Positions 1-64,000 of a stretch of DNA of 64,000 nucleotides are shown here, piece by piece (position 1 is the stretch's first letter; each line of letters opens with the position of its first letter). The notes beneath the pieces were generated by a model. The model had not been told where the DNA came from. It worked only from the letters and a program-made list of their open reading frames with translations, and ran no database searches. The position numbers were made by a program, and so were the translations under genes. The stretch is from assembly GCA_036338695.1 (NCBI GenBank), contig JAYZBQ010000076.1, forward strand, positions 930 to 64,929. The letters run 5' to 3'. Origin of the DNA: Myxococcota bacterium. Its GTDB lineage: Bacteria; Myxococcota; UBA4151.

Positions 1-1
1 G

Positions 2-427
2 CTCGAGGGGATTACGTCGTTCGCTAGCCCTTCGACCGTCCTGAGTCAGACGCAAGACGGTTACGCTGCGGGCTCGCTCGTCGGGGTCGAAATCGACGAA
101 GAGGGCGTCATGAACGCTCGCTACTCGAACGGGCGCACCTTCCAAGGCGGACGCGTGATCCTCGCCAAATTCAATTCGAAGGACGGGCTCCGGCGGGTGG
201 GCGAGAACCTCTTTGTCGAGAGTCAGGCGTCAGGGCCGGCGGCGCTCGCTGAGGCGGCGACAGGCGGTCGAGGCGTGGTGCACCAGGGGACGCTTGAGCA
301 AAGCAACGTCGACATCTCCGAAGAGTTTATCGACATGATCCGCTTTCAGCGCGCCTTTCAGGCGAACTCAAGGACGGTAACGACCACCGACGAGCTGTTG
401 GTGGAGGTCGTGAACCTCAAGCGCTAG
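2..427 (+). CDS. Flagellar hook/rod protein (FlgE/FlgG family), C-terminal fragment; gene starts upstream of the window
   Basis: Open frame from position 2 with no stop. Translation ...TQDGYAAGSLVGVEIDEEGVMNARYSNGRTFQGGRVILAKF...SNVDISEEFIDMIRFQRAFQANSRTVTTTDELLVEVVNLKR matches the conserved C-terminal DUF1078/flg_bbr_C region of FlgE/FlgG. FlgE ends ...LVNLR and FlgG ends ...LTQL, so this looks more like FlgE. Confidence 0.75.
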   Translation, partial: LEGITSFASPSTVLSQTQDGYAAGSLVGVEIDEEGVMNARYSNGRTFQGGRVILAKFNSKDGLRRVGENLFVESQASGPAALAEAATGGRGVVHQGTLEQSNVDISEEFIDMIRFQRAFQANSRTVTTTDELLVEVVNLKR

Positions 428-1313
428 GCTGAGCTAAGCTGAGCGCGGTCTCGAAGGCGATCCGGGTGCTCCCTGGGTCGCCTTCGCCGTTTTGGGCTAG
501 GTCATAGGCGGTGCCGTGATCGGGGCTGGTTCGAACAAAGGGTAGCCCGAGTGAGATCTGGCAGGCTCGGTTCGCTGTCAGCGCCTTGAAGGGAGCCAGC
601 CCTTGGTCGTGGTAGAGCGCCAGGATCGCCTCATCGCAGCGCCAGCGCGCAAAGAGTCCATCGGCCGGTAAGAAGCCACGATAGGGCACGCCGAGCTTGC
701 GGAGTTGGTCCAGCGCGTGCTCCCAGCCGAGCTCCTCGGTACCGAGCATCCCCTGCTCACCGGCGTGCGGGTTGAGGCCACAGATCGCGACCGGCTTGCT
801 GCTGGCGCGGTGCAGCGCGTGCGCGCTGGCGACGATGCGCTCAGTCGTCAGCCGCTCGCTCACCTTCGTCAAGGCGATGTGGTCCGTGGCGAGCGCAACC
901 CAACGTTCGCCTGAGCGAAAAGTCATCACCAGCTCGGCGCTTGGATAACGCGCCCGAAACCACTCGGTGTGTCCGGCGTAGGGCGCGCCCGCTGCCTGGA
1001 GCTGCGCCTTGTTGACCGGTAGGGTCACGAGCGCATCGGCGCCTCGGTCATCCATCACCTCAAGCGCTTGCAGCAGAGCGTCTGTCTGGATGCGAGCGCC
1101 TGCGGGGCAGGGCGCGCCTCGACGAGTCTCACCGCGTTGCCGCCCGATCAGGTGCCGCCGACCCGACAGCCGCAGTCCGCTTGCGCGCCACAAATCAGGG
1201 GGCCCAGTCAGCGCGACATCCCACGAGGCCGCTTGCGGCGCGTTCAAGACCTCGACCGCCATCGCCGGACCAATCCCCGAGGGGTCGCCGCAGCTGACGA
1301 TGAGCCGAGCCAT
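417..1313 (-). CDS. pdxA: 4-hydroxythreonine-4-phosphate dehydrogenase PdxA
   Basis: 298 aa. N-terminus MARLIVSCGDPSGIGP and downstream ICGLNPHAGE, GLPFVRTSPDHGTAYD are classic PdxA motifs. It sits immediately downstream of a surA-like gene, as in the enterobacterial surA-pdxA arrangement. Confidence 0.9.
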   Translation of the reverse strand: MARLIVSCGDPSGIGPAMAVEVLNAPQAASWDVALTGPPDLWRASGLRLSGRRHLIGRQRGETRRGAPCPAGARIQTDALLQALEVMDDRGADALVTLPVNKAQLQAAGAPYAGHTEWFRARYPSAELVMTFRSGERWVALATDHIALTKVSERLTTERIVASAHALHRASSKPVAICGLNPHAGEQGMLGTEELGWEHALDQLRKLGVPYRGFLPADGLFARWRCDEAILALYHDQGLAPFKALTANRACQISLGLPFVRTSPDHGTAYDLAQNGEGDPGSTRIAFETALSLAQPSA

Positions 1314-2189
1314 CTAAGGGAGCAGCTTGACCAGCGCTCTTTTGCGCGCCTGCCGCAAGGTCTCGCCGAGCGCGTCGCGCGCGTTTTTCTGTCGGAGCTG
1401 ATTGCGCAGCTGCTCGCGCTGCTCGTCGCTCTCGATCGAGCGGCGAATCGCCACGACCTGGATGAGGTGGACCCCAAACGCTGAGCGGACCGGTCCGACC
1501 ACCGCCCCTTGAGCCGCAGCGAACGCCGCCTTCTCGAAGGCCGCGTCGGTCAAGCCGAGCCCGATCCAGCCGAGATCACCGCCTTGACCGGCGCTGGGGT
1601 CTTCGCTGTTCTCGCGCGCCAGCGCCTCGAAGCGCTCACCTTGTTGGTGGCGCTCGAGCAGCGCCCGTGCGCGCTGCGTGGCGTCGATGACCTCCCAGTC
1701 TTTGGCGGAGGGGTCGAGCTGCAGCAGGATATGGCTCAAGCGACGCTGCTCGATGAGCTCGGGCTGCCGCTTGAGCGCCTGCTTCAGCTCTCGGTCGGTC
1801 ACCTGCGTCCCACGCGCCATAATGGCGCCGACTAGCTGCCGCTGGATCAGCTGTTCCTTCAGCTCGCGGCGGTAATCCTTCCAGGTGCGACCGCTCGCCT
1901 CGACGGCGCGCATGAGGGTCGCTCGATCCGGGATCTGGTTGCGCGTCTGGATCTGCTCGATGGCTTCGCTCAGCGCCTGCTCTGTGACCTCGATCCCGCG
2001 CCGACGAGCCTCGGCTTGGAGCAGTCGCCGCTCGATCAGCGCCTCCACCGCCGCTTGCGTATCCGATGCGTTGCCTAGCTCGGACAAAAGAATGGGCTGA
2101 CCGTCGACCACGGCGACCACGCGATCGACCAGCTCCGGACCGCTCAAGAGACCCGCAAGTCCGACCGAGAGCGCCAGCACGTGGATCAT
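1314..2189 (-). CDS. surA: SurA-like periplasmic chaperone with parvulin-type PPIase domain
   Basis: Parvulin signature SHILLQ...GGDLGWIGLG...FGVHLIQV. Signal-like N-terminus MIHVLALSVGLAGLL. Start chosen at the ATG at 2189, which overlaps the stop of the upstream gene as ATGA (the longer ORF begins at 2228). Synteny with pdxA. Confidence 0.6.
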   Translation of the reverse strand: MIHVLALSVGLAGLLSGPELVDRVVAVVDGQPILLSELGNASDTQAAVEALIERRLLQAEARRRGIEVTEQALSEAIEQIQTRNQIPDRATLMRAVEASGRTWKDYRRELKEQLIQRQLVGAIMARGTQVTDRELKQALKRQPELIEQRRLSHILLQLDPSAKDWEVIDATQRARALLERHQQGERFEALARENSEDPSAGQGGDLGWIGLGLTDAAFEKAAFAAAQGAVVGPVRSAFGVHLIQVVAIRRSIESDEQREQLRNQLRQKNARDALGETLRQARKRALVKLLP

Positions 2190-3103
2190 TTCGGCGCCTC
2201 CGCTGCGTCTGTGAGCCGAGCGCTCCAACTTGCGAGCGCCCCGGGCACCTTGCGGATCTTTGATGCGCTGCGCAAGCGTGCAATAAGCTGGCCCTGAAGC
2301 GCGCCTTCACGCGTGCGCAGGATAGCCCGCCGGGCGCGGTCTTCGCTCGATCGCCCCTGCGCTTGAAGTCGCTCGAGCTTGAGGACATGCCAGCCGTGTT
2401 CGCTGCGCAGAGGTTGACTGACCTCCCCCGGTTTGAGGCTGAAGGCTTGGTCGAACACCGACGGGAGCTCACCGCGCGCATAGGGGGGGAGGAGCCCGCC
2501 TTGTTGTGCTTCGGGAGCCGTGCTGAAGCGGCGGACGAGGTCGGCAAACGAGAACCGCTTCTTCTTAAGCAAGGAGAGCGCCTTGTTCGCGTCGCTCTCG
2601 CTCGCAGTGAGCAGGTGGCGAACGATGACCTTCTCCTCGGTTGGATGTTTCGCAATCCAAGCGGCGATCGCTTGCTCGGTGACGGGCTGAGCGTCGGCGG
2701 CTTGTTTGAGGAGGGCTTGCGCTAAGAGCCGCAGCTCAGCCCGCTCTTGCAAGTCTACAGGGCGCAGCGCCAACTGATCGAGCGCCCGGCGAAAACGGTG
2801 CCTTGGGTAGCGCCGTTGCAGCGCAGCCACGGCGCGCTCGATCGCGTCGGGCGTCAGTTTGATGTTCTGCCTTCGCGCCTCTTGCGCTAAAAGCTGAAGC
2901 TCGATCTCGTCCTCGAGTAAGCGCTCAAGGACCGCCCCCCAGTCCTGCGGATCCAGCACAGCATACTGTCGAAGCGCCCGCAGCATCAGCGCTTCGCCGC
3001 GGATGGGGAGCGCGTCGACGAAGGCGACGATTTCAGGCGCTTGGGCAGGCGGCTCGGGTTGACAAGCCCCCAGCGCAGCGAGGCTGGTGACGAGCAGCCG
3101 CAT
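2186..3103 (-). CDS. Parvulin-type PPIase chaperone lipoprotein (SurA/PpiD family paralogue)
   Basis: Lipoprotein signal MRLLVTSLAALGAC. Parvulin core VRHLLTASE...GGLLPPYARGEL...HGWHVLKLE. Confidence 0.6.
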   Translation of the reverse strand: MRLLVTSLAALGACQPEPPAQAPEIVAFVDALPIRGEALMLRALRQYAVLDPQDWGAVLERLLEDEIELQLLAQEARRQNIKLTPDAIERAVAALQRRYPRHRFRRALDQLALRPVDLQERAELRLLAQALLKQAADAQPVTEQAIAAWIAKHPTEEKVIVRHLLTASESDANKALSLLKKKRFSFADLVRRFSTAPEAQQGGLLPPYARGELPSVFDQAFSLKPGEVSQPLRSEHGWHVLKLERLQAQGRSSEDRARRAILRTREGALQGQLIARLRSASKIRKVPGALASWSARLTDAAEAPK

Positions 3104-3106
3104 CGT

Positions 3107-4204
3107 TTACTTGTTGGGCTGGTTGACGCCTTTACCCGGGGTGATGGTCAGGGTCTTCTTTTTGCCGTGTCCGTGCCCGTGCCCGTGCCCGTGTCCGCCG
3201 CCATGCTTGTGTCCGAAATGACCGGCCCCAGGGGTTGCGGGTGGGACGCTTTTGGGCGTCGCCGGCTTGGCGATCTTGATGGACTCAAGGGCGGCGTCGT
3301 CGAGCGAGTACGTCGTTTTGGCGCGCAGCTCTTCAAGGTACGTCTTCATCGTGTCGCGGCGCTGCTTGCGGTAAATGCGGTGCCGGATCTGTTCCTTGAC
3401 GTCCTTGAACTCCTGAGAGTGGGCGTGGCGCCGACCGGTCAAGCGGAACAGATGCCAGCCCTCTTTGCCCTCAAGTACAGTCGTCATCGTGTTGATTTTC
3501 GGGAGATTCCAGATGGTCTTGGCGATGGCGTCGCCGAAGCGTTCCTGGAGCTGGGGCTCGGTGAGGTAGCGCAGGTCACCGCCGATGGCTTTGGTGCTGT
3601 CGTCGTCGCTCGCCTCAGCCGCTTTTTTACGGAACAGGCCGCGGTCTTTCTTGATGCCCGCTTTAAGGTCGGCCTCAACCTGCTCAAGCGCCTTCTTTGC
3701 GAACTCTTTCTTGCCCAAGAATTTCTTGTAGATGTGGCTGACGCGGACGGCGCCGGGCTTGTGGTAGTCGTCGTAGTGCTCATCGTAGTACTTCTTCGCC
3801 TGGGCTTCGTCGATGGCGTCGAAGTTGGTCCGCTCTTCGACCGTTCGACGGCTCAACTCTTGCGCCAGCGCGCTCTGCAGCGTGTCGATCACCTTCTCGT
3901 CTTTGTGCAGGTTCAACCGGATCGCTTCTTGCGCTAGAAGCGCTTTGTCCATCAGGTGCTCGATGTACTCTTTGCGCCGCTCTTTGCTCTGGTAGCGAGC
4001 GCGCACGAACGGGGTCATGGCGTTGATCTTTTTCTCCATCGCTTCAACGGTGAGCCGCTGGTCCCCGATGGTTGCGAGGGTCGTGCCCTCGTCGCCTTGG
4101 CTCGCAAAGAGGTCTGCACCACCACTCGGTGCGGGGGGCGTCGCCGCCGGTTGCGGCTGACAGGCGCTGACCAGGGCGATCGCAAGGACGAAAGATCGAT
4201 ACAT
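3107..4204 (-). CDS. Parvulin-type PPIase chaperone lipoprotein with His-Gly-rich C-terminal tail
   Basis: Lipoprotein signal MYRSFVLAIALVSAC with GGAG 7 nt upstream of the ATG at 4204. Parvulin core VRVSHIYKKF...GGDLRYLTEPQL. C-terminus HFGHKHGGGHGHGHGHGHGKKK. Confidence 0.6.
   Translation of the reverse strand: MYRSFVLAIALVSACQPQPAATPPAPSGGADLFASQGDEGTTLATIGDQRLTVEAMEKKINAMTPFVRARYQSKERRKEYIEHLMDKALLAQEAIRLNLHKDEKVIDTLQSALAQELSRRTVEERTNFDAIDEAQAKKYYDEHYDDYHKPGAVRVSHIYKKFLGKKEFAKKALEQVEADLKAGIKKDRGLFRKKAAEASDDDSTKAIGGDLRYLTEPQLQERFGDAIAKTIWNLPKINTMTTVLEGKEGWHLFRLTGRRHAHSQEFKDVKEQIRHRIYRKQRRDTMKTYLEELRAKTTYSLDDAALESIKIAKPATPKSVPPATPGAGHFGHKHGGGHGHGHGHGHGKKKTLTITPGKGVNQPNK
3164..3200. repeat. 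(GTGCCC)n hexanucleotide microsatellite encoding the (HG)n tail of the third parvulin chaperone
   Basis: gtgtccgtgcccgtgcccgtgcccgtgtcc is read directly; on the minus strand it encodes GHGHGHGHGHG. It is coding sequence, not a CRISPR array. Confidence 0.6.
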
Positions 4205-4282
4205 GATGACTCCACATCGCAACGTTTGCGGGGCACTCGCTATCAGAGCCCGCGCCGTGCATCAATCGTTGAACTGGCGTCT

Positions 4283-4822
4283 TTATTCCGCACCATCGGA
4301 CGGGTGATTGATGTTGAGCAGGTGATCGTTCGGGATCTGCAACCCCGCCGGGTCGATGCGGCGCGCCTTGAGCTCCTGGAGGCAAGCCTTGAGCGAGGGC
4401 GCTGAGGTTGTGAGGAATTGGGCGTCGATCAGGCAGGGGAGCGTGGCCAGCGAGTCACCGAGTACCGCGGCGCCGCTCGGCGCTGCCTCGATGAAGACTT
4501 GAAGATCGCTCGAGGTCAGGCGCGGCATATCCACAGCGATCACCAGCGCGCGCACGCTGTGATCACAGAGCCAGTAGCGAAGCGCCTCTGCGGGACCCTG
4601 TCCAGGATCGCTGCTGACCTCCACGCCGTGCCCTACGCGCGACCAGAATCGATGAGGTGAGCGCCCTGCGAGCAAGACGACTCGATCGGTGACCTGCTTG
4701 AGTTGAGCGATCGCTCGGTCGACCAAGGGGAGCCCTTCGAAGGGCGCAAGCGCTTTGTCCTCGCCGTAGCGTGTCGACAAACCGCCGCATAGGACCACGC
4801 CGACTAAGCGATCTTTTCCCAT
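4283..4822 (-). CDS. mobA: Molybdenum cofactor guanylyltransferase MobA
   Basis: MGKDRLVGVVLCGGLSTRYGEDKALAPFEGLPLVD is the MobA N-terminal nucleotide-binding motif. The ATG at 4822 was chosen over the longer ORF to 4903. It overlaps the moeA stop by 19 nt. Confidence 0.7.
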   Translation of the reverse strand: MGKDRLVGVVLCGGLSTRYGEDKALAPFEGLPLVDRAIAQLKQVTDRVVLLAGRSPHRFWSRVGHGVEVSSDPGQGPAEALRYWLCDHSVRALVIAVDMPRLTSSDLQVFIEAAPSGAAVLGDSLATLPCLIDAQFLTTSAPSLKACLQELKARRIDPAGLQIPNDHLLNINHPSDGAE

Positions 4823-6027
4823 TGCGCCTCCGGCGGTTGGGTGGCGTCGGGGCCAAACAGCGCAAGGTAGAGCGCTGGCGCGCCCGCTGGCAGCGCGTCG
4901 CAATGCGCTGGGCGAGCCACGAGCGCGTTCACGCCGAGCAGCGAGCTGAGGTCACCTGACCCTTGGCGAGCGTGGACGTTGAGGCGACCATGTCTGAGCT
5001 GAGCGCGTAGGAGCTCATGCCGCTGCCGCCCACCGGGCAAAGGGGCCTGGCACGGGGCGCTGTAGAGGCTGCGGTGAAGGCGGCGAGCCCCCTGCATGGC
5101 CCGGATCACCGGGCGCGCAAACAACTCAAAGCTGACCATCGTCGAGGCTGGGTTGCCGGGCAGGCCGAGCACAACACATCCCCCACATTGAGCGGCAATG
5201 ACGGGTTTGCCCGGCTTCATCCTGACCTTGTAAAACATCAACGCGTCGGCGCGCGCTCGAAGCGCTGCGCCGACATGGTCATGATCGCCGACGCTGACAC
5301 CGCCCGACAGCAACACGAGATCAGCCTGCTGGGTGATGCGATCAAGCGCCCTGTCGACGTCGGCGCGATGATCGCTTAGGTGAAGCGATTCGATGATCGC
5401 CCCCCCCGCCTGTTGCGCCGCCTGCTCAAGGAAGAGCGCGTTGCCATTATAGACCTGCCCGGCCTGGCGCGATCGCCCGAGCGGGATCACCTCGTCGCCG
5501 GTCGAGATGATCGCCACGCGCGGCGCTCGATGGCAGCGGACGGTCTCGATCCCTAGCCCGCCCAGCGCCGCAAGATCACTCGGTGTGAGCGGCTCTCCCG
5601 CTGCCGTGAGCAGGTCGCCTGCGCGCAGGTCTGAGCCGGCGGCGCGGACGTGCTGTCCTTTGATGAGGGGCGCGATCGATGAGAGCTGCTCGCCCTGACG
5701 GTGGGCATTTTCTTGGATCAGGACGCTGTCGGTCCCCTCAGGCAGCACACCGCCTGTAAAGATCCGGACCGCTTGATGCTCACGGACCGCTCGATCGAAG
5801 AGCTTTCCAGCGGCTGCTTCGCCCACCACCGACCAGGGCCCAGCTCCCGCCGCAAGGGCGTAGCCGTCCATCGCTGAGTTCGCCTCATGCGGGTAAGCGC
5901 CTGGCGCGTGCACGCCCGCGGAGAGGATGCGTCCTAGCGAGCGAGAGACCGCGACCGACTCATCTTCTTTGGGGCTGACCTGCTCGAGCAACAGCTCGAG
6001 CGCTCGATCGATCGAGAGCAGCGCCAT
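4804..6027 (-). CDS. moeA: Molybdopterin molybdenumtransferase MoeA
   Basis: 407 aa with MoeA N-terminal, MoCF-biosynthesis (GGVSVGDHD) and C-terminal domains; adjacent to mobA. Confidence 0.85.
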   Translation of the reverse strand: MALLSIDRALELLLEQVSPKEDESVAVSRSLGRILSAGVHAPGAYPHEANSAMDGYALAAGAGPWSVVGEAAAGKLFDRAVREHQAVRIFTGGVLPEGTDSVLIQENAHRQGEQLSSIAPLIKGQHVRAAGSDLRAGDLLTAAGEPLTPSDLAALGGLGIETVRCHRAPRVAIISTGDEVIPLGRSRQAGQVYNGNALFLEQAAQQAGGAIIESLHLSDHRADVDRALDRITQQADLVLLSGGVSVGDHDHVGAALRARADALMFYKVRMKPGKPVIAAQCGGCVVLGLPGNPASTMVSFELFARPVIRAMQGARRLHRSLYSAPCQAPLPGGRQRHELLRAQLRHGRLNVHARQGSGDLSSLLGVNALVARPAHCDALPAGAPALYLALFGPDATQPPEAQWEKIA

Positions 6028-6029
6028 GT

Positions 6030-7208
6030 CTAACGCCTTTTGTGAGCCGGGATCGGGATGATCAGCTTTTGACCCAGGCGAAGGGTGGTGCGCGTGGTGA
6101 TGTTGTTGGCGCGTGCGATCTCAAGAACCTTAGCGCCCCAGCGCTTCGCAATCCCCGACAAGGTATCGCCTCGCCGGATCCGATAGGTCTGGATGAAGCG
6201 GTTGTCTTCAACAGGGAGCTTGGCGAGCTCATCGGCGCAGGTCTCGGGTGTCGCCTTGGGTAGTCGCAGATTGAAGGCCTTGCCGTACAGGTGTTTGGGG
6301 GGTGTGATGCCTTGCTTGAGCGTTGGGTTGAGCTGCCAGAGCGTGGCGCCATCGATGCCGCAGACTTGGGCTATCTTTTCGAGCGAGAGGGGACGCTCGA
6401 TCGGCATCAGCCGCGTCTCGATGACCTCGTCTGGGCTCGGCGGTCGAAAGCCATAATGTTCCGGTCTCTGCGCCAGGGTGGCGGCGGCGAGCAGCTTGGG
6501 CACGTAGTTGCGCGTCTCGGTCGGTAGCTCGGAGGAGATGGCCCAAAAGTCACGCTCTCCGGTGCGTGTCTGCGCTCGCCGCACGCGCCCGGGGCCGGCG
6601 TTGTAAGCTGCCCACGCGAGGTACCAGTCATCGAAGCGATCATGAAGCGCCAAGAGGTACCGCGCCGCCGCCCGGGTGGCTTGGTCAAGGTCGGCTCGCT
6701 CATCGACAAAATGACCGGTTTTGAGCCCAAAGGAGCGGGCGGTCGCAGGGATGAACTGCCAGACCCCTTGAGCGCCTGCTCGGGAGCGAGCGCGTGCGCG
6801 AAAACCCGACTCGATCATTGCCAGATAGACCAAGTCCCGCGGCGCGCCGACCTCCTCAAGGATGGGGCGAAGCTTTGGGATGAAGACCGCTGAGCGATCG
6901 AGCCAATGCTGAAAGGTGCGCCGGCCTCGCCCCGTGAAGAAGCGAATGTATGCCTCGACACGCGGGTTCGTGGTCCAGGGGATATCGAGCGCCGGCGGTG
7001 TCCCTGATGAGTGGCTCGAGAGCGCCTGGACCGGCCAGTGCGCCCCGCGCCCGATCGCCCTTTTGAGCTTCCAACCGCGCACCGGCTGGCTCTGGGCGAC
7101 GCTGCGGCGCGCCTCGTCGGCGAAGAAGGCGCGCTCCATGGCGCGCATCGAGACCATCTCATCGACCCCTGCGACAGCGCCGAGCACGATCCAGGTGGCG
7201 GCGATCAT
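6030..7208 (-). CDS. Lytic murein transglycosylase with C-terminal LysM domain (MltD-like)
   Basis: SLT catalytic region ...AMIESGFRARARSRAGAQGVWQFIPATARSFGL. C-terminal LysM: YRIRRGDTLSGIAKRWGAKVLEIARANNI. Confidence 0.75.
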   Translation of the reverse strand: MIAATWIVLGAVAGVDEMVSMRAMERAFFADEARRSVAQSQPVRGWKLKRAIGRGAHWPVQALSSHSSGTPPALDIPWTTNPRVEAYIRFFTGRGRRTFQHWLDRSAVFIPKLRPILEEVGAPRDLVYLAMIESGFRARARSRAGAQGVWQFIPATARSFGLKTGHFVDERADLDQATRAAARYLLALHDRFDDWYLAWAAYNAGPGRVRRAQTRTGERDFWAISSELPTETRNYVPKLLAAATLAQRPEHYGFRPPSPDEVIETRLMPIERPLSLEKIAQVCGIDGATLWQLNPTLKQGITPPKHLYGKAFNLRLPKATPETCADELAKLPVEDNRFIQTYRIRRGDTLSGIAKRWGAKVLEIARANNITTRTTLRLGQKLIIPIPAHKRR

Positions 7209-8659
7209 GGCGCCGCCTGATGGCCTGGCCCGAGGACGCGCTGGAGCCGGTCTTCATAGACAAAGGTGTTGGTGTGAGGAGGATGATGGCACTGGGTGCA
7301 GTCCTCGGCTGACACCTTGCGCTTGATCGGCCCCTTGCCTGCTTGAGCGATGTGCAGTGAGCCTGGCCCGTGGCAGCTCTCACAGCCCACGTTGACGCGC
7401 GCTCCGGCTTCGCTCACGCGGCAGAACCCGCCTGGCTGCTCAAAGCCTGCGCTGTGGCACCCCACGCAGGTGTAGTCGTAGGTGCGCCCTTTCTGCTCGA
7501 GCGTCGCCCAGGCTTTGGCGTGTGGGGTCTTCTTCCACAAGGCATAGGCTTCTTGGTGACAACCCTGACAGGCGACGCTGCCTACATACTGCGCTTGGTC
7601 TGGGGCGTCGGTTTGAGGACACTGACGCGTGCTCTCGAGCTGCTTGTTCAAGGTGCTGATCGCCCGGTGGTGTGATTGGATCGCTTGGTTCATCGTCTCG
7701 TTTTGAGCGATGCTTGAATCGAGCGGGACGCGCTGACCCGACAGCGAGCTGCCCTGTTCAGGAGGCTTGGGCAGAGGCGTCTCGAGCAGGCGTTTGCGCT
7801 GCGCCTTCGCCCGTTCTACCTGCGCGGTCCGCGCAGCGAGCAGCGCAGGTGGTTTTTGGCGTACTTTGGCGCGGTCGCGCTGCTTGACCAGCCCCTCGAT
7901 TCGAGCCTGCATCGCGTCGAGCGCAGCTTGCCGCTCGCCAGCGCCTTCAAGGCGGATCAACGAACCGCCTCGCCAGGTCAGGGTGACGTCGAGCAGCTTC
8001 TGACCCCGCTCGCCTCCTACTAGCGCATAGAGTCCTTCCGCGAGCTCGCTGATCGCCGGCTCTTCGTGGGGCTTGGACGGGATCACGAGGTCGACTCCAG
8101 CTGCTTGGAGCGCAGCAGCCTGCGCCTTGGCCTCCTTGAGGTCGCCGTCAAAGAGCATGACCACCGGTCTTTTCGGGTCGAGCTTTTGGGTGATGCGACC
8201 GCGAACGAATTGGATCCCTTGAGCGGTGCGCAGCGCGTCGCGCTCGAGCCAGGGCGTCTCGGTCACCGTGCGCAGCGCCTTCGCGTCGCGCTCAAGCGCC
8301 TCGTCGTCCTCTCCAAAGCCTGATATGACCAGGCCGAGACCGAGCAGTTGTCGCTGCAAAAACTCACCCGCCTTCCTGATCTGAGGGACCGAGCCTACGC
8401 TGAACTTACCGGGGCTGATCAGGTCGCCATGGGCGATCAAGACAGGGGTTTGCGCTGGGTCTTTGTGTTGGTCGAGGTAGGTGGCGAGCCGGGCCAGCCC
8501 ACCGAGCGGTTCGAGGCTGCAGCCGCAGGGCTCGAGCTCGCCTTGAAGTTGCGTGAGGATGAACAGGCGATAGTGACTCGGTTGCGGCTCCGAGCTGACT
8601 TTTGTCGACGAGCAGGACTGGACGACGGCCAGCCCGGTCAGTAGCCAAAGTGTGCGCAT
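7205..8659 (-). CDS. Multihaem c-type cytochrome lipoprotein (four CXXCH motifs, c554-like C-terminal domain) with a non-haem N-terminal domain and coiled coil
   Basis: CQGCH, CVGCH, CESCH and CTQCH sit in the last ~130 aa. Lipoprotein signal MRTLWLLTGLAVVQSCSS from the ATG at 8659 (the longer ORF to 8857 looks like run-on). The central region is Ala/Arg/Lys/Gln-rich and helical. Confidence 0.6.
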   Translation of the reverse strand: MRTLWLLTGLAVVQSCSSTKVSSEPQPSHYRLFILTQLQGELEPCGCSLEPLGGLARLATYLDQHKDPAQTPVLIAHGDLISPGKFSVGSVPQIRKAGEFLQRQLLGLGLVISGFGEDDEALERDAKALRTVTETPWLERDALRTAQGIQFVRGRITQKLDPKRPVVMLFDGDLKEAKAQAAALQAAGVDLVIPSKPHEEPAISELAEGLYALVGGERGQKLLDVTLTWRGGSLIRLEGAGERQAALDAMQARIEGLVKQRDRAKVRQKPPALLAARTAQVERAKAQRKRLLETPLPKPPEQGSSLSGQRVPLDSSIAQNETMNQAIQSHHRAISTLNKQLESTRQCPQTDAPDQAQYVGSVACQGCHQEAYALWKKTPHAKAWATLEQKGRTYDYTCVGCHSAGFEQPGGFCRVSEAGARVNVGCESCHGPGSLHIAQAGKGPIKRKVSAEDCTQCHHPPHTNTFVYEDRLQRVLGPGHQAAP

Positions 8660-8726
8660 ACGCGAAATCCAGCTCCTCGGTGTCTGCTCTGTGAACCCCT
8701 GAGCGCTTAAGCGAAAGAGGTCTACT

Positions 8727-9323
8727 TTGGAACCGCTTCCTCTCGCACTGACCGTCTTGTCCGCTCTGCTCGGTTCGATCCCCTTTGGTCTCATCCTGGC
8801 GAAATCCATGCTCGGCGTCGATCTCAAAGCGATGGGTTCGGGCAACATTGGCGCCACGAACGCCGCTCGAGCGGGCGGCGCAGGCTTTGGCGTGCTGATT
8901 CTTCTCCTCGATGCGCTTAAGGGTTTTGTCGCTCCATTTATTCTTCACCAGCTCGGCGCCACAGACCATTGGGTCGCTGCGGCCGGTCTGGCGGCTGTTC
9001 TCGGCCACTGCTACACGCCCTTTTTGGGGTGGCATGGCGGGAAGGGGGTGGCGACCAGCCTAGGGGTTATCTTCGCATTCGAGCCCTGGCTTGGTGGGGT
9101 CGGACTCGCCACCTATGCAGCGGTTCTAGCGCTCTTTCGTACCAGCGCGATCGGTAGCCTCGCCGGCACCGGCGTCTGCGTGGCGGTGGCGTGGGTTAGC
9201 CCGGCGTTCTCTGGTCGCCTTGCGGTTCAGGTGACATTGTCGGTGATCTGTGTCTTGATCGTTTGGCGACATCGAAGCAACCTAGCGGCGCTGAGTCAGA
9301 AATCGGATAGCGGATCGGTATGA
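8727..9323 (+). CDS. plsY: Glycerol-3-phosphate acyltransferase PlsY
   Basis: 198 aa polytopic membrane protein; GSGNIGATNAARAGG and the overall PlsY signature. Confidence 0.9.
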   Translation: MEPLPLALTVLSALLGSIPFGLILAKSMLGVDLKAMGSGNIGATNAARAGGAGFGVLILLLDALKGFVAPFILHQLGATDHWVAAAGLAAVLGHCYTPFLGWHGGKGVATSLGVIFAFEPWLGGVGLATYAAVLALFRTSAIGSLAGTGVCVAVAWVSPAFSGRLAVQVTLSVICVLIVWRHRSNLAALSQKSDSGSV

Positions 9324-10246
9324 GCGACGATTACAGCGACGAGACACGCATCCTCTCGACGGCGGAGTTCCGCATCGATGACCTCGTTGGAAAACCGGGG
9401 GAGCGCAGCGCGGTCTTGAGCGTTTTGCGGGGGCGACGGCGCGGCGCGACCTTTCAGATCGGCGGTGCGACCACCGTCCTTGGACGCGGCGAGCGCGCCG
9501 AGATCCGGCTCGATGACGACGGCGTCAGCAGGCGCCACGCTGAGCTCGTTCGGCTCGACGACGGCGCGTTGCAGTTGCGCGATTTGGGCAGCACCAACGG
9601 AACTTTTGTCAACGGCGAGCGGGTCGCCGAGCGCGTGCTCGAAGACGACGACCGCGTCGCGCTCGGGACGACCACTTTGCTCAAGTTTGAGCTGCACGAT
9701 GCCATGGAGATCAAGCTCAAGGCAGAGATGTATCAAAAGGCGACGCGCGATCAGCTCACAGGGATGTTCAACCGTCGCTATTGCTTCGAGCGTCTTCGAG
9801 AGGAATTCAGCTTCGCGCAGCGACACGGTCAGCCGCTCTCCGTGGTGATGTTCGACGTCGATCACTTCAAGCAGGTGAACGATACCTACGGCCACGCGGC
9901 GGGCGACGCCGTCCTCCAGCGCATCGGGCGGGTGGTCATGGAGCTGGTCCGCAACGAGGACGTGGTCTGCCGTTATGGCGGCGAAGAGTTCGTCTGTATT
10001 TTGCGCGGGCTGACGCTCGATCAAGGGCAGCTGTTCGCTGACCGCGTCCGGCGGACGATCGAGGCGCAGGTGATCGCGAGCGGTGAGCACGTCCTGCGCG
10101 TGACGGTATCGCTCGGCGTCGCGGCGTTGCGAGGGATGAATTTCTCCAACCCCGAAGAGATGATCAACGAAGCTGACGCCTACCTCTACGTCGCTAAAGA
10201 GGGCGGTCGAAATCAGGTCGCCTCGGCGCTCACCGCCACCTCATGA
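9320..10246 (+). CDS. FHA domain-containing diguanylate cyclase (GGDEF)
   Basis: N-terminal FHA (ATFQIGGATTVLGRGERAEIRLDDDGVSRRHAEL...GSTNGTFVNGERV). C-terminal GGDEF with intact RYGGEEF active-site motif. Overlaps plsY and dnaE by 4 nt each. Confidence 0.85.
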   Translation: MSDDYSDETRILSTAEFRIDDLVGKPGERSAVLSVLRGRRRGATFQIGGATTVLGRGERAEIRLDDDGVSRRHAELVRLDDGALQLRDLGSTNGTFVNGERVAERVLEDDDRVALGTTTLLKFELHDAMEIKLKAEMYQKATRDQLTGMFNRRYCFERLREEFSFAQRHGQPLSVVMFDVDHFKQVNDTYGHAAGDAVLQRIGRVVMELVRNEDVVCRYGGEEFVCILRGLTLDQGQLFADRVRRTIEAQVIASGEHVLRVTVSLGVAALRGMNFSNPEEMINEADAYLYVAKEGGRNQVASALTATS

Positions 10247-13200
10247 GTTTTGTCCACCTCAACGTCAAAACAGGCTTCTCGTTTCTTGAGGGGGCGCTCC
10301 CGCTCGAGCAGCTGTGTGACCGGGTTAAGGCGCTCGGGATGGACGCCGTTGCGGTCACCGATAAAGGGAACCTACACGGCGCCTACGAGTTCTATAAGCG
10401 AGCGAAAAAATCGGGTGTTAACCCGATCTTAGGGAGTGAGCTTCAGCTGCTTCCGGAGGGTGTGGCGATCGATGATCGCTCGACCCGCCATGACACCTAT
10501 GCGCTGACCGTGCTGGCGCGTAACGATACGGGCTGGCGCAACCTCAAAGAGCTCGTCTCCAAAGCCTCCCTTCAGGGCTACTATTACGTGCCGCGGATCG
10601 ACTGGGCGACGCTCAAAGAGCACGCCGAGGGTCTGATCGTGCTGTCCGGTGGTTTGGGGGGGATCATCTCGCGCACCTGGCATGGCTGGCACGGGCCGCG
10701 GTCGAAGCGGCGCCCCTCTTCAAAGCGCTTTGGCGCGCAAGCTGCTGCCGCAGCTCAGAAGCTCGCTGCGCTCTTTGATCCCGGTGACTTCTATCTCGAG
10801 TTTCAGGACACAGGGCTCCCCGAGGAGCCAGCCTACAATGAGTTTTTGCTCTCACTCGTCAACGAGCTTGGTCTACCGGGGGTGGCGACGAACAATTGTC
10901 ATTACCTGGACCAAGATGACGCGGAGGCGCATCGCTATTTGATGTGCATCCAGTACCGGACCACCATCGACAAGTTTGATGGCCCTGAGGTGAGCGGGCG
11001 GTACCTCAAAGATGATGACTCGATGCGCCGTGGTTGGTTTGCCGATCACCCCGAGCTCCTCGAAGCCAGCGGGCAGATCGCGCAGCGTTGTTCGGTGTCG
11101 ATGGAGCTCGGCGTCAATTACCTGCCGCCGTTTCCCTGCGCCGACGGTCGTAACGAGGAGGAGGAGCTGCGCCACAGCTCGCTCGAAGGCCTCGAGAAGC
11201 GGTTCGCTGAGCTCGAGGAGACAGGCGCCTACGCCTATGACAAGGCTGTGTATTTTGATCGCCTCGACCACGAGCTTGCGATCATCAATTCCATGGGCTT
11301 TCCAGGCTACTTCTTAATCGTTCAGGATTTTATCAACTGGGCGAAAGACCACTCGATTCGAGTCGGCCCGGGGCGGGGTTCAGGGGCTGGCTCCCTGGTC
11401 GCATGGGCGCTGCGCATCACCGACCTCGACCCGCTGCCGTATGACCTCCTATTTGAGCGCTTCCTCAACCCAGAGCGCGTCTCGATGCCCGACTTCGACG
11501 TCGACTTCTGCCAGGAGCGACGCGGCGAGGTGATCCAGTACGTCACCGAAAAGTACGGCGCTGATCGGGTCGGTCAGATTGCGACCTTTGCGCGCCTTGG
11601 CGGCAAGTCGGTGATCAAAGATGTCGCCTCGGTGCTCGATATGCCCTTTGCGCAGATCAACGAGATGACCCGTAATATTCCCGCGTTTCATGAGGGGTTA
11701 CCGGTGACGTTGACCCCGAAAATGCGTGACGTCGACGGCGTCTCGATCGTCGATGGGCGGCTTGTCGGGGATGCGAACAAGGTCGCGGACGCAAGGAAGT
11801 CATGGGGCCTTTTTGAGGTCTCGAGCGAGCTGCTCGAGCAGCTCAAAGCGGGCGGTAAGCTCAAGAAAGTGTTCGATATTTCGACGCGGCTTGAGGGGCT
11901 CTATCGCCAAGCCGGTACGCACGCAGGCGGGGTGCTGATCGGGCGCGACGTCCTCACCGAATACACGCCGGTTTTTTCAACCTCGAGCGGGGGCCAGGCG
12001 GCTCAGTTCAACATGGAGGGCGTTGAGGACGTCGGCTTGGTCAAGTTCGACTTCCTCGGGCTCAAAAACCTGGACATCATCACCTACGCAGAGGACCTGG
12101 TCAACGAGGAGGTCGAGCGAGCCAATTCAGGCGATGAAGCGCAGCGGGCGCAGCTGATCAAGCGCTTCCCGCATCTGCGAGGGTGCGACCCGAAGGAGCC
12201 CTTGCCCAAGCTCGACGTCGACCTCGTCCCGCTCGACCACGTCGAGCCCTACCAGCTGATCTCTTCAGGGGACACGAACGGTATTTTCCAGCTCGAGTCG
12301 GACGGCATGAAGTCGATGTTGGTCGAGCTCAAGCCTGACTGCTTTGAAGACATCGTCGCCGCCGTTGCGCTCTATCGACCCGGTCCGATGGATCAGATCC
12401 CAGACTACATCAAACGCAAGCACGGGCAGCTCGCCATCGAGTATCCGCACCCAGCCCTCGCAGAGGTTCTCAAGCCCACTTATGGGCATATGGTGTACCA
12501 AGAGCAGGTGATGCAAGCAGCGCAAATTATGGGCGGTTATACTCTTGGGAGCGCCGATATTTTGCGGCGTGCGATGGGCAAGAAGAAGCGCGAGGAGATG
12601 GAGAAGCAGCGGCTGATTTTTACGAAGGGCGCTGACGAGCTTCACAACCTCCCGAAAGCGAAAGCCGAAAAGATCTTCGACGTGATGGAGAAGTTCGCTG
12701 GCTACGGCTTTAACAAGAGCCACGCTGCCGCTTATGCGAAGATCGCCTACCAGACCGCCTATCTCAAGCGGTTCCATCCAGTGGCTTTTTACTGCGCTCA
12801 GGTGACCGTGCATCGCAACAGCACCGAGACGGTGACCAAGTACCTCCGAGAAGCGGGGGATAAAGGCATCACCATCTTGCCCCCGTGCGTCAACGCTTCC
12901 GCCTACGGCTTTCGACCGGAGGGGCAGCAGGCGATCCGATTTGGTCTGTGCGCGGTCAAGGGGGTCGGCGACGCCGTATTGACCCGTTTGTTCGCCGAGC
13001 AAAGCGCCGATAAGCCGTTTGTTGGCTTGCTTGAACTGGTCGAGCGCTGCGGTCCACGAGAGCTGCCGCGCAAGGCGGTCGAGCTCTTGATCGACGCCGG
13101 CGCGCTCGACTTTTGCGGCGCGTCGAGGCGACGCCTGATCAGTAGCCTCGACATGGTCTATCAGCGCGCAGGCAACACCTGCTCGGATCGTGAAGCGGGT

Positions 13201-14001
13201 CAGTTCAGCTTTTTCGAGATGGGGACGCTGGATGGTGGGACGGCTTCAGACCCAAGTGAGTGCTTGATCGAGACCCAGATTGAGTGGCCTGACCGGCTCC
13301 GATTGGCGCGTGAGCGGGCTGTGCTCGGGTTCTTCCTGTCTGGGCATCCCACGGCGCTGTACACGCGCGCATTCCGGAGCTTAACGACCTGCGCCTGCGG
13401 ACGCCTCGCCGAGCTCTGGGAGCCCGAGAAGGGGTGGGGAAACAAGCGCAAGACCGCAACCATCGGTGGGGTCATCGTCGGCCGGGACATTAAGAACATC
13501 GCAACGTACAGCGGCGGTCCCAAGGAAGACACCGTGATCCCACGGCGTGCGTTTTTGACGGTTGAGGACACCTCTGGGCAGGTCGAGGTCCGCCTCGAGC
13601 CCGAGATTTTTAGCCAGTTTGAGGAGCTGATCAAATCCGATGAACCGCTCGTCTTTTCCGGCAACCTTATGGCCCGTAAGTCGGGCGGCGACGAGGGCGA
13701 AGAGCAGCTCGAGGTGGGCTTGCGCGCCAACCAAGTGCACCGTGCATTTGAGGTTTTTGAGCAGCAGCGCGTCCCGCTCGTGGTTCACCTCGACCTCACG
13801 CGTCATACACCCACGGACATCGAAGGCCTTCGAACCCTTTGCGGTCGGTTTCCTGGAGGGCTCCCGCCGGAGTTTCGCGTCGTCGGTGACCACAGCCGGT
13901 TGCGTCTGCTCGCGGCGCGCAAGCTGAGCGTCGCCTGCGACTTTGAGCTGATGGACGGTGTCGAGGAGTTGCTCGGCAAAGGGTCGCTTAGGCTCGGTTA
14001 G
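10243..14001 (+). CDS. dnaE: DNA polymerase III alpha subunit DnaE
   Basis: 1252 aa with a PHP domain at the N-terminus (MSFVHLNVKTGFSFLEGA), the polymerase core (GPGRGSGAGSLVAWALRITDLDP...FDVDFC) and an OB fold. Confidence 0.95.
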   Translation: MSFVHLNVKTGFSFLEGALPLEQLCDRVKALGMDAVAVTDKGNLHGAYEFYKRAKKSGVNPILGSELQLLPEGVAIDDRSTRHDTYALTVLARNDTGWRNLKELVSKASLQGYYYVPRIDWATLKEHAEGLIVLSGGLGGIISRTWHGWHGPRSKRRPSSKRFGAQAAAAAQKLAALFDPGDFYLEFQDTGLPEEPAYNEFLLSLVNELGLPGVATNNCHYLDQDDAEAHRYLMCIQYRTTIDKFDGPEVSGRYLKDDDSMRRGWFADHPELLEASGQIAQRCSVSMELGVNYLPPFPCADGRNEEEELRHSSLEGLEKRFAELEETGAYAYDKAVYFDRLDHELAIINSMGFPGYFLIVQDFINWAKDHSIRVGPGRGSGAGSLVAWALRITDLDPLPYDLLFERFLNPERVSMPDFDVDFCQERRGEVIQYVTEKYGADRVGQIATFARLGGKSVIKDVASVLDMPFAQINEMTRNIPAFHEGLPVTLTPKMRDVDGVSIVDGRLVGDANKVADARKSWGLFEVSSELLEQLKAGGKLKKVFDISTRLEGLYRQAGTHAGGVLIGRDVLTEYTPVFSTSSGGQAAQFNMEGVEDVGLVKFDFLGLKNLDIITYAEDLVNEEVERANSGDEAQRAQLIKRFPHLRGCDPKEPLPKLDVDLVPLDHVEPYQLISSGDTNGIFQLESDGMKSMLVELKPDCFEDIVAAVALYRPGPMDQIPDYIKRKHGQLAIEYPHPALAEVLKPTYGHMVYQEQVMQAAQIMGGYTLGSADILRRAMGKKKREEMEKQRLIFTKGADELHNLPKAKAEKIFDVMEKFAGYGFNKSHAAAYAKIAYQTAYLKRFHPVAFYCAQVTVHRNSTETVTKYLREAGDKGITILPPCVNASAYGFRPEGQQAIRFGLCAVKGVGDAVLTRLFAEQSADKPFVGLLELVERCGPRELPRKAVELLIDAGALDFCGASRRRLISSLDMVYQRAGNTCSDREAGQFSFFEMGTLDGGTASDPSECLIETQIEWPDRLRLARERAVLGFFLSGHPTALYTRAFRSLTTCACGRLAELWEPEKGWGNKRKTATIGGVIVGRDIKNIATYSGGPKEDTVIPRRAFLTVEDTSGQVEVRLEPEIFSQFEELIKSDEPLVFSGNLMARKSGGDEGEEQLEVGLRANQVHRAFEVFEQQRVPLVVHLDLTRHTPTDIEGLRTLCGRFPGGLPPEFRVVGDHSRLRLLAARKLSVACDFELMDGVEELLGKGSLRLG

Positions 14002-14082
14002 TTATCGTATCGAGTCGATAAATTGATGCGCCGGCCGCTGCGCGGAGCGCGCGCGCATGGTACGCTCACGTCGCGAGGATGT

Positions 14083-17000
14083 ATGCGACGCTCGACATGG
14101 GTTCTAGTCCTGACGGCAGCCTGCCTGCCCGAGATGCCAGACCAGCCGGTTCAAGATGCCGGCGCGGTGATCGCCCCCTTTGACGCCGGCCGGACGGTTG
14201 CGCCGCAGCCTCCGCCTGTGCCCGACGCGGGGCCGCGAGACGTCGGCTTCGGTGAGCTCAGTCTGATCGGGTTGACCCCCAACGTTGGGCCGGCGACCGG
14301 CGGCACGCGCGTGCAACTGCGCGGCGAGGGCTTTCTACCGGATACGGTGGTCGAGCTCGGCGGTCAGCCGGTACGCGATGTCCTGGTGGTCTCGTCGCGG
14401 GCGCTCACGTTCTTTACACCTGCGCTCGAGCCTGGCGTCGCCGACTTGAGGGTGCAGAACGCCTTCGGGACGGCTGAGCTTGAGGCCGCGTTTACAGTGT
14501 TTCAGCCGCTTCAGCCACGTCGGCTGATCCCCTCTGAAGGCCCTCTTGAAGGTGGAGGGGTCGTCCGCTTAGAGGGTGAGGGGCTGTCCGCTGAGACCGT
14601 CGTGTTGATCGGTGGGCAACCACTTCTTGAGGTCCGGATGGAAGCGGGTGATCTCGTCGGAAAACTCCCAGCCGGCGCAGCGCCTGGCGCCGTGGATGTG
14701 CGCATCGCCGATGCGTTTGCGCAGGTGTTCTGGCGAGCCGGGTTTCAGTACCTTGCGCGTCCCTACATCGAGCGGATCGAGCCTCAGCGAGCTCGGCCGG
14801 GTCAAGCGACTGCGCTCGAGATCACAGGGTATGGTCTGTGCCCGGAGGCGACGGTGCGGGTCGGGGCGCAAGCCTGTCGTGCCGTCCAGGTTTCACCTGG
14901 CGCGCTGACCTGCTCGCTCACGACGCAGCAGGCTGAAGGGGCCTATCCGGTCGAGGTGAGCTGCCCGGGCGGTGTGGCGCAGGCGCGGCCGGGTCTGGTG
15001 GTGATGGCGGATGAGGGCGCTCCGGCGCTGCTCGCTGTTCGACCGGACCATGGACCACTGATCGGCGGTGGAACGGCGCTTTTGGTCGGGCGCGGCCTGG
15101 CTGGTCGAGAGCTGGTTTGGGACGGTCAGGTGCTCGTCGCTGCGGCTGAGACCGAGGAGGGTATTGAGCTGGTCGTGCCGATGCGTGAGCGCCCTGGGCG
15201 TGTTGACGTCTCGGTTGAGGGGGCGGGCGCGCTCGAAGGCGCTTATCATTACCGTGATGAGCTCATGCTGCGCGGCTTGGAGCCAGCGTCTGGGTCAGCC
15301 TTGGGCGGCACGACCGTCACGCTGTTTGGGCTTGGTTTTTGTGCTGATCCGGTCGTTCAGTTTGATGGCGTTGATCAAGAGATCCTCGAGACCTCAGCGC
15401 AGCAAATCAGGCTGCGGACGCGCCCGCACCGCGGCGGACGCGCTCACGTCCGGGTGCGCTGCGACGACCGCATCGTGAATCGCCATCGCGGCTACCTGTT
15501 CGAGGCGGAGCTTGGGTTTGTGGGGATCAGCCCGGTGCGTGGCGCGATCGCTGGCGGTACCGAAGTGTATGTCGTGGGTCAGGGCTTTGCGCGCGCGGGG
15601 CTCTCGGTCACTCTCGGTGGTCAGGTGATGCCGGAGGTGCGCGTGCTCTCCGATAGCCTTCTGCGCGCCGTGACGCCACCGGGTCAAAGCCTTGGCGCCG
15701 TCGACCTTCGCCTGAACATCGCCCAAGAGCAAGTGCTTGGTGCGGGCGCGTTTACCTACTATGACCCAGGCTTTCGCTATGGAGGAAGCCGCGGCGGAAC
15801 GCCGCAGGGGTCGATGAACGTGACGGTGCTCAACTCCTGGGGGCGTCTTGCGCCGATCGAGGGGGCGCAGGTGGTGGTCGGCGGGAGCAACAGCGAGGAC
15901 CGGATGACGGCGGTGACCGATGCGCGCGGTCAGGCGACCTTGAGCGGTCCGAGCTTGTTCGGGCCGCAGACAGTGACGGTGTACAAAGAGGGCTGCGATC
16001 GAGCGCGCAGCTTGGTCGATGTCGACTCGGCTGACGTCACCTTTTGGCTCGGCTGTATGCCGCCTCCGAGCGAAGGAGAGGGGGGCGGTACGCCGCCGCC
16101 TGCGCCGGAGCCGATGATCGTCTCAGGGCGCATCCTTGGCTTTGATAAGGCGCTCTTTGATCCCGGTCGTCTGGGTCCAAATCAGCGAGCTTTTGCGCAG
16201 GTTCACCTAACACAGAGCTCGCCGACGGGTGGCGGCAGGTGGGTGAACGGACGCGATTTCGTCTTCGAGGACGGCGGCGAATACCAGCTGGTCCTCGCGT
16301 CCGGTCGCTACACACTGGTCGCGGTCGCTGGCATCCACGACAGCCGAACCCAAGAAGTGATCGAGCTGACGCAACTCGGGTTTAGGCGCCAGGTGAGCGG
16401 CCCAGCGGGCGAGCGACTCGTCGACCAAGATATCGTGCTGAACTATCCGATGGACGCCACTTTTGGGGTGAGTCTTGGAGACCGAAGGCAGCCCCTGCCG
16501 TCGCTAGCGGGCGCCGATAGGATGCGGGTACGGGTGTCGCTGGACTTCGGCGGTGAGGGCTATTTTCCGCTCGCCGACGAGATGGCGCGCTCGTCCTTCT
16601 TGCTGCTGCGCGGGTTGCCGCGCGTGCCGGCGGACATGCTCTACATCAGCGGGGGGCTGGTGAGCGGTCAGGGCGGAGCCTCACCGTCGTCGACGATACG
16701 GACCCGCGGCAGCGGTCGGCTTGAGGGGGGGATCACGCTGGGGCCGCTGCTCCCGATCGCCGAGATGATCGCGCCGCGCCAAGACGGTGGCGTCTTGGTG
16801 GATCGGACCTTGCGCTGGAAGTTTGCGAACGGACCTGTTCAGCCCGCCTACGTGCTCATTGATATCGCTGATACACGCGGAAACAGCTGGGAGCTGATGG
16901 TGCGTGGCGGTCAGACCAAGCTGCGTCTGCCGGTGCTGCCGGACGATGAGGCAGGGCTCGGTCAAAGCGGATTGTATTATGCGCAGATCACCGCAGTCGC

Positions 17001-17106
17001 CAACCCGCGGTTTGACTTCGACAACTTCAGCTATCTGGATACCTGGTACGCCAGCTGGCAAGCGCTCAGTGAGCGAGCCATTCAGTTCCGGCTCGGCGCC
17101 CCTTGA
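14083..17106 (+). CDS. Large secreted IPT/TIG-repeat protein (lipoprotein)
   Basis: At least six repeats of the IPT/TIG pattern (GPATGGTRVQLRGEGF, GPLEGGGVVRLEGEGL, GPLIGGGTALLVGRGL, GSALGGTTVTLFGLGF, GAIAGGTEVYVVGQGF). Lipoprotein-like N-terminus MRRSTWVLVLTAAC from the ATG at 14083 (the ORF opens at 14023). C-terminal about 400 aa has no recognisable family. Confidence 0.6.
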   Translation: MRRSTWVLVLTAACLPEMPDQPVQDAGAVIAPFDAGRTVAPQPPPVPDAGPRDVGFGELSLIGLTPNVGPATGGTRVQLRGEGFLPDTVVELGGQPVRDVLVVSSRALTFFTPALEPGVADLRVQNAFGTAELEAAFTVFQPLQPRRLIPSEGPLEGGGVVRLEGEGLSAETVVLIGGQPLLEVRMEAGDLVGKLPAGAAPGAVDVRIADAFAQVFWRAGFQYLARPYIERIEPQRARPGQATALEITGYGLCPEATVRVGAQACRAVQVSPGALTCSLTTQQAEGAYPVEVSCPGGVAQARPGLVVMADEGAPALLAVRPDHGPLIGGGTALLVGRGLAGRELVWDGQVLVAAAETEEGIELVVPMRERPGRVDVSVEGAGALEGAYHYRDELMLRGLEPASGSALGGTTVTLFGLGFCADPVVQFDGVDQEILETSAQQIRLRTRPHRGGRAHVRVRCDDRIVNRHRGYLFEAELGFVGISPVRGAIAGGTEVYVVGQGFARAGLSVTLGGQVMPEVRVLSDSLLRAVTPPGQSLGAVDLRLNIAQEQVLGAGAFTYYDPGFRYGGSRGGTPQGSMNVTVLNSWGRLAPIEGAQVVVGGSNSEDRMTAVTDARGQATLSGPSLFGPQTVTVYKEGCDRARSLVDVDSADVTFWLGCMPPPSEGEGGGTPPPAPEPMIVSGRILGFDKALFDPGRLGPNQRAFAQVHLTQSSPTGGGRWVNGRDFVFEDGGEYQLVLASGRYTLVAVAGIHDSRTQEVIELTQLGFRRQVSGPAGERLVDQDIVLNYPMDATFGVSLGDRRQPLPSLAGADRMRVRVSLDFGGEGYFPLADEMARSSFLLLRGLPRVPADMLYISGGLVSGQGGASPSSTIRTRGSGRLEGGITLGPLLPIAEMIAPRQDGGVLVDRTLRWKFANGPVQPAYVLIDIADTRGNSWELMVRGGQTKLRLPVLPDDEAGLGQSGLYYAQITAVANPRFDFDNFSYLDTWYASWQALSERAIQFRLGAP

Positions 17107-18062
17107 GCTGCGGCGTCAAGGCGCCGCTGAGCTAAGGTGATGTACTGCGCTTCGAGCTCAAAACCGAGGTAGTTGCGACCGGTCTCGACCGCCGCCACAC
17201 CGGTTGATCCGGCGCCAAAGAAGGGGTCAAGGACCACGTCGTCTTGGTACGTGTAGAGCTCGATGAGGCGCTTGGGCAAGGCGACCGGAAAGGGCGCAGG
17301 GTGACCCACACGCTTTGCGCTTTCGGGGTTGATATCCCAGACGTCTAAAGTCGCCGCCATGAACTCTTCTTTGGAGATCGTGTTGTGGTGCGGCAGCCCA
17401 CGCTTGGCTCGTTTTTTCCGGCTAAGCGCCCTGTCAAATCGCCCTTTTGAGGCGATGACGACCCGCTCGGTGGTGTCCCTTAGGACCGGGTTCGCAGCGC
17501 TTTGAAACGAGCCCCATGCGCAGGAACCTGAAGCCCCGGCAGCCTTTCTCCAGAGCACCTCGCCTCGCAGCAAGAGCTTGAGCTCATCTTGTAGGATGCG
17601 CGTCACGTCCGCGCTCAAGCTTCGATAGGGCTTACGCCCCAGATTTGCGATGTTGACGGCGATGCGCCCGCCGGGCTCAAGGACGCGCGCGCACTCCGCA
17701 AAGACGTCACGTAGCAGCTTGAGATAGGCTAGATAGGTCGCTGGTACGGCGCCTTCGCCCAGCGCCATCTCGTACTCCTTGCCGACGAAATAGGGCGGAG
17801 AGGTCACCACCAACGCCACCGAGTTGTCCGCCAGCTGGCTCATGTCTCGCGCGTCAGCGTGCAGGATCTGGTTCAGCACGGGCGAAGGGTTGATGGTCTC
17901 GTCGCTGGAGAGAACGGGCGCTCGAAAACGTTCATAGAAAGCAGACGCATCGTGCCCTTCGCGTTTGCCGGTACCGAACGCTTTGGTCGCTGTGCTGCGA
18001 CGTTTGCTCCCGCTCATCGGTTCAAGCCTCCCGGTCGCCTCATAAGGGCGCAATTTCGTCAT
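17082..18062 (-). CDS. Beta-class DNA methyltransferase (N4-cytosine or N6-adenine)
   Basis: Motif IV VVTSPPYFVGKEYE precedes motif I DPFFGAGSTGVAAVETGRNYLGFELE, which is the beta-class order. SPPY is more common in N4C enzymes. Alternative start at the ATG at 18017. Confidence 0.8.
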   Translation of the reverse strand: MTKLRPYEATGRLEPMSGSKRRSTATKAFGTGKREGHDASAFYERFRAPVLSSDETINPSPVLNQILHADARDMSQLADNSVALVVTSPPYFVGKEYEMALGEGAVPATYLAYLKLLRDVFAECARVLEPGGRIAVNIANLGRKPYRSLSADVTRILQDELKLLLRGEVLWRKAAGASGSCAWGSFQSAANPVLRDTTERVVIASKGRFDRALSRKKRAKRGLPHHNTISKEEFMAATLDVWDINPESAKRVGHPAPFPVALPKRLIELYTYQDDVVLDPFFGAGSTGVAAVETGRNYLGFELEAQYITLAQRRLDAAAQGAPSRN

Positions 18063-18885
18063 CGCCGACCTGGATCGTCATCGGTCCGATACCCAAGCTC
18101 ACGCCGCCCTTCTCATGGCGTTTCTCGACGCGGCCGATCCGCCCAGCGAACAAGCCCGCCGTGATCCGTACTCGGTCGCCTTCTTGAAACCGCGACTTCG
18201 CCGACTCTTTACGCTCTGCTTTGTGCTCGGCGAGCGCGCCGCACAGATCATTCTCATGCGTCCACTTGAGCGCCTTGAAGAGCTCGCTGAGCCGAGCCAG
18301 GTCACCGCGGATGGTGTCAGGCAAGGCCTCTGAGTAGACGCTCGCTCGCCACCAGACGCACCAGCCGGCGCCGTAGTCCTCGGGCAAGACCTGATCAGCC
18401 CGCTCGCCTTCGGCTTGCGGTTCTTGGATCTGGCGACCGGCCACCGCATCAGCCAGCGGCTCGAGCAGCTCTTTGAGCGCCTCTCGGCCTTCGAAGGCCT
18501 CGAGAAAGGCCACGACATTTCGCCCATCGAGCTTCGCCTTACGGTGGAGGATAAGCCCCCACGTGAGCCCGCTTTGATCAATCTGAACGAAGCGGCTCAG
18601 GTGTTCGTGAAAGGGCAGGACGTCGAGCGCGAAGGGGCTGTTGAGGTCGATCTGAGCGCGCTGACCGTCGGCGCGGGTCGCTTGTGAGAACAGCACCATA
18701 TTCTTCACTTGGCGACGATTCGCGAGGCAGGGCTCCGCAGGGGTGCAGTCCCACTCGCCCTCGAGCGTTTGAGCGAATTCGAGCATGGCGGCTCGAAGAC
18801 TGCGCCGCTCAAGGGTGTAGGCTGCGCTGCGCTGCTTGTTGGGCGCAAACAGCGCCACGTGGTCCTCGCTCGGCTGCCAGGTCAT
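18040..18885 (-). CDS. Hypothetical protein with KOW-like C-terminal motif (GDRVRITAGLFAGRIGRVE), no recognised family
   Basis: 281 aa with normal coding GC. Its ATG overlaps the mltF stop as ATGA and its 3' end overlaps the methyltransferase start by 23 nt. The C-terminal 50 aa resemble a KOW/Tudor-like small barrel. Confidence 0.4.
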   Translation of the reverse strand: MTWQPSEDHVALFAPNKQRSAAYTLERRSLRAAMLEFAQTLEGEWDCTPAEPCLANRRQVKNMVLFSQATRADGQRAQIDLNSPFALDVLPFHEHLSRFVQIDQSGLTWGLILHRKAKLDGRNVVAFLEAFEGREALKELLEPLADAVAGRQIQEPQAEGERADQVLPEDYGAGWCVWWRASVYSEALPDTIRGDLARLSELFKALKWTHENDLCGALAEHKAERKESAKSRFQEGDRVRITAGLFAGRIGRVEKRHEKGGVSLGIGPMTIQVGDDEIAPL

Positions 18886-20273
18886 GGCCTCTCCGGTCCG
18901 CCATCTCGATCCACCAAGGATTGGGGTAAGATCTGGCTGTATTGTTCATACAGGTCGCTCACATGCTCCGCGTAGCGCGTGGCGACGAGCCCCTGACAGC
19001 TTCCATGTTTTGCGTCCTTTGAGAACTGCCGATGCGCTAAAAGAGGCAAGGTCAGGCTGACGCCCTGATCCCACACTTCATCATCGAGCCCTAGCTGCCG
19101 GGCGAGAATGCGCGCGTCGTCTAGGTGAGCGTGGCCTACGTTGTAGGAGGCCAGCGCGAACATGCGCTGATCATAAGGCGATTTGGCGCGCCGAAAACGC
19201 CTCATGAGCCGCCTGAGATAGCGCGCAGCGGCATAGCTTGAGGCTTTCGGATCGCTCGGGTCGTCTAGACCGATCGCCCGCGCCGTGGCGGGCATGAATT
19301 GGAACAGCCCTTGAGCGCCCACTCGGCTGGTGGCGAACGGGTCTTGAGCCGACTCGACCATCATCACCGCAGCCAGCAGGCGCCAGTCGATGCCGTAGCG
19401 TGATTGGGCTGCGCGTAGGTCCGGGTCCCAGCGCGTGATGCGCTTACTCAGGTCGGTGCGCACCCACGGCCGCGCCCTCATGCGCATCTGCGTAGGTGAG
19501 GCGAAGTAGCGGGCGTGCAGCGCCGCCCGAAGCTTGGGCCGAAAGCCGGACCGAAAGAAGGTCTCGAGCGCTGGTTTGAGCTGCGCATCGGCGCTGCGAT
19601 ACCACCACCGCACCGGTTTGGAGGTGCCCATCCCATGGGTGATCACGAACCGACCATCGAGGGCAATAAATGCCTCGGCGTGGCGTCGATTGACCGCCAC
19701 GGCGACCCCCTGATCGCGTGACGTTTTCGCCAGCGATTGCAGCAGCGCCCAGTCGGTGTTCGCTGCAACGATCTGTTGTCTGCAGGGCGGTGCGCACCAG
19801 CCGATGAGGTCGCGTATGGGGCTTGAGCCTGCCCGTACATGGACCGACCGGGTTGTGCCTTGGCGCCAGTTGACCAACACCGAGTCGCTGTGCGCATAGC
19901 TCGGCCCGGCGTTCCATCGCGGATGCCCCCCCCAAGGCTCAGCGGGCACCCATAAATCGATCTCGCCACGCTCGATGAGGTACTCGAGCTGCTCATCGTC
20001 CGTCACCACGCGCACCGAGATGCGCCGGTCCAAGGTCTTGGCGAAGCGACTCAACAGGTCGTACTCAAAGCCCCTGGGCCGACCGCGGTAGATGAAGTAA
20101 TCGGTCAGGCTTTTTCGCAAGGCGACCCTGAGCGCATTGTCTGATTCGTCCAGCAACCGCTCAACGCGCTCGATGGGCTCGGACGGCGTGGGGGTTGGGG
20201 CCGGCGCAGGTGTGCAGCTTGTGGCGCTTGTAAGAGCGAACGCAGTCAGGGTAGGCGCAGCTAGCTTGAGCAT
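18882..20273 (-). CDS. mltF: Membrane-bound lytic murein transglycosylase F-like (periplasmic solute-binding domain plus SLT domain)
   Basis: N-terminal amino-acid-binding-like domain (GFEYDLLSRFAKTLDRRISVRVVTDDEQLEYLIERGEIDLWV). SLT domain (LAAVMMVESAQDPFATSRVGAQGLFQFMPATARAIGL). Lipoprotein start MLKLAAPTLTAFALTSATSC at the ATG at 20273. Confidence 0.75.
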   Translation of the reverse strand: MLKLAAPTLTAFALTSATSCTPAPAPTPTPSEPIERVERLLDESDNALRVALRKSLTDYFIYRGRPRGFEYDLLSRFAKTLDRRISVRVVTDDEQLEYLIERGEIDLWVPAEPWGGHPRWNAGPSYAHSDSVLVNWRQGTTRSVHVRAGSSPIRDLIGWCAPPCRQQIVAANTDWALLQSLAKTSRDQGVAVAVNRRHAEAFIALDGRFVITHGMGTSKPVRWWYRSADAQLKPALETFFRSGFRPKLRAALHARYFASPTQMRMRARPWVRTDLSKRITRWDPDLRAAQSRYGIDWRLLAAVMMVESAQDPFATSRVGAQGLFQFMPATARAIGLDDPSDPKASSYAAARYLRRLMRRFRRAKSPYDQRMFALASYNVGHAHLDDARILARQLGLDDEVWDQGVSLTLPLLAHRQFSKDAKHGSCQGLVATRYAEHVSDLYEQYSQILPQSLVDRDGGPERP

Positions 20274-20302
20274 GTTAGCGCCTCTCCAAGAAAGCGATAA
20301 AG

Positions 20303-22030
20303 ATGGACAACCAAACATTTCGGTCGATCTGGGGTGTTGCGTTTAGCTTATTCCTGAGCGCTTGCACTAGTGTGCCTCTCAATTCATCGGCGCCGGATGG
20401 GGCACCTCAAGCTGATCCGGCTGTCTCGGTTGATCCGGCGCCTGGTCGCGCCAGCGACCCGAGCGCCCCGACGACCCCAGCGGTTGAGCTGGTCGTCAAG
20501 CCCTCGGATGCGCCGACGCCTCGCCCACCCGCCAAGCTCGATGAGCGCTGGCGCACGTTGATGGAGGGCGACCTGACGGCGCTGGTCGATGCGTTGGATC
20601 AAGCCGACCCATCAACGCTTGAGCTTTTGGCGGCGCAGCCGCCGAGCGAGGGGCAGCAGGTGGCGCAACTGCGGCTTGCGATGATTCAAGCGCACAGCGG
20701 TCTACCCAGCGCGCTCCCTGCGCGCGTCCCAGAGCAATTCGCCGGCAAGCTCGACCAATTACGGGCGATGCAGGCTCAGCTCAACCAGTCGCGACCGCGG
20801 CGTATCGGCCTACTTTTGCCCAGCGATCGCGCCTGGGGTGACGTGCTCGAGAAGGCCTTTCGTTTTGGCTTGGGTGAGTCCTCCGTTGAGGTCGTCGTGG
20901 CGAGCTCAGCCGAGCCGGAAGCGGGAATGCGTGAGCTGGTTTTGAACCAAGGAGCGACCCTGGTGATCTGCGGTCCGTTTCTGAAACGAGCGAAGCGCGC
21001 AGCCGTGGTAGCCCAGCGCTATGGTGTGCCGATCGTGAGCCTGGCGCGCGAGCCTGGCATGGCGTCGCTCGGCGATCGGGTCTTTCAAGTCGGTTTGACC
21101 AACGAAGCGCAGATCGATCGGTTGGTCGAAGGCGCCATGGAGCAGCGAAACTACAAGCGCTTCGCCATCTTGTTTCCGCGTACCGCCTCGGGGTGGGGCG
21201 CGGCCAAGAGGTTTCGGGCGCAGGTTGAGGCGCGCGGCGGTGAGGTCACCATCAGCCAGCCTTACCCGCGCGGTGAGACCACCTTTACGCCGTTGATCAG
21301 CGGTATGGTGGGTCGGGATGCGGCGTCGTTGAACGCGAACCCGAAGTACCGAAAGTGCGTCTCTGAGATCGCTGATGAGCTCAAGGGGCTTCGGCGCAAG
21401 AGGCGCGTGGAGTCCTGCCGTGACCGGACCCCGCCCAAGGTCGAGTTTGAGGCCATCTTTGTGCCGGATTCGGTCGCCTCTGTGCGGCAGATTATGCCCT
21501 TCATCGAGCTCGCTGACATGGTGCCCAACCTCAACGAGCGCATGCTCTGGAAGACGCGTAAGGCGACTGAAAACAAAGAGTTAATCGCCACGCCGATCCT
21601 GGGGATGCGCCAACTCAATTCGCATTACTTCGCCAGCCGAAGCCGAACGGATGTTGAGGGTAGCCTCTTCGTGGATGCGTACTACCCGTATGACGGCGAG
21701 CGGGCGCTACCCGGACAGTTTACCCGCGCCTTTCGTAAGCTGAACAACCGCCCCCCGGACCTGCTCGAGACCCTAGCCTACGACGTCGGGTTGCTCGTCA
21801 GACACCTCGATGAAAACGACCAGCTCAGCAGCCGCTCGGTGGTTCTGAGCGCGCTGAGCCAGCTCAAGGACTTTGAGGCCGTGACGGGGCCGTGGGCGAT
21901 GAGCGCAGAGGGTCAGGTGCAGCGACCCTTATACCTGCTGAGCATCCACAAGCGACGGATCCTCACCGAGGATGACCGGGTGCAGGCGCTGAGCGAGAAG
22001 CGCTCGAAGCGCCGGCGTAGGGGGCGTTAG
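20303..22030 (+). CDS. LpoA-like lipoprotein: helical N-terminal region plus type-I periplasmic-binding-protein domain
   Basis: Lipobox FSLFLSAC. C-terminal LivK/PBP1-like fold (RIGLLLPSDRAWGD...GATLVICGPFL...VPIVSLAR...FAILFPRTASGWG). This architecture is typical of penicillin-binding-protein activator LpoA. Confidence 0.5.
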   Translation: MDNQTFRSIWGVAFSLFLSACTSVPLNSSAPDGAPQADPAVSVDPAPGRASDPSAPTTPAVELVVKPSDAPTPRPPAKLDERWRTLMEGDLTALVDALDQADPSTLELLAAQPPSEGQQVAQLRLAMIQAHSGLPSALPARVPEQFAGKLDQLRAMQAQLNQSRPRRIGLLLPSDRAWGDVLEKAFRFGLGESSVEVVVASSAEPEAGMRELVLNQGATLVICGPFLKRAKRAAVVAQRYGVPIVSLAREPGMASLGDRVFQVGLTNEAQIDRLVEGAMEQRNYKRFAILFPRTASGWGAAKRFRAQVEARGGEVTISQPYPRGETTFTPLISGMVGRDAASLNANPKYRKCVSEIADELKGLRRKRRVESCRDRTPPKVEFEAIFVPDSVASVRQIMPFIELADMVPNLNERMLWKTRKATENKELIATPILGMRQLNSHYFASRSRTDVEGSLFVDAYYPYDGERALPGQFTRAFRKLNNRPPDLLETLAYDVGLLVRHLDENDQLSSRSVVLSALSQLKDFEAVTGPWAMSAEGQVQRPLYLLSIHKRRILTEDDRVQALSEKRSKRRRRGR

Positions 22031-22121
22031 AAAAAGAACGAGCCGACTCAAGGTCAGCTCGTTCAGGAAGGACGTATGCACAGCTCGCCAACTGTGTATA
22101 CTGATTCTCTCTCTATTTAAT

Positions 22122-22151
22122 GTTTTATGCGGCGTAAAACGTTTTGTTGTT
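22122..22151 (+). terminator. Putative intrinsic terminator of the LpoA-like gene in an AT-rich trough
   Basis: GTTTTA-TGCGGCG-TAAAAC hairpin followed by GTTTTGTTGTT. The stem is short and AT-rich, so it is weak. Confidence 0.35.
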
Positions 22152-22681
22152 CACAGCGGCGGATCGGCGAAGGCGATGATCGATCGCTCGATGGTGTGAC
22201 CGACCTCTGTGCTGCAGCGTTGCACGCACCAACCAGCTGACGTGGGAAGCGAGAGCGCAAGCTCGAGCCGGGTTGCGCTGACGCTGAGCAGAACGCCCAT
22301 GCGATCTGGCGAGAAGTTGAACCGTCCTCGCTCAGCGGGCCAGTCGAGAACGGTGACCATCCCTGGCTCGGGGGACACGGCTCCCTTGAGGTGGAAGCGA
22401 TCCTGCCGTTTGAACAGGTGCAAGAGGTTCGCATAGCGCCGAAAGAAGTAGGGGCTGTCCGGCGTATTCGCTGAGCCCCCTATTTTACGATAGCCGGCGC
22501 GATCGGCTCGAAAGTCGTGCGCCATGTTGGCGCGAAAGCGCTCGCCAGCGACATACGGCACCAGATCGATGGGGCCGATCGGACCTTGGCGCCAATCCCA
22601 GTCGTTGTCGACGCGCGCGCCGCCTGAGCGCTGCGCTCGGTCACATAAAAGCGGCCGTTGCTTTCCACAGTTCACAATCAT
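22151..22681 (-). CDS. Hypothetical protein (no recognised family); gene call uncertain
   Basis: 176-aa ORF. Its 5' half has typical high GC3 but the 3' half only about 60%. Weak RBS. Only 36 bp separate it from the divergent nadE start. It borders the only AT-rich region in the window. Confidence 0.35.
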   Translation of the reverse strand: MIVNCGKQRPLLCDRAQRSGGARVDNDWDWRQGPIGPIDLVPYVAGERFRANMAHDFRADRAGYRKIGGSANTPDSPYFFRRYANLLHLFKRQDRFHLKGAVSPEPGMVTVLDWPAERGRFNFSPDRMGVLLSVSATRLELALSLPTSAGWCVQRCSTEVGHTIERSIIAFADPPL

Positions 22682-22716
22682 CGCTAAAGGTCGGCCGGTC
22701 GAGAGGTGATGGTGAA

Positions 22717-24297
22717 ATGACTGAGCTCTTAGTTCAATTCAACTCGGTCGTCGGTGACGTCGAGGGTAACCGGAAGCGGTTACAAGCGATGTTGTTGGAC
22801 GCAGAGCCGTTTGACCTCGCCTTGGTACCCGAACTTGCGCTGACTGGCTATCCACCGCGCGACCTGCTTGAGGCGGGCGGGTTCCTTGAGCGGTGCTTGC
22901 GAGAACTGGACGAGCTAGCGCGTGCTCTTGAGGGGCGCGGCGCCGTGATCCTTGGGGCGCCAGCGCCCGCCGATCGTGCGCCCGGTTTGTACAACGCGGC
23001 CTGGTTGCTCGAGGCTGGCGCTGCGCGTGTTGTGGCGACCAAGCAACTCTTGCCGGCGTACGATGTTTTTGATGAGCCTCGGCACTTCGTCCCTGGGCAG
23101 CCGATGGCGCCCGTTGAGGTCGCCGGGCGGCGGGTCGGGGTGACGATCTGTGAGGACCTCTGGCTCGGTCAAGAAGTCGGTGAAGAGGGGCGGTACGCCG
23201 CAGCGCCGGCGAGCGATTTGGCGGCTGACTGCGATGTCTTGGTCAACCTCTCAGCGAGCCCGTATCGGCGCGGTCGCCCCGCTGAGCGTGTTGAGCAAGC
23301 GGCGGCGCTTGCTCGGCGTACCGGTGTTCCGGTTGCGGTGGTGAACGCGGTGGGGGGGCAGGACGAGCTGATCTTTGACGGACACAGCTTCTGGACCGAC
23401 GGTCTCGATCATCGATCGCTCCCGGGCTTTGCCGAATGCGTCGCCACTGCGGCGGCTGCGGCGGAGGGCGCCGATGAGCTCGAGCAGGACCGTCAGGCGC
23501 TCGTGCTCGGCCTGCGAGACTACGTCACGAAATGCGGTGCGCGTCGCGTCGTGTTGGGGCTGAGCGGCGGCGTCGACTCGGCTTTGGTCGCTGCGCTCGC
23601 CGTGGACGCCTTGGGCGCTGACGCCGTGCTCGGGATCGCCATGCCGAGCCGTTACAGCTCGGAGCGCAGTCTGCGCGACGCGCGGTTGCTCGCAAACCAG
23701 CTTGGGATCGAGCTGCGCGTGATCCCGATCGAAGCGGCGCATGATCAGCTCCGTACCCTTTTAGGTGGAGCGATCGACGTCTCGGGCTTGACCGACGAAA
23801 ATCTACAGGCCCGCCTGCGCGGCTTGATGGTGATGGCCGCCTCGAACGCGGAGGGCCGCTTTGCCCTCGCCACGGGGAACAAGTCGGAGCTCGGGGTGGG
23901 CTATTGCACGCTCTATGGTGACATGTGCGGTGCGGTCGCACCGATTGGCGACCTCTTCAAGCTCGACGTCTTCGAGCTCGCCCGGCGTGATCTGCGCATC
24001 CCACGCAGCATCGTCGAGGCGCCGCCGTCGGCTGAGCTCCGGCCGGACCAGCGCGACGATGACAGCTTGCCCCCTTATGAGCGCCTCGACCCCCTCTTGA
24101 ACGCTCTGATCGTGGAGCGTACGCACCCAGAGCGTCTTGTGGCGATGGGGTTTGGTGCAGACGAGGTGGCGCAGGTCGTGCAATTGGTGGATCGCAGCGA
24201 ATTCAAGCGCCGGCAGGCGGCGCCCGTGCTGCGCGTGAGCGCGAAAGCGTTTGGTATGGGGCGGCGACAGCCGCTCGCTTGGAGGCGAGGCTACTGA
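22717..24297 (+). CDS. nadE: Glutamine-dependent NAD+ synthetase NadE (nitrilase domain plus NAD synthase domain)
   Basis: N-terminal CN-hydrolase domain (LVPELALTGYPPRD...CEDLW). C-terminal PP-loop GLSGGVDSALVAALA with ATGNKSELGVGYCTLYGD. Confidence 0.9.
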   Translation: MTELLVQFNSVVGDVEGNRKRLQAMLLDAEPFDLALVPELALTGYPPRDLLEAGGFLERCLRELDELARALEGRGAVILGAPAPADRAPGLYNAAWLLEAGAARVVATKQLLPAYDVFDEPRHFVPGQPMAPVEVAGRRVGVTICEDLWLGQEVGEEGRYAAAPASDLAADCDVLVNLSASPYRRGRPAERVEQAAALARRTGVPVAVVNAVGGQDELIFDGHSFWTDGLDHRSLPGFAECVATAAAAAEGADELEQDRQALVLGLRDYVTKCGARRVVLGLSGGVDSALVAALAVDALGADAVLGIAMPSRYSSERSLRDARLLANQLGIELRVIPIEAAHDQLRTLLGGAIDVSGLTDENLQARLRGLMVMAASNAEGRFALATGNKSELGVGYCTLYGDMCGAVAPIGDLFKLDVFELARRDLRIPRSIVEAPPSAELRPDQRDDDSLPPYERLDPLLNALIVERTHPERLVAMGFGADEVAQVVQLVDRSEFKRRQAAPVLRVSAKAFGMGRRQPLAWRRGY

Positions 24298-24860
24298 TGA
24301 GTGAGAAGCGAGTGGTGACGTTGAGTAAGCTGTACACGCGCAGCGGCGATGAGGGGCTCACGGGCTTGGTGGGCGGCGAGCGCTGTCTCAAGACGGATCC
24401 GCGCGTGGTGAGCTACGGTGAGGTCGACGAGCTGAACGCGTGCATGGGATTATGCGCTCAGCAAGCGTCTGAGGGGCTGCGTGGTCAGATCGAGATGATT
24501 CAACAGCGCCTCTTCGACCTTGGGGCGCACTTGGCGGACGCCCGCCCCGAGCCTCAGCTGGCGCTCGATCAAGGAGACATCGACCAGCTTGAGCTCTGGG
24601 TCGATCGCGCCCTCGAGGGCCTCCCGGACCTCACCAGTTTCGTTCTGCCTGGCGGCGGCGAGCTGAGCGCTCGCATGCATCTGGCGCGTACCGTGTGCCG
24701 GCGCGCCGAGCGGGCGGTGCTGTCGGCTCAGGCGGTCGCTGAGCGCTCGCCGCTTGCGCTGGTGTACCTCAACCGACTCAGTGACCTCTTGTTCGCGTGG
24801 AGTCGGCTCGCCGCCTACGAGGCACAGCGCCCCGAGCTGCTCTGGGTTCCCAAATCGTAA
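24279..24860 (+). CDS. PduO-type ATP:cob(I)alamin adenosyltransferase
   Basis: KLYTRSGDEGLTGLVGGERCLKTDPRVVSYGEVDELNACMG is the PduO/MMAB N-terminal signature. Overlaps the nadE 3' end by 19 nt. Confidence 0.8.
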   Translation: MEARLLMSEKRVVTLSKLYTRSGDEGLTGLVGGERCLKTDPRVVSYGEVDELNACMGLCAQQASEGLRGQIEMIQQRLFDLGAHLADARPEPQLALDQGDIDQLELWVDRALEGLPDLTSFVLPGGGELSARMHLARTVCRRAERAVLSAQAVAERSPLALVYLNRLSDLLFAWSRLAAYEAQRPELLWVPKS

Positions 24861-24945
24861 GGTGAGCCTTGGCTGGCCGCTCCGCCGTCCATCCGATGGT
24901 CGAGCCGCCTGTTTCGTCGCATACAGAGCGGCGTTTGTCGCCGTT

Positions 24946-25863
24946 ATGGAGAAAGAGACTATGACCTTTCGTCACCTCGTTGCCTTGAGTGCCCTGATGA
25001 TGATTCACGCGTGCGGCGGCGCGCCGGATCCTGAGGGCGACAGCTGCGCCGTGGACTCTGACTGTACTGCGGGCGCGGTCTGCTTTCAGGGGCTCTGCCG
25101 TGGCTCGGGGACTGAGGTGGATGCGGGGCCGGTCGATGCAGGCGCTGCGGCGCAAGACACGGGCGCAGCCGCTCAAGACACGGGCAACAGCGGGACCCGT
25201 GACGCGGGCGTGACGCCGCCGGCTGACACCGGCGTGACCGCTCCCGATACGGGCGCCGGCGGTTGCCAAGGCGACGACTGCCCGTGCGAAAACGAGAGCG
25301 ACTGTCCTTACGATCATTACTGCAACCGGCGCGACGGTCAGTGCGCACCGCTTCCCGATGGAACCTGCCGAGACGATCGCAGCTGCACGGGCACGTGCAA
25401 CGTACCTGAGGGGCGAACGGTCGGGCGATGTGTTGATTGTCAGGCGGACGCGGATTGCGCCGACCAGGCGCCGCGTACGCGCTGCCTGAACAACACCTGC
25501 CGCCTGCCCGAAGGTCAATGCGAGAACAACACCGACTGCGCTAACGGCGAGCAGTGCGTCGACGGCGCCTGTGAGGGCGGCGGTGGCGGCGGCGGCGCCT
25601 GCCAAGATGATGGCGACTGCGTCGCAGGCGAGACCTGCCTTGCCGGTCGGTGCATCTCGCCGGGCGGTGGTTTGCCGGGTGGCTGCGCATCGCACGCTGA
25701 CTGCGGCGCCGACGAGCAGTGCCTTTTGAATCAGTGCCTGAGTAAGTGCAACACCGGGACCTTCGGGCAGCTGTGCTCGATCCCGCCCCCGCTCGACATC
25801 GCCTGCATCTGCCGCATCGCGGGTGGGCTGACCTGCAACCAGCAGACGGGCTACTGCGAGTAA
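24946..25863 (+). CDS. Secreted Cys-rich lipoprotein with Dickkopf-N-like repeats
   Basis: Signal and lipobox LSALMMIHACGG. Eight or more repeats of C-x2-D-x-DC-x2-G-x2-C-x2-G-x-C (DSDCTAGAVCFQGLC, NTDCANGEQCVDGAC, DGDCVAGETCLAGRC, HADCGADEQCLLNQC), a poly-Gly tract, and an Asp/Thr/Gly-rich low-complexity segment. Start is the ATG at 24946 or 24961. Confidence 0.55.
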   Translation: MEKETMTFRHLVALSALMMIHACGGAPDPEGDSCAVDSDCTAGAVCFQGLCRGSGTEVDAGPVDAGAAAQDTGAAAQDTGNSGTRDAGVTPPADTGVTAPDTGAGGCQGDDCPCENESDCPYDHYCNRRDGQCAPLPDGTCRDDRSCTGTCNVPEGRTVGRCVDCQADADCADQAPRTRCLNNTCRLPEGQCENNTDCANGEQCVDGACEGGGGGGGACQDDGDCVAGETCLAGRCISPGGGLPGGCASHADCGADEQCLLNQCLSKCNTGTFGQLCSIPPPLDIACICRIAGGLTCNQQTGYCE

Positions 25864-25881
25864 GCCTACCTAGGCGCCCTC

Positions 25882-26247
25882 TTAGGGCTCTGGCAAGGTG
25901 ACGCAGAAGGTCTTCGCTTGCCGCCTCAGACGCATGGGCAAGACGGCGCGGCTGGTGCTGATCTCCAGGTCGATGACCTCTGAGCTTGCCTCGAGCGTCC
26001 GGATGGAATCGATCCCGCCGTAGCGCCCCACCAGCCTCTTGAGGAAGACCTCGGGCGCCTCGCTGGTGGCGCCGAGGCTCAAGCTGGCGAGCTGGTCGCG
26101 TGCGTCCGGACAAAGTTGCTGATAAGCGCGCTCGGCTTTGCCGTCGGCTAGGGCGCGCAGCCACTGCGCAGCAAAGGTCTCTGGGTCGGCGCTTGCGCTG
26201 CAGCCGGCGCACCACACCAGAACCCACAGCGATCGATAACTGCTCAT
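25882..26247 (-). CDS. Small lipoprotein, last gene of the MMPL operon
   Basis: 121 aa with lipobox LVWCAGCSAS. Its start overlaps the MMPL stop by 4 nt. Confidence 0.45.
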   Translation of the reverse strand: MSSYRSLWVLVWCAGCSASADPETFAAQWLRALADGKAERAYQQLCPDARDQLASLSLGATSEAPEVFLKRLVGRYGGIDSIRTLEASSEVIDLEISTSRAVLPMRLRRQAKTFCVTLPEP

Positions 26248-28760
26248 GAGGGACGTCGGCTTCTGCGCCAGCGCTCGTTGAGCGCGAGGACGGCGGGTAG
26301 GGTGAGCAGGTCGGCGAACAGCGCCAGCCCAATGCAGATAGCGGAGAGCCAGCCAAAATCTTTCAGCCCATTAAACTCGCTTGGGATCAGCAACGCAAAG
26401 CCCATGGCGAGCATCATGGTGGTAAAGACGACGGGCCGCCCAGCGTGCAAGATGGTCGCGTGCAAGGCGGGGTCGAAGTCTTGAGTCGCCCGCTCCTGGC
26501 GGAAACGGACGAGGAAGTGGATGGTGTCGTCGACGACCACGCCCATGCACATCGCAAAGATGATGACGGTCGAGATGCGCAGGCTCATGCCCGTCACGGT
26601 CATCACGCCCATCGTCACCACGAGCGGCAGGATGTTGGGGAGCATGGCGACTAGGCCTTGGCGCCATGATCGCAAGACGGCGATAAACATCAGCCCGATC
26701 AGGCCAAACGCGAGCAACAGGCTGCTCATCATGTCGATGACGACCGACTGGACCGCGCGGTTCGCGAGCTTACTGCCCCCTGTCAGGGTACCTGTGATGT
26801 CGCCAGGCCACTGGGCTAAGGTCGCTTCAATCCACTCGATATCGCGCGCAAAAAGCGACGAGCCTGTATCTTTTTTGAGCGCGCTGATGCGCAAGCCGAT
26901 GGCTCGATTAGGCGAGAGCGTCGCTTGCGTCGGGGTCGCTTGAGCGGGGGCGTCCTCTTCGATCCCGAGGTCGTCCTCATCGCCTTCGATCACCATCTCA
27001 TCGTCGCGCGCGTCTCCTTGATGCGCGGCAGCTGCTGCGGGTGCCCGCTCAGCCTCAGGGTCGTCGACGAAGGGTTTCGTCATGGCGTCATCATCGAGGG
27101 TCATAAGGCTTAACAACGCGTCGATCTGGTCCGGCCGCTCTGGCAGCGTCTCTCGGCTTCCGGGCTGCTCGTGAGCCCACAGACCATGAAGGCTCCCGAG
27201 GAGATCGACGACGCTCAGGCTCTTGATCCCAGCCGGGCTGGCGTCGAGGCGCTCTTGCAGCGCGGCGATGCGTCGGAGATTGGACGGCTTGAGGAGCTCG
27301 TTGCGGGGACCCTCGAGCACGATATCAAAGGGCATCGCGCCAGTGAATTGCCGCTCCAAGTCGGTCAGCGCGACCTGCGCCGGGTGGTCTTCTTGGACCT
27401 CCTCGAGCGCACGCGAGAAGGGCTCGAGCTGGCTCGCAAAGACGAGACTGATCACAAAAATGGCGACCGAATACGCCGAGATCAACCCAGGTCGGGCGCG
27501 CACGAACACGCTGACCGCTGGGAGCGCCACGCGATTGAGCCACAAGCGCTCGTTCGAATGGCGCACCTTGGATTGAGGCGGCGCGATCAGCAAGAGCGCC
27601 GGGACCACGCTCAAGGTAAACAACCAGCACAAGGCGATCCCGAGCGCTGCCGACTGACCGTAGGCGCGCACTAGCTCGACGCGTGCGACACTGAGTGAGG
27701 CGAAGCCGATGACCGTGGTCGTGGTGGTTAAGGTGATCGCCGGCAGCATCGCCCGCCAGCCGGTGACCAAGGCTTCAAATGGACTCTGCTGGGCGTCGAG
27801 CCCCTCCTCCACGCGCGCCACTAAGTGGATGGCGTCTCCGATGCCGATGACGAGGATGACGGTCACGGTCGAGAAGTTGATGACGTTGATCGAGCCGCCG
27901 GTGAGCTGCATCAGCCCGAGCCACCACAGGCTCGCAAGCGCCACGCTCAGGAACGGGAGGACGGCGTAGCGAAAGCGGCGAAAAGCGAGCCACAGAAAGA
28001 CCACCATACCCAACCCGACGAGCGGTTGGCGGCTCCAGACCTCATCGCGCATGGTGCGGATGATGTCGTTTTGGATGTAGGGCATCCCGGTGGTTTGAAC
28101 CGTGACGTCCGGATGATCTTGTGTCCAGGCATCGATCTGGTCTCTTAGCGCTTGGAGGTAGCGAGATCGGACGGCATCCGCTCGCAGGTCGCAGTGGACG
28201 CGCGCCAAAATCAGCGTGGCGCGGCCGTCTTCGCTGATCAGTCGCCCTTTGAGCAGGGGGTGACCGAGCAGTTCTCGCTTGGTCTGCTCAGCGGGCCCGA
28301 AACCTTCTTCGCTGTAGAGCGGTTCAATCTGGACACTCTGACCACGCCGCCGGAAGACGTCGGCGGTGTAGAGGCTCTCGACGCGGTCATAGGCTCCGTC
28401 CGGGTTTTCGCCCGGGTCATCACAGCCTTCGGAGCGCTTCAGCAGCAGATCGCCCGGCTCGAAGCTTAGCCCCCGGATGCGTTCGTGGAGTGCACGCAAG
28501 GCGTCAAGGCGCGCCGGCTCAAACCAAGACGCTTCGTCGAGTGACAGCATCACGATGGCGTCGCCGTCGCTCTCGGTGAAGCGTTCTTTGACCCGCTGTA
28601 GGACCTCTTGATCGCGTCCGTCTTGGACAAAGAGTTTATTGACCGTGAAGTCGAACGGGATCTTCAGCGCAGCCGGCGCGATCACCAGCACCGTGAGCGC
28701 GATCACCACGCAGACGGTCACCCATGCCAACAGCTTGGCGCGACGAGATGGTGTACTCAT
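26244..28760 (-). CDS. MMPL/RND-superfamily transporter (two SSD-type 6-TM bundles with periplasmic loops)
   Basis: 838 aa with duplicated topology (TM1 - large loop - TM2-6, twice), the layout typical of MMPL/HpnN-type exporters. Overlaps the OmpA-TSP3 gene end by a few nt. Confidence 0.8.
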   Translation of the reverse strand: MSTPSRRAKLLAWVTVCVVIALTVLVIAPAALKIPFDFTVNKLFVQDGRDQEVLQRVKERFTESDGDAIVMLSLDEASWFEPARLDALRALHERIRGLSFEPGDLLLKRSEGCDDPGENPDGAYDRVESLYTADVFRRRGQSVQIEPLYSEEGFGPAEQTKRELLGHPLLKGRLISEDGRATLILARVHCDLRADAVRSRYLQALRDQIDAWTQDHPDVTVQTTGMPYIQNDIIRTMRDEVWSRQPLVGLGMVVFLWLAFRRFRYAVLPFLSVALASLWWLGLMQLTGGSINVINFSTVTVILVIGIGDAIHLVARVEEGLDAQQSPFEALVTGWRAMLPAITLTTTTTVIGFASLSVARVELVRAYGQSAALGIALCWLFTLSVVPALLLIAPPQSKVRHSNERLWLNRVALPAVSVFVRARPGLISAYSVAIFVISLVFASQLEPFSRALEEVQEDHPAQVALTDLERQFTGAMPFDIVLEGPRNELLKPSNLRRIAALQERLDASPAGIKSLSVVDLLGSLHGLWAHEQPGSRETLPERPDQIDALLSLMTLDDDAMTKPFVDDPEAERAPAAAAAHQGDARDDEMVIEGDEDDLGIEEDAPAQATPTQATLSPNRAIGLRISALKKDTGSSLFARDIEWIEATLAQWPGDITGTLTGGSKLANRAVQSVVIDMMSSLLLAFGLIGLMFIAVLRSWRQGLVAMLPNILPLVVTMGVMTVTGMSLRISTVIIFAMCMGVVVDDTIHFLVRFRQERATQDFDPALHATILHAGRPVVFTTMMLAMGFALLIPSEFNGLKDFGWLSAICIGLALFADLLTLPAVLALNERWRRSRRPS

Positions 28761-28769
28761 CGGGGCGAG

Positions 28770-30581
28770 TTAGCGTTCGATGATTTTGAACTCGACTCGG
28801 CGATTCTTCGCGCGCGCCGAGCGGGTCCGAGCTTTCTCGAGTGGTCGCGTCTCGCCAAAGCCGATCGCGTCGAGCACGTCCGCCGACACGCCTTTGCCCA
28901 CCAAGTAGTCTCGCACGGCGTCGGCACGCTTTTGAGACAAGCGCATGTTGGTGCTGGCGGCGCCGACGTCATCGGTGTGCCCCTCGACGAGGACCTTCTT
29001 GATCTTGTTGGTCACGATCGCGTCTGCGACCTGGTCGAGCATCTCAAAGCTCGCCTTGAGCACCTTCGAGCGGCCGGTCTTAAACCGAACCTTCTGGCTG
29101 ATCTCAATGCGCTCTTTGGTCACTTTGATCAGCGTGTACTTCTTGTCCGGGCAGCCGTCTTCATCGGTCACGCCGTTGATGGTCTCTGGTTGCATCGGGC
29201 ACCGATCATCGACGTCTTTGATCCCGTCCTTGTCGTTGTCTAGGTCCGGGCAGCCGTCTTCATCTTCGAACTGGTCTCGATCCTCTTTATCGTTCGGGCA
29301 CTTGTCGACCTCGTCCTGGTAGCCGTCTTGGTCGTTGTCGAGATCCGGGCAGCCGTCGAGGTCTTCAAACCCGTCGCGATCTTCTGCGACCGTCGGGCAC
29401 TTATCGCTCGCGTCCGGGACCCCGTCGGCGTCATTGTCACGGTCCGGACAGCCGTCGTCGTCCTTGAAGCCGTCCTTGTCCTCGGGATCTGTCGGGCAGC
29501 GATCGTCTTGATCCAAGATCCCATCGTTGTCCGAGTCGGCGTCCTCTTTTTCGGGGCATCCATCGTTGTCTTGGTAGCCGTCAAAGTCTTCGGGCTGGTC
29601 CGGGCATTTGTCCTCATCGTCGAGGAAACCGTCGCCGTCCTTATCGGGTGGCGGGCAGCCCTTGTGTTTGCGCAGACCGCGGATCTCCGGACAGGCGTCG
29701 TCGATGTCCAAGATGCCGTCGTTGTCGGAGTCCTTCTTTGGCACGACGACCTTCTTCGGTCGCTTCGGCTTGGGCGCACACGGGCGCGCCTCTTCACGGG
29801 TTCGCACCGCCAGCGTGCCCGCCTTCTGTGCCGCCGTCTTGGCTTTGAACCAGTGTCCGAGCTTGATCTCGATGCGAGCGAACTCGGCTTGCGCTTCGGC
29901 CTCGGCAAGTGACTTGGGCGCGCAGCGGATGGCGCCGCTGCCGCGCGCCTGCTCGAGGATCTCCTCATAAGCCTTGATCTGCGCAAGGAGTCTCGCCTTT
30001 CCCCCACCGCCGGTGGATTCCGTGGTGGCGATGAGGCGGTTGGCGCGTCGGTCTTCGACCTCTTTGCATAAAACCGGGCGGTCCCAGTAGGTAGCGCTCT
30101 GCGCTAAGCCCGCGAGCTTCCGCAGCTCGGTGCCCACCATCTGCAGACGCTCGCCTGAGCGCTCAACCGCTTCGAGCGCAAGCTGCAGACGTGCCGCACG
30201 CGCACCGCTCGAGCCCGCTTTGGGTGCGAGCCCACGCAGCTGGTCTTGCATCGGCTTGAGGCGGCTCTGCATCGCCTTGACGCCGGACATACCTTTGCTC
30301 AGCTTCTGCAGCGACCCCCGCAGCCCCGGAGGTAGCTCATCGAGCTTTGCGGCGTCGATGTTGAAGCGTTTGTCCTTGATGGTGATGACGCCGCGCAGCG
30401 CGCTCGCCTGGTCGGCGAGGTCATGCAGCGCGCAGGTCGCCTCCTCCATGTCCTCGAGTGGCTCAAGCGCTTTGAAAGCCGCTGCGAAGGGCTCATCGAC
30501 CGCCGGGTCGCCGACGGGTCGATAGGGCGAGACCGTCGTGCACCCTGCGACCACGAGCAGGCAAAGTGACCACCTCACCAT
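28770..30581 (-). CDS. OmpA-family lipoprotein with tandem thrombospondin type-3 (calcium-binding) repeats
   Basis: Lipoprotein signal MVRWSLCLLVVAGC. At least ten DxDxDGxxDxxDxCP repeats. C-terminal OmpA domain (...EGHTDDVGAASTNMRLSQKRADAVRDYL...NRRVEFKII). Confidence 0.85.
   Translation of the reverse strand: MVRWSLCLLVVAGCTTVSPYRPVGDPAVDEPFAAAFKALEPLEDMEEATCALHDLADQASALRGVITIKDKRFNIDAAKLDELPPGLRGSLQKLSKGMSGVKAMQSRLKPMQDQLRGLAPKAGSSGARAARLQLALEAVERSGERLQMVGTELRKLAGLAQSATYWDRPVLCKEVEDRRANRLIATTESTGGGGKARLLAQIKAYEEILEQARGSGAIRCAPKSLAEAEAQAEFARIEIKLGHWFKAKTAAQKAGTLAVRTREEARPCAPKPKRPKKVVVPKKDSDNDGILDIDDACPEIRGLRKHKGCPPPDKDGDGFLDDEDKCPDQPEDFDGYQDNDGCPEKEDADSDNDGILDQDDRCPTDPEDKDGFKDDDGCPDRDNDADGVPDASDKCPTVAEDRDGFEDLDGCPDLDNDQDGYQDEVDKCPNDKEDRDQFEDEDGCPDLDNDKDGIKDVDDRCPMQPETINGVTDEDGCPDKKYTLIKVTKERIEISQKVRFKTGRSKVLKASFEMLDQVADAIVTNKIKKVLVEGHTDDVGAASTNMRLSQKRADAVRDYLVGKGVSADVLDAIGFGETRPLEKARTRSARAKNRRVEFKIIER
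29140..29730. repeat. Tandem imperfect DNA repeats encoding the TSP3 motifs of the OmpA-family gene
   Basis: Recurring (c)cgggcagccgtc(g/t)tcatc... units roughly every 50-100 nt. They are coding repeats, not a CRISPR array. Confidence 0.55.
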
Positions 30582-30907
30582 TCGTAGTTTTCCTTACGCT
30601 TCTTGGGCGCCGCGGGGCGGCTGTGCATACGCCGACGTGTGATGTCGAGCGCCTTGTTGGCGCGAACCAACGCCAAACCGGCGAACTCGCTGGCGAACTG
30701 ATACTCGCTGTGTCCGTCGAGCTCACGCGCCTTGTCCAGGAACAGCTCGGCGCTGTGGTACCAGTACGGCGCAAAGCGTTGCGCGTTGAGCAGTCGCGCC
30801 TCCTCGAGCGCTGCGTCCGCCGAGACGATGTTACTGGTCGCCACGATCGGTCCGCACGCCGCCGCCGAGCCGAAGAGTGAGAAAATGATCAACCAGCGCA
30901 TGAGCAT
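30575..30907 (-). CDS. DUF4398-like small lipoprotein encoded immediately upstream of the OmpA-family gene
   Basis: 110 aa with signal and lipobox LFGSAAAC. Helical, coiled-coil-like (AALEEARLLNAQRFAPYWYHSAELFLDKAREL). The DUF4398-OmpA pairing is a known conserved neighbourhood. Overlaps the OmpA start by 7 nt. Confidence 0.55.
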   Translation of the reverse strand: MLMRWLIIFSLFGSAAACGPIVATSNIVSADAALEEARLLNAQRFAPYWYHSAELFLDKARELDGHSEYQFASEFAGLALVRANKALDITRRRMHSRPAAPKKRKENYEW

Positions 30908-30925
30908 CCTTTGGTTCGCCCCCCT

Positions 30926-32068
30926 TTAGGGGGATTCGACGGGGGTGAGCAAGCCTTCAGAGATAATCCCGAGGTAGGCGTCGTGTAGGACGACGCGTCG
31001 GGGTCCATCGAAGGTCACGGACGGGACGCCCCAACTGTCCGCATAATCCGGCGGCCTCCCTGCGCTCGCTCGTGCGAAGGTCCCCAGCGAGAAGCCGGTG
31101 TCGTTCTCGTCCAAGATGTACACGCTCGTCTGCGGCAGCGCGTCGGCGCCTTCACCCAGCCGCAGCGGGTCGAAGACGAGCACATGGCGCGCTGGGTTAT
31201 CGCGGACATTCTCGATGACGGCGACGGTCCCGTTGAGGATGTAGGAGCCGGCAAAGCGCTGGTCCATCTCGGCACGATAGACGATGCATCGCCCGCAGCC
31301 GCCGCAGCTGGTCGTCGAGCGCCCTCGGAAACACACCATGCGCTCACCGTCTCGGCCGCACCGTGTCTCACCGGTTCCGCATTGATCCAAGCCGCTCGAG
31401 CAGGGCCCACCCGGAGCGCAAAAACGCCCCGAGAACGGGTTGTTCTCATCTTGGATGCAGGGCGCTCGGCAGAACCCGCCGGGCGCGCACCGATGCCCCT
31501 CATAGCAGTCGCCATCGTTTGCGCAGGGCTGGTTGGTGTTGGTGCAGTCGGAGTCGTCGAGGCATTGTTTGGCGTTCGCCGTGATGCGCGTGGCGCAGCC
31601 ACCGCAGACGTTGCGCGGGTGGTCGTCCGGGCAGATCGTTGCGGTGGCGTCCGCGTTGCAGATGACGGTGCCGCAGCCGTGGGCTCCGCAGGTATCACCG
31701 GGCTGCCCGGCGCTGTCGTCGAGCTCCTCGCAGCCGCCGCAGATGTTCGCCTCATCAAAGAAGCACTCAAGGGTCCCCTCAGTCGAGCAGAGGTATTGAC
31801 CGCAGCCGGTCTCACCGCAGGCGTCGCCATAACGGCAGCCCTCTTCCGGACAATCCGGACCGAACTTGACCGTATCTCGCCCGCAGGGGGGCTCTTCGGG
31901 GCCTGAGTCAAAGGCGGGACCGGTGTCAACGACGCCCGCCTCGGGGAGCCCTGCGTCGACCGACGCATCCGGCTGACCCGCATCCACGACCACGCCAGCG
32001 TCCGGCGGTGCAGGGTCCGGGATGCACGCAGCGGTGCACAGCGCAATCCAGCAAACAAATCGATTCAA
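30926..32068 (-). CDS. Secreted Cys-rich lipoprotein (duplicated ICGGC / NVCGGC motifs)
   Basis: Lipobox ALCTAAC. More than 40 Cys with repeated CGGC and DxDC patterns. The C-terminal ~110 aa are Cys-free and look beta-rich. Overlaps the upstream gene stop by 4 nt. Confidence 0.5.
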   Translation of the reverse strand: MNRFVCWIALCTAACIPDPAPPDAGVVVDAGQPDASVDAGLPEAGVVDTGPAFDSGPEEPPCGRDTVKFGPDCPEEGCRYGDACGETGCGQYLCSTEGTLECFFDEANICGGCEELDDSAGQPGDTCGAHGCGTVICNADATATICPDDHPRNVCGGCATRITANAKQCLDDSDCTNTNQPCANDGDCYEGHRCAPGGFCRAPCIQDENNPFSGRFCAPGGPCSSGLDQCGTGETRCGRDGERMVCFRGRSTTSCGGCGRCIVYRAEMDQRFAGSYILNGTVAVIENVRDNPARHVLVFDPLRLGEGADALPQTSVYILDENDTGFSLGTFARASAGRPPDYADSWGVPSVTFDGPRRVVLHDAYLGIISEGLLTPVESP

Positions 32069-32838
32069 GGGCGGTCTCCGTCTTCGCCTGATGAAGACTG
32101 TACATCGGCTGGGCTACTCTTTCCAGCGCCGGGCGACGCGGCGCGGATCCAGCGCAGGGCGCGCAAGCGCACGCCTTTCTCCCGCTCCGAAGTTGGCTGG
32201 AGCAATTCAAGCTCGCGAAGGCTCTTTCTGTCAGCGACGTGCCCGATCGCCAGCCACAGGTTGATGCGGCGGATCTCTGGCGTGTTCGGCTGCTTGAGCT
32301 GTTCCATCCAGTCCGCAATTTGCTCGCCGTTGCCGGCGCGGATGCTTTTTTCGAGCTCGCTGACTGCGGCTGGGCGCTGGTCGGGCGCTTCGAGAGCCGC
32401 TTGGATGGCGTGCTCGACGAGGCTCGGCGCGGCGCGCAATAGGGCGTCCGCATCGGCCGGCCTGGCCAGCGTCAGCACAGCGATGCCCTCCATCCCGCGA
32501 AGGGTGGTCTGCTGATCGCTGCCCACGAGCTCAATGACGGTCCGGCAACCGCAGGACGGTCGTGGCTTGCTGCGGCATCCAAGAATGAGACTCTGCAGCC
32601 TCAGCGAGAGAGGCGAACTTGCGCTCTGCGGTCTCATGACTTCGTTCAGAGTGACCCCGAGTTGGACGTTCAGTTCGGCGGATTCGAGACCGGGCTCGAT
32701 CGCAATTTGACCATCAAACGCTTGCCAGATGAGCTTGGGTGGCAGCGAGGTGGCGCCGCGTTGAAAGAGCAGCCGAGCGGATTGCTGAGGGGTCGTGCAA
32801 GCCGCTCCGGCGCCGGTTAGACTCAAAACGGTTAGCAT
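32065..32838 (-). CDS. Hypothetical lipoprotein, helical-repeat (HEAT/ARM-like); first gene of the envelope operon
   Basis: MLTVLSLTGAGAAC from the ATG at 32838 (the longer ORF to 32916 would overlap the divergent gene). Helical repeats. Confidence 0.4.
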   Translation of the reverse strand: MLTVLSLTGAGAACTTPQQSARLLFQRGATSLPPKLIWQAFDGQIAIEPGLESAELNVQLGVTLNEVMRPQSASSPLSLRLQSLILGCRSKPRPSCGCRTVIELVGSDQQTTLRGMEGIAVLTLARPADADALLRAAPSLVEHAIQAALEAPDQRPAAVSELEKSIRAGNGEQIADWMEQLKQPNTPEIRRINLWLAIGHVADRKSLRELELLQPTSEREKGVRLRALRWIRAASPGAGKSSPADVQSSSGEDGDRP

Positions 32839-32899
32839 CCCAACCGCCGCGCGCCGAAGGACGGGATGGAGGCGTCGCTTGGCGCAGCGAAAAAGGGTT

Positions 32900-33832
32900 A
32901 TGATCCGTCTGCTCATCGTGGTCGCAGTGGTGCTTTCAGTGGGGTCGGCGGGGTATGCCGGCAGCTATCCGGTGCTACGTGACCGCAGCCAGTACGGCTC
33001 GATGCCCGAAGAGCAGCTCGACGCGAGCGTCCAAGGGATTGCCCGGTTTCGAAACCTGCGTCGACGGGTTTTGCGGCACAGCGCGCAGATGCTGGGCGCG
33101 AACTATCGGCCAGACCCGCTTGGCGAGGGCGCAGGCGGAGCCGTCGACACGGACGCTCGGTTTCGGCTCGCTCCGGTCGACTGCGTCACCTTTGTCGAGG
33201 CGTCGCTGGCGATGGCGCTGGCAGGTTCGCTGGAACAAGCCAAGGTCTGGATGGATCGCTTGCGCTATTCCGGCGATGCGGTCCGCTTTGATCAGCGCAA
33301 TCACTTTATGTTGGCGAGCTGGCTACCGCACCTCCAAGAGCTGAACGTCCTAAAGGATATCACCCGCTCGATCGCTGAGCCGACGACGCTCGTTCACGAC
33401 TACGACGCGATGCGCTGGGAGCAGGTGCCCCCTCGGTACCTGCCGCAGCGCTTTGACCAGATGGAGCGTCCGAGCGGTCAGGTCGAGCTGCCTTTGCTCG
33501 ACCTCGACACGCTCGAGGCCAACCTCGACGCGATCCCCACCGGGACCATTTTGTTGCTGGCGCGCGTTCATCGCCCACGGATTCCGGTTCGGATCTCGCA
33601 TTTGGGGTTCATCGTTCACCAAAAGAACGGCCCGACGATATTTCGTCACGCAAGCCAGGAGGGCTGGGGGCGCGTGGTCGACGAGGACCTAATTCGCTAT
33701 CTAAGACGCCTCGATGCGCGCAGCAAATGGGCTCTTCAAGGGGTTAATTTGCAGCTCCCACGCCACCCAAAAAGGTTGCCGAAGCGCCTGATCGAGCCCG
33801 GGACCTTGCCTGATGATGTTGTGCTGCCGTAA
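32900..33832 (+). CDS. Hypothetical secreted protein
   Basis: ATG at 32900 preceded by AAAAAGGG. Signal peptide MIRLLIVVAVVLSVGSAGYA. Contains Cys and His (DCVTFVEASL...HFMLASW) that could form a hydrolase core, but no family is assignable. Confidence 0.45.
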   Translation: MIRLLIVVAVVLSVGSAGYAGSYPVLRDRSQYGSMPEEQLDASVQGIARFRNLRRRVLRHSAQMLGANYRPDPLGEGAGGAVDTDARFRLAPVDCVTFVEASLAMALAGSLEQAKVWMDRLRYSGDAVRFDQRNHFMLASWLPHLQELNVLKDITRSIAEPTTLVHDYDAMRWEQVPPRYLPQRFDQMERPSGQVELPLLDLDTLEANLDAIPTGTILLLARVHRPRIPVRISHLGFIVHQKNGPTIFRHASQEGWGRVVDEDLIRYLRRLDARSKWALQGVNLQLPRHPKRLPKRLIEPGTLPDDVVLP

Positions 33833-33909
33833 GCCTCGACCTTTCGGTTATCGGATTGCGACGAACCGGCGCTCGTGGCAGCGTACCGTTACGTTCAAGG
33901 GAGAATGAG

Positions 33910-35013
33910 ATGCCCCGCCGTTTATGCCTCTATCTCTCCGCGCTGGCTATGGTCACCGCGGGTTGCTCCGACGACGACCAGTTTGGTCGCATCACCTTCG
34001 ACGGCGGCCCCCCGCCCGACGCCGGGCCGGCGCCGAATGACCTACCTATCAACGTGGGCGACCCGTTCACATATCAGGGGATCTCGCGCACACCGAACGG
34101 CTGTGTAGGTGGCTTTATCGACGCGCAATGTGAAGAGCAGGGTAGCTGGTATCTGAACATGACGGTGACCGATAAGGTGCCGGACAAGGCGACGAACGTG
34201 ACCGCAGGGAGCTCGTGCGCTGCGGGTCAGGCCTTGGTCCAGCCCCTGCAGGATCAGTGCGCCTCGTGCCCAGGCGATGACGTCCCGACGCTCCTCAATG
34301 GCGCCTTAGACGCCGACGGGAACCCCGGCCCGCCTCAGGTTTACTGCATCCCCGCCCGCGGCTGGGACAACGTGTACAATCTGCGCGCCATGGCGGAGTA
34401 TCAGATGTCGGTTGAGCACCCTGCGCCCCCCAACCTGGGCAACTCATGGCTCTATAATCTGGCGCCGTGGGACGAGTCGCAGACCGCACCGTTCTCGGGT
34501 GAGAAGAGCTTCCGCACCAACGTTGCGATGCTGCCGCGCGCCTCGAAGACACCGTTCCCGTGGGCGCTCGACCTGAGCAAATGGGACGTGGTGTCCCAAG
34601 AGTTTGTCGACCGCATCCTTGAGCTCGATCCGGAGGCGGATATTCAGCGTCCTGAGGGCGGCGCCTACATGAAGGCGCTCCTGAACTATGACCTCAACGG
34701 CGTCGCCACCCGCCACTCGATCGAGGTTCTGTATCACGAGCGAGGGTATCTCTGTAAGTTCAACGAAGAGCTCGGCGCGCCGGCGCCCGGGTCTGATCGC
34801 CGGATCCGCAATGGTGAAACCGGTGGTATGAACATGCTCATCCAGCTCAAGAAAGATCCCGACACGGCGCTCGGCGTCGACACCATCGATGGTAACGCAT
34901 CGTGTGTATCCGACAGCGACTGCCCGGATCGCTTTAGCTGTCGGGGCGAGCCAAAGCGCTGTCGGCGCTTGCTGCCTAGGTGCTGCATCCCCGGTGTGGG
35001 AGGCTGTCGCTAG
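33910..35013 (+). CDS. Hypothetical Cys-containing lipoprotein
   Basis: ATG at 33910 with AAGGGAGAATGAG upstream. Lipobox LAMVTAGCSDDD. Cys-rich C-terminus (CVSDSDCPDRFSC...RCC). Confidence 0.45.
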   Translation: MPRRLCLYLSALAMVTAGCSDDDQFGRITFDGGPPPDAGPAPNDLPINVGDPFTYQGISRTPNGCVGGFIDAQCEEQGSWYLNMTVTDKVPDKATNVTAGSSCAAGQALVQPLQDQCASCPGDDVPTLLNGALDADGNPGPPQVYCIPARGWDNVYNLRAMAEYQMSVEHPAPPNLGNSWLYNLAPWDESQTAPFSGEKSFRTNVAMLPRASKTPFPWALDLSKWDVVSQEFVDRILELDPEADIQRPEGGAYMKALLNYDLNGVATRHSIEVLYHERGYLCKFNEELGAPAPGSDRRIRNGETGGMNMLIQLKKDPDTALGVDTIDGNASCVSDSDCPDRFSCRGEPKRCRRLLPRCCIPGVGGCR

Positions 35014-35016
35014 CGC

Positions 35017-35709
35017 GTGGCTGGTTCGGATCCCAAACGATGGAGCAGCGGTTCCGCGGAGCTCAGCGCTTGGCGCTCGGTGAGCTTTGATCTCGACGGA
35101 ACCTTTGCCGATACATCGACTGATCTCGCGGACGCGCTCAACACCTTGCGGCTTGAGCTGGGACGTCAGGCGCTGCCGGTACCGGACGTCGCTCGCCACG
35201 TCGGTCGCGGCGCACGCTGGTTGGTCGCCAATTGCATCGACGGCGTCGCCGATGATGCGATCGACGAGCTGGTGCTGCGCTTCCTCGATCATTACGCGGG
35301 CTGCTGTTGTCGAACGACTGCGCCCTATGAGGGGCTTGAGCAGCTCGTACAGACCTTACGTGCTCGAGGCGTGATCGTCTCCATCGCGACCAACAAGCCG
35401 CGGCGGTTTACCGAGTTGATCATCGACGGTTTGGGCTGGGGTGAATGGTTTGACTCGGTGCACTGCGGCGATGACGGCCCCTCAAAGCCAGACCCTGCTA
35501 TGCTCGACGCTGCGATGAAGCACGCCGGGACGGCGCCTCACGAACATCTTCACATCGGCGATACGCCGACCGATGCGCGCGCCGCCGAGAACGCAGGCTG
35601 CTGGTTCACGCCGGTCGCTTGGGGGATGGACGCAGGCGCGGCGCTCAAGACCCTGATGCCGGTTGGCTTTGAGCGCTCGTCTCAGCTCGTCTCCGCCTGG
35701 GGCTCATGA
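35017..35709 (+). CDS. HAD-superfamily phosphatase (phosphoglycolate phosphatase-like)
   Basis: Motif I SFDLDGTFADT, motif III ATNKPRRF and motif IV GDTPTDARAA. Confidence 0.7.
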   Translation: MAGSDPKRWSSGSAELSAWRSVSFDLDGTFADTSTDLADALNTLRLELGRQALPVPDVARHVGRGARWLVANCIDGVADDAIDELVLRFLDHYAGCCCRTTAPYEGLEQLVQTLRARGVIVSIATNKPRRFTELIIDGLGWGEWFDSVHCGDDGPSKPDPAMLDAAMKHAGTAPHEHLHIGDTPTDARAAENAGCWFTPVAWGMDAGAALKTLMPVGFERSSQLVSAWGS

Positions 35710-36737
35710 TGCGGATCGCCGTCATCGGCGCTTCGGGGTACACCGGCGCCGAGATGCTCCGCCTGATCGAGGTGCACCCGCATCTCGAGGGGGCCGGCGT
35801 CTACGCGAACAGGACCGCCGGCGAACCGCTCGGGGCGATCTACCCACATCTTGATCGCTCGCTCGCCCAGCGCATCGAGGCGGTGGATCTCGAGCGCATC
35901 GCCGAAACAGCTGACTGGGTTGTGCTGGGTTTACCGCACGGCACCAGCGCGTCGCTCGCGCAAGAAGCTTTGGCGCTCGGGCTTGGTGTGGTCGACCTGA
36001 GCGCCTCGTTTCGGCTGCCGGCAGCTTGCTATGCACAACACTACGGCGAGCACCCCTGCCCCGAGCTGATCGATCAGGCCGTCTACGGTCTGCCCGAGCT
36101 GTTTCGTGCGTCGCTACCCGGCGCTCGCCTGATCGCAGGTCCTGGCTGCTTCCCGACGGGTGTGACCCTCGCCTGCGTTGCGTTTTATCGGGCGGGTCTC
36201 GTCGCTCCCCGCACGCTCATCGCCGACTGCAAAACCGGGGTCACGGGGGCGGGCGCTCAAGCGAGCCAGACGACCCATTTTGCGCGCGTCGCCGACACGG
36301 TCACGCCCTACAAGGTGGAGGGGCACCGCCACGCACCCGAGATCGCGCACAATCTGAGCGGCTCCTTCGAGGTGCCCGTCCGGTTTACGCCTCACCTGTT
36401 GCCGATTCGGCGCGGGATCCTCTCAACCTGTTACCTGCCGCTGCTGCCCGGGGTAGACCAAGGCAGCCTCGATCAAGCCCTCGCTGCGTTCTGCGCCGAT
36501 GAGCGCTTCGTCCATCAACTGCCCGGCGGCCTACAGCCCAGCCTGGCGCGGGTGGCGGGCACGAATGAGGTCGAGGTGCAGGTGGTTTACGACGCCGACC
36601 ATCAGCTCGCCGTGGTGACCTGCGCCATCGATAACCTGTGCAAAGGGAGCTCGGGCGGCGCAATGCAGGCGCTGAACGTGGCGCTTGGGTTCGACGAGGG
36701 CGCAGGGCTCGATCAGCTCACGCCGCCGGCGCCGTAA
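35706..36737 (+). CDS. argC: N-acetyl-gamma-glutamyl-phosphate reductase ArgC
   Basis: MMRIAVIGASGYTGAEMLRL and the active-site Cys region GPGCFPTG. Confidence 0.9.
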   Translation: MMRIAVIGASGYTGAEMLRLIEVHPHLEGAGVYANRTAGEPLGAIYPHLDRSLAQRIEAVDLERIAETADWVVLGLPHGTSASLAQEALALGLGVVDLSASFRLPAACYAQHYGEHPCPELIDQAVYGLPELFRASLPGARLIAGPGCFPTGVTLACVAFYRAGLVAPRTLIADCKTGVTGAGAQASQTTHFARVADTVTPYKVEGHRHAPEIAHNLSGSFEVPVRFTPHLLPIRRGILSTCYLPLLPGVDQGSLDQALAAFCADERFVHQLPGGLQPSLARVAGTNEVEVQVVYDADHQLAVVTCAIDNLCKGSSGGAMQALNVALGFDEGAGLDQLTPPAP

Positions 36738-37908
36738 AGGAGCCTGCCTCGAGCGCGCTGAGCTCGTCGTGCAGGCACTCTGGGGTCAGCGATTCGAGCG
36801 CGAGTTCCGATTCAGGGTAGCGAAAAATGTCACCTCGAAAGTTCCGAAAGATCAAGCTGCCCGCCTCGAGGGCGATGACGTAGTTCGGCGAGAGCGGTAT
36901 CTTCCCGCCGCCGCCGGGCGCGTCGAGGATGTAGTGAGGGCTCGCCATGCCCGACATGTGACCGCGCAGCCCGCGCAGGATGCGGAGCCCGGTGGCGATC
37001 GAGGTACGAAAATGGCTGACGCCCTCAGCCAGGTCGCATTGAAGCATGTAGTAGGGTTTGACCCTCATCTGCAGCAGGCGCTCGTTCAACTCGGCGACCC
37101 GCTCGACCGAGTCGTTGATGCGTCTCATCAGCACCATCTGGTTGTTCATCGGCGTCCCCGATGAGGCGATCCGGTCACATGCATCCCACGCCGCCTCGGT
37201 GGTCTCTTCGATGCAGTTGAAGTGGGTGTTAAAGAAGATGCTTAGATGGCGAGTTTGGTAGGTGCGCAGCAGCTCGGCGAGGTCGGCGTCGCAGCGCTGC
37301 GGGAGCGTCACGAGGTTGCGTGAACCGAGCCGGCAGTACTTGATGTGGGGGATGTTGCTGAGCTCATCGAAAATGAGCGCGAGTCGATCGTTTGAGAGGC
37401 TGAGTGGGTCGCCGCCGCTGATGACGACATCTCGGATCTCTGGGTGCGCCCGTAGGTAGTCAAACGCCTGTCGATAGTCACTCTTGCTGGGCATCGAGCG
37501 GGGGTCCGAGACTTTGCGTTTTCGGGTGCAGAAGCGGCAGTACACCGGGCAGTTGTGGTTGGTGTAGAGGAGCGCTCGGTCTGGGTAGCGGTGCGTCAAA
37601 CCGGGCGCCACCATGAAGCGCTCTTCACCCAGAGGGTCGCTCAGATCGCTCGGCGCCTTCTGGAGCTCTTCGAGCTGTGGGACCGCCTGGAGGCGGATCG
37701 GGCAGCTCGGGTCGTCCGGGTTGATCAGCGACGCGTAGTAAGGTGTGATCGCCGTGCGAAAGACCGCCTGGGTTTGCTCGAACGCTTGGCGCTCAGCTGG
37801 CGACGGCTCGATCCATTGCTCGAGCTGCGCAAGGGTGCGGATCCGGTGCCGCTGTTGCCAGCGCCAGTCAGCCCATTCATCCGCGGTCCAGGTCACTTCT
37901 TTTTTCAC
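36718..37908 (-). CDS. KamA-family radical-SAM aminomutase (lysine 2,3-aminomutase-like)
   Basis: CPVYCRFCTRKR (CxxxCxxC). N-terminus VKKEVTWTADEWADWRWQQRHRI. GTG at 37908 with GAGGA 5 nt upstream. The longer ORF to 38379 is Arg-rich run-on. The 3' end overlaps argC convergently by 20 nt. Confidence 0.8.
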   Translation of the reverse strand: MKKEVTWTADEWADWRWQQRHRIRTLAQLEQWIEPSPAERQAFEQTQAVFRTAITPYYASLINPDDPSCPIRLQAVPQLEELQKAPSDLSDPLGEERFMVAPGLTHRYPDRALLYTNHNCPVYCRFCTRKRKVSDPRSMPSKSDYRQAFDYLRAHPEIRDVVISGGDPLSLSNDRLALIFDELSNIPHIKYCRLGSRNLVTLPQRCDADLAELLRTYQTRHLSIFFNTHFNCIEETTEAAWDACDRIASSGTPMNNQMVLMRRINDSVERVAELNERLLQMRVKPYYMLQCDLAEGVSHFRTSIATGLRILRGLRGHMSGMASPHYILDAPGGGGKIPLSPNYVIALEAGSLIFRNFRGDIFRYPESELALESLTPECLHDELSALEAGSFTAPAA

Positions 37909-38028
37909 GCGATGTCCTCGTCGGTTGGCGCAGCGTCTCGGCCACTGACCATGGTGTCCCAAGGCGCTGGTTTCAAGCCCCGCTGGCGCGCAGCCGCTCA
38001 GAGCGCTAGAGCGTCTGCGTGGGGGGTG

Positions 38029-39459
38029 ATGCGTTCCATTCGTGAAGCAGCGGTCGTCGTGCCGGTTTGTGGGCCGCGCGTGCTCCTTTGCGAGCGCGCC
38101 GCGCACCTGCGTTTTCTGCCTGGGTTCTACTCCTTCCCCGGAGGCGCCGTGGAGCCGGGCGATGATGAGCCTCAGACCGAGGGGCCGGGTCCACGCGCCG
38201 CACGCCACGCGGCGCTGCGCGAGCTGATCGAGGAGGTGGGCGTGGGTGAGCCGCCTGCGCCGCAAGGTGGAGGTGAATGGGGCCCCGCACAGTGGGCTAA
38301 GCAGACCGACTGGAGCCGCTGGCGCTATCTCGGTGAGTGGACGACGCCCGCCTATGCTCACATTCGCTTTCGGACACACTTCTTTTCATACGAGTTGGAT
38401 GCGTGCGTCCCGCCGAGGCCTAACCCAGAGGTGGCGCAAGCGTTTTGGGCCGTGCGCGACGAGGTGGTGGCGCGGTGGCGTCGGGGTGAGCTGCCTGCGA
38501 CGCCGCCTGTATTGGCTGCGCTCGATGTGGCGCTTGGTCACGCAGAGCCCTTTGAGCGAGCCGGTGACGAGCGCTCGGTTTTGTGTGCGGGCGGAGCCAT
38601 CGCTTACCTGCCGCTCGTCACCCCGACCCTCCCCCCGGCGACGCACACCAACTGTTGCTTCGTGCGCGGCGGGGGCGAGCTGTATGTCGTCGACCCTGCG
38701 CCAACCGATCCCGAGGAGCGTATGCTGCTCTGGCGGTCCCTCCAAGACCTGAGTGCAGAAGGGGGCGCCCTGGCTGGGGTCATCCTGACGCACCTGCACC
38801 ACGACCACCTGGGCGCCGCCGCCTGGCTTGCCGAGCGCGCACAGGTGCCGATCCTCGCAAGCGAGCAGACTCGCCTAGACCTTGCGAGTGGCTTAGGCGG
38901 CGGGATGAGCGCGGGGGGGTATCGCAGCGACGCCCTGCCTGTGGTCACGCACGACCTGTGCGATGGCGATCTGATCGCAGGCGACTGGCGCATTGTGGCG
39001 ACGCCGGGGCACGCGAGAGGCCATATCTGCCTATGGCATGAGCGCACTGGCTCGCTGATCGCAGGCGATATGATCGCATCAGGCTCGACCATTCTGATCG
39101 AGCCCGAACAGGGCGATATGGGGCTCTATCTTCAAAGCCTTGAGCGCTTAGCGGCGCTCGAACCCCGCCTGATCGTCCCATCGCATGGCCTCCCCCTTGC
39201 GCGTGGTCGAGAGGCCCTGCTTGGGCTGCGTGATCATCGCTTGAAGCGAGAGCAGAAAACGCTGGAGGCGCTGGAAGCGACGGAGCCCGCCGAGCGAGCC
39301 GCGTTGGTTGGACACGTCTACGACGACACGCCCTCCTTTTTGTGGCCGCTCGCCGAGTTGAGCTTGCAGAGCCATCTCGAAAAGCTGGAGCGCGAAGGGC
39401 GCGTCCGTCGATCGGTCGATGGACAGTGGTCGGTTGACGCGGGGGGCGAACCCGCATAG
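38029..39459 (+). CDS. Nudix hydrolase - metallo-beta-lactamase-fold fusion protein
   Basis: N-terminal Nudix fold with box ...RELIEEVGV after FPGGAVEPGDDE (the box is interrupted by an insertion). C-terminal MBL domain with ILTHLHHDHLGAAAWL (HxHxDH) plus later His and Asp ligands. Start is uncertain (ATG at 37912, 37952 or 38029). Confidence 0.65.
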   Translation: MRSIREAAVVVPVCGPRVLLCERAAHLRFLPGFYSFPGGAVEPGDDEPQTEGPGPRAARHAALRELIEEVGVGEPPAPQGGGEWGPAQWAKQTDWSRWRYLGEWTTPAYAHIRFRTHFFSYELDACVPPRPNPEVAQAFWAVRDEVVARWRRGELPATPPVLAALDVALGHAEPFERAGDERSVLCAGGAIAYLPLVTPTLPPATHTNCCFVRGGGELYVVDPAPTDPEERMLLWRSLQDLSAEGGALAGVILTHLHHDHLGAAAWLAERAQVPILASEQTRLDLASGLGGGMSAGGYRSDALPVVTHDLCDGDLIAGDWRIVATPGHARGHICLWHERTGSLIAGDMIASGSTILIEPEQGDMGLYLQSLERLAALEPRLIVPSHGLPLARGREALLGLRDHRLKREQKTLEALEATEPAERAALVGHVYDDTPSFLWPLAELSLQSHLEKLEREGRVRRSVDGQWSVDAGGEPA

Positions 39460-39501
39460 CGAGTTCACCCGACCGTAGAGGTCGGAAAATGTTTTTTTAT
39501 C

Positions 39502-40245
39502 GTGACGGTGATCGCAGCTATTCCTGCTCGTTTTGGTTCGACGCGCTTGCCGGGCAAGCTGCTGCTCGACCTCGGCGGCCGGCCGATCATCGCCCACGTG
39601 GTAGCGGCTGCACAGCGCAGCGAGCTCATCGATGAGGTGCTGGTCGCAACCGATCATGACGCCATCGCACAGGCAGCGCAGGCGGCGGGCGCTGACGTGG
39701 TGATGACCGACCCTGCGTTGCCCTCCGGCTCGGACCGCATCGGCGCAGCGCTGGCTGGTAGAACGTATGAGCTGGCGCTGAACATCCAAGGTGATGAGCC
39801 CGAGATCGACCCGGCGGCGCTCGACGCCTTGGTTCGTGCGATGCGCCAGAGCCCGAGCGCCGAGCTCGGTACCTTATCCGCTCCGCTCGCGCCGGGCGAG
39901 TTAAGCGATCCGAACGCCGTCAAGGTTGTGTGCGACCTGCAGGGCTTCGCGATGTACTTTAGCCGCGCCGCGCTCGGCGCTGACCGCGATGAGGTCCTCG
40001 GTGGTGCGGATGAGCCGTCTTCGGCGGCTCGTCGACATCTCGGGGTCTACGCGTATCGTCGCTCGGCGCTTGAGCAGTTTTTAGCGCTGACTCCGAGCCG
40101 TCTTGAGCGGCTCGAGCGGCTTGAGCAGCTGCGAGCGCTTGAGAATGGCTTGAAGATGATCGTTGTCCCGGTGGATAAGGCGCCGGCAGGGATCGACACG
40201 ACCCAAGATTTAGCGGCGGCGCGCCGTCGCTTCGGTGACGACTAA
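39502..40245 (+). CDS. kdsB: 3-deoxy-manno-octulosonate cytidylyltransferase KdsB
   Basis: MTVIAAIPARFGSTRLPGKLLLDLGGRPII. Confidence 0.9.
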   Translation: MTVIAAIPARFGSTRLPGKLLLDLGGRPIIAHVVAAAQRSELIDEVLVATDHDAIAQAAQAAGADVVMTDPALPSGSDRIGAALAGRTYELALNIQGDEPEIDPAALDALVRAMRQSPSAELGTLSAPLAPGELSDPNAVKVVCDLQGFAMYFSRAALGADRDEVLGGADEPSSAARRHLGVYAYRRSALEQFLALTPSRLERLERLEQLRALENGLKMIVVPVDKAPAGIDTTQDLAAARRRFGDD

Positions 40246-40254
40246 GGGAATTTT

Positions 40255-41868
40255 ATGAAGCGCTCTCCAAAATACATCTTCTTCACCGGTGGCGTCGTCT
40301 CGTCGCTGGGTAAGGGCTTGGCTGCGGCCTCGACGGGGGCGCTCCTCGAAGCGCGCGGGTTGACGGTCACCAACATGAAGATGGACCCGTACCTCAACGT
40401 CGACCCGGGGACCATGAGCCCGTATCAGCACGGCGAGGTTTTTGTCACCGACGACGGCGCCGAGACCGACCTTGACCTCGGTCACTATGAGCGCTTCACG
40501 CACAGTCGGCTGAGCCAGGCGAACAACGTGACCAGCGGGCGAGTCTATTGGTCGGTGCTCGAGCGCGAGCGGCGCGGTGACTACCTGGGTAAGACCATCC
40601 AAGTCATCCCGCACATCACCGATGAAATTAAGCGCCGAATTCGCGACACGGCGCAGAGCAGCGGGGCCGACATCTGCATCGTCGAGATCGGCGGAACGGT
40701 CGGGGACATCGAGAGCCTGCCTTTCCTCGAGGCGATCCGTCAGATTCGCAATGAGGAGGGGCATCAAAACACGGCGCTCGTCCACCTCACCTTGGTCCCA
40801 TACATCGCCGCAGCCGGTGAGATGAAAACCAAGCCAACCCAGCACTCGGTCAAAGAGCTGTTGGGCATCGGGTTGGGCTGCGATTTTCTGTTGTGCCGCT
40901 CCGAGGAGCCCCTCGCTGAAGAGCTGAAGCAAAAGATCTCTGCCTTCTGTAATGTGGCGCCGCGCGCGGTGATCTCAGCCTATGATGTGCGCTGCATCTA
41001 CGAGCTGCCGCTGGTGCTCAATGAGCAAGGGCTGGACGCCCAGATCTGTGATGCGCTCAATATTTGGACGGGCGCGCCGCGTTTGGACGGCTGGCACTCG
41101 GTGGTGCGGCGCTACCTCGAGCCGAAGAACGGCGAGGTCACGATCGGTGTTGTCGGGAAATACGTTGGGCTCGTCGAGAGCTACAAGAGCTTGAACGAAG
41201 CCTTGGCGCACGCCGGGATGCACCACGACGTGCGGCTGAATATTGAGTATTTGGACTCGGAGGCCATCGAGACAGACGATGAGCCCTTGCGCAAGGTAGA
41301 CGGTGTGCTGGTCCCGGGCGGCTTTGGCGAGCGCGGCTCGGAAGGGAAGATCGCAGCGATTCGCTTTGCTCGTGAGCAGAAGGTCCCATACTTTGGGATC
41401 TGCCTAGGGATGCAGCTCGCGGTGGTCGAGCATGCCCGGCACTGCGCTGCGCTCGATGGCGCCAACTCGATCGAGCTTGCGCCCGAGACCGAGCACCCGG
41501 TCATCAGCTTGATGGAGGCGCAGAAGCAGGAGGCTGACCTCGGCGGGACGATGCGTCTGGGCGCCTATGACTGCTCGCTGAGCGCAGGGAGTCGGAGCGC
41601 CGCTGCCTACGGTCAAGAGCAGATCTCGGAGCGGCACCGGCATCGGTTTGAATTCAACGACGCCTTCCGATCTCAGCTTGAGGATACGGGGCTCGTGATC
41701 GCCGGCGTTCACGACCAAAGCGGCTTAGTCGAGGTGGTCGAGCGCGCCGATCATCCTTGGTTCGTTGGCTGTCAGTTTCACCCTGAATTTAAGTCGCGAC
41801 CCGGTGAGCCTCACCCGCTGTTTCGGGACTTTATCGCCGCATCGATCGACGCCCGGGGCGCATCATGA
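40255..41868 (+). CDS. pyrG: CTP synthase PyrG
   Basis: [21 protein letters not shown]; glutamine amidotransferase domain GICLGMQ. Confidence 0.95.
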
Positions 41869-42674
41869 GCGCCGCCGTTCAGGTGGGTTCGTACCTTGTC
41901 GGCTCCGGTCAGCCGCTTCTGCTGATCGCAGGGAACTGCGTCGTCGAGTCGCTTGAGACCGCGTTGCGGACGGCCGAGGTGGTCCAGCGCGAAGCGACAA
42001 GACGCACGCTCAACCCTGTCTTCAAGGCGAGCTTCGATAAGGCGAACCGGACACGGCGCGACTCGCACCGAGGCCCTGGAATGGACGCTGGCTTAGAGGT
42101 GCTCGCCCAGGTCAAGAAGCAAACCGGCTTGCCGATTTTGACCGACGTCCACCTGCCATCGCATTGCGAAGCGGCAGCGCAAGTCGCCGACGTTCTACAG
42201 ATCCCCGCCTTTTTATGTCGGCAGACGGACCTCCTTGAGGCGGCCGCTGCGACGGGACGGGTGGTCAACATCAAGAAGGGGCAGTTTGTCGGCCCTGAGG
42301 CGATGCAGCATGCCGTCGCCAAAATCCATGAGGCGGGTCAGCCGCATGCGCTTTTGACCGAGCGTGGCAGCTCGTTTGGTTACGGCGACCTCATCGTCGA
42401 CTACCGCGGCTTCTCGACGCTGCGCTCGTTCGCTCCCCTCATCTTTGACGCCACGCACTCCGCTCAGAAACCGGCGGGCAGCGGCGGCGTGACCGGAGGG
42501 GACCGGCGCCTCGCCTTGCCCCTTGCGCGTGCCGCCGTCGCGGTCGGGGTTGATGGGCTCTTTATGGAAATCCACCCGGACCCCGAGCGCGCCCTATCGG
42601 ACGCGGCGAATAGCCTGGATTTTGACCTGTTTACCCGTTTGCTTGATGATGTGGTCCGGTTACGAGAGGCGTAA
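41865..42674 (+). CDS. kdsA: 2-dehydro-3-deoxyphosphooctonate aldolase KdsA
   Basis: Full-length KDO8P synthase (DAHP synthase I fold); ...[11 protein letters not shown].... Confidence 0.9.
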
Positions 42675-43172
42675 ATGAGCGAGCTGGCTTGGGGTGAAGT
42701 CGAGATGTTGGTGCTCGATGTTGACGGGGTGCTGACCGACGGGGGCCTATGGGTCGCCGCCGATGGCGCCGTCACCAAGCGCTTCTTTGTGCGCGACGGC
42801 TCTGGCATTGTTCGTCTTCAGCGCGCCGGCGTCCCCGTCGTCTGGTTGACTGGGCGCGCCGACCCGGCGGTCACTGCGCGCGCCGAGGAGCTCGGCATCG
42901 CTCGCCTCATCGCCGGCAGCCACGATAAAGCCAGCGCACTCCACAGCTTGAGCTTATCAATGGGTGTGCCGACGAGCGCTATGGCCTATGTCGGCGATGA
43001 CCTACTCGATCTGCCGGCGATCCGTTTAGCGGGGCTTACGGTGGCGCCGAGTGACGCGGCGGAGCCGGTCAAGCGTGAGGTCGATCACGTGGCGCACCTA
43101 GCCGGCGGGCAAGGTGTGGTGCGCTGGGTGTGCGATCAGCGGATCGCCGCCAAACAGGGGCAGGGCGCGTGA
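42675..43172 (+). CDS. kdsC: KDO 8-phosphate phosphatase KdsC (HAD)
   Basis: VLDVDGVLTDGGLWV...YVGDDLLDLP. Confidence 0.8.
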   Translation: MSELAWGEVEMLVLDVDGVLTDGGLWVAADGAVTKRFFVRDGSGIVRLQRAGVPVVWLTGRADPAVTARAEELGIARLIAGSHDKASALHSLSLSMGVPTSAMAYVGDDLLDLPAIRLAGLTVAPSDAAEPVKREVDHVAHLAGGQGVVRWVCDQRIAAKQGQGA

Positions 43173-43597
43173 TCGCTGCGCTGATCCTCCTGGTCGCAGC
43201 GCCCGCTCAACCGGACAAAGAGGTCCGATTCCAGGCAGATAATTGCAGCTACGGCCGGGCGATGTCCGAGGCGGTCTGCGTCGGGCGTGTGCGCGTCCAG
43301 CGCGCCGATGCGCGGCTCCGGTGCCGAAAATTAACCGTGCAGTTTGACGCGCAAGGCAGGGTGCGCCGGCTCGATTGCGAAGGTGCCGTCAAATTCCGTC
43401 GCGGTGACGTGGAGGAGGCGTCAGCTTCGACCGCTCGCTACACGCGTGACGACGCTCGAGTGGTGCTGGAAGGGGAGGCCTCGCTTCGGCGCGGGCGCGC
43501 TCGTCTGGCGGGTCAGCGTGTGATCTTTTTGCTCGATGACGATCAAGTCCGCGTCGAAGGTCAGGCGCGCGGGCGCTTCAACAACGAGGCGCGTTAG
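43130..43597 (+). CDS. LptA/LptC-family (OstA-like) LPS transport protein
   Basis: Signal/anchor MRSADRRQTGAGRVIAALILLVAAPAQP followed by an OstA-like beta-jellyroll. Sits between kdsC and lptB, the position LptC/LptA usually occupy. Only one such gene is present. Confidence 0.55.
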   Translation: MRSADRRQTGAGRVIAALILLVAAPAQPDKEVRFQADNCSYGRAMSEAVCVGRVRVQRADARLRCRKLTVQFDAQGRVRRLDCEGAVKFRRGDVEEASASTARYTRDDARVVLEGEASLRRGRARLAGQRVIFLLDDDQVRVEGQARGRFNNEAR

Positions 43598-44319
43598 TGC
43601 CCTCGTTACTCGAAGCCAAATCGCTGGTCCGATCGTTTGGCGAGCGCCGCGTCGTGGATGAGGTCAGCTTAGCGCTCGAGCAGGGTCAAGTGCTTGGTCT
43701 GCTCGGACCTAATGGCGCTGGAAAAACAACAACCTTTCGAATGATCGCTGGGCTGCTCAAGCCGGACCGTGGCTCAGTTTTGATCGACGGCGAAGACGTC
43801 ACTAAGATGCCCTTGTACCGACGCGCAAGCCGAGGACTTGGCTACCTTGCGCAGCGCGGCGGCCTCTTCCCCGGCTTGGACGTGCGCGCTAATTTGTTGG
43901 TGGCGGGAGAGATCGCTGGCCTCTCAACATCCGAGGCGGGACACCGAGCCGAGGAGGTGATGGAGCGGCTCAAGCTGTCGCATGTCGCTGGCGGGCGTGA
44001 GACGACCCTCAGCGGCGGTGAGCGCCGGCGCGCCGAGATCGCACGAGCGCTCATGGTGCGGCCTCGGATGCTGCTCTTTGATGAGCCTTTTGCGGGGGTG
44101 GACCCGATGGCTGTGACCTCGTTGCAGGCCGAGATGCGCGCCTTGGCAGACAGCGGCCTGTCGATCCTCATCACGGATCACGCCGTGGCGGCGACGTTTT
44201 CCATCTGTGATCAGGTCGCCGTGTTAAACGAAGGGCGCGTCCTCGTGGCGGGCGCTCCCGCTGTTGTTGAGGCGGACCCGCGTGTGCGAGCGACCTATCT
44301 GGGGCCGCAAAACGCCTAA
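43597..44319 (+). CDS. lptB: LPS export ABC transporter ATPase LptB
   Basis: Walker A GPNGAGKTTTF, ABC signature LSGGERRR, Walker B LLFDEP. Confidence 0.85.
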   Translation: MPSLLEAKSLVRSFGERRVVDEVSLALEQGQVLGLLGPNGAGKTTTFRMIAGLLKPDRGSVLIDGEDVTKMPLYRRASRGLGYLAQRGGLFPGLDVRANLLVAGEIAGLSTSEAGHRAEEVMERLKLSHVAGGRETTLSGGERRRAEIARALMVRPRMLLFDEPFAGVDPMAVTSLQAEMRALADSGLSILITDHAVAATFSICDQVAVLNEGRVLVAGAPAVVEADPRVRATYLGPQNA

Positions 44320-44393
44320 CGGATCGGCTCCAAAATGAGCGGGGCCCTTGCGCCTTTGTCGCCCGCACACCACACTCCCCTGAGGAGTAGTGG

Positions 44394-45875
44394 TTGTTTC
44401 CTTCGCTTCAGCATAATTTAAAGATCACCACGCAGCTGCGCATGACACCGCAGCTTCAGCAGGCGGTGAAGCTGTTGCAGTACAACCGCGCTGAGCTGGT
44501 CGAGTTCATCAACACCGAGATGCTTGAGAACCCAACGCTCGAGGAGCGACCGGTCGAAGAGCCTGCGAGTGACCCTGCCGAGGGGCAAACCTTCTCGCCG
44601 AGCGACGACAACAAACCCATTCACTCGGCCACGGCGCAGAGCGCTGAGCAGGCGAGCGACGCAGAGGCGGTCCACAGCACGCAGATCGATTGGAACCGGG
44701 TCGACCTGAACGATACCACGCACCGCTTTCAGGCGGTTCGACCCGTCGATGATTTGCCGGGGTATGACCAGACGCTGTCGCGCAGCGAGACGCTGACCGA
44801 GCATCTGAGCTGGCAGCTGCGTATGTTGCGTCTCGACGAGGGGGTCCTTGAGGCGGCCTTTGAGCTCGTCCACAGCCTCGATGAGAAGGGGTGGTTCTCG
44901 GAAGGAATTGACGGCTGGCAGCAGCACATCGCTCAGTCTGAACGGAGCCCTGAGCTGCTTGAGCGGGCGCGCGCTCAGCTGCTGCAGCTCGACCCGGTTG
45001 GTGTCGGCGCGCTCGACCTCAAAGAGTGCCTGCTCGTGCAGCTCCGGTCCTTAAATCTGGAACATAGCCACGCCTACCGCCTGGTCGATGAGCACCTTGA
45101 GCTGCTCGGTAGCCTCGACCTGCGCCAGGTCGCTCGGACCGTGGGCATCTCGGTCGACGAGCTCGAAGAGGCGAAGGCGACCATCAGCACGCTCGAGCCT
45201 CGCCCTGGGCGAGCCTTTATGAGCGATGACCTCGAGCGAAACCCCTTCGTGACGCCGGATGTTCACTTCTTCAAAGAGGGCGACGAGTGGGTGGTCCGTC
45301 TCAACGAGGACGGGATGCCTCGCCTGCGCGTCTCGAAGTACTATCAGCGCGCCTATGAACGCGGCGGGCTCACCCCGAAGGAGCGCGAGTACGTCATCGA
45401 CCGGTTGCGCCGTGCGGAGTGGGTGACCAAGTGCATCCTGCAGCGGCAATCGACGATTCGCAAAGTCTGTGAGAGCATTCTGAGGTTCCAAGGCGAGTTC
45501 TTCGAGCGCGGACCGAAGTACCTCAAACCGCTGGTCTTGCGCGACGTCGCAGATGACATCGAGGCACACGAATCGACGGTCTCACGGGTGACCTCGAACA
45601 AATATGCCGAGACCCCTCAGGGGCTTTTGCCGCTCAAGTATTTCTTCTCCGCAAGGCTCGCGAGCAGCTCGGGCGGAGGCGACGTCAGCGCAGAGGCTGT
45701 TCGACAGCGGATCGCCGGCATGATCAAGAGCGAAGACGTGTCCAAACCATTTAGTGACTCGCAGATCGTCAAGTTACTCAAGGCGGAGGGGATTGAGATC
45801 GCCCGCCGAACCGTTGCAAAATATCGAGAGCAGTTATTGATTCCCGCGGCAGGAAAGCGCCGGATTAGACGCTAA
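44394..45875 (+). CDS. rpoN: RNA polymerase sigma-54 factor RpoN
   Basis: N-terminal LKITTQLRMTPQLQQAVKLLQ and C-terminal RpoN box ARRTVAKYRE. TTG start with GAGGAG 6 nt upstream. Confidence 0.9.
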   Translation: MFPSLQHNLKITTQLRMTPQLQQAVKLLQYNRAELVEFINTEMLENPTLEERPVEEPASDPAEGQTFSPSDDNKPIHSATAQSAEQASDAEAVHSTQIDWNRVDLNDTTHRFQAVRPVDDLPGYDQTLSRSETLTEHLSWQLRMLRLDEGVLEAAFELVHSLDEKGWFSEGIDGWQQHIAQSERSPELLERARAQLLQLDPVGVGALDLKECLLVQLRSLNLEHSHAYRLVDEHLELLGSLDLRQVARTVGISVDELEEAKATISTLEPRPGRAFMSDDLERNPFVTPDVHFFKEGDEWVVRLNEDGMPRLRVSKYYQRAYERGGLTPKEREYVIDRLRRAEWVTKCILQRQSTIRKVCESILRFQGEFFERGPKYLKPLVLRDVADDIEAHESTVSRVTSNKYAETPQGLLPLKYFFSARLASSSGGGDVSAEAVRQRIAGMIKSEDVSKPFSDSQIVKLLKAEGIEIARRTVAKYREQLLIPAAGKRRIRR

Positions 45876-45894
45876 CAACAAGGAGGAGCCCTGA

Positions 45895-46449
45895 ATGGAT
45901 GTAGCAGTTACCTTTCGACACATGGAGCCAACGGACGCGCTCAAACAGTACGTCGATGAGAAGGTGAGCAAGATCGCACGGCATCTGGTCAAGGAGAGCG
46001 GAGCCGAGGTGGTTTTGAGCGTTGAGCGGCATCACCACCACGCCGACATCCGGTTGAAGTCGGGTGGGGTTGCGATGAGGGGGCACGAGACCTCCACGGA
46101 TATGTACAACTCGATCGATCGCGCCGTGTCGAAGATCGAGCGGCAGCTGAGCCGATATCAAGGGAAACTGCGTCGGTTTAACCAACCGAAGCCGGTGGCA
46201 ACCGTGCTCTTGCACACGTTGGAGCGCGAAGAGGAGAGCACCGAGGCACCGGAACCCGCCACCAAGTTGGTCCGCTCGCGCAGTTTTGACGCCCACCCGC
46301 TGAGCGTCGACGAGGCGATGATGCAGATCGACTTGTTGAACAACGCGTTTCTCGTCTTCGTGAACGCGGACTCGGGTTCGATCAACGTCCTTTATCGACT
46401 TGAGAACGATGACGGCTTTGGGTTGATTGATACGGGCAACTCGACCTAG
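45895..46449 (+). CDS. hpf: Ribosome hibernation promoting factor (long HPF)
   Basis: MDVAVTFRHMEPTDALKQYVDEKVSKI plus a C-terminal dimerisation domain. Confidence 0.85.
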   Translation: MDVAVTFRHMEPTDALKQYVDEKVSKIARHLVKESGAEVVLSVERHHHHADIRLKSGGVAMRGHETSTDMYNSIDRAVSKIERQLSRYQGKLRRFNQPKPVATVLLHTLEREEESTEAPEPATKLVRSRSFDAHPLSVDEAMMQIDLLNNAFLVFVNADSGSINVLYRLENDDGFGLIDTGNST

Positions 46450-46490
46450 ACCATTTCCTGTCGTGAGGGCGTAGGAGCGACGATCACACC

Positions 46491-46931
46491 ATGCTTTCGT
46501 TCCTTCGTGAGCGCGCCATTGACCTCGCATTTGTGTGCGAGAGTCACGTCGGCTTGTTGCGGCGGATCAGTTCGCTGTGCGCCGAGGTCGATGGCGGCGT
46601 CGAGGTGGCGCAAGCGACGTCTGCCCTGATGGAGCGAGAGCGCCTCGGCAGCGTGGTGGTAGCGCCTGGGATCGCGCTGCCGCACGCTCGGGTCGGTGGG
46701 ATTAACGAGCCGGTCGTGGCGGTGGTACGCACCGTGCACCCTGTTGCGTTTGACGAGGGCGCCGTCACCTTATCGGTCGGCATCTTGACGCCGGAGCAGG
46801 CGACCTCGACGCACCTTGAACTGCTCCGGTTTTGGGCGTCGTTGCTGCGAGACGATGCGGCGCGTGGCGCGCTGCTCCGCCTTGAAGACCCTTCGCAGGT
46901 GATGTCGGTCGTGGGAGCTCACCGGTGCTGA
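46491..46931 (+). CDS. ptsN: PTS EIIA(Ntr) PtsN
   Basis: Fructose/mannitol-type EIIA fold with the phosphorylatable His in GIALPHARV. Confidence 0.8.
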   Translation: MLSFLRERAIDLAFVCESHVGLLRRISSLCAEVDGGVEVAQATSALMERERLGSVVVAPGIALPHARVGGINEPVVAVVRTVHPVAFDEGAVTLSVGILTPEQATSTHLELLRFWASLLRDDAARGALLRLEDPSQVMSVVGAHRC

Positions 46932-47893
46932 CCTTAAAGGTTGAAGAGCTCCTCGATCGGCGTGGTGCGCTGCTGGATCTGCGTTTGCTCGCAGGGCACG
47001 CCGGCATCGAGCGTCAGGTGACAGCGCCACGTGTTCAAAAGCAAGGGCTGGTCTTGGTCGGCGTGACGGACGCCCTCCGTCCTGGTCGGATCCAGGTGTT
47101 GGGCCAGACCGAGCTTGAGTTCATGGCGAACATGGCGCCCGATGCGCTGGATCGTGCTTGCGCTGCGCTGGCGGGTAGCCAAGCAGCAGCGGTTTTGATC
47201 ACCAGCGGTCTGCCCTGCCCCGCTCCGCTCGCAGCTCACGCAGAGCGACAACGCATGCCCATCTTGGGGTCTCGACAGACGTCGAGCGAGGCGATCTATG
47301 CGCTCCAAGCCCGTATGGAGCGAGCGCTGGCGCCGCGCACCAGCATCCACGGCGTGCTCGTCGATATACTCGGGCAAGGCCTCTTACTGCTCGGACAATC
47401 TGGGATCGGAAAGTCGGAGTGTGCGCTGAGCTTGATCGCCAAAGGCCATCGCTTGATCGCCGATGACGTCGTTGAGGTGACCCAAGAGGGTCACGCTTTG
47501 GTTGGGCGCGGGGTCGAGATGATGCGTCACCTGCTGGAGGTCCGCGGGCTTGGGATCGTTGACGTCAAGGAGCTGTACGGTGTCGGCGCGGTGCGTTACG
47601 ACAAGCGCATCGACATGGTCGTCGAGTTGGCGGCGTGGCGTGAGGGGATGCAGGTCGACCGGCTCGGCCTCGACGAGCAGTACTACACTCTCTTGAAGGT
47701 GGATTTACCATACGTCGTCATCCCGGTTCGGCCCGGGCGTGACTTGTCGACCATGATCGAGGTGGCAGCTCGAAACCAGCTGCTGCGCGCTGGGAAGATT
47801 CACAGCTCGCACGATTTTTCCAAACGCCTTCAACGTCAGGTGGAGCGCAACTTTTACAGCGCCAGCGGTCACGTTGAGAAAGAGGACTCATGA
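46925..47893 (+). CDS. hprK: HPr kinase/phosphorylase HprK
   Basis: Walker A GQSGIGKSECAL and the conserved LEVRGLGI. Confidence 0.85.
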   Translation: MLTLKVEELLDRRGALLDLRLLAGHAGIERQVTAPRVQKQGLVLVGVTDALRPGRIQVLGQTELEFMANMAPDALDRACAALAGSQAAAVLITSGLPCPAPLAAHAERQRMPILGSRQTSSEAIYALQARMERALAPRTSIHGVLVDILGQGLLLLGQSGIGKSECALSLIAKGHRLIADDVVEVTQEGHALVGRGVEMMRHLLEVRGLGIVDVKELYGVGAVRYDKRIDMVVELAAWREGMQVDRLGLDEQYYTLLKVDLPYVVIPVRPGRDLSTMIEVAARNQLLRAGKIHSSHDFSKRLQRQVERNFYSASGHVEKEDS

Positions 47894-48735
47894 GTCATAC
47901 GATCGTCGTCGCAGGGTTATCGGGCTCGGGTAAATCGACTGCGCTCAACGTCCTCGAGGATCTCGGGTACCTTGTGGTTCAAAACCTGCCGTCTGAGCTC
48001 GGGGCTCATTGGCTCGCGTGGGCTAAGGAGCGCTCCCCCGATCGACCGCGTGCGGTCGGATTGCATCTTCCGGGTGAAACCTCGAGCGTGCCGGATTGGA
48101 TCGAGGACGAGCCCGCAACGCTGGTCTGCCTTGAAGCGAGCGATCAATCGCTCGTTCGGCGCTTTTCCGAGACCCGGAGACGTCACCCGTGGTCGACCAA
48201 CTGGGAGACTTTGGTTGAGACCCTAACGCATGAGCGTCAATGCTTAGCGCCCTTTCGCGAGCGCTGTGATCATCACGTCGATACCAGCTCGATGAGCGCG
48301 AGTGAGCTGCGTCAGTTTTTTCTGGCGACCTTCGCTGTCGACCCGCACCAGATTCAGCTCAACGTCGTCACCTTTGGGTTCAAGCGCGGGGTCCCCTCTT
48401 ATCTCGACTTGTGCGTCGATGTCCGTTTTCTCCCCAACCCTTACTGGGACCTCAGCTTGCGCGAGCTGACGGGACATGATCAGGCGGTCGCTGATGCGGT
48501 GCTGACCAACCCTTCGGCTCAGCGTTGGCTTCGAGAGCAGGTCGAGTCGATCCACTGGCAGTACAACGCTTTTGTCGAGGCAGGTAAAAGCTACCTGACG
48601 ATCGGGGTCGGCTGTACCGGCGGTCGACACCGTTCTGTGGCAATGGCGCTGGCGCTCGCCGAGGGGCTGCGTGCGGTCGGCCTGAGGGTCAATGTTCGTC
48701 ATCGTGAGACGCCACCTCCGACCGAGCCAACCTGA
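47890..48735 (+). CDS. rapZ: RNase adapter / nucleotide-binding protein RapZ (YhbJ)
   Basis: P-loop GLSGSGKSTALNVLEDLGY and C-terminal GCTGGRHRSV. Confidence 0.85.
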   Translation: MSHTIVVAGLSGSGKSTALNVLEDLGYLVVQNLPSELGAHWLAWAKERSPDRPRAVGLHLPGETSSVPDWIEDEPATLVCLEASDQSLVRRFSETRRRHPWSTNWETLVETLTHERQCLAPFRERCDHHVDTSSMSASELRQFFLATFAVDPHQIQLNVVTFGFKRGVPSYLDLCVDVRFLPNPYWDLSLRELTGHDQAVADAVLTNPSAQRWLREQVESIHWQYNAFVEAGKSYLTIGVGCTGGRHRSVAMALALAEGLRAVGLRVNVRHRETPPPTEPT

Positions 48736-48802
48736 GTCAAGAAAAGTCCTATTTTGCAGCGTGGGAAGCTGTGGTAGGCGCCGCCAGCCTTGAGGGGGCG
48801 TC

Positions 48803-49240
48803 ATGATCGGTATTGTACTCGTCACACATGGTACGCTCGGCGAATCTTTGCTTGAGTCGGCGGCTTGGGTCATCGGCTCACCGGTCGAGGGCGTGGTGAA
48901 CGTGCCGATGGACCCGGACGCCTCGCCCGACGATCAAGCGCGACGAATCGCAGCTGCAGCGCACCGTTTCGAGGGCGGCGCCTTGATCCTCACGGATCTG
49001 TTCGGTGGCACACCTCAGAACCTCGCGTTGACCCTACTTGAACAAGGCCGGGTGGACGTGATCAGCGGTGTGAGCCTTCCGATGCTGCTCGGTGCGGTGG
49101 CGCTCCAAAATGAAGGGCACGACGTCCATGCCTGCGCCGTCAAGCTGAGGGATAAAGCAAGAAACGCCATCGTGGTCGCCGGAGACACCTTGCGTCGCCA
49201 CGCTGAGGCGAGCCGAGAGTTACCTGCGGTGACGTCGTGA
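48803..49240 (+). CDS. PTS EIIA, mannose/sorbose family
   Basis: MIGIVLVTHGTLGESLLESA (phospho-His region); about 145 aa. Confidence 0.75.
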   Translation: MIGIVLVTHGTLGESLLESAAWVIGSPVEGVVNVPMDPDASPDDQARRIAAAAHRFEGGALILTDLFGGTPQNLALTLLEQGRVDVISGVSLPMLLGAVALQNEGHDVHACAVKLRDKARNAIVVAGDTLRRHAEASRELPAVTS

Positions 49241-49506
49241 GCACGGGCACGTTTACGCTTCAGAACCGCCTTGGTCTTCACGCTCGTGCAGCAGCACGGC
49301 TCGCTTCGGTGCTCAACGAAGCCTCCGGTGATGTGTGGGTCGACTATTCAGGCCGTCGGGTCAACGGGAAGTCGATTTTAGGGCTCTTGATGTTGGCGGC
49401 GCCGATGGGCAGCGAGCTCGACATCGAGGTGAGCGGTGAGAACGCGGCTGCGGTGCTCGAGGCGGTATCCGTCCTCATTGAGAATCGATTTGGTGAGGCT
49501 GAGTGA
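49237..49506 (+). CDS. ptsH: Phosphocarrier protein HPr/NPr
   Basis: GLHARAAARL, with the active His and a regulatory Ser region (GKSILGLL). Confidence 0.75.
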   Translation: MSTGTFTLQNRLGLHARAAARLASVLNEASGDVWVDYSGRRVNGKSILGLLMLAAPMGSELDIEVSGENAAAVLEAVSVLIENRFGEAE

Positions 49507-51236
49507 TCAAATCGGGCCGGCGGACGCTAACGGGCTGCGCCGTGGGAAGCGGTTGGGTTCAGGGGCAGATTCGCCGAGTCGATGACCCCGAAGATGGGGT
49601 CGCCTTACGTCACATCGCGCCACATGAGGTAGCCGATGAGGTGCGTCAACTCGACGGCGCAATCGACGCCGTCGTGACCCAGATGCGGCGAGCGCTCGAT
49701 AAATTCCAAGAACGGCGCAACCTGATCGTCGAGGGCGGCGATGTCCTCAACGCACACCTCAACCTGGCTAAAGACCCAGAGATTCGACGGCGTGTGGTCG
49801 ACATGATCACCGACAAACAGATCAACGCCAGCTGGGGGCTCAAACGCGTCCTTGCGCAGGTGGAGGATGAATTCGCCGCGCTCGATGATCCGTACATAGC
49901 TTCGCGTATTCTCGATGTTCAGCAGGTCTTTACGCGGCTGCAGCGTCAGTTGAGCGGCGCGGAAGCTGAGCAGGAATTGACCGTCGAGCTTGGCAGCGCG
50001 GACATCCTTTTGGCGCGCGACCTTGAGCCCGTACGTGCGCTCGCCATTCTCGAGCAGAGCCCGGCGGCGATTATCACCGAGGAGGGTTCTGCGACGTCGC
50101 ATCTCGCGTTGTTGTGTCGTGCGCTGGGTGTCCCTGGAATGGTCGGGGTGAAGGGCGCAACCGAGCACCTTCTGCCAGGTGATCAGGTGCTCATTGATCT
50201 CGAGGAGGGCGTGCTCGTGCGCGCGCCGGACCGTCGCGATGTGGCGATGGCGAAGGCGCACTCGGTTGAGGGTGCGTTGCACCTGGCTGACCCCGTCCTT
50301 CCGGCGGTGACGGAGGACGGCGCCCAGATCACGTTGCTCGCGAACCTGGACACGACGGTGGCGCTGGCGGACGCCCGGGTTCAGGGCGCTGATGGTGTTG
50401 GCCTGTTTCGAAGCGAGTACCTCTATTTGCGGCGGGCAGAGCATGAAGATCAGGTCGATGTGTATCGACAGATTCTCAGCGGCATCGACGGCCCAGTGAC
50501 CGTGCGCACCTTTGACATCGGCTCCGATAAATTACCCCTTGGGCAGCGGCGAGAGCCCAACCCGGCGCTGGGTTTGCGAGCGCTTAGAAGCTATCAAGTC
50601 GACCCGCGCGCCTTTCGTCAGCAGCTTAGCGGGCTGATGCGCGCGGCTACAGGCGATGGTCGCCTGCGCATTTTGTTGCCGATGGTCGATGGGGTTGAGA
50701 GTTGGGCCTGGGCGGTGGACGAGGTGGAGCGCTCGGGCGAGGCAGAGGGCAAACGCCGCGGCGTGGATTATCATCTCGGCGCGATGATCGAGTTGCCCAG
50801 CGCCTTGTTTGCGATCGACGAGCTCGCTGAACGAGCGGACTTTCTCTGCCTAGGTACCAACGACCTGATCCAGTACTTGCTGGGTGTCGACCGTCAAAAT
50901 CCACAAATGTCTGGGTACGCTAAAATGACGCACCCAGCGGTGTTGCGCGCCCTCAAGCGGGTCATCGAGAGCAGCGCAGCGCGGCAGGTTCCGCTGAGCT
51001 GCTGTGGGGAGATGGCGTCGTCGGCGGTCGGGATCATGATTTTGGTCGGGCTAGGGCTCAGGCGTTTGTCGCTGCCGCCGCTCGACCTCGGTAGAGCGCG
51101 GACCTTCCTGCGCCGAAGCCGAGTGGCCGTGTTTGAGGGGCTGGTAGCCCAAGCCTTATCGCTGGACAGCGCCGCTGAGATCGAGTCCATGCTCCAGGCG
51201 CATTACCAGGACTGGAAACTGGACCAGAGCCGCTAG
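49503..51236 (+). CDS. ptsI: Phosphoenolpyruvate-protein phosphotransferase (Enzyme I)
   Basis: Phospho-His domain GSATSHLALL, PEP-utilising signature GLFRSEYLYL, and LGTNDLIQYLLGVDR. Confidence 0.85.
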   Translation: MIKSGRRTLTGCAVGSGWVQGQIRRVDDPEDGVALRHIAPHEVADEVRQLDGAIDAVVTQMRRALDKFQERRNLIVEGGDVLNAHLNLAKDPEIRRRVVDMITDKQINASWGLKRVLAQVEDEFAALDDPYIASRILDVQQVFTRLQRQLSGAEAEQELTVELGSADILLARDLEPVRALAILEQSPAAIITEEGSATSHLALLCRALGVPGMVGVKGATEHLLPGDQVLIDLEEGVLVRAPDRRDVAMAKAHSVEGALHLADPVLPAVTEDGAQITLLANLDTTVALADARVQGADGVGLFRSEYLYLRRAEHEDQVDVYRQILSGIDGPVTVRTFDIGSDKLPLGQRREPNPALGLRALRSYQVDPRAFRQQLSGLMRAATGDGRLRILLPMVDGVESWAWAVDEVERSGEAEGKRRGVDYHLGAMIELPSALFAIDELAERADFLCLGTNDLIQYLLGVDRQNPQMSGYAKMTHPAVLRALKRVIESSAARQVPLSCCGEMASSAVGIMILVGLGLRRLSLPPLDLGRARTFLRRSRVAVFEGLVAQALSLDSAAEIESMLQAHYQDWKLDQSR

Positions 51237-51616
51237 AACGGCGAGGGCTCGGTAGCGAATCCCAGCTCGATCTCTGGGGCGTCGGCCCAGAGCGACTCAA
51301 GGTCGTAATACATCCGCGCGGGGCGGTAGAAGACATGGACCACGACGTCACCATGGTCGAGCAGCACCCAGTTTCCGCTCTCGCCACCTTCATGGCCGAC
51401 GAGCGAGAGCCCCAGCTCGCTGGCTTTGCCGCTGATTCGATCGGCGATCGCTCGAACCTGACGGTCGGAGGCTCCGGATACGAACAGCATGGCGTCTGTG
51501 TATGCGCAGCGACCGCGTAAATCGAGGAGGCGAATCGACTCTCCTTTGACGTCATCCGCTGCGCGCGCAAGCGCTCGACCCAGTTCGATCAGCTCGTCAG
51601 TTGTGGTCTCGCTCAA
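51233..51616 (-). CDS. rsfS: Ribosomal silencing factor RsfS (Iojap)
   Basis: 127 aa with LLDLRGRCAYTDAMLFVSGASDRQVRAIADRI. Overlaps the ptsI end convergently by 4 nt. Confidence 0.8.
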   Translation of the reverse strand: MSETTTDELIELGRALARAADDVKGESIRLLDLRGRCAYTDAMLFVSGASDRQVRAIADRISGKASELGLSLVGHEGGESGNWVLLDHGDVVVHVFYRPARMYYDLESLWADAPEIELGFATEPSPF

Positions 51617-51666
51617 TTCAACCCCTCATCCTTGGGCGCTTACTGCCTGAGCCAAGTCGGTGCTGT

Positions 51667-52668
51667 CTACTTGAGTTTCGGATTCTTGAGCCCTGCGTCG
51701 GGGCGCTCGAGGACTTTGATCCCTCGGTCTTTAAGGTACGAGGTGCCCGGTCGATCGCGCCGGCTGCGACGCAGTGTTTTCAAAAACTCTTCGGGTGCGT
51801 TGATCGTCGGCGCGCTCGAGATGCTCACGTAGCCCGCGTTGACGCTCAGTTTCAGCTCGCCTTCACCGTCCTTCAGCGGGCGCGTCGCGCGTGCGGACAT
51901 GCGAACGCTCAGTAAAACCCCGCTGCTTCGGTCCACGCAAAGCGTCCCATCAACCGAGTCGAGCACGAGGCTCGCTCGCCAGCCTTTGAGCTCCGAGAGC
52001 GCACCTTTGAGCGAGCTGGACTCAAAGGCAGCGGGCGCCGCCGCCTTGCGCAGCGCAAAACAGGCAGCGGTGCGACCAACGAGCGTCTTGTCGTCGGCTT
52101 TCTTGAGGGTGATCAGCCGACCGATGAGGTTCCAGCCGGTCCCGCCGAGCGCGTAAGCCTCATCAGCGTAGTGGAGCCGTTTTGCCTCGAGATCCTTACT
52201 CGCCACGTAGTTTCCATTCTGGTACTTTCGGTAAAGCCGACCGTTCGAGTAGACGATGCGCTGGAAGAACCCACCGTCGTTACTCACCGAGACGTCCAGC
52301 GATCCGGTGCCGGACTGTGAGCGGATCTCCGCCTCTTCGTCGATGCCGAGTTGTTTGCCGTCGACTTTACCGTAGCTCAGCGTCGCCTGACCTTGCCAGA
52401 CGTGATGGTCGGCCAGCCGCAGCTGCGCCTCACGCCAGGACATCTCCCAGACCCGGCTCAGAGCTTTGCGGTCGCTCGCGAGCGCATCGACGTCGATGCG
52501 CTCATTCGCCGCCAAGCGAGCGGGGCTCGCTTCGACGCGTGCGCCCACTCGCGCCTTGGCTTCCGCTTTGACCCGAGCGCGCTCGCCGTCACACGAACAA
52601 CCGGACGAGACCAGCGTCAGCAGCGAGAGCGCGCTAATCGCCCTCGGTAAGCTGATCGAGTATGGCAT
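51667..52668 (-). CDS. Hypothetical lipoprotein
   Basis: MPYSISLPRAISALSLLTLVSSGCSC from the ATG at 52668; no family recognised. Confidence 0.4.
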   Translation of the reverse strand: MPYSISLPRAISALSLLTLVSSGCSCDGERARVKAEAKARVGARVEASPARLAANERIDVDALASDRKALSRVWEMSWREAQLRLADHHVWQGQATLSYGKVDGKQLGIDEEAEIRSQSGTGSLDVSVSNDGGFFQRIVYSNGRLYRKYQNGNYVASKDLEAKRLHYADEAYALGGTGWNLIGRLITLKKADDKTLVGRTAACFALRKAAAPAAFESSSLKGALSELKGWRASLVLDSVDGTLCVDRSSGVLLSVRMSARATRPLKDGEGELKLSVNAGYVSISSAPTINAPEEFLKTLRRSRRDRPGTSYLKDRGIKVLERPDAGLKNPKLK

Positions 52669-53401
52669 TTCGTTCCTCCGCCGCCTCTTTGTGACCCTCG
52701 ACCGCACCCCGCACCTTCTGGATCACCTCATAGGGCGCTTTCAGGGGAGAGGCGACGTTGTCACCGGCCGCCTTTTGAACCTGTTTGATCGGTTTGACCA
52801 GGCTTTCGGTCGCCACCTTCACCTTGGCGCCCACGGGGGTGTCACCATACTCTTCTGAGACGAACATCAAGAGCGCCATCACGCCACAAGCAAAGGCGAG
52901 TATCTTAAGAAACCCTTGAAGCACGCGCAGCGCAAACACGATAAAGATGATGCCGATCGCGAGCAGCATCCAACCGGGTGAGCCAGTGGGGGGCGCAAAG
53001 GGCTGATCTGGTGTTGGGCGGCTTGATGGGCTCGCCGGCTTTCGTTTGCTGCGCTTGCCAGTCGCTCCGAGCTCCGCTTCGTCGTCCTCTTCCTCTGCTA
53101 AAAGCTCCTCGAGAAGCCGCTGGCTGGACTTTTTCTTCGATTTTTTTTGGCCGCGGCCGCGGGCTTTGAGCTCCTCGAGGCGCTGGCGATCCTGGGCGCC
53201 CGAGCCGGTGTTCTCTTCGAGCTCACCGAGCACCTGACCATCATCGTCAAGGATCTGAACGTTACGGCGAAAACGCGGCGGAACCAGCTCGGCGTCGCTC
53301 ACGATGTGCTGGTTTCCTTGGTTGTCGGTGTATTGAAAAAGTGCACCAAATAACTGAAAACTCGACGAAAATGCTAAGCTGAAGATGGCGGCAACCCACA
53401 T
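52634..53401 (-). CDS. DUF4124-like membrane-anchored protein
   Basis: N-terminal signal/anchor then YTDNQGNQHIVSD, which fits the DUF4124 W/YxDxxGxxHYSD motif. Charged Lys/Glu-rich linker and a C-terminal TM segment. Confidence 0.45.
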   Translation of the reverse strand: MWVAAIFSLAFSSSFQLFGALFQYTDNQGNQHIVSDAELVPPRFRRNVQILDDDGQVLGELEENTGSGAQDRQRLEELKARGRGQKKSKKKSSQRLLEELLAEEEDDEAELGATGKRSKRKPASPSSRPTPDQPFAPPTGSPGWMLLAIGIIFIVFALRVLQGFLKILAFACGVMALLMFVSEEYGDTPVGAKVKVATESLVKPIKQVQKAAGDNVASPLKAPYEVIQKVRGAVEGHKEAAEERNAILDQLTEGD

Positions 53402-53509
53402 GGTGGAACTCTCTCCTCACGCGCCGGGTATCTCGCGTTCGCATCCAAAACATCAAGCAGCTTGAGCGAGGTGAGCGGATCTGCGGGCGCGAGCGCGGCG
53501 CGGGCTGGT

Positions 53510-53543
53510 CGTACTCAAAAAGGTGAACATCCCTTTGAGTACG
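53510..53543. promoter_or_regulatory. Perfect 10-bp inverted repeat (CGTACTCAAA-N14-TTTGAGTACG) in the long upstream region of hup
   Basis: Read directly. It is the only perfect palindrome of this length noticed in an intergenic region. Candidate operator or RNA hairpin about 145 nt upstream of the HU start. Confidence 0.3.
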
Positions 53544-53685
53544 CGGGATGTGGCCGCGTTCGACCTCATGGGTTTTGCCCGAATTGGGGTTGCACGGCCG
53601 GCCGGGCTTGCCTACGGTCCGGACCACTTCAATCCCGTGTCCCGCTGGGGGGCACATTAACAGGCAAGCCCATAAGGAGAAAATT

Positions 53686-53997
53686 GTGGCAACTGTGAAC
53701 AAGAACACGCTCGCTGGTCGTCTGGCCGAGAAGACCAACCTCTCGCAGAAGGACGCTGGTCGCGTGCTCAACGCCCTGTTCGGCGGCAAGCTGGACGGTA
53801 ACGACAACAACGGCTTGATCGCCGACGCGCTGTCGAACAACGAGCAGATCTCGCTCCCCGGCTTCGGTCGCTTCTTCAGCCAGCACCGCAAGGCGCGCAC
53901 GGGTCTCAACCCGCAGACCAAGCAAGCGATTGAAATTCCTGCACGCAACGTGCCGAAGTTCAGCGCTGGTAAGTCCCTCAAGGACGCCACGGCGTAA
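53686..53997 (+). CDS. hup: Histone-like DNA-binding protein HU
   Basis: GTG at 53686 with AAGGAGA 7 nt upstream. VNKNTLAGRLAEKTNLSQKDAGRVLNALF...GFGRF...RTGLNPQTKQAIEIPARNVPKFSAGKSLKDA is the HU/IHF fold. The arm carries a GGKLDGNDNNGL insertion. Confidence 0.8.
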   Translation: MATVNKNTLAGRLAEKTNLSQKDAGRVLNALFGGKLDGNDNNGLIADALSNNEQISLPGFGRFFSQHRKARTGLNPQTKQAIEIPARNVPKFSAGKSLKDATA

Positions 53998-54042
53998 GGT
54001 CTTTGCACCGAGAGACCGCCGCACAGTCGGCGGTTGGGAGGA

Positions 54043-54071
54043 GAGCGCCAAGTGCGCTCTTCTTTCTTTTT
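54043..54071 (+). terminator. Rho-independent terminator of hup
   Basis: GAGCGC-caagt-GCGCTC followed by TTCTTTCTTTTT. A second weaker hairpin (GACCGCCG / CGGCGGTT) lies just upstream. Confidence 0.6.
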
Positions 54072-54088
54072 GCTCGCTGGTGTAGCGG

Positions 54089-54820
54089 GTGTTGCGAATC
54101 AGAGGAGGCGCCGTGGTCTTTGGATTGTTTGGTAGCAAAGTAGAGCGACTCAAAAAGGCTGTTCGACAACGCTATGGACAGCATGAGCCGCGCAAAGACG
54201 CGATGATGCGTCTGCTTCAGATGGCGGATCTCGAGGCGTACCGCGCCGTCCTGAGCCGCTTTACGGTCAACTGTGACTCGCCACACTGGGATGAGAAGGA
54301 GAAGACCTGGCTCGCTGCGCGCTTGTTGGAGCGCCAGGGGGATGCGGCTCTTCTGCAAGCCCTGCAAGAGCTCTTGATGACCGGCGAGCGCCTCAACCAG
54401 GCGCTCGGAGTCGCCGAGCAGCTCATGAGCGCTGACGACTACCGAAGCTGGACCGAGCAGGCGTTCGAGCGACGTCTCGGAGACCATCGGGCGGTCGATG
54501 CTTGCGTCGAGCTGGTCGGAGCGCTTGGGCGACTCGGTGGCGACGCAGCGCTCAAAGCCGGTCTCGCGGCCATCGCTGACCGCACCGACGAGGTCATCTT
54601 GGAGGGCCTCAACGTTTTGGAGCGTTGCGAGGGCGAAGGGCTCGCCGCTGCGCTCTATGACCTCGCCCATGATGAACTGCAGATGCCGCGTGTGGTGAGG
54701 CGTGCCGGTCAAGCGCTCGTGGTGCTAGGCCTTGAAGATCCCAAAGCGCGCACCGAACTGCCGGAAGCGCTGGCTGAAGATTTTGTCATAAAGGGTGGCC
54801 GGTTGGCCGCAAGAACGTAG
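54089..54820 (+). CDS. Hypothetical HEAT-repeat protein
   Basis: Helical repeats with LLERQGDAALLQALQELL and LGRLGGDAALKAGLAAIA, consistent with PBS-lyase-type HEAT repeats. Confidence 0.4.
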   Translation: MLRIRGGAVVFGLFGSKVERLKKAVRQRYGQHEPRKDAMMRLLQMADLEAYRAVLSRFTVNCDSPHWDEKEKTWLAARLLERQGDAALLQALQELLMTGERLNQALGVAEQLMSADDYRSWTEQAFERRLGDHRAVDACVELVGALGRLGGDAALKAGLAAIADRTDEVILEGLNVLERCEGEGLAAALYDLAHDELQMPRVVRRAGQALVVLGLEDPKARTELPEALAEDFVIKGGRLAART

Positions 54821-54906
54821 CTCATTTCGCACGATCGACCATTGACCCCGTCGGGGCCAGCGGGAATAAGAGTGCGTCTAAGAACAATGAGCCTTCGCGA
54901 CGAGGA

Positions 54907-56193
54907 TTGTCGATGAGCCAACTGATGAAACAGTTTTCTATTTCCTTTCTTGTACTCGCTGCGGCGAGTTGCACCAGTGAACCGATCACGAAGAGCTGGG
55001 TATTTGTCTCGAAGGCGCCCTCGGTTTCGACGCCCCTCGTGACCCAAGACCGCATCTTCTTCGGATCCGACGTTGGGTTGGACGCGATCAACCGTCTGGG
55101 CGGCTTCGTTTGGCGCCTTGATCGACAAGGCATGAACGTCGTGGGCGGTCCTGCTGCCTACGAAGACATCGTCTTGTTCGGGTCGACCAACTCGCAGTTT
55201 TACGCCGCATCTTATGATGGCCGGATGGTGTGGGAGTACACGGCGGGCGCGCGCATCAAGTCCGATGCGTTGACCGACGGAGACTCGGTCATCTTCTCGA
55301 GTTACGACGGGCATGTGTACAAGATGGCGGTCGAAGACAAAAAGATGCAGTGGATCTTCCCGAGCGAAGCGGCTGAGGAGCTTCCGGGCCCGCCGACTCA
55401 TCCAAAGGTCAAAGCCTACATCGCCGCGATGGCTGACTACTCCAAGAAGGTGGCTGAATGCGCCGCTCAGGCTGAGGCAGCTCAGGCGGAAGGCAAGGCG
55501 CCTGAGCAGCCGTGCGAAACGGGTGACGAGCCGGCTGCACCTTCGTCAGAGCAGGGCGCTGAGTGGGAGTGGCCGCCAGCCGATTTTGCATACTCCTCGC
55601 CCATGCGTGTTGGGAACTTGATCATCTTGGGGAACATGGACTGGAACGTCTATGCGCTGAACGCCGACACGGGCGAGCTGGTCTGGCGCACACGTCTTAA
55701 TGGGACCGTGACGTCGAGCGCAGTAGCGGGCGACGGCGTGATCTACATCGGCAGCAACGGACGACTCGGTGGCAAGAGCCCAGAGGACGGACGGCTCTAC
55801 GCACTCGACGCTAAGACCGGGAAAATCCTTAACAACTTCCAGGCGAAGAACGAGGTTAACTCTTCGGTGCGCGTCAACGGTGACTCGTTGTACTTCGGTG
55901 ACGTCGCCGGGAACATGTACTGTCTGGACGCCAAGACGCTCAAAGAGAAGTGGTCGTTCAAAACCAACGGGCCGATCCGAGGGCGCCCTGCGATCTACAA
56001 GAATCTCGTCTTTATTGGTTCGGGCGCTGGCGACAACCAAATGTACGCGTTACGTCAGGACGACGGGAAGGTGTTTTGGAAGTACAAGACGGGCGGTAAA
56101 ATCGAATCGGATCCTGTGATCAGTGGTGATGAGCTGTTCTTCACGAGCCATGACCGCAGGTTGTACGCCTTCAAGATTCGAAAGACGCCCTGA
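54907..56193 (+). CDS. PQQ-like beta-propeller repeat lipoprotein
   Basis: Lipobox VLAAASCTSEP. Six or more WxY/Gx(V/L)YxG blade motifs (DGRMVWEY, DGHVYKM, TGELVWRT, DGRLYALDAKTGKIL, NMYCLDAKTLKEKWSF, GKVFWKY). Contains an Ala/Glu/Gln-rich insert. Confidence 0.65.
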   Translation: MSMSQLMKQFSISFLVLAAASCTSEPITKSWVFVSKAPSVSTPLVTQDRIFFGSDVGLDAINRLGGFVWRLDRQGMNVVGGPAAYEDIVLFGSTNSQFYAASYDGRMVWEYTAGARIKSDALTDGDSVIFSSYDGHVYKMAVEDKKMQWIFPSEAAEELPGPPTHPKVKAYIAAMADYSKKVAECAAQAEAAQAEGKAPEQPCETGDEPAAPSSEQGAEWEWPPADFAYSSPMRVGNLIILGNMDWNVYALNADTGELVWRTRLNGTVTSSAVAGDGVIYIGSNGRLGGKSPEDGRLYALDAKTGKILNNFQAKNEVNSSVRVNGDSLYFGDVAGNMYCLDAKTLKEKWSFKTNGPIRGRPAIYKNLVFIGSGAGDNQMYALRQDDGKVFWKYKTGGKIESDPVISGDELFFTSHDRRLYAFKIRKTP

Positions 56194-56252
56194 GACCAAA
56201 ACGTTCGACCGTTTCGTCAAAGAATTCTGGTCGGTAAACGGAAAGCGTCCGC

Positions 56253-57011
56253 GTGGATATTGCGACAGTCCTAGGAGCCCTCGTAGCGTTTGGCTTGGTC
56301 GGTGGCTCGATCGCCATGGGCGGCGGCACGGCCTTTATCGACCCAGCCTCCGCGATGATCGTGATCGGCGGCACGACCGGCGCGATCATGCTCGCGACCT
56401 CGATGGAGAAGTTTCAGGCGCTGGGTAAGGTCTTTAGCAAGGCGCTGACGGTGACGCCGGTGCCGATGGTTGAGACCGCCACCAACATGGTCGAATATGC
56501 GCAGATTGCGCGCCGAGAGGGCATGTTGAGCCTGGAGCAGGCGCTGGCGAGCGCCGACCCGTTCATGGCGAACGGGATCCAGCTCGCCATCGATGGGATC
56601 GCGCCAGATGTCGTCGAGGACATCATGTACATCGATCTAGACCGGATGAAGGCGCGCCATAAGGCGGGCAATGAGCTCATGAGCCTTGGCGCCACCTTCG
56701 CACCGGCGATGGGTTTGATTGGTACGCTCATCGGTTTGGTTCAGATGCTCCAAAATATGTCGGATCCGAACACCATCGGTCCTGCGATGGCGGTGGCTTT
56801 GCTCACGACCTTTTATGGCGCATTGCTCGCCAACCTCGTCTTTGTTCCCATCTCGAGTAAGCTTAAGATGCGCTCGACCGCTGAGATCGAATACCGCGAG
56901 ATGATGATGGAGGGCGTGATGGCGATCGCCAAAGGCGAGAGCCCGCGTATGGTTGAGAAGAAGCTCAACGCCATGTTGCCGCCTGATGATCGTCTGTCGC
57001 TCTTTGACTGA
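56253..57011 (+). CDS. motA: Flagellar stator protein MotA/PomA
   Basis: 252 aa with four TM segments; MotA/TolQ/ExbB family core (ATFAPAMGLIGTLIGLVQM...TTFYGALLANLVFVPI). GTG start. Confidence 0.85.
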   Translation: MDIATVLGALVAFGLVGGSIAMGGGTAFIDPASAMIVIGGTTGAIMLATSMEKFQALGKVFSKALTVTPVPMVETATNMVEYAQIARREGMLSLEQALASADPFMANGIQLAIDGIAPDVVEDIMYIDLDRMKARHKAGNELMSLGATFAPAMGLIGTLIGLVQMLQNMSDPNTIGPAMAVALLTTFYGALLANLVFVPISSKLKMRSTAEIEYREMMMEGVMAIAKGESPRMVEKKLNAMLPPDDRLSLFD

Positions 57012-57706
57012 TGGGTAAACGCCGAGCTCCCGAACCCGAAGAGCCCGAAGCGGACGGCTTCGTCGTCATGATGACCTCGCTCTCGATGATCATGTTGGCG
57101 TTTTTTATCGTGCTCAACACGATGGCGACCATTACCCAGGTCAAGGTCATGAAGGCGCTCGATTCGTTGTATGGATCGTTCGGCCCACTCAGCGGCGGAA
57201 AGTCCGTTGAGCCCGGCCCCCTTTCGATCAAAGAGAACGTCACCGAAGAGAAAAAGCCGGACAAGGAGAAGGTCTATAAGTCGATGCTCCAGCGCGCCGA
57301 CCTTGACCCCTCGATCGAACTGCTTGAGCGCGACGACAGCTTCACGGTCGCCCTCCAGGACGATGTGCTGTTTGAAACGGGGCTCAATCAGATCAGCCCA
57401 CGCATGTTTTCGTCCCTCAACGCAGTGGCTCAGGTCATCAAAGAGGTGAACATGCCGGTACGGATTGTTGGCTACTCGGACGCAACGCCTGCCGTCGACG
57501 GTGAGACCAATTTGATGCTTAGCCTCAAGCGCGCCGTGTTGGTGAAGAACTATCTGATGTATGCTGGGCGTGTTCCGGCCGACCTGATGATCGTCGAAGG
57601 GCGAGGCGAGGAGCTCTCGCCGCACTTCTTGTCAAAAGCCGGCGATGAGATTGCGGTGAGCGATGATCGGCGGCGGCGCGTGGAGTTGGTGTGGGGGCTC
57701 GACTAG
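57011..57706 (+). CDS. MotB-like stator protein paralogue lacking the conserved plug/channel Asp
   Basis: TM segment FVVMMTSLSMIMLAFFIVL aligns with the MotB YADFMTAMMAFF region but has Ser where the proton-binding Asp belongs. C-terminal OmpA-like peptidoglycan-binding domain (RIVGYSDATP...NLMLSLKRA). Confidence 0.7.
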   Translation: MGKRRAPEPEEPEADGFVVMMTSLSMIMLAFFIVLNTMATITQVKVMKALDSLYGSFGPLSGGKSVEPGPLSIKENVTEEKKPDKEKVYKSMLQRADLDPSIELLERDDSFTVALQDDVLFETGLNQISPRMFSSLNAVAQVIKEVNMPVRIVGYSDATPAVDGETNLMLSLKRAVLVKNYLMYAGRVPADLMIVEGRGEELSPHFLSKAGDEIAVSDDRRRRVELVWGLD

Positions 57707-57709
57707 TCC

Positions 57710-58444
57710 ATGGGTGATAAGAAGAAGGGCGGCGGCGGTGATGACGGACCTGGGATCGATCCGAACGGCTGGATGATCACCTTCTCTGACCTGCTCACCT
57801 TGATGCTCACGTTCTTTGTGCTCCTGTTCTCAATGAGCAGTCTCGATGCGAAGTCCCTGAAAGAGCTGACCGAGACGGAGGCGATGTCAGGCGGCGATGG
57901 TGTGCTCGAGATCGGTCAGCCCGAGAAGGTTCAGGCGGTGGACGCCAAGGACAAGCCAACCGTCACCCCTCGAAAGATGGCCTCTGTCGCCGAGGATGTG
58001 GCGCAATATTTGCGTATGGTTGGGCGTGGCGTCTCCGACGAGCGGCGACGTCTCTTGGAGCAGCGGATTCGTGAGCGCGGGAAGCAAGAGAAGGTTGAGG
58101 TGACCTTTTTGCCGAACGGTGTGCAGATCGCCTTTGAAGGGGACGATGAGTTGATGGCCCAAGGGCAGATCAGTCGCGGCGCACAGGATCAGCTCCGCGT
58201 CGTTGGTGACGCCGCTGTCGATTCGGGAGCGCGCGTGCGCGTGGAGACGGAGGCTCGTGGCGATGACCTCAACGCCTGGATCGCTGCCACGGAGCGCGCC
58301 TCAGCCATCAGCGAGTTTATACGCCGTCATAGCGGTATTGCGAAGAAGCGAAATCGGTTAGGGGTTGCACCAAAGCCTGCTGATGGGAGCGGGCGACGCG
58401 TCCGCATGGTGCTTGAGATGCCGGACGCAAAGGAGGAGCGATGA
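57710..58444 (+). CDS. motB: MotB-like stator protein with conserved Asp
   Basis: WMITFSDLLTLMLTFFVLLF keeps the canonical Asp. The C-terminal region is only weakly OmpA-like. Confidence 0.65.
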   Translation: MGDKKKGGGGDDGPGIDPNGWMITFSDLLTLMLTFFVLLFSMSSLDAKSLKELTETEAMSGGDGVLEIGQPEKVQAVDAKDKPTVTPRKMASVAEDVAQYLRMVGRGVSDERRRLLEQRIRERGKQEKVEVTFLPNGVQIAFEGDDELMAQGQISRGAQDQLRVVGDAAVDSGARVRVETEARGDDLNAWIAATERASAISEFIRRHSGIAKKRNRLGVAPKPADGSGRRVRMVLEMPDAKEER

Positions 58445-58947
58445 GCGAAGAAGAGCTGGAACAGCAGCCGTCAGGTGGTGGGAACAACAAAATTATCCTC
58501 ATTTTGGTGAGCGTCAATATCGTGGCGGTGCTCGGCGTGTTGGTCTACCTGATCACTTCGCAAGGCGCTGCCCCCGCCGCCGTTGTGGTGGGCGGTGAGG
58601 CGATCGCCAAGCCGGCGCAAGAAGAGCCGGGCGCAGGCCCGCCGTGGAAGATGGACCCGCTGATCGTCAACCTGCGGGTGCCGGAGGGTACGCGCTACTT
58701 GAAGGTGGCGCTCGAGTTTGAGCTGACGGGCGAGAAGTTCAAAGAGCTCGCTGAGGATCGCAAGGGGCGGATCAAGGATCAAGTGATCGAGTTCCTAAGC
58801 GATCTAACGGTCGACGATGTGGTCGGCAGTGACAACAAGCAATACATCAAAGAGCGGCTCCTGACCCGGCTGAACCACAGCCTCGAAGGCGAGGCGGGCG
58901 GTCCGGTGTTTCGGCGCGTCTTCTTCCCTGAGTTTCTGGTGCAGTAG
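58441..58947 (+). CDS. fliL: Flagellar basal-body-associated protein FliL
   Basis: Single TM then PLIVNLRVPEGTRYLKVALEFEL...KERLLTRLN, the FliL signature. Confidence 0.8.
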   Translation: MSEEELEQQPSGGGNNKIILILVSVNIVAVLGVLVYLITSQGAAPAAVVVGGEAIAKPAQEEPGAGPPWKMDPLIVNLRVPEGTRYLKVALEFELTGEKFKELAEDRKGRIKDQVIEFLSDLTVDDVVGSDNKQYIKERLLTRLNHSLEGEAGGPVFRRVFFPEFLVQ

Positions 58948-58956
58948 GCGTCCAAG

Positions 58957-59994
58957 GTGTCGGAGCAGATCCTCAGTCAGGACGAGGTCGAAGCCCTCCT
59001 CTCGGCGATTAAAAACGACGACGTTCAAGCCAGCGGTGGAACCGGTGAAGCCGGGCAGCCAGCTGATCGGCTCCGGCAAGACGCTGAAGCCATCGATCTG
59101 ACGAGCGCCGACCGCACCGCTACGGTGCGCATGCCCAGTCTTGAGATCTTCAATGAGCGCACGGGGATGGCCTTCGGGCAGGTCTTAGAGAGCACGATCC
59201 GGCGCGCCGTGCGTGTCCATCATGACGGCACCGGCCCGATGAAGATGTCGGAGTTTTTGAACTATTTGCCCGTACCCTCATGCCTTAATCTGGTGCGCAT
59301 CGAACCCTTGTGGGGTGTGTCGCTGCTCGCCGTTGAGGCGCGCTTGCTCTACGCCATGCTCGAAGGTTTTTTCGGCGGGCACGGCTCCGGGCAACTGCGC
59401 ACAGAGGCGCATACGTTCACCTCGATCGAGCTGACCTTTGTCAAACGCGTGGTCGAGATTTTCGGCGACAACCTGAGCAAAACCTGGTCGAGCTTTTTGC
59501 CCTTTGAGATGAGCTACATCCGGACGGAGTCCAACCCTCAGTACGCCTCGATCGTGCAAGCCAACGACCTGGTCATGGTGACGACCTACAACATCGAGTT
59601 GCCCTCCGTACGCGGGAAGGTGCACCTGGCCATCCCCTTCTCGGCGCTCGAGCCCTATAAAAAGGAGCTCGGCGCCGAACTTCAAGTCCAAGCCGATGAT
59701 CGACAGAACGATTGGGCCCAAGCTTTGCAAGAGCAGTTGGGAGAGTTTGTCATCGAGCTTTCAGTGGAGTTAGGGCGCGCTCAGATGACGGTTCGAGAAC
59801 TGCTGGCTTTGGAGCCTGGTGCCGTGCTGATGCTGGACCGGCCCGCTGAAGAGCCCCTGGTTCTGACCGTTGAAGGTCGCCCGAAGTATACGGGGCGCCC
59901 TGTCCTCCACCGAAAGCATGTCGGGTTCATGGTGGGTTCCGCTGTGGACGGGGAGGAAGAGCACGATGTCGGAGAAGACCCAAGAGGGGATTGA
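58957..59994 (+). CDS. fliM: Flagellar motor switch protein FliM
   Basis: N-terminal CheY-P binding motif LSQDEVEALL, then the FliM middle and C-terminal domains. GTG start. Confidence 0.9.
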   Translation: MSEQILSQDEVEALLSAIKNDDVQASGGTGEAGQPADRLRQDAEAIDLTSADRTATVRMPSLEIFNERTGMAFGQVLESTIRRAVRVHHDGTGPMKMSEFLNYLPVPSCLNLVRIEPLWGVSLLAVEARLLYAMLEGFFGGHGSGQLRTEAHTFTSIELTFVKRVVEIFGDNLSKTWSSFLPFEMSYIRTESNPQYASIVQANDLVMVTTYNIELPSVRGKVHLAIPFSALEPYKKELGAELQVQADDRQNDWAQALQEQLGEFVIELSVELGRAQMTVRELLALEPGAVLMLDRPAEEPLVLTVEGRPKYTGRPVLHRKHVGFMVGSAVDGEEEHDVGEDPRGD

Positions 59995-60244
59995 TCTCAT
60001 CCTGGATATCCCGCTGGAGATCAGCGTACGGCTCGGTCGGGCGAAGATGCCCATCCAAGAGTTGATGAGTCTAGCGCCCGGGTCGGTGATCGATCTGGAC
60101 AAGCTGAGCGGCGAACCGCTCGATATTCTACTCAACGGGAAGCTGGTCGCACGCGGAGAAGCGGTCGTGGTCAATGATCGCTACGGCGTTCGGCTCGTCG
60201 AGATCATCTCGGCGACCGACCGCATCGCTGGCTTGGGAACGTAG
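59966..60244 (+). CDS. fliN: Flagellar motor switch protein FliN
   Basis: ATG at 59966 with GGAGGAAG upstream. SpoA domain ILDIPLEISVRLGRAKMPIQELMSLAPGSVIDLDKLSGEPLDILLNGKLVARGEAVVV. Overlaps the fliM end by 29 nt. Confidence 0.85.
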   Translation: MSEKTQEGIDLILDIPLEISVRLGRAKMPIQELMSLAPGSVIDLDKLSGEPLDILLNGKLVARGEAVVVNDRYGVRLVEIISATDRIAGLGT

Positions 60245-60249
60245 CGGTT

Positions 60250-61362
60250 ATGCTAACGCTCGTTTTTATCGCCTCGCTGGCGCAGCCGCAGCCGGGTCAG
60301 AAGCTGTTGCGTGCGGACCTTGTTCGCAGCCCAAAGGGCTCGAACTTGGTCCTCGAGTTCGCCAAACCGATCAAGCGCACCAGCGTCCCCATCGTCCCCG
60401 CCGGTCGGCGCCTCGTGCTCCACCTGCCCGGTCCCGTGAGCACGCGGCTCGCAGGCCAGCGTCAAGGGATGGGCGCAGTCTCGTCGGTTACGGCGCGTCG
60501 CGACCGCGTGACGCTGCAGCTCAACCGGCTCGCAAGACCCTTCGCAGACCGAGCGATCGTTCGGGCTAAGGGCACGACCTGGCGTCTGAAAATGGCGGAT
60601 CCGACGGTCGAGCGCGACCTCGCCGATATGTTGCTCGGGACCGCCAAAGTGAAAGAGCGTAAACCTTTTGACGCGCTCACTGAGTCAGCTAAGCTCAGCG
60701 AAGCCGCGCAAGAGAAGGTGAACGCCGAAGAGGTCATCGCAGAAGAGCCAGCCAAAGCGGCAGCCGGCCTCGCGGCCGTCGCCGCCGCTGCGCGCGGTGA
60801 GGCGCCACCTGCTGCCCCCACGAATCCACAAACACCCGGCGCCGGCGCGCCGGCGCCCATTGAACCCTCGGGCGACCTCGGTTCCACTGTGCGCGTGGTC
60901 GGCGGGATCGGCCTGGTGCTTATCGGCCTGCTCGGTTGGGTGGCATGGCGCCGCCGGCAGACGCCGATGGAGGAAGCCTTTGGTCTCAGGGTCGTGTCAC
61001 GGGCTAAACTCGACACCAAAAGCTCGGTCGCTGTGCTTGAGGTCGGCGGAGCCGTGCTGATCATCGGGCTGAGTGATCAAGGACCGAGGCTGCTCGCCCG
61101 CCTTGATGACGGTCGAACCATGGAGGACGACGACCAAGGAGCTCAAGAGGTCGAGCGGCTGCGCGCCCTGGTCGGGAAGAATCCGGCAGATCGCTTGGGC
61201 GCGTGGGTCACGGCAGCGCAGGGCGGTCGCCCCGAGCCGGCGCAATCGGCGGCGCAGCCTTTACCCGCTGAGCCGGTCGCTGTCTCGACCCCGGCAGGGC
61301 ACAACGAGCGTGCGGACCTTCAGCGACGCTTAGCCGAGATCCGACGGGTATGCTCGGACTAA
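60250..61362 (+). CDS. FliO-like flagellar biosynthesis protein with about 200-aa N-terminal extension
   Basis: C-terminal third (TM VVGGIGLVLIGLLGWVAW followed by LRVVSRAKLDTKSSVAVLEVGGAVLIIGLSDQGPRLLARLDD) matches the FliO core, and its position between fliN and fliP agrees. The N-terminus has a signal-like start, a beta-rich domain and an Ala/Pro-rich linker. Confidence 0.55.
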   Translation: MLTLVFIASLAQPQPGQKLLRADLVRSPKGSNLVLEFAKPIKRTSVPIVPAGRRLVLHLPGPVSTRLAGQRQGMGAVSSVTARRDRVTLQLNRLARPFADRAIVRAKGTTWRLKMADPTVERDLADMLLGTAKVKERKPFDALTESAKLSEAAQEKVNAEEVIAEEPAKAAAGLAAVAAAARGEAPPAAPTNPQTPGAGAPAPIEPSGDLGSTVRVVGGIGLVLIGLLGWVAWRRRQTPMEEAFGLRVVSRAKLDTKSSVAVLEVGGAVLIIGLSDQGPRLLARLDDGRTMEDDDQGAQEVERLRALVGKNPADRLGAWVTAAQGGRPEPAQSAAQPLPAEPVAVSTPAGHNERADLQRRLAEIRRVCSD

Positions 61363-62123
61363 TCCAGCACGCCGCTCGCTTCGTCGCGCTCAGTGTGATT
61401 CTCGCCCCTGCGCTTGCGTTCGGTCAGGTCGACGCGCCCACGATTGCGCTGCCCGAGATGAGCATCAAGGTCGGTGGCGGCGACGGCAACCTCGTCGAGA
61501 GCCTCAAGGTCATGGGGCTGCTGACGGTCTTGACCTTGGCGCCGGCGATCATCATCTCGGTGACCAGCTTTACCCGGATCATTATCGTCTTCGGTTTTTT
61601 AAGGACTGCGCTCGGCACGCAGAGCTCGCCCCCGAATCAGGTCTTGGTCAGTTTGGCGCTCTTCCTAACAGCTGCTGTCATGACGCCGGTGGCGTCAACG
61701 ATCTGGAATGATGGCATCGTCCCCCACCAAGAGGGGCGCCTGTCAGACGTCGCCTTGCTCGGTGTTGCGACCCAAAATATCCGTGGTTTTCTTTTGGTTC
61801 ATACCCGCGATCAAGAGCTCATGACCGTTCATCGGCTGGCGGCTCAAGCCAGACCCAAAGCGCGCGAGGACATCGCCTTTCACCTGCTCGTCCCAGCCTT
61901 TATGCTCAGCGAGCTCAAGGCGGCTTTTCAGATCGGCTTCTTGGTGGCGCTCCCCTTTTTGGTGGTCGACCTCGCCGTAGCGACCCTGCTCATGAGCATG
62001 GGCATGATGATGCTGCCGCCGGTCATGATCTCGCTGCCGTTTAAGGTGCTTATCTTCCTACTCGCTGACGGCTGGAATCTGGTGGTCGTCAACCTCGCCC
62101 GCAGCTTCGGGATGGAGGTCTAA
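61350..62123 (+). CDS. fliP: Flagellar export apparatus protein FliP
   Basis: Signal peptide then FTRIIIVFGFLRTALG, the FliP signature. Confidence 0.9.
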   Translation: MLGLIQHAARFVALSVILAPALAFGQVDAPTIALPEMSIKVGGGDGNLVESLKVMGLLTVLTLAPAIIISVTSFTRIIIVFGFLRTALGTQSSPPNQVLVSLALFLTAAVMTPVASTIWNDGIVPHQEGRLSDVALLGVATQNIRGFLLVHTRDQELMTVHRLAAQARPKAREDIAFHLLVPAFMLSELKAAFQIGFLVALPFLVVDLAVATLLMSMGMMMLPPVMISLPFKVLIFLLADGWNLVVVNLARSFGMEV

Positions 62124-62395
62124 TGGACGGGGCGACGGTCTCAGTGGCGCTGAGTCAAATGGTTGACGTCTCGATGCAGGTGGCGGGACCCTACCTCCTC
62201 GTTGGGCTCGTCGTCGGGCTGATCATGAGCCTGTTTCAGGCGCTGACTCAGCTGCAGGAGCCTTCACTTGTTTTCGTTCCAAAGGTTCTAGCGATCGTGG
62301 TGCTCATGGGGTTAATCGGCGCATGGACCAGCGACGTGATGGTGCGCTACACGGTCAATATGTTTGACCTGTTCGGCGCCACGCTCGCGCCCTGA
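62123..62395 (+). CDS. fliQ: Flagellar export apparatus protein FliQ
   Basis: 90 aa, two TM segments, conserved GLIMSLFQALTQLQE. Confidence 0.85.
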   Translation: MDGATVSVALSQMVDVSMQVAGPYLLVGLVVGLIMSLFQALTQLQEPSLVFVPKVLAIVVLMGLIGAWTSDVMVRYTVNMFDLFGATLAP

Positions 62396-63141
62396 TGGGG
62401 TTGCCGTGGATGCAACCGGAATGGTTGCTCGGGTTTGGCGTGATCATGGTTCGCCTGATCGCGTTTCTTGCCGTCTTACCCACCTTCCCGGGGAGCGCTT
62501 TTGGGCTGCGCATGCGAGGCATCATCGCTTTGTGGTTGGCGTGGTTGTTTCAGCTCGCCTCGCCGCTCGAGGTGGTCGATGTGGGGATGTCTTGGGCGGT
62601 CTACGAGCTGACCGCCTCGGCCTGCATCGGCGTGGTGCTCGGGTATACCGTGCGTCTGTCCCTCGATGCGCTGCATTTTGCCGGTGAGATCTTAGGGATC
62701 AACATTGGCTTAGGCTTAGCTGGGGTGGTCGACCCGAACACGGGGACCCGAGAGAACCCGGTCAGTCGCTTGCTCGTCATGGCCGGCGCGGTGGTCTTGC
62801 TGACGCTCGATCTGCACCTCGGGATCCTCGAGCTGCTGCGTCAGAGCTTTTCTTGGCAACCCCACGTCGACTTATGGATGTACGGACCGCGCGCGGGCGC
62901 CCGTATGATCGAGGAGGGGGTTCGGTTCGGCTTGCCGGTGGTCGGTGGCGCCACCTTGCTGTACCTGCTCTTCGGTGTCTTGGCGCGCGTGGCGCCGCAG
63001 ATTCAGATCTTTCAGATCGCCTACAGCGTGACCATTTTAGGGGGGCTTTTCATCCTCTACCTTGAGGTCCCTCAGCTCCCGGCGCTCGTGGAGAGCTTCT
63101 TGCAGTCTCACCTGGACGCCCTTGCGTTGTTGGTCCGCTGA
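62395..63141 (+). CDS. fliR: Flagellar export apparatus protein FliR
   Basis: 248 aa polytopic protein; position and size fit FliR. Confidence 0.8.
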   Translation: MGLPWMQPEWLLGFGVIMVRLIAFLAVLPTFPGSAFGLRMRGIIALWLAWLFQLASPLEVVDVGMSWAVYELTASACIGVVLGYTVRLSLDALHFAGEILGINIGLGLAGVVDPNTGTRENPVSRLLVMAGAVVLLTLDLHLGILELLRQSFSWQPHVDLWMYGPRAGARMIEEGVRFGLPVVGGATLLYLLFGVLARVAPQIQIFQIAYSVTILGGLFILYLEVPQLPALVESFLQSHLDALALLVR

Positions 63142-63182
63142 GCGAGTGGAGCGGCTGACGCGAGGCGCCGAGAGGGGCTGCG

Positions 63183-64000
63183 GTGGCTGAAGAGGACAAA
63201 GACTCAAAAACTGAGATGCCGACGCCTCAGAAGATTGAGGACGCCCGCAAGAAGGGGCAGGTCGCCTTCAGCCGTGAGGTGGGCTCGGTAGTCATCGTTT
63301 TTGGCGGAGCGCTCGCCTTTTTGGCTTTTGGGCGTTCGCTCGCCAAGGGGGTGATCGAGCTCACCGAGATCGCCTACCATCGCATCGCACAGCCCAACGC
63401 GCCGCTCGGCGACCTCGTGATGGACCTAGCGCTGCTGGTGGGGATTCCGCTGGCGGGGATCATGATCTTTCTCGGGCTGTTGTTGTTCGCCGCCAGCTTT
63501 GCGCAGGTGGGGGCGCTGGTGGCTTGGGAGGCGATCAAGCCTGACATCAACAAGCTCAACCCGATCAAAAAAGCCAAACAGATGTACTTCAGCGTTCAAG
63601 GGTTCGCCGATTTCGTCAAAGCGCTGCTCAAGATCGTCGGGCTCGGCTTTGTGGGGTATCTCGTGCTCCGGAGCCGATTTTATGAGCTACCGTCAATTAT
63701 TTGGATGCACCCGGCGGAAGGTCTGGGGAAGGTCGGCGAGATCGCCTTGTTTCTGGTCTTCTCGGTCGCTGCCTTGCTCGCAATCATCGCAACGATCGAC
63801 GTGTTTTATGTGCGCTGGAAGTACACGCGCGACCTGATGATGAGCTTGCGCGATATCCGCGACGAGACCAAAGGGCGAGAGGGCTCTCCTGAGGTCCGAA
63901 GCAAGCGCCGTCAAAAGCAGGTCGAGATGAGCCAACAACGCTTAGGTTCGACGGTTCCGACCGCTGATGTCGTCGTGACCAACCCGACGCACTTCGCGGT
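63183..64000 (+). CDS. flhB: Flagellar export apparatus protein FlhB (N-terminal part; continues beyond the window)
   Basis: GTG at 63183 with GAGAGGGG upstream. VAEEDKDSKTEMPTPQKIEDARKKGQVAFSREV parallels the E. coli FlhB N-terminus MAEESDDDKTEAPTP...AREEGQ. Open to the window edge. Confidence 0.85.
   Translation, partial: MAEEDKDSKTEMPTPQKIEDARKKGQVAFSREVGSVVIVFGGALAFLAFGRSLAKGVIELTEIAYHRIAQPNAPLGDLVMDLALLVGIPLAGIMIFLGLLLFAASFAQVGALVAWEAIKPDINKLNPIKKAKQMYFSVQGFADFVKALLKIVGLGFVGYLVLRSRFYELPSIIWMHPAEGLGKVGEIALFLVFSVAALLAIIATIDVFYVRWKYTRDLMMSLRDIRDETKGREGSPEVRSKRRQKQVEMSQQRLGSTVPTADVVVTNPTHFA

Follow-up and report, generated by a model that had tools for sequence, protein, structure and literature searches.

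The locus described here probably consists of a coupled gene pair, mltF-X, followed by a solitary DNA methyltransferase gene that is merely its neighbour, and not of a restriction-modification or defence cassette. It was found in a window of 64,000 nt (the whole stretch of DNA that was analysed) from a Myxococcota bacterium (GCA_036338695.1 JAYZBQ010000076.1:930-64929), where three consecutive ORFs occupy the minus strand at 17082-18062, 18040-18885 and 18882-20318 of the window. All three ORFs, which the original prediction had listed as a methyltransferase, a protein X and an MltF-like protein, proved to be real. The claim that no island markers are present was borne out as well, since neither tRNA, flanking repeats, mobile-element genes nor a GC/GC3 anomaly was found around the trio. 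The composition of the methyltransferase gene is native (GC 61.4%, GC3 72.1%; 60-66% and 73-76%, respectively, in the neighbouring genes). The trio is flanked by a divergent gene for a conserved lipoprotein with a periplasmic-binding fold and, next to the methyltransferase, by a convergent gene for a TIG-domain surface protein. The whole locus would belong to the core chromosome of an uncultured marine Myxococcota bacterium, with a single minus-strand string of genes giving rise to three functionally separate products.

The first gene of the string (18882-20273, minus strand) encodes an MltF-like lytic transglycosylase of 463 aa when read from its signal-peptide start (MLKLAAP...); the longest ORF reaches 20318 and corresponds to 478 aa. 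The Pfam SLT domain matches residues 302-402 (6e-23), with the motifs E-S (MVESAQDP), GLFQFM and SYNVG all present. The NCBIfam MltF model (NF008112 / PRK10859) aligns with residues 47-460 over positions 31-450 of 483 (2e-55), the score of 188 bits remaining below the equivalog cut-off of 354. The architecture is that of MltF, comprising an N-terminal binding-protein-like module, a C-terminal SLT domain with the catalytic Glu and an export signal, the N-terminus being hydrophobic and ending in Cys. Lytic transglycosylases cut the glycan strands of peptidoglycan, and the product of this gene would be an exported enzyme of the MltF-like type.

The stop codon of mltF and the start codon of X share an ATGA overlap (18882-18885, minus strand). 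This overlap, already pointed out in the original prediction, is genuine, the same four nucleotides being shared in each of the five related loci whose gene calls are intact (L001, L003, L005, L006 and L007). Such an arrangement indicates that mltF and X are translationally coupled. Protein X is encoded by the second gene, coupled to mltF through ATGA, and a placement behind mltF is peculiar to this clade.

The junction between X and the methyltransferase had been described as another overlap, 23 nt long. The overlap exists for the longest possible ORF (17082-18062, 326 aa), but all homologues begin at the residue matching Met16 of this ORF, i.e. at the internal ATG at 18017. The 15-codon N-terminal extension of the longest ORF (18018-18062, minus strand) has no counterpart in any homologue, and it includes both the 22-nt spacer and a ribosome-binding site GGGAGG (18027-18032), located 9 nt upstream of the ATG at 18017. 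A length of 311 aa is also given by most gene callers for the methyltransferase protein cluster. From these sequence comparisons, the methyltransferase as translated probably does not include the extension, and the 23-nt overlap is very probably an artefact of longest-ORF choice. The real arrangement is likely to be a gap of 22 nt with the methyltransferase having its own ribosome-binding site, which is consistent with a common transcript but not with translational coupling. The spacer between the two genes measures 67 nt in L003 and L005 and 54 nt in L006, in L003 translation from the upstream ATG would meet a stop codon, and a deletion of approximately 45 nt has shortened this spacer in the window lineage. 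Because the 22-nt gap contains no terminator, the methyltransferase is probably co-expressed with mltF-X, all three genes probably being co-transcribed.

Next, we compared the gene order in seven related loci (L001-L007), synteny being judged on contigs and not on whole genomes. The mltF-X pair is present in all of them, while the full trio, whose conservation had been raised as a check, is restricted to a small sub-clade (L003, L004, L005 and L006; X 69-77% identical). In L003-L005 the methyltransferase is followed by TIG and DnaE genes, and the contig of L006 ends inside the methyltransferase. In the remaining three loci (L001, L002 and L007; X approximately 66% identical) mltF-X is followed by an HTH_17 gene and AstA, and there is no methyltransferase at the site. 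The upstream genes for PBP, NadE and an adenosyltransferase are syntenic in both groups. The break in synteny thus falls exactly between X and the methyltransferase, which makes the latter a neighbour of mltF-X and not a part of the unit. The arrangement is an ordinary one: a clade-specific mltF-X pair and, downstream of it, where synteny breaks, an orphan methyltransferase.

This comparison bears directly on the idea that mltF, X and the methyltransferase form one functional module, whether a novel system of defence or regulation or a cell-cycle methyltransferase like CcrM that is tied to remodelling of the cell wall. The three genes do lie on the same strand, separated by tiny gaps that contain no terminator, and probably in one transcript; four related loci show the trio conserved, and the divergent lipoprotein gene with its periplasmic-binding fold gives the neighbourhood an envelope theme. 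Nevertheless, we consider such a module very unlikely, as the trio occurs in one sub-clade only, its synteny breaks at the very point where the methyltransferase begins, and each part occurs independently elsewhere, X without an SLT gene and the methyltransferase without either partner. Neither mltF nor X matches a defence model in PADLOC. The supposed link to cell-wall remodelling is not supported either, the sister clade having mltF-X without a methyltransferase here and the methyltransferase family being found elsewhere in unrelated neighbourhoods, although the probable co-expression leaves some room for a functional link. Nor is a cell-cycle type supported: the CcrM model (NCBIfam NF050803) matches residues 252-319 only, its 62.3 bits falling far short of the cut-off of 830, motif IV reads SPPY where CcrM has DPPY, and the C-terminal domain of CcrM is absent.

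Protein X (18040-18885, minus strand) has 281 aa and no signal peptide. It is composed of an N-terminal domain with the YktB/DUF1054 fold (residues ~1-215, 18241-18885, minus strand) and a C-terminal KOW, or SH3-like, barrel (residues ~235-281, 18043-18183, minus strand). The relationship with DUF1054/YktB (UPF0637) holds at the fold level only: none of 26 X-family members gave a DUF1054 or DUF2461 Pfam match at E<=1, and a profile of the N-terminal domain alone retrieved no YktB chain at E<=10. The X family includes 172 representatives at E<=1e-3, its named members being assigned to Myxococcales, Polyangia, Myxococcota, Deltaproteobacteria or 'Proteobacteria', and the wider family shows no variation at residues S20, R27, P52, N56, D120, N123, W208 and D213. 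Members of the family are named NusG in the JGI automatic annotation. Distant members have neither an SLT gene nor a methyltransferase adjacent, and in other Myxococcota X adjoins genes for a Ser/Thr kinase, a PilZ protein and RelA/SpoT. We know of no activity described for the YktB/DUF1054 fold. X might act as an adaptor or regulator associated with nucleic acid, ribosome or RNA polymerase, and not as an enzyme working on DNA ends, a binding role to which its fold alone points.

These properties leave little room for a type II restriction-modification pair made up of X, as a restriction endonuclease of a new kind, and its cognate methyltransferase encoded downstream. X does match the nuclease Hpy99I, but only over 49 residues of the SH3-like barrel of Hpy99I, the counterpart of the KOW region in X. 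The other 215 residues of X adopt the YktB/DUF1054 fold and show no fold known from nucleases, and X has no match in PADLOC. The genes adjacent to the methyltransferase encode X and the TIG protein, neither of them a cognate endonuclease. As far as adjacent genes on contigs are concerned, X is also kept without the methyltransferase, both in L001, L002 and L007, where mltF-X persists, and in X-family loci across Myxococcota; conversely, methyltransferase family members elsewhere have no X-like neighbour. Together with the lack of island markers at the locus, this makes the proposal of X as a type II nuclease exceedingly unlikely.

We return to the reading of a solitary methyltransferase beside mltF-X. 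From its probable true start, the gene (17082-18017, minus strand) encodes a beta-class amino-methyltransferase of 311 aa. Pfam PF01555 (N6_N4_Mtase) matches with 136 bits, well above the gathering cut-off of 26.7, and the order of motifs is that of the beta class, TSPPYF (motif IV, residues 87-92 in long-ORF numbering) preceding DPFFGAGST (motif I, residues 279-287). Motif IV contains Ser (SPPY/F) and not Asp or Asn, and SPPY at this position was described as a hallmark of N4C enzymes (PMC10406627, PMC6712171). SPPY is a strong, though not absolute, predictor of this specificity, and its presence suggests that the enzyme carries out DNA N4-cytosine methylation. In the contigs examined the methyltransferase appears to be an orphan, in keeping with the first of the readings originally offered. 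It would most likely convert cytosine to N4-methylcytosine within a short, specific motif of the host chromosome, without a partner nuclease.

The methyltransferase belongs to a strongly conserved chromosomal family whose members share 61-75% identity between phyla (Actinomycetota, Pseudomonadota and Myxococcota). An alignment of 15 sequences, including Actinobacteria IMCC26256, Acidimicrobiia, Pseudomonadota and Myxococcales, has a mean column identity of 72% and more than 100 invariant columns, TSPPYF being invariant, and a conserved N-terminal segment, FG-G-RE-HD-S-FY-RF, distinguishes the family. Searches of plasmids, phages and IMG/VR contigs gave no relative above 45% identity. Of five unrelated contexts, four (L008, L009, L016 and L019) have the methyltransferase standing alone among metabolic or housekeeping genes. 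At L010/L011, a family member is followed, 1 nt on, by a 335-aa ORF of unknown kind with a PD...SxK-like motif. This ORF could be a candidate nuclease, so some family members may belong to restriction-modification pairs. Within the clade, the methyltransferase is 82-83% identical to its orthologues in L003, L005 and L006, compared with 86-88% for DnaE, 75-77% for X and 68-70% for mltF, and it appears to be under purifying selection.

Another explanation takes the methyltransferase for a remnant or an immunising copy of a restriction-modification system whose nuclease was lost or resides elsewhere; it would protect against restriction of the same specificity and have no regulatory role. The best PADLOC model for the enzyme is indeed MTase_II PDLC03350, a type II restriction-modification methyltransferase family (4e-83, full length), the ORF with the PD...SxK-like motif adjoins one family member, and the tetramers GGCC and CGCG are under-represented in the window, a deficit that cannot be pinned on one cause. 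However, the identity between phyla, the number of invariant columns and a conservation within the clade almost as high as that of DnaE are easier to reconcile with a host function that is being maintained than with a remnant undergoing decay, and four of five unrelated contexts contain no candidate nuclease. We therefore regard this explanation as unlikely. A bolder proposal would be that the methyltransferases constitute a previously undescribed, cross-phylum 'persistent' solitary m4C family and, independently, that X is the founder of a group of regulators combining the YktB fold with KOW, which would tie the transcription or translation machinery to envelope or stringent-response signalling and be hard-wired to mltF in this clade; as it stands, we find this quite unlikely. 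The methyltransferase family could write a widespread, as yet unattributed marine epigenetic mark, one candidate being CGCG, whose methylation was reported in all marine Acidimicrobiia MAGs (PMC8919816).

The value of these results is mainly corrective. An unknown ORF beside a methyltransferase does not amount to a restriction-modification system here, and the overlap suggesting coupling of X and the methyltransferase arises from the choice of the longest ORF. Beyond that, the methyltransferase family of aquatic bacteria, chromosomal, solitary and unusually conserved between phyla, provides a lead for motif assignment in metaepigenomic data. In the X family the functionless DUF1054 fold is joined to a new domain partner, KOW, and the two conserved gene contexts of the family (mltF and Ser/Thr kinase/RelA) may serve as leads. 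Neither this family nor the conservation of the methyltransferase between phyla is more than a modest curiosity.

Each of the three products can be set against known proteins. The first resembles Escherichia coli MltF, a membrane-bound lytic murein transglycosylase, over nearly the full length of the model, including the catalytic E-S motif and the export signal; it differs in that the SBP_bac_3 module was not detected by Pfam and in that its gene is coupled to a downstream gene whose product lacks a signal peptide. Between X and Bacillus subtilis YktB/DUF1054 (UPF0637; 2a8e, 3mqz) no relationship was detectable at the sequence level, and the YktB chains, of 205 and 210 residues, do not have the extra C-terminal barrel of X. 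The Listeria homologue of YktB can be induced by penicillin (PMC3534079), but this offers no more than a weak lead. With NusG, RfaH and Spt5, X has a C-terminal KOW barrel in common but lacks their NGN domain, its own N-terminal domain being of another fold (YktB). Membership in this family was rejected (TIGR00922, 16 bits against a cut-off of 135.7, KOW region only).

CcrM is the cell-cycle-regulated adenine methyltransferase of Alphaproteobacteria. It shares the beta-class fold and motif order with the enzyme from the window, and both are solitary, but CcrM has DPPY and an extra C-terminal DNA-binding domain, whereas the window enzyme has SPPY and stops approximately 25 residues past motif I. 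It was rejected as a CcrM on the equivalog score, the DPPY motif and the C-terminal domain that binds the non-target strand. Among solved structures the best relative is 2zie (E 2e-28, residues 53-301), the structure of the putative beta-class DNA methylase TTHA0409 from Thermus thermophilus. The two have TSPPY, HPAPFP and DPF-G-G in common, but the match reaches 103 bits, compared with 470-690 bits for members of the window's family, and TTHA0409 is devoid of their N-terminal FG-G-RE-HD-S-FY-RF segment.

Persistent orphan m4C methyltransferases are already known as a kind (PMC10609329, PMC8919816). Archaeal orphan groups HG10-HG21 modify GTAC, AGCT, CGCG or GGCC (PMC10609329), and LomA of Leptospira is an orphan 4mC methyltransferase (PMC7708080). 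Like these, the window enzyme is encoded by a single chromosomal gene that has no adjacent nuclease and is conserved in its lineage. The known enzymes have a presumed epigenetic or protective role, and that of the window has the chemistry of an SPPY-type amino-methyltransferase. The likeness drawn here is one of kind, and m4C is only predicted for the window enzyme. Whereas HG10-HG21 and LomA each represent one lineage, the family of the window enzyme extends over several bacterial phyla at 61-75% identity.

The methyltransferase (METHYLTRANSFERASE) is the last gene of a minus-strand string of three. This begins with the MltF-like ORF (18882-20318; 478 aa, or 463 aa if counted from Met 20273, where the signal peptide starts), continues with X (18040-18885, 281 aa) and ends with the methyltransferase, whose longest ORF (17082-18062) encodes 326 aa, all three on the minus strand. 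The original prediction described this string as tied together by two overlaps. The first of them is indeed there: the mltF stop and the X start are combined in the ATGA at 18882-18885, and the same 4-nt overlap is kept in all related loci with intact gene calls (L001, L003, L005, L006 and L007).

The second overlap, 23 nt between X and the methyltransferase, did not stand up as well. It requires initiation at 18062, where the longest ORF has its first ATG. Homologues that are 64-84% identical all start at the position of Met16 (ATG 18017), which is preceded by GGGAGG at 18027-18032 with a spacing of 9 nt, and in the methyltransferase's own 90% cluster the majority of gene calls are 311 aa long, the 326-aa form occurring in one NCBI record. 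The spacer between the two genes measures 67 nt in L003 and L005 and 54 nt in L006, and the reading frame from the upstream ATG runs into a stop in L003; in the window lineage about 45 nt of this spacer are deleted, which by chance kept the upstream ATG in frame. Homologue starts, the GGGAGG motif, the 311-aa calls and the spacer comparison together favour the internal start at 18017. This makes the 23-nt overlap a probable artefact, and the likely layout, as read from sequence, is X stop, 22 nt including a ribosome-binding site, methyltransferase start. Translational coupling of X and the methyltransferase across such a gap is not supported. A promoter and terminator scan gave nothing informative between the genes, and since no terminator-like site lies between X and the methyltransferase, their co-transcription is likely. 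Another ATGA-type stop/start overlap was noticed elsewhere in the window, where the gene of an FHA + GGDEF (diguanylate cyclase) protein (9320-10246, plus strand) ends 4 nt into the start of dnaE (10243-14001, plus strand), so that a gene for c-di-GMP signalling is linked to that for the alpha subunit of the replicative polymerase.

Next, we compared the loci encoding X. These are found in marine Myxococcota MAGs (JBDQPD01, JAPKCE01) and in one single-cell assembly labelled Hydrogenedens; matches came from only 3 of 185,579 species genomes and, among 5.8 billion proteins, from only 20 protein clusters. Where X is 69-77% identical (L003, L004, L005, L006), the order mltF-X-methyltransferase is retained. 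L003-L005 also share the window's next genes, one for a convergent TIG-domain protein and then dnaE, whereas in L006 the contig stops inside the methyltransferase. Where X is about 66% identical (L001, L002, L007), mltF-X is followed by an HTH_17/MerR-like gene and no methyltransferase is present at the locus; beyond that gene lie astA, aldehyde dehydrogenase and lon in L001 and L007, and then dtd, gidB and parAB in L001. On the upstream side both groups keep the same gene order (periplasmic-binding lipoprotein, 176-aa protein, nadE, adenosyltransferase). With the upstream side shared and the downstream side different, the position of the methyltransferase coincides exactly with a rearrangement breakpoint, and it is mltF-X, not the trio, that is conserved as a unit. 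The proposal that mltF, X and the methyltransferase form one functional module, a new defence or regulatory one in the original prediction, agrees with the gene order of L003-L006, but synteny breaks exactly between X and the methyltransferase and mltF-X persists alone in the three other loci, which makes such a module quite improbable.

Two further features of these loci deserve mention. Shortly past the X stop codon in L001, a perfect hairpin, GCTTGTCGGGC-AGATAA-GCCCGACAAGC (~8865-8895), is probably where the mltF-X operon ends in the clade devoid of the methyltransferase. L004 (ERZ28548078 NODE_270), a close relative, comes from a low-coverage assembly (0.57) with frameshifts throughout; all its genes look fragmented, X and the methyltransferase included, and this is an assembly artefact, not pseudogenisation.

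The MltF-like ORF matches the SLT domain at 6e-23, and its residues 47-460 align with positions 31-450 of the 483 in the NCBIfam MltF model, nearly full length, with a score of 188 bits, below the 354-bit equivalog cut-off. Divergent from it, with starts only about 29 nt apart, lies the gene of a 575-aa lipoprotein (20303-22030, plus strand) with an LSAC lipobox and a Peripla_BP_6 domain; this divergent pairing is kept across all related loci, and the lipoprotein might be an LpoA-like envelope partner. On the other side lies a plus-strand gene (14023-17106) whose secreted product of 1027 aa contains IPT/TIG, 'choice-of-anchor Z' repeat and CarboxypepD_reg domains; it converges with the methyltransferase gene, their 3' ends overlapping by 25 nt.

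X itself has no signal peptide, and sequence searches detected a KOW motif at residues 235-260 and nothing else. An AlphaFold model from 19 homologues is confident (pLDDT 84, pTM 0.73). No Pfam or PDB sequence-profile match connected the N-domain with DUF1054, DUF2461 or PDB chains, even with an N-domain-only profile; the relation to DUF1054 is confined to the level of the fold. The yktB product is a cytoplasmic protein (PMC10903944) and its Listeria homologue is penicillin-inducible (PMC3534079); the literature on the YktB/DUF1054 fold gives no function beyond these two facts. An exhaustive profile search (E<=1e-3) gave 172 family representatives, mostly 300-325 aa long and covering both domains, with S20, R27, P52, N56, D120, N123, W208 and D213 invariant. 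Those with a taxon name are proteins from MAGs of Myxococcales, Polyangia, Myxococcota, Deltaproteobacteria or 'Proteobacteria', which automatic annotation calls 'KOW motif-containing protein' or 'NusG'. On three large contigs from other Myxococcota (L012, L013, L014), the distant family gene (6001-69xx in each) is preceded by an ADH_N or enoyl-CoA hydratase (ECH) gene and followed by a convergent Ser/Thr kinase, PilZ (L012, L014) or a second kinase (L013), and RelA/SpoT; a fourth context has different neighbours. No SLT gene or methyltransferase was found near the family gene in these four contexts. X belongs, judging by these comparisons, to a wider family independent of the methyltransferase and of mltF. 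The model suggests that it most likely binds nucleic acid or some part of the machinery for transcription or translation. A type II restriction-modification pair with X as the nuclease, was another of the original readings; against it speak the fold, the lack of any match to defence models and the presence of X without an adjacent methyltransferase, in L001, L002 and L007 as well as in the distant family members, and we regard it as extremely improbable.

The methyltransferase matches Pfam N6_N4_Mtase with 136 bits, its motif order, TSPPYF (motif IV) before DPFFGAGST (motif I), is that of the beta class, and its nearest solved structure is Thermus TTHA0409 (2zie, 2e-28). The NCBIfam equivalog scores for CcrM and YhdJ were missed by far, and membership of either was rejected. 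Motif IV SPPY is the form of N4-cytosine methyltransferases, whereas CcrM has DPPY (PMC10406627, PMC6712171); the possible cell-cycle-type role of the original prediction is not supported, and from SPPY the predicted target is cytosine N4. One family cluster in UniRef is named 'cytosine-N(4)-specific'. CGCG methylation is reported for all marine Acidimicrobiia MAGs (PMC8919816), and the family is common in Acidimicrobiia; this mark may serve as a lead to specificity. Palindrome avoidance was also considered: in the whole 64-kb window GGCC (observed/expected 0.47, z -10.9) and CGCG (0.64, z -11.6) are the most under-represented 4-mer palindromes, a deficit not attributable to the methyltransferase or any one cause, and TCGA and GCGC are over-represented.

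A mobile origin finds no support. As originally stated, island markers are missing: no tRNAs, flanking repeats, Rfam elements, mobile genes or anomalies of GC and GC3 were found at the locus, the methyltransferase being native in both, and it has housekeeping neighbours, namely dnaE, nadE and genes for a PduO-type adenosyltransferase, MMPL transporter and OmpA-family protein. Phage or plasmid origin was rejected as well, the best identities being 35% on plasmids, 35% in phages and 45% on IMG/VR contigs, with nothing above 45% in any of them and with the family's N-terminal segment absent from the IMG/VR matches.

In a search of 5.8 billion proteins, the best 120 matches to the methyltransferase range from 66 to 99% identity and measure about 300-340 aa, apart from a few longer fusions; among those with a taxon name are a cultured organism, Actinobacteria bacterium IMCC26256, and members of Acidimicrobiia, Pseudomonadota and Myxococcales. 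A 15-sequence alignment has a mean column identity of 72% and more than 100 invariant columns, among them TSPPYF, HPAPFP, DPF-G-G and the family-specific N-terminal FG-G-RE-HD-S-FY-RF segment, and pairwise identities are 61-75% whatever the phylum label. Between genomes of the window clade, conservation of the methyltransferase (82-83%) is close to that of DnaE (86-88%) and above that of X (75-77%) and mltF (68-70%). That the gene is a remnant or an immunising copy seems rather unlikely to us. In four unrelated genomes (L008, L009, L016, L019) the homologue is solitary, surrounded by housekeeping or metabolic genes, and on these locus neighbourhoods the orphan reading of the original prediction is supported.

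Some neighbours of homologues elsewhere may be noted. In L010 (6931-7938) and L011 (2396-3403), both plus strand, a 335-aa ORF of no known family starts 1 nt after a homologue (69% identical) and carries a PD-(D/E)xK-like (PD...SxK-like) stretch, 'LPVD...VSCK'; it could be a cognate nuclease in that genome. This ORF has no detectable homologues and no Pfam or PDB matches, and its PADLOC match is only marginal. On L008, an unrelated 2-Mb contig of a different genome, a 289-aa neighbour has no family or PDB matches; neither it nor the 335-aa protein is related to X or to the other. The L008 homologue also overlaps convergently with the gene of a 593-aa protein (6905-8686, minus strand) containing two uracil-DNA-glycosylase-superfamily stretches.

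Taken together, we consider it fairly probable that this is a solitary m4C-type methyltransferase downstream of a clade-specific mltF-X, X being a KOW protein and no nuclease. The beta-class enzyme, probably m4C-forming, would be kept under purifying selection; in one small marine Myxococcota sub-clade it lies downstream of the translationally coupled mltF-X pair and is probably co-transcribed with it. X, whose YktB-fold scaffold carries a KOW domain and which has no signal peptide, would play a binding role. The finding is an ordinary one with two modest leads, the parts of the locus belonging to known kinds: lineage-persistent solitary m4C methyltransferases have already been described (PMC10609329, PMC7708080), and the methyltransferases of marine MAGs are mostly orphans (PMC8919816).

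Follow-up and report, generated by a model that had tools for sequence, protein, structure and literature searches.

Results

Organization of the locus

ORF analysis of the window, that is, the whole 64-kb stretch of DNA analyzed here, revealed six consecutive minus-strand open reading frames, designated g1 to g6 in the order of transcription, between positions 25882 and 32916 (Table 1). The gene content and order given in a preliminary description of this DNA were thus confirmed, but its statement that every start overlaps the preceding stop proved correct for only three of the five junctions (g1/g2, g3/g4 and g5/g6), the other two being short gaps. The same three coupled pairs with short spacers between them are found in the relatives, where the g3/g4 and g5/g6 overlaps are present without exception and the gaps measure 18 to 59 nt (g2 to g3) and 9 to 50 nt (g4 to g5). 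Since the junctions are too short to accommodate promoters or terminators, g1 to g6 are probably co-transcribed, and no terminator-like excess was seen.

Table 1. Genes, domains and junctions of the six-gene locus and its immediate neighbors
Feature	Position	Strand	Details
AmiA-like (N-acetylmuramoyl-L-alanine amidase-like) secreted protein	32900..33832	+	Pfam AmiA-like, 80 bits; divergent from g1
g1, orphan lipoprotein	32065..32916	-	ORF; 283 aa from ATG 32916 (more likely start), 257 aa from 32838
g1/g2 junction			4-nt overlap, TTGA
g2, Cys-rich lipoprotein	30926..32068	-	380 aa, TTG start
g2 to g3 junction			18-nt gap
g3, DUF4398 lipoprotein	30575..30907	-	110 aa; Pfam DUF4398 (PF14346), 30.4 bits versus cut-off 27.9
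g3/g4 junction			7-nt overlap, ATGGTGA
g4, OmpA-family lipoprotein	28770..30581	-	603 aa; Pfam OmpA and TSP_3
g4 N-domain, clade-specific	~30015-30539	-	~175 aa; homologs in one clade only
g4 DUF4398-like domain	~29742-30014	-	indirect, via matches of residues 190-280
g4 TSP3 calcium repeats (11)	29148-29732	-	motif count and TSP_3, 34 bits
g4 OmpA peptidoglycan-binding domain (PF00691)	28800-29084	-	Pfam, 76 bits
g4 to g5 junction			9-nt gap
g5, MMPL/HAE3-type RND inner-membrane transporter	26244..28760	-	838 aa; Pfam MMPL (PF03176)
g5/g6 junction			overlap, ATGA
g6, small lipoprotein, predicted NTF2-like fold	25882..26247	-	121 aa
Convergent Cys-rich lipoprotein, DUF7107-like	24946..25863	+	37 Cys; DUF7107 24.4 versus cut-off 24.6; Dickkopf_N 19.6 versus 25

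Both ends of the operon required revision. The 5' boundary had been placed at 32838; however, g1 more likely starts at 32916, because translation from 32838 would leave 13 residues without Lys or Arg ahead of the lipobox Cys and the orthologs retain the upstream charged region. From this start, the 5' end of g1 is overlapped by 17 nt by the AmiA-like gene, which is syntenic in relatives. At the other end, the second Cys-rich gene, previously described as divergent, is in fact convergent, lying tail to tail with g6 with 18 nt between the two stops, and is probably outside the g1-g6 transcript. It is syntenic in all relatives (39 to 75% identity); one of them, L088, carries two tandem copies.

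As had been proposed, every product bears a signal peptide or lipobox: g1, g2, g3, g4 and g6 have a lipobox Cys that is conserved among orthologs, with acylation being predicted, and g5 has an N-terminal membrane helix in its place. At position +2, the five lipoproteins carry T, I, G, T and S. Lys at this position is a mark of inner-membrane lipoproteins in Myxococcus xanthus (PMC3222651). Since none of the five has it, g3 and g4 may be assigned to the outer membrane, where the remaining lipoproteins would also be located.

Gene products

No relative of the g1 product was found in Pfam, NCBIfam or, by profile search, the PDB. It had been regarded as HEAT-like, but no Pfam HEAT match was obtained even at E <= 10, which leaves a HEAT/ARM repeat assignment unsupported. 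The lipobox Cys40 together with Cys114 and Cys122 is invariant in six orthologs of an otherwise fast-evolving protein (47 to 53% identical among close relatives; 28% for L088). The g2 product is, as claimed, very rich in Cys (33 residues). Its lipobox is followed by a linker rich in DAG, then by ~200 aa that are Cys-rich and, at the C terminus, by a beta-sandwich.

The family assignments of g3 and g4 in the preliminary description held. The former exceeds the Pfam threshold for DUF4398 and is 77 to 87% identical to its close relatives, while the latter combines an OmpA domain with 11 TSP3 repeats, more than ten having been predicted. Six long and five short TSP3 motifs (D.D.DG..D..D.C), each ending in Cys, contribute to a series of 12 regularly spaced Cys residues, and the repeat is visible in the DNA as a 99-nt period. 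The peptidoglycan-binding signature (TD...N..LS..RA) is present as GHTDD..N..LSQKRA (GHTDDVGAASTNMRLSQKRADAV, from residue 534), and binding of both peptidoglycan and calcium is predicted. Residues 190 to 280 match small DUF4398 proteins and DUF4398-TSP3-OmpA fusions, and the preceding N-domain (aa 1 to 190) was found by exhaustive search in only ~6 representative clusters. The pairing of DUF4398 with OmpA had rightly been called a known neighborhood, as it occurs elsewhere both in adjacent genes of another myxobacterium and in fused proteins; g3/g4 is an anchor pair of this type.

The g5 product, described earlier as an MMPL/RND exporter, matches Pfam MMPL in two stretches, one in each half (109 bits versus 20.5), with Patched SSD and ACR_tran also being matched. 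Its score lies below all curated NCBIfam cut-offs, including that of the best match, TIGR00921 HAE3 (188 bits versus 351.9), and the closest proteins from outside the clade, at <=30% identity, carry HAE3 annotations. Hydropathy analysis placed a helix at residues 10 to 28, helix clusters at ~266 to 443 and ~678 to 825, and large loops at ~30 to 250 and ~445 to 675, the second periplasmic domain containing a variable acidic insert in the clade alignment. D309/H312 and D744-D745-T746-H748, which we take to lie on the RND proton-relay helices, are invariant in eight clade members and give one conserved acidic site per transmembrane bundle. On sequence grounds, g5 is a member of the MMPL/RND superfamily and probably of the HAE3 type.

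Characterized members of the HAE3/MMPL group transport lipids and other small hydrophobic molecules, including hopanoids (HpnN) and sterols (BstA). The suggestion that the Cys-rich g2 protein is cargo of the pump is implausible, because g2 is itself equipped with a lipoprotein signal and because this group acts on small hydrophobic substrates. Pfam scans of ORFs found no lipid-biosynthesis genes in the 64-kb window, and no membrane-fusion or TolC-type gene adjoins the pump according to Pfam searches of the operon region and the flanks of relatives.

The predicted structure of g6 (7-sequence alignment, pLDDT 76.6) conforms to the NTF2-like fold, an alpha+beta cone with three or four helices on a curved antiparallel sheet that is functionally promiscuous. 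Among 79 distant HAE3 loci, 38 have a LolA_like gene on the same strand, which in 19 directly follows the pump gene; g6 thus lies at the position usually held by the gene for a LolA-like carrier next to distant HAE3 pumps. No LolA_like ORF was detected in the 64-kb window at E <= 10.

Conservation and evolutionary rates

The six-gene order was conserved in all relatives found, which are represented by a minimum of 12 independent metagenome contigs or MAGs and all belong to one rare marine Myxococcota lineage. The flanking housekeeping genes, encoding ArgC, HAD, NAD synthase and cobalamin adenosyltransferase, are syntenic in all relatives as well. With the entire 15-gene neighborhood equally syntenic and no relative with broken flanking synteny among those found, the conserved order cannot separate functional coupling from inheritance by descent.

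Co-occurrence of the operon genes was not seen outside this lineage. The 79 GTDB loci of g5 homologs (<=34% identity) have neither DUF4398 nor Cys-rich neighbors, and g2 homologs of the Cys-rich type at 35 to 37% identity stand alone, with no other operon genes beside them. One of the 79 pump loci has an OmpA-domain match, located ~8.5 kb downstream and encoded by the other strand.

Identities in relatives fall into distinct classes: g2, g3 and g4 show equally slow evolution (80 to 88%), whereas g5 (60 to 73%), g6 (46 to 61%) and g1 (47 to 53%) evolve fast, which suggests sub-modules within the six-gene cluster. The conservation of g2, g3 and g4 exceeds that of housekeeping enzymes, and these three proteins probably belong to the core of the envelope in this uncultured marine myxobacterial group.

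Discussion

The explanation that we favor, with a probability of about 0.55, is that g1 to g6 form a lineage-specific, probably co-transcribed envelope operon whose three translationally coupled pairs are related but separable modules: (i) g1/g2 would supply two orphan lipoproteins, g2 being a lipid-anchored, disulfide-rich stalk that bears a beta-sandwich head; (ii) g3/g4 would constitute a tether between the outer membrane and the peptidoglycan, with DUF4398-type helical domains on both proteins, the OmpA domain of g4 binding peptidoglycan and its 11 disulfide-containing TSP3 repeats binding calcium and acting as a spacer; and (iii) in g5/g6, the small lipoprotein would either take the pumped molecule from g5, the role that LolA-like proteins play for most related pumps, or serve as an accessory subunit. 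We infer that the substrate of g5 is a lipid and that there may be contact between the modules.

One alternative is that the cluster persists by descent, its genes encoding functionally independent envelope proteins and lying close together, so that they may be co-transcribed, without any physical or pathway link between the products. The equally conserved synteny of the housekeeping genes, the occurrence of the pump and the Cys-rich protein without the others outside the lineage, and the distribution of the three pairs over different evolutionary rate classes are all in its favor. On the other hand, all six products, as well as those of the neighboring genes (the AmiA-like amidase and two additional lipoproteins rich in Cys), are envelope proteins, and gaps of 9 to 18 nt would force co-expression in this genome; we consider this alternative unlikely, while still giving it serious weight. 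The same observations temper the earlier proposal of a dedicated export or envelope-remodeling module: its envelope character and operon-like arrangement stand, but the gene order is uninformative about function and these neighbors are absent around distant homologs of the pump and the Cys-rich protein.

The opposite extreme would be an integrated trans-envelope machine, in which g5 hands a lipid to g6, replacing the LolA-like carrier, at sites organized by the calcium-stiffened, peptidoglycan-anchored g3/g4 pair together with g2. Such a machine would be a non-homologous counterpart of AmeABCD with its own cell-wall anchor. HAE3 pumps with dedicated partners do exist, as exemplified by AmeD, which acts on monoterpenes together with the periplasmic and outer-membrane partners AmeABC (PMC6394551), and an NTF2-like lipoprotein, YbjP, is known to be a partner of the efflux component TolC in E. 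coli (PMC13082787, PMC13095208). Moreover, LolA_like or DUF1302 genes adjoin many distant g5 homologs, and the order and short junctions are retained down to 40% pump identity. However, we found no DUF1302, LolA-superfamily (DUF1329/LolA_like) or BNR-type partner by Pfam among the operon proteins and so rejected an AmeABCD-type cassette. Furthermore, g4 has no channel, being a lipoprotein whose domains are of helical type, the genes were not seen to co-occur beyond one lineage, and the evolutionary rates of g5 and g6 far exceed those of g2, g3 and g4, all of which makes the integrated machine improbable. As to novelty, the preliminary description regarded the coupling of the set to the pump as undescribed; the g1-g6 combination was found in only one lineage, but AmeABCD is already a precedent for an HAE3 pump that has partners in the periplasm and the outer membrane.

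We think it very unlikely that the locus encodes a surface module for cell-cell adhesion or outer-membrane exchange, akin to TraAB of Myxococcus, with g2 as a Cys-rich stalk plus recognition head and g4 as the wall anchor. The top NCBIfam match of g4 is indeed TraB (NF033763, 176 bits), and g2 combines a lipid anchor, a Cys-rich region and a beta-sandwich domain. TraA has a stalk rich in Cys plus a beta-rich head; in TraB, a beta-barrel precedes the TSP3 repeats and the OmpA domain (PMC12045341). As in Myxococcus, the gene for the Cys-rich protein lies upstream of that for the TSP3-OmpA protein. However, the TraB score is far below the cut-off of 700, its best stretch covers only model positions 318 to 498 of 522 (the TSP3-OmpA part), and the N-terminal part of g4 is made up of the lipobox and the clade-specific and DUF4398-like domains, no match to the TraB beta-barrel having been found. 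In addition, the DUF4398 gene sits between g2 and g4, no PA14, MYXO-CTERM or NCBIfam match was obtained for g2, and its head, 80 to 88% identical among relatives, is not polymorphic.

Finally, the reading of g5 as an ordinary hopanoid exporter, which the preliminary description tied to a specific HpnN match with hopanoid genes nearby, has hardly any credibility. Among solved structures, that of HpnN comes nearest to g5 (5khn, E 9e-13), and the HpnN model TIGR03480 is the second-best NCBIfam match, but the structural match spans one transmembrane bundle only, the scores are far below the cut-offs (148 versus 751.85 for TIGR03480 and 81.7 versus 1100 for NF052374), and no hopanoid genes, squalene-hopene cyclase or hpn genes were found by Pfam in 39 ORFs of the window (9 around the operon and 30 larger ones elsewhere) or in the flanks of relatives.

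Apart from LPS and lipoproteins, little is understood of how lipids reach the outer membrane of Gram-negative bacteria; among the few known routes are HAE3 pumps. The LolA-like slot behind the pump has been filled in this lineage by an unrelated lipoprotein of predicted NTF2-like fold, which suggests that the pump requires some periplasmic partner with a hydrophobic pocket, whatever the fold of that partner. Neither this replacement nor the constraint on g2, g3 and g4 alters current concepts; the integrated machine, if true, would represent a previously undescribed trans-envelope lipid-delivery system.

Comparison with known systems

The HAE3 transporters HpnN, BstA and AmeD resemble g5 in their superfamily, the acidic residue in each transmembrane bundle, the N-terminal helix, the two helix clusters and the two large loops, and also in having no adjacent HlyD/TolC partner. 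A dedicated small partner gene lies directly downstream of g5, as the LolA_like gene does in 19 of the 79 distant loci. The partner of g5, however, is an NTF2-like lipoprotein and not a LolA_like, DUF1329 or DUF1302 protein. The likeness of g6 to YbjP is at the level of the fold only, with no sequence similarity, and YbjP binds an outer-membrane channel of a kind that is absent at the g1-g6 locus. PA1041/LptF-type anchor models of NCBIfam gave sub-threshold matches, g4 being far below both equivalog cut-offs. Like known DUF4398 and OmpA anchor pairs, g3 scores above the family threshold, and its translation is coupled to that of a lipoprotein with an OmpA domain; unlike them, g4 adds a clade-restricted N-domain, an internal DUF4398-like domain and the 11 TSP3 repeats. 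The OmpA of Capnocytophaga gingivalis (PDB 5wtl; Dai et al. 2017, as cited in PMC12045341), which g4 matches with an E value of 1.5e-38, likewise has calcium-binding TSP3 repeats with intra-repeat Cys residues followed by an OmpA-like domain, whereas g4 is a lipoprotein whose N-terminal domains are of helical type and the solved 5wtl chain comprises only 261 aa.

Gene arrangement and junctions

Six minus-strand ORFs, g1 to g6 in order of transcription, follow one another in a row (window 25882-32916). The preliminary description had every start overlapping the preceding stop; this holds at three of the five junctions (g1/g2, g3/g4 and g5/g6) and fails at the other two, so the earlier observation is real, yet translational coupling was overstated. 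The two gaps are still too short for a promoter or terminator. The 5' limit of g1, previously set at 32838, more likely lies at ATG 32916, since the short form has no charged residue before the lipobox, where the orthologues are Arg-rich. With the most plausible starts, g1 and the divergent AmiA-like gene overlap at their 5' ends, leaving no room for an intergenic promoter; the two starts likewise abut or overlap in relatives (20-nt overlap in L001 and 1-nt gap in the more distant L088). A search for a sigma-54 promoter 5' of g1 found no site, matches in the window being below chance expectation. A second Cys-rich gene, described as divergent, is in fact convergent with g6.

Features of the window and of other contigs, with junctions as read directly from the sequence
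Feature	Contig	Coordinates	Strand	Length	Remarks
g1	window	32065-32916	minus	283 aa	4-nt overlap with g2 (TTGA)
g2	window	30926-32068	minus	380 aa	TTG start; 18-nt gap to g3
g3	window	30575-30907	minus	110 aa	7-nt overlap with g4 (ATGGTGA)
g4	window	28770-30581	minus	603 aa	9-nt gap to g5
g5	window	26244-28760	minus	838 aa	4-nt overlap with g6 (ATGA)
g5 acidic insert	window	~26925-27065			residues ~566-612
g6	window	25882-26247	minus	121 aa	
Second Cys-rich gene	window	24946-25863	plus		
g1/AmiA-like overlap	window	32900-32916		17 nt	AmiA-like ATG at 32900, plus
Cys-knot-like lipoprotein	window	33856-35013	plus	385 aa	lipobox VTAGC; 16 Cys
Three SurA-like PPIases	window	1314-4222			
SLT-LysM	window	6030-7208			
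Cytochrome c554-like	window	7205-8857			
LPS/regulation cluster	window	39502-48735			KdsB, PyrG, KdsA, LptB-like ABC ATPase, RpoN, HPr kinase, RapZ
PtsI	window	49503-51236			
Flagellar genes	window	58957-63141			FliM, FliO, FliP, FliR
Flagellar genes	L088	1-4137			FlgG, FlgA, FlgH, FlgI, FlgJ
DUF7107-like tandem copies	L088	16274-18684		362, 431 aa	
g2 orthologue	L001	6690-7829			
Split pump	L003	10001-12490		642 + 161 aa	
g2 homologue and M16 peptidase	L090	2085-5975			
g2 homologue and M16 peptidase	L091	7306-11023			

Encoded proteins

The g3 product exceeds the Pfam threshold for DUF4398, and g4 matches Pfam OmpA and TSP_3. In g4 the TSP3 motifs, all of which contain a Cys, number six of the long form (D.D.DG..D..D.CP) and five of the short, in line with the more than ten calcium repeats first reported; the repeat appears as a 99-nt period at the DNA level, and the OmpA signature (GHTDD...N..LSQKRA) is present. 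The nearest solved structure is 5wtl, an OmpA with TSP3 repeats (E 1.5e-38). When 1.84 billion representatives were searched exhaustively, residues 1-190 turned up in no more than about six clusters, and residues 190-280 gave weak matches to small DUF4398 proteins and to DUF4398-TSP3-OmpA fusions, which gives g4 the order clade-specific domain, DUF4398-like domain, 11 TSP3 repeats and OmpA domain.

The lipobox Cys is kept in the orthologues of g1, g2, g3, g4 and g6, and none of these lipoproteins has Lys at +2, the mark of inner-membrane lipoproteins in M. xanthus (PMC3222651); from this we infer that all five are located in the outer membrane. No Pfam or NCBIfam family was matched by g1, g2 or g6, and the label "HEAT-like" given to g1 found no support in model and profile searches. 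After its lipobox, g2 has a linker rich in DAG and then a Cys-rich region, in which 22 of 33 Cys are invariant, and it ends in a beta-sandwich. In the predicted structure this C-terminal domain resembles the Cu/Zn-SOD fold; only that match was used, confidence being low for the first 90 residues and for some stretches of the Cys-rich region. Assignment of g2 as a Cu/Zn superoxide dismutase was rejected, as the likeness is one of fold only and no His is invariant in the family. Nor is there support for the Cys-rich protein as cargo of the pump, because g2 carries its own lipoprotein export signal and characterised pumps of the g5 group transport lipids and other small hydrophobic molecules.

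The pump, g5, belongs to MMPL (Pfam), and its top NCBIfam match is the HAE3 model, with a score under the cut-off. Residues D309/H312 and D744-D745-T746-H748 are invariant across the clade, the marine Myxococcota lineage sharing the six genes. The second periplasmic domain contains an acidic low-complexity insert, DDPEAERAPAAAAAHQGDARDDEMVIEGDEDDLGIEEDAPAQATPTQ, which is variable among clade members that are otherwise well conserved. A tripartite drug-efflux pump was rejected, since no membrane-fusion or TolC-type gene adjoins g5 in the window or in the relatives' flanks.

Conservation and genomic context

The exact g5 protein was found in Tara Oceans assemblies, and GTDB contains a single related genome, a MAG from the Myxococcota. 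Relatives of g5 form a small clade at 44-97% identity, after which identity drops to <=30%. The six-gene order proposed from the window is kept on all clade contigs, as are the flanking ArgC, HAD, NAD synthase and cobalamin adenosyltransferase genes; because these housekeeping flanks are equally kept, the conserved order is inseparable from synteny by descent. No relative with broken flanking synteny was found in a GTDB scan, in a metagenome scan and a separate exhaustive search that both used the g4 N-domain, or in 11 contig look-ups.

Outside the clade, neither DUF4398 nor Cys-rich genes neighbour the pump at any of 79 distant HAE3/MMPL loci; at one of these an OmpA-domain match lies on the other strand, ~8.5 kb downstream. 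Homologues of g2 at 35-37% identity stand alone; on two unrelated contigs (L090 and L091, 36-37%) they are divergent from a double-M16 peptidase (~890 aa), a neighbourhood that may be the ancestral context of the Cys-rich family. HEAT_2 proteins also lie near these two homologues.

Within the clade, all relatives, down to the most distant, retain the overlaps at g3/g4 and g5/g6, and the g2-g3 and g4-g5 spacers range from 9 to 59 nt. Identity to close relatives is 80-88% for g2, g3 and g4, above ArgC and NAD synthase (65-75%), and 60-73% for g5, 46-61% for g6 and 47-53% for g1. Junction pattern and rate classes point to a sub-structure within the putative operon. Three irregularities look like annotation or assembly artefacts: (i) g2 of L001, intact by tblastn (80% identity), was called only as a fragment of 114 aa together with an antisense ORF; (ii) the pump of L003 is split; and (iii) P0090, a g6 variant on a 114-kb contig, shares both termini with the window's g6 but has a frameshifted middle.

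A nine-gene exported/envelope island comprises g1 to g6, the AmiA-like gene, the second Cys-rich (DUF7107-like) gene and a 385-aa lipoprotein with a Cys-knot-like C-terminus; the last matches no Pfam or NCBIfam family and, at 73-87% identity in relatives, is more conserved than ArgC. The convergent DUF7107-like Cys-rich lipoprotein occurs as two tandem copies in L088. Judging by flagellar genes in the window and in L088, there ~5 kb from the operon copy, this lineage of marine myxobacteria seems to be flagellated. The window also contains a core LPS and regulation cluster and PtsI; upstream of the cluster lie three SurA-like PPIases, an SLT-LysM protein and a cytochrome c554-like protein.

Discussion

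We favor, at a probability of about 0.55, a co-transcribed envelope operon made of three coupled pairs: (i) g3/g4 would form a calcium-dependent tether between the outer membrane and peptidoglycan; (ii) g5 would be a proton-driven exporter of a lipid or hydrophobe, with the lipoprotein g6, of predicted NTF2-like fold, as its acceptor or accessory; and (iii) g1/g2 would be a pair of orphan lipoproteins. That the genes are independent and clustered by descent is unlikely; the equally conserved flanks speak for it. The earlier interpretation as a dedicated export or envelope-remodelling module is partly supported: the gene order is kept in the clade, and the association dissolves outside it. A single integrated trans-envelope machine is rather improbable. 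Still less credible is a TraAB-like surface module, membership of the operon proteins having been rejected on NCBIfam model scores and by comparison with the published TraAB description. The hopanoid exporter HpnN, raised in the preliminary description, can practically be dismissed for g5, an MMPL protein that scores 148 and 82 against two HpnN models with cut-offs of 752 and 1100, and no hopanoid genes turned up in Pfam scans of 39 ORFs of the window or beside the relatives' loci.

For the three-pair operon, the position of g6 is best seen against other pumps. At 38 of the 79 distant loci the pump gene shares its strand with a LolA_like (PF17131) gene, which at 19 of them follows it immediately, often with a 4-nt overlap; at further loci a DUF1302-like gene stands between the two. 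The pattern suggests a general rule on partners in the RND group to which g5 belongs. No LolA_like gene was found in the window or clade loci, and its slot is occupied here by g6. Pumps with partners have been published, namely, AmeABCD, an HAE3 pump with dedicated periplasmic and outer-membrane partners (PMC6394551), and BstABC (PMC10942540), as has YbjP, a lipoprotein that partners the efflux component TolC (PMC13082787). The elements of the operon are of known kinds, and their combination is a variant specific to the lineage, above all in the NTF2-like partner that fills the LolA-like slot.

What the first reader, a model, noticed from the sequence alone, without database searches (positions are those of the whole stretch)
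56253..58444. One MotA followed by two MotB paralogues, the first lacking the essential channel Asp
Canonical stators are MotA4-5/MotB2 with an invariant Asp in the MotB TM helix (E. coli D32). Here motA is followed by a MotB-like gene whose aligned residue is Ser (…MMTSLSMIMLAFF…). Only the second MotB-like gene keeps the Asp (…ITFSDLLTLMLTFF…). The first paralogue still has a good OmpA-like peptidoglycan-binding domain. It could be a non-conducting scaffold or plug-like stator subunit, or part of a heteromeric stator. This is reminiscent of but distinct from MotX/MotY and Agl/Tol-like systems.
Basis: partly seen in the sequence, partly recalled or inferred. Interest (0 to 1): 0.5.

Follow-up and report, generated by a model that had tools for sequence, protein, structure and literature searches.

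The report
Flagellar stator with Asp-less MotB partner
This flagellar operon encodes one MotA and two MotB-type proteins, of which only the second keeps the ion-carrying aspartate; the same trio is conserved in thousands of database proteins from at least three bacterial phyla and I found no paper on it, so it may be a natural motor unit that runs on one aspartate instead of two.

Summary
motA (56253-57011), B1 (57011-57706) and B2 (57710-58444) are real, tightly packed genes in a flagellar operon of an uncultured marine Myxococcota bacterium. B1 Ser23 aligns with the channel Asp of solved MotBs and E. coli D32; B2 keeps Asp27.

- B2 has no recognisable OmpA sequence motif. Its C-terminus only folds like MotB-C, and the G-x-T-D aspartate is missing. 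B1 keeps every canonical peptidoglycan-binding residue. The two proteins are therefore reciprocally degenerate.
- B1 is not a local oddity. At least 111 clusters at 50% identity lack the Asp (Ser, Ala, Thr or Gly instead). They are labelled Myxococcota, Deltaproteobacteria/Desulfobacterales and Nitrospiria, and annotated only as "MotB" or "OmpA family".

In 78 metagenome loci found by the B' transmembrane motif alone:
- 68 have motA immediately upstream;
- 62 of the 65 with DNA downstream have an Asp-bearing MotB next;
- fliL follows that MotB in 44 of the 46 with enough DNA.

B1 is under purifying selection as strong as motA (dN/dS about 0.05).

Best reading, inferred and not shown: a heteromeric MotA5-B1-B2 stator with one ion site. 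I found no description in the literature. I file it as a new variant of a known kind.

The parts
56253..57011 (+). motA: stator A subunit (252 aa), the only A-type gene in the locus
   Evidence: Pfam MotA_ExbB 99.9 bits plus MotA_N. Best solved relatives are C. sporogenes MotA 6ysf (E 1.8e-58) and PomA 8bri (E 5.6e-49); the TM4 'TTFYG' threonines are kept. The stop codon overlaps the B1 start (TGATG).
57011..57706 (+). B1 (B'): MotB paralogue without the channel Asp (231 aa)
   Evidence: MotB_plug 26.7 bits plus OmpA 40.8 bits. No NCBIfam model reaches its cut-off. The AF2 model (pLDDT 79.8) shows TM helix 16-39, second helix 43-57, disordered linker, then an OmpA-like domain. Homologues are conserved, dN/dS about 0.05.
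57056..57127 (+). B1 transmembrane helix (residues 16-39)
   Evidence: AF2 helix 16-39. In the wider family this stretch is as conserved as in Asp-type MotBs (I82 L88 L98 A81 F96 F99 I95 % at +4..+10) and has no acidic residue from -4 to +14.
57077..57079 (+). B1 Ser23 codon (TCG) at the position of the MotB channel Asp
   Evidence: Aligned to the Asp of 6ysf and 9lu9 MotB by HMMER and to E. coli D32 by MAFFT. The position is S/T/A in all 12 homologues.
57368..57613 (+). B1 OmpA-like peptidoglycan-binding domain with the full canonical motif (G154 Y S D157 ... N167 xx L170 S171 xx R174 A)
   Evidence: Pfam OmpA covers residues 120-201. G154, D157, N167, L170, S171, R174 and R221-R223 are invariant across the 13 sequences of the alignment. 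Key-residue table.
57710..58444 (+). B2: Asp-bearing MotB (244 aa) with a degenerate C-terminal domain
   Evidence: MotB_plug 58.1 bits and no OmpA hit. All 23 orthologue clusters carry only PF13677. The start lies 3 nt after the B1 stop, and the stop overlaps the fliL start (ATGA).
57743..57874 (+). B2 TM helix plus plug (residues 12-55); Asp27 codon GAC at 57788-57790
   Evidence: Residues 21-46 (WM.TFSDLLTLMLTFFVLLFSMSSLD) are invariant apart from position 23 (I/L) in 15 sequences down to 40% identity. Aligned to the MotB TM and plug of 6ysf, 9luc and PomB 8brd.
57986..58417 (+). B2 C-terminal domain: OmpA-like fold without the canonical peptidoglycan-binding motif
   Evidence: The AF2 model (pLDDT 66.6; 70-82 in this domain) has helix-helix-strand-strand-helix-helix-strand-helix-strand-strand topology. 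Foldseek against PDB matches PA0833-PD, Salmonella MotB-C, PomB-C and MotS-C at E 9e-7 to 2e-5, with 13-21% identity. hhalign against the B1 family puts a gap opposite G-Y-S-D. The loop Asp and N-x-x-L-S are not conserved among orthologues.
58441..58947 (+). fliL, immediately downstream and translationally coupled; followed by fliM, fliN, fliO, fliP, fliQ, fliR
   Evidence: Pfam FliL 70.1 bits and FliM 136.7 bits; FliN and FliO. fliP, fliQ and fliR are assigned from the ORF list and position, matching the order seen with Pfam labels in L006 and L090.

Best explanation
**Proposal.** B1 and B2 are the two halves of a subfunctionalised MotB. They assemble together inside one MotA pentamer as a heteromeric MotA5-B1-B2 stator unit.

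**Division of labour in this model.**
- B2 supplies the single ion-binding Asp27 and the canonical plug helix.
- B1 supplies a non-conducting TM helix that completes the two-helix axle. In this Myxococcota lineage it also supplies the only canonical peptidoglycan anchor.

Ion flow would then use one of the two half-channels. The neutral small residue of B1 (Ser/Ala/Thr/Gly) never has to be protonated to pass the MotA ring.

**Shown.**
- The sequence facts.
- The conserved motA-B'-B-fliL order.
- Purifying selection on B1.
- The reciprocal degeneration of B1 and B2.

**Inferred.**
- Co-assembly of B1 and B2 in one unit.
- 1:1 stoichiometry.
- Operation with a single ion site.
For: 1. **Near-obligate adjacency.** In 78 metagenome loci retrieved only through the B' TM motif:
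   - 68 have motA upstream (4 more are cut by the contig end);
   - 62 of the 65 with DNA downstream have an Asp-type MotB next, and one of the 3 exceptions (L020) is an ORF-overlap artefact;
   - fliL follows that MotB in 44 of 46.
   - The same order is seen in four Myxococcota genomes, a 7.2-Mb Desulfobacterales genome, and Deltaproteobacteria-like and Nitrospiria-like contigs.
2. **Translational coupling.** Start and stop codons overlap or abut in the window (TGATG; 3-nt gap; ATGA), and there is one motA for two B genes.
3. **A TM helix built for packing.** The B' TM helix keeps the MotB packing pattern (L+1, L+6, FF at +8/+9, [IV]+10, L+12) at 88-99% conservation. That is far more than a simple membrane anchor needs. 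It has lost the polar face that its Asp-type partners keep (T-3 95%, D0, T+7 90%).
4. **Reciprocal degeneration in this lineage.** B1 has no Asp but a full peptidoglycan-binding motif. B2 has the Asp and plug but no Pfam OmpA hit in any of 23 orthologue clusters, and the G-x-T-D Asp is absent. By established knowledge of MotB, an Asp-bearing MotB with no wall anchor cannot deliver torque alone.
5. **Complementarity across lineages.** When the Asp-type partner has lost the D/R/R key residues, B' tends to keep them: 10 of 14 against 7 of 22 clusters at 50% identity (Fisher p 0.02-0.07 depending on clustering).
6. **Single origin.** All 75 B' sequences fall in one NJ clade that holds only one Asp-type sequence, and each sequence's nearest neighbour is of its own type. 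This fits one old duplication followed by co-inheritance.
7. **Selection.** B1 dN/dS is about 0.05, the same as motA.
Against: - There is no physical evidence of any interaction.
- Current models of the 5:2 stator require alternating protonation of both Asp residues (bioRxiv 10.64898/2026.04.14.718414, abstract; review PMC9389320).
- From my own knowledge, not checked here: E. coli MotB D32 substitutions are non-functional and dominant-negative (Zhou et al. 1998). Mixed units may therefore jam rather than run.
- The peptidoglycan-motif complementarity is statistically weak and the loci are not phylogenetically independent.
- In 13 of the 52 scan loci with both proteins complete, both keep a full anchor motif, so anchoring alone cannot explain why B' exists.
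- The B2 C-terminal domain still has an OmpA-like fold and an Arg or Lys at the R position. It may bind the wall or another partner by itself.
Confidence: 0.45

Rival explanations
1. **Static scaffold.** B1 forms its own homodimers, either inside a MotA pentamer as a non-conducting, non-rotating MotA5(B1)2 unit or on its own. These are anchored to peptidoglycan around the motor and act as a periplasmic or membrane scaffold that positions and holds the working MotA5(B2)2 units. The hold could be through contacts between OmpA-like domains. Functionally this resembles the MotY/T-ring or the PflB/FlgY spokes.
For: - B1 has an intact peptidoglycan-binding motif and no ion site.
- B2 lacks the motif and would need something to hold it.
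- OmpA-like domains of MotB dimerise, so a B1-C/B2-C contact between units is plausible (inference from the solved MotB-C dimers listed).
- The conserved periplasmic motif after the B' TM helix (ALGSLxG[ST]FG) could be a docking site.
- Many motors have added accessory anchor proteins (PMC12054838 and PMC12222027, abstracts).
Against: - A mere scaffold would not need a TM helix conserved at 88-99% in the MotB packing positions.
- In 38 of the 52 scan loci with both proteins complete, the Asp-type partner has its own full anchor motif, so it needs no holder.
- MotA5(B1)2 units would compete with working units for MotA and for rotor sites.
- B' genes are almost never found away from motA and an Asp-type MotB. 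This fits a subunit as well as it fits an accessory.
Confidence: 0.28
2. **Regulatory dummy subunit.** B1 competes with B2 for MotA. It produces inactive or slower units that tune motor speed, ion consumption or stator occupancy, a built-in brake or economy mode.
For: - Asp-less MotB mutants in E. coli are dominant-negative (own knowledge, not checked here), so an Asp-less paralogue could act in this way.
- PilZ and GGDEF genes lie next to motA-B'-B in two loci, which suggests regulated stators.
- The taxa involved (Desulfobacterales, Nitrospiria) include energy-limited anaerobes (labels; the physiology is my inference).
Against: - The genes are translationally coupled in one operon with B1 ahead of B2. 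That gives fixed co-expression, not a regulated ratio.
- A brake would not explain why B2 lost its own wall anchor in this lineage.
- Conservation of the pair across at least three phyla with the same gene order points to a structural role.
Confidence: 0.12
3. **Alternative ion site.** B1 still conducts through a different residue: the moderately conserved Asp at -8 in the Ser/Ala/Thr type, the Glu at -5 in the Gly type, or the Ser/Thr hydroxyl for Na+. Both B proteins would then be ordinary alternative stator subunits, as proposed for Aquifex MotB1 and MotB2.
For: - Asp at -8 is present in 44% of Ser/Ala/Thr-type sequences, and Glu at -5 in 81% of Gly-type sequences.
- motA scores best against the PomA and MotP models, though below their cut-offs.
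- Aquifex has a motA-motB1-motB2 operon in which either B works (PMC4525482).
Against: - The -8 Asp lies before the predicted helix, at the cytoplasmic end, and is absent in more than half of the family.
- Every ion-driven MotB, PomB or MotS studied so far keeps the Asp at position 0. Solved examples are aligned.
- The polar face is replaced by hydrophobic residues in B'.
- The two Aquifex MotBs have 97% identical TM regions and differ only in the periplasmic part. That is the opposite pattern to the one seen here.
Confidence: 0.05
4. **Decaying duplicate.** B1 is a degenerating copy of motB, or an annotation or assembly artefact.
For: Loss of an essential residue is what a pseudogene would show.
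Against: - The frame is intact, and there are 84 invariant columns across homologues down to 50% identity.
- dN/dS is about 0.05.
- At least 111 Asp-less clusters at 50% identity exist.
- Synteny is conserved across phyla.
Confidence: 0.01

Closest known systems
Canonical MotA5MotB2 / PomA5PomB2 / MotP-MotS flagellar stator units (solved: 6ysf, 6ykm, 8bri, 9lu9)
   Same: - Same A subunit family; motA is 1.8e-58 to 6ysf.
- Same B architecture in both paralogues: TM helix, a helix after it, a linker, then an OmpA-like fold.
- Same operon position before fliL-fliM-fliN.
   Different: - There are two different B genes per motA.
- One B lacks the Asp and the polar TM face.
- In this lineage the other B lacks the canonical peptidoglycan-binding motif.
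- Neither B reaches the cut-off of any NCBIfam MotB, MotS or MotD model.
Aquifex aeolicus motA-motB1-motB2 operon (Takekawa et al. 2015, PMC4525482)
   Same: One motA is followed by two motB genes in one operon.
   Different: [quoted passage not shown] Only the periplasmic parts differ (23% identity).
- Here the TM regions differ at the functional residue and the proteins look complementary rather than alternative.
AglR-AglQ-AglS gliding motor of Myxococcus (TolQ/TolR family) and other 5:2 motors with two B-type genes, e.g. the TPH-vWA pairs next to TolQ-like genes (PMC12204202)
   Same: - One A-type gene has two different B-type partners.
- Whether AglQ and AglS form hetero- or homodimers is an open question (PMC9389320).
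- TPH-vWA genes occur 'predominantly in heterologous pairs'.
   Different: - Those B-type proteins belong to the TolR/ExbD or vWA classes without an OmpA domain, and they are not flagellar.
- The TPH-vWA proteins are reported to contain the conserved Asp, one per monomer. From my own knowledge, AglQ and AglS also both have it.
- B1 and B2 are MotB-family proteins by Pfam.
MotY / MotX T-ring, and PflB/FlgY-type periplasmic stator scaffolds
   Same: An OmpA-like, wall-bound, non-conducting protein is associated with stators. This would match B1 under the scaffold hypothesis.
   Different: - MotY is a soluble periplasmic protein with its own N-terminal domain and no MotB-type TM helix (own knowledge).
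- B1 has a MotB_plug match and a conserved MotB-like TM helix, and it is encoded between motA and motB.

Membership tests
MotB/PomB flagellar stator B subunit: tested on B1 (57011-57706) | N-terminal single TM helix of MotB type (Pfam MotB_plug PF13677) | tested here: met
   26.7 bits against a cut-off of 24, residues 5-57. AF2 helix 16-39. The FF, L and [IV] packing positions are conserved.
MotB/PomB flagellar stator B subunit: tested on B1 | Invariant ion-binding Asp in the TM helix (E. coli D32) | tested here: not met
   Ser23 aligns to the Asp in HMMER and MAFFT alignments. The position is S/T/A in all homologues. There is no acidic residue from -4 to +14 in 199 family members.
MotB/PomB flagellar stator B subunit: tested on B1 | Amphipathic plug helix directly after the TM helix | tested here: inconclusive
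   A helix is predicted at residues 43-57. Its sequence (KVMKALDSLYGSFG) follows a family-specific motif, not the canonical plug. Its function was not testable.
MotB/PomB flagellar stator B subunit: tested on B1 | C-terminal OmpA-like peptidoglycan-binding domain with conserved D, N-x-x-L-S-x-x-R-A and RR | tested here: met
   Pfam OmpA 40.8 bits. G154, D157, N167, L170, S171, R174 and R221-223 are invariant. Binding itself was not tested.
MotB/PomB flagellar stator B subunit: tested on B2 (57710-58444) | MotB-type TM helix with the Asp, plus the plug | tested here: met
   MotB_plug 58.1 bits. Asp27 aligns with the Asp of 6ysf, 9luc and 8brd MotB/PomB. Residues 21-46 are invariant apart from position 23 (I/L).
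MotB/PomB flagellar stator B subunit: tested on B2 | C-terminal OmpA-like peptidoglycan-binding domain with the conserved motif | tested here: inconclusive
   - The fold is met: Foldseek matches MotB-C, PomB-C and MotS-C at E 9e-7 to 2e-5.
- The sequence motif is not met: no Pfam OmpA hit in B2 or any of 23 orthologue clusters, G-x-T-D is absent, and N-x-x-L-S is not conserved.
MotB/PomB flagellar stator B subunit: both proteins | Encoded next to motA in a flagellar gene cluster | tested here: met
   The order is motA-B1-B2-fliL-fliM-fliN-fliO-fliP-fliQ-fliR. It is conserved in L001-L004 and in most of the 78 metagenome loci with a B' gene.
Aquifex-type alternative MotB1/MotB2 | Two MotBs with near-identical Asp-bearing TM regions and divergent periplasmic domains | tested here: not met
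   The TM regions of B1 and B2 differ at the Asp and at the polar face. The Aquifex description comes from PMC4525482.
TolR/ExbD/AglQ-AglS class of 5:2 motor B subunits | ExbD/TolR family domain (PF02472), no OmpA domain | tested here: not met
   Pfam and NCBIfam scans of B1 and B2 return MotB_plug, OmpA and MotB-type models only. TolQ appears only as a very weak hit for motA.
MotY (T-ring) | Soluble periplasmic protein with a MotY N-terminal domain plus an OmpA-like domain, no TM helix in the MotA pore | tested here: not met
   B1 has a MotB-type TM helix and no MotY_N hit.

The most novel reading that the evidence does not exclude
A widespread natural class of flagellar stator units (Myxococcota, Desulfobacterota, Nitrospirota) may be built as MotA5-B'-B, with a heterodimeric axle and only one ion-carrying aspartate. 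If so, the 5:2 rotary mechanism does not need two alternating Asp sites, and the ion cost per revolution may be halved. In some lineages, including this one, ion coupling and wall anchoring have been split between the two axle proteins.
Probability: 0.4. Interest if true: 0.85.

Novelty: new variant of a known kind. Interest (0 to 1): 0.66.

Why it matters
**Mechanism.** The accepted mechanism for MotAB, and by extension ExbBD, TolQR, ZorAB and GldLM, has two identical axle subunits whose aspartates are protonated in alternation. A conserved natural stator with one Asp-bearing and one Asp-less axle subunit would be a ready-made asymmetric motor. It would make three questions directly testable:
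- Is one ion site enough?
- What are the step size and the ion-to-rotation ratio?
- How is the wall anchor shared between the two subunits?

**Annotation and phylogeny.** Thousands of database entries labelled 'flagellar motor protein MotB' or 'OmpA family protein' in Desulfobacterota, Myxococcota and Nitrospirota genomes are not equivalent to MotB. Surveys that take 'the gene directly downstream of motA' as the B subunit (method of PMC12505986) would pick the Asp-less paralogue in these genomes.

**If B' proves to be a scaffold or a brake.** It would still be a new, widely distributed motor accessory derived from MotB itself.

Tried and rejected
- **Shifted alignment.** I looked for one that would put Asp or Glu at the B1 channel site. 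It is rejected: HMMER, MAFFT and hmmalign agree, and no acidic residue occurs from -4 to +14.
- **Pseudogene.** Rejected.
- **Species-genome scan.** A species-level taxonomic census of the wide family was therefore not possible.
- **Organism names.** Two cluster look-ups gave few names: Deltaproteobacteria and Nitrospiria, and none.
- **Curated families.** NCBIfam has no model that claims B', B1, B2 or the partner MotBs; all hits are below cut-off.
- **Literature.** Nine full-text searches found no description of an Asp-less MotB paralogue or a motA-B'-B triad.
  - The nearest items are Aquifex MotB1/B2, the AglQ/S stoichiometry question and TPH-vWA pairs.
  - The library holds open-access papers only, so absence is not proof.
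- **Complementarity of peptidoglycan motifs across lineages.** The association is only weak (p 0.02-0.07). I do not rest the case on it.
- **Family size.** The count of 7946 hits at E <= 1e-10 cannot be read as 7946 Asp-less proteins. Only the top 120 were listed and checked (113 new ones, all Asp-less), and canonical MotBs also match the OmpA part of the profile.
- **Phylogeny.** The NJ tree has no bootstrap, and the B' set was partly selected by its N-terminal motif.
- **Multimer modelling.** A model of MotA5 with B1 and B2 could not be run with the tools offered.
Full report
**1. The observation**

- motA, 56253-57011, 252 aa;
- B1, 57011-57706, 231 aa;
- B2, 57710-58444, 244 aa.

They are packed as one translational unit. 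The motA stop overlaps the B1 start (TGATG). B2 starts 3 nt after the B1 stop. The B2 stop overlaps the fliL start (ATGA). Downstream come fliL, fliM, fliN, fliO, fliP, fliQ and fliR. No terminator-like site lies between 54089 and 59200 on the + strand. The closest database proteins are from uncultured marine Myxococcota/Myxococcales MAGs.

Pfam confirms the identities:
- motA: MotA_ExbB 99.9 bits plus MotA_N;
- B1: MotB_plug 26.7 bits (cut-off 24) plus OmpA 40.8 bits;
- B2: MotB_plug 58.1 bits and nothing else.

motA is an ordinary flagellar stator A subunit. It matches C. sporogenes MotA 6ysf at E 1.8e-58 and PomA 8bri at 5.6e-49, and it keeps the TM4 'TTFYG' threonines.

**2. The Asp-to-Ser substitution is real**

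- HMMER alignments of B1 to solved MotBs (6ysf; the 9lu9 chimera) put B1 Ser23 (TCG, 57077-57079) opposite the channel Asp.
- The same searches put B2 Asp27 (GAC, 57788-57790) on it.
- A 142-sequence MAFFT alignment gives the same column.
- No shifted alignment can rescue an acidic residue. In 199 distinct Ser/Ala/Thr-type TM windows, acidic residues are 0% at every position from -4 to +14. The nearest is an Asp at -8 (44%), which lies before the predicted helix.

**3. B1 is not a pseudogene**

- Twelve homologues down to 50% identity carry S, T or A at the site, never D or E. They share 84 invariant columns, including the whole OmpA motif.
- dN/dS against the orthologues in L001 and L002 is 0.055 and 0.051. 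motA gives 0.055 and 0.034. dS is above 1, so these values are rough.
- The AF2 model (pLDDT 79.8) has the full MotB architecture: TM helix 16-39, a second helix 43-57, a disordered linker, then an OmpA-like domain.

**4.

- B2 and all 23 of its orthologue clusters carry only PF13677. More distant MotBs in the same search carry PF13677 plus PF00691.
- The TM-plus-plug segment (residues 21-46) is invariant apart from position 23 (I/L) over 15 sequences down to 40% identity.
- The C-terminal half still folds like MotB-C. The AF2 model has pLDDT 70-82 in that domain. Foldseek matches PA0833-PD, Salmonella MotB-C, PomB-C and MotS-C at E 9e-7 to 2e-5, with only 13-21% identity.
- Profile-profile alignment of the B1 and B2 families (hhalign probability 90.7%, E 1.2e-6) leaves a gap in B2 opposite the G-Y-S-D of B1.
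- The loop Asp residues and the N-x-x-L-S motif are not conserved among B2 orthologues. The Arg is R or K.

In this lineage the ion site therefore sits on one protein and the canonical wall-binding motif on the other.

**5. B1 belongs to a large, apparently unnamed family**

- A profile of the B1 family searched against 1.84 billion representatives gave 444 proteins at E <= 1e-10.
- Of the 139 full-length proteins among the best 150, 111 lack the Asp (A 52, S 50, T 7, and one each of G, N, Q) and 26 have it. One is N-terminally truncated and has a gap at the site.
All 113 new proteins among its top 120 are Asp-less (G 88, S 19, A 6).
- Source names are only 'flagellar motor protein MotB', 'chemotaxis protein MotB' or 'OmpA family protein'. 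The labelled taxa are Myxococcota, Deltaproteobacteria, Desulfobacterales and Nitrospiria.
- No NCBIfam model reaches its cut-off for B' or for the partner MotBs.
- The family signature is F-x-V-[LM]-F-T-[SA]-L-S-x-I-L-L-A-F-F-I-L-L-N-S...A-L-G-S-L-x-G-[ST]-F-G.
- A Desulfobacterales subfamily has Gly at the site, keeps Trp at -6 and has a conserved Glu at -5.

**6. The gene order is conserved**

The order motA-B'-B(Asp) is seen in the following loci; all except L008 and L089 also have fliL directly after B(Asp):
- all four species genomes that hold a B1 orthologue;
- a 7.2-Mb Desulfobacterales chromosome (L005);
- flgE-motA-B'-B-fliL-fliM...flhB contigs (L006, L090);
- a Nitrospiria-like contig (L089);
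- a contig with a PilZ gene nearby (L008).

For an unbiased count I scanned metagenome contigs with the TM pattern LL[AS]FFI[LVM][LM]N alone and classified the neighbours with local HMMs. Of the 80 loci, 78 hold a B' gene (channel residue S 54, A 12, T 11, G 1).
- motA is immediately upstream in 68. Four more are cut by the contig end.
- An Asp-type MotB is immediately downstream in 62. Thirteen are cut by the contig end. Three are scored 'other', one of which (L020) is an ORF-overlap artefact that does have the Asp-type gene.
- fliL follows in 44 of the 46 with enough DNA.

In an NJ tree all 75 B' sequences fall in one clade that contains a single Asp-type sequence, and every sequence's nearest neighbour is of its own type. 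There is no bootstrap, and the B' set was partly selected by motif. The result fits one old duplication followed by co-inheritance.

**7. More than the Asp has changed in the TM helix**

| Position | Asp-type partners | Ser/Ala/Thr-type B' |
|---|---|---|
| -3 | T (95%) | L or M |
| 0 | D (100%) | S, A or T |
| +3 | T (59%) | I, L or M |
| +7 | T (90%) | A |

These positions lie on one helical face. The packing positions stay at 88-99% in both types: L+1, L+6, F+8, F+9, [IV]+10 and L+12. A helix that only anchored the protein in the membrane would not be held this tightly. I infer that it still packs in a specific protein environment, most simply the MotA pore next to the partner helix.

**8. 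Peptidoglycan-binding residues across the family**

Using the D of G-x-T-D, the R of R-A and the first R of N-R-R as the test, the 52 scan loci with both proteins complete split as follows:

| B' | Asp-type B | Loci |
|---|---|---|
| canonical | canonical | 13 |
| degenerate | canonical | 25 |
| canonical | degenerate | 10 |
| degenerate | degenerate | 4 |

The window's Myxococcota lineage (L001-L004) shows the 'B' canonical, Asp-type B degenerate' pattern but is not among these 52 scan loci.

After clustering at 50-90% identity (L001-L008 included), B' is more often canonical when the partner is not: 10 of 14 against 7 of 22 at 50% identity. Fisher p is 0.02-0.07. This is suggestive only, because the loci are related.

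**9. Mechanism**

The best-supported reading (confidence about 0.45) is a heteromeric MotA5-B1-B2 unit. B2 carries the only ion site and the plug. B1 completes the axle and, here, provides the wall anchor. The steps of the argument are:
- one motA for two coupled B genes (shown);
- near-obligate co-occurrence (shown);
- a MotB-like, highly conserved but apolar TM helix in B' (shown);
- reciprocal degeneration in this lineage (shown);
- an Asp-bearing MotB without an anchor cannot deliver torque alone (established knowledge);
- therefore B1 and B2 act in one complex (inferred).

One physical rationale is my own speculation. In the rotary model a charged Asp blocks rotation until it is protonated. 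A permanently neutral small residue would never block. A one-Asp unit could then turn with one ion per two 36-degree steps.

Arguments against:
- Current models require alternating protonation of both Asp residues.
- E. coli D32 mutants are dominant-negative (own knowledge, not checked here).
- No interaction data exist.

Rivals:
- a static scaffold of B1 homodimers that holds B2-type units (0.28);
- a dummy or brake subunit (0.12);
- an alternative ion site (0.05);
- a pseudogene (0.01, refuted).

**10. Comparison with known systems**

- Both proteins are MotB-family by architecture and context. B1 fails the defining Asp test. B2 fails the sequence test for the peptidoglycan motif.
- The Aquifex motA-motB1-motB2 operon is the only published one-A-two-B flagellar case I found. 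There the TM regions are 97% identical and each TM region supports motility with MotA in chimeric form (PMC4525482). That is the opposite pattern.
- AglRQS and the TPH-vWA pairs show that two different B-type genes per A gene occur in other 5:2 motors. Their stoichiometry is unresolved and the TPH-vWA proteins are reported to retain the Asp.
- The broad MotAB phylogeny paper does not mention Asp-less B subunits. It took the gene directly downstream of motA as 'B' (PMC12505986).
- Nine full-text searches found no description of this family. Subscription-only papers are not covered.

**11. Verdict**

- Novelty: a new variant of a known kind, that is, a conserved and widespread stator gene set with an Asp-less MotB paralogue, most likely a heteromeric single-Asp stator.
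- Interest is 0.66. A motor specialist would find a natural one-Asp stator surprising, and it makes the two-site question directly testable. The key claim of co-assembly is still an inference.

Noticed in passing
window 54089-54820 and 54907-56193: Two genes sit directly upstream of motA with no terminator-like site in between: a 243-aa protein with no Pfam hit, and a 428-aa BamB/PQQ-type beta-propeller with a lipoprotein-like N-terminus. Both occupy the same place in all four Myxococcota genomes (L001-L004). They are absent from the Desulfobacterota-type loci, where flgE or a sigma-54 activator precedes motA. They may be a lineage-specific periplasmic motor accessory.
   Followed up: partly
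window 60250-61362: The FliO homologue is 370 aa, but the FliO Pfam match covers only residues 230-300. The long N-terminal extension is also present in L001-L004.
   Followed up: no
L005 6001-6744 (CP070771.1) and proteins P0251-P0340: A Desulfobacterales subfamily of the Asp-less paralogue has Gly at the channel position. It keeps the canonical Trp at -6 and has a conserved Glu at -5 (81% of 69 distinct sequences). It is unclear whether this Glu is a displaced ion site.
   Followed up: partly
L089 2163-4209 and L008 7243-7644: c-di-GMP genes lie beside the motA-B'-B triad outside a full flagellar operon: GGDEF plus PilZ directly upstream of motA in the Nitrospiria-like locus, and PilZ downstream in L008. 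This hints at c-di-GMP control of these stators.
   Followed up: no
window 110-427 and 44394-45875: The window begins with the C-terminal end of a flagellar rod/hook-family protein (Flg_bbr_C). A second flagellar cluster therefore lies about 55 kb upstream of this one. rpoN (sigma-54) lies at 44394-45875, about 10 kb upstream of the operon.
   Followed up: no
L007 6793-7767 versus L008 5018-5992: The same Asp-bearing partner gene was called as a 267-aa N-terminally truncated product on one contig and as the full 324-aa protein on another. Precomputed gene calls can therefore hide the MotB_plug part of the partner gene.
   Followed up: yes
L087 2395-4777: This is the one locus where the order seems reversed (motA, then Asp-type B, then Asp-less B), and both proteins have degenerate peptidoglycan-binding residues. 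It may be a separate duplication or a distant relative.
   Followed up: no
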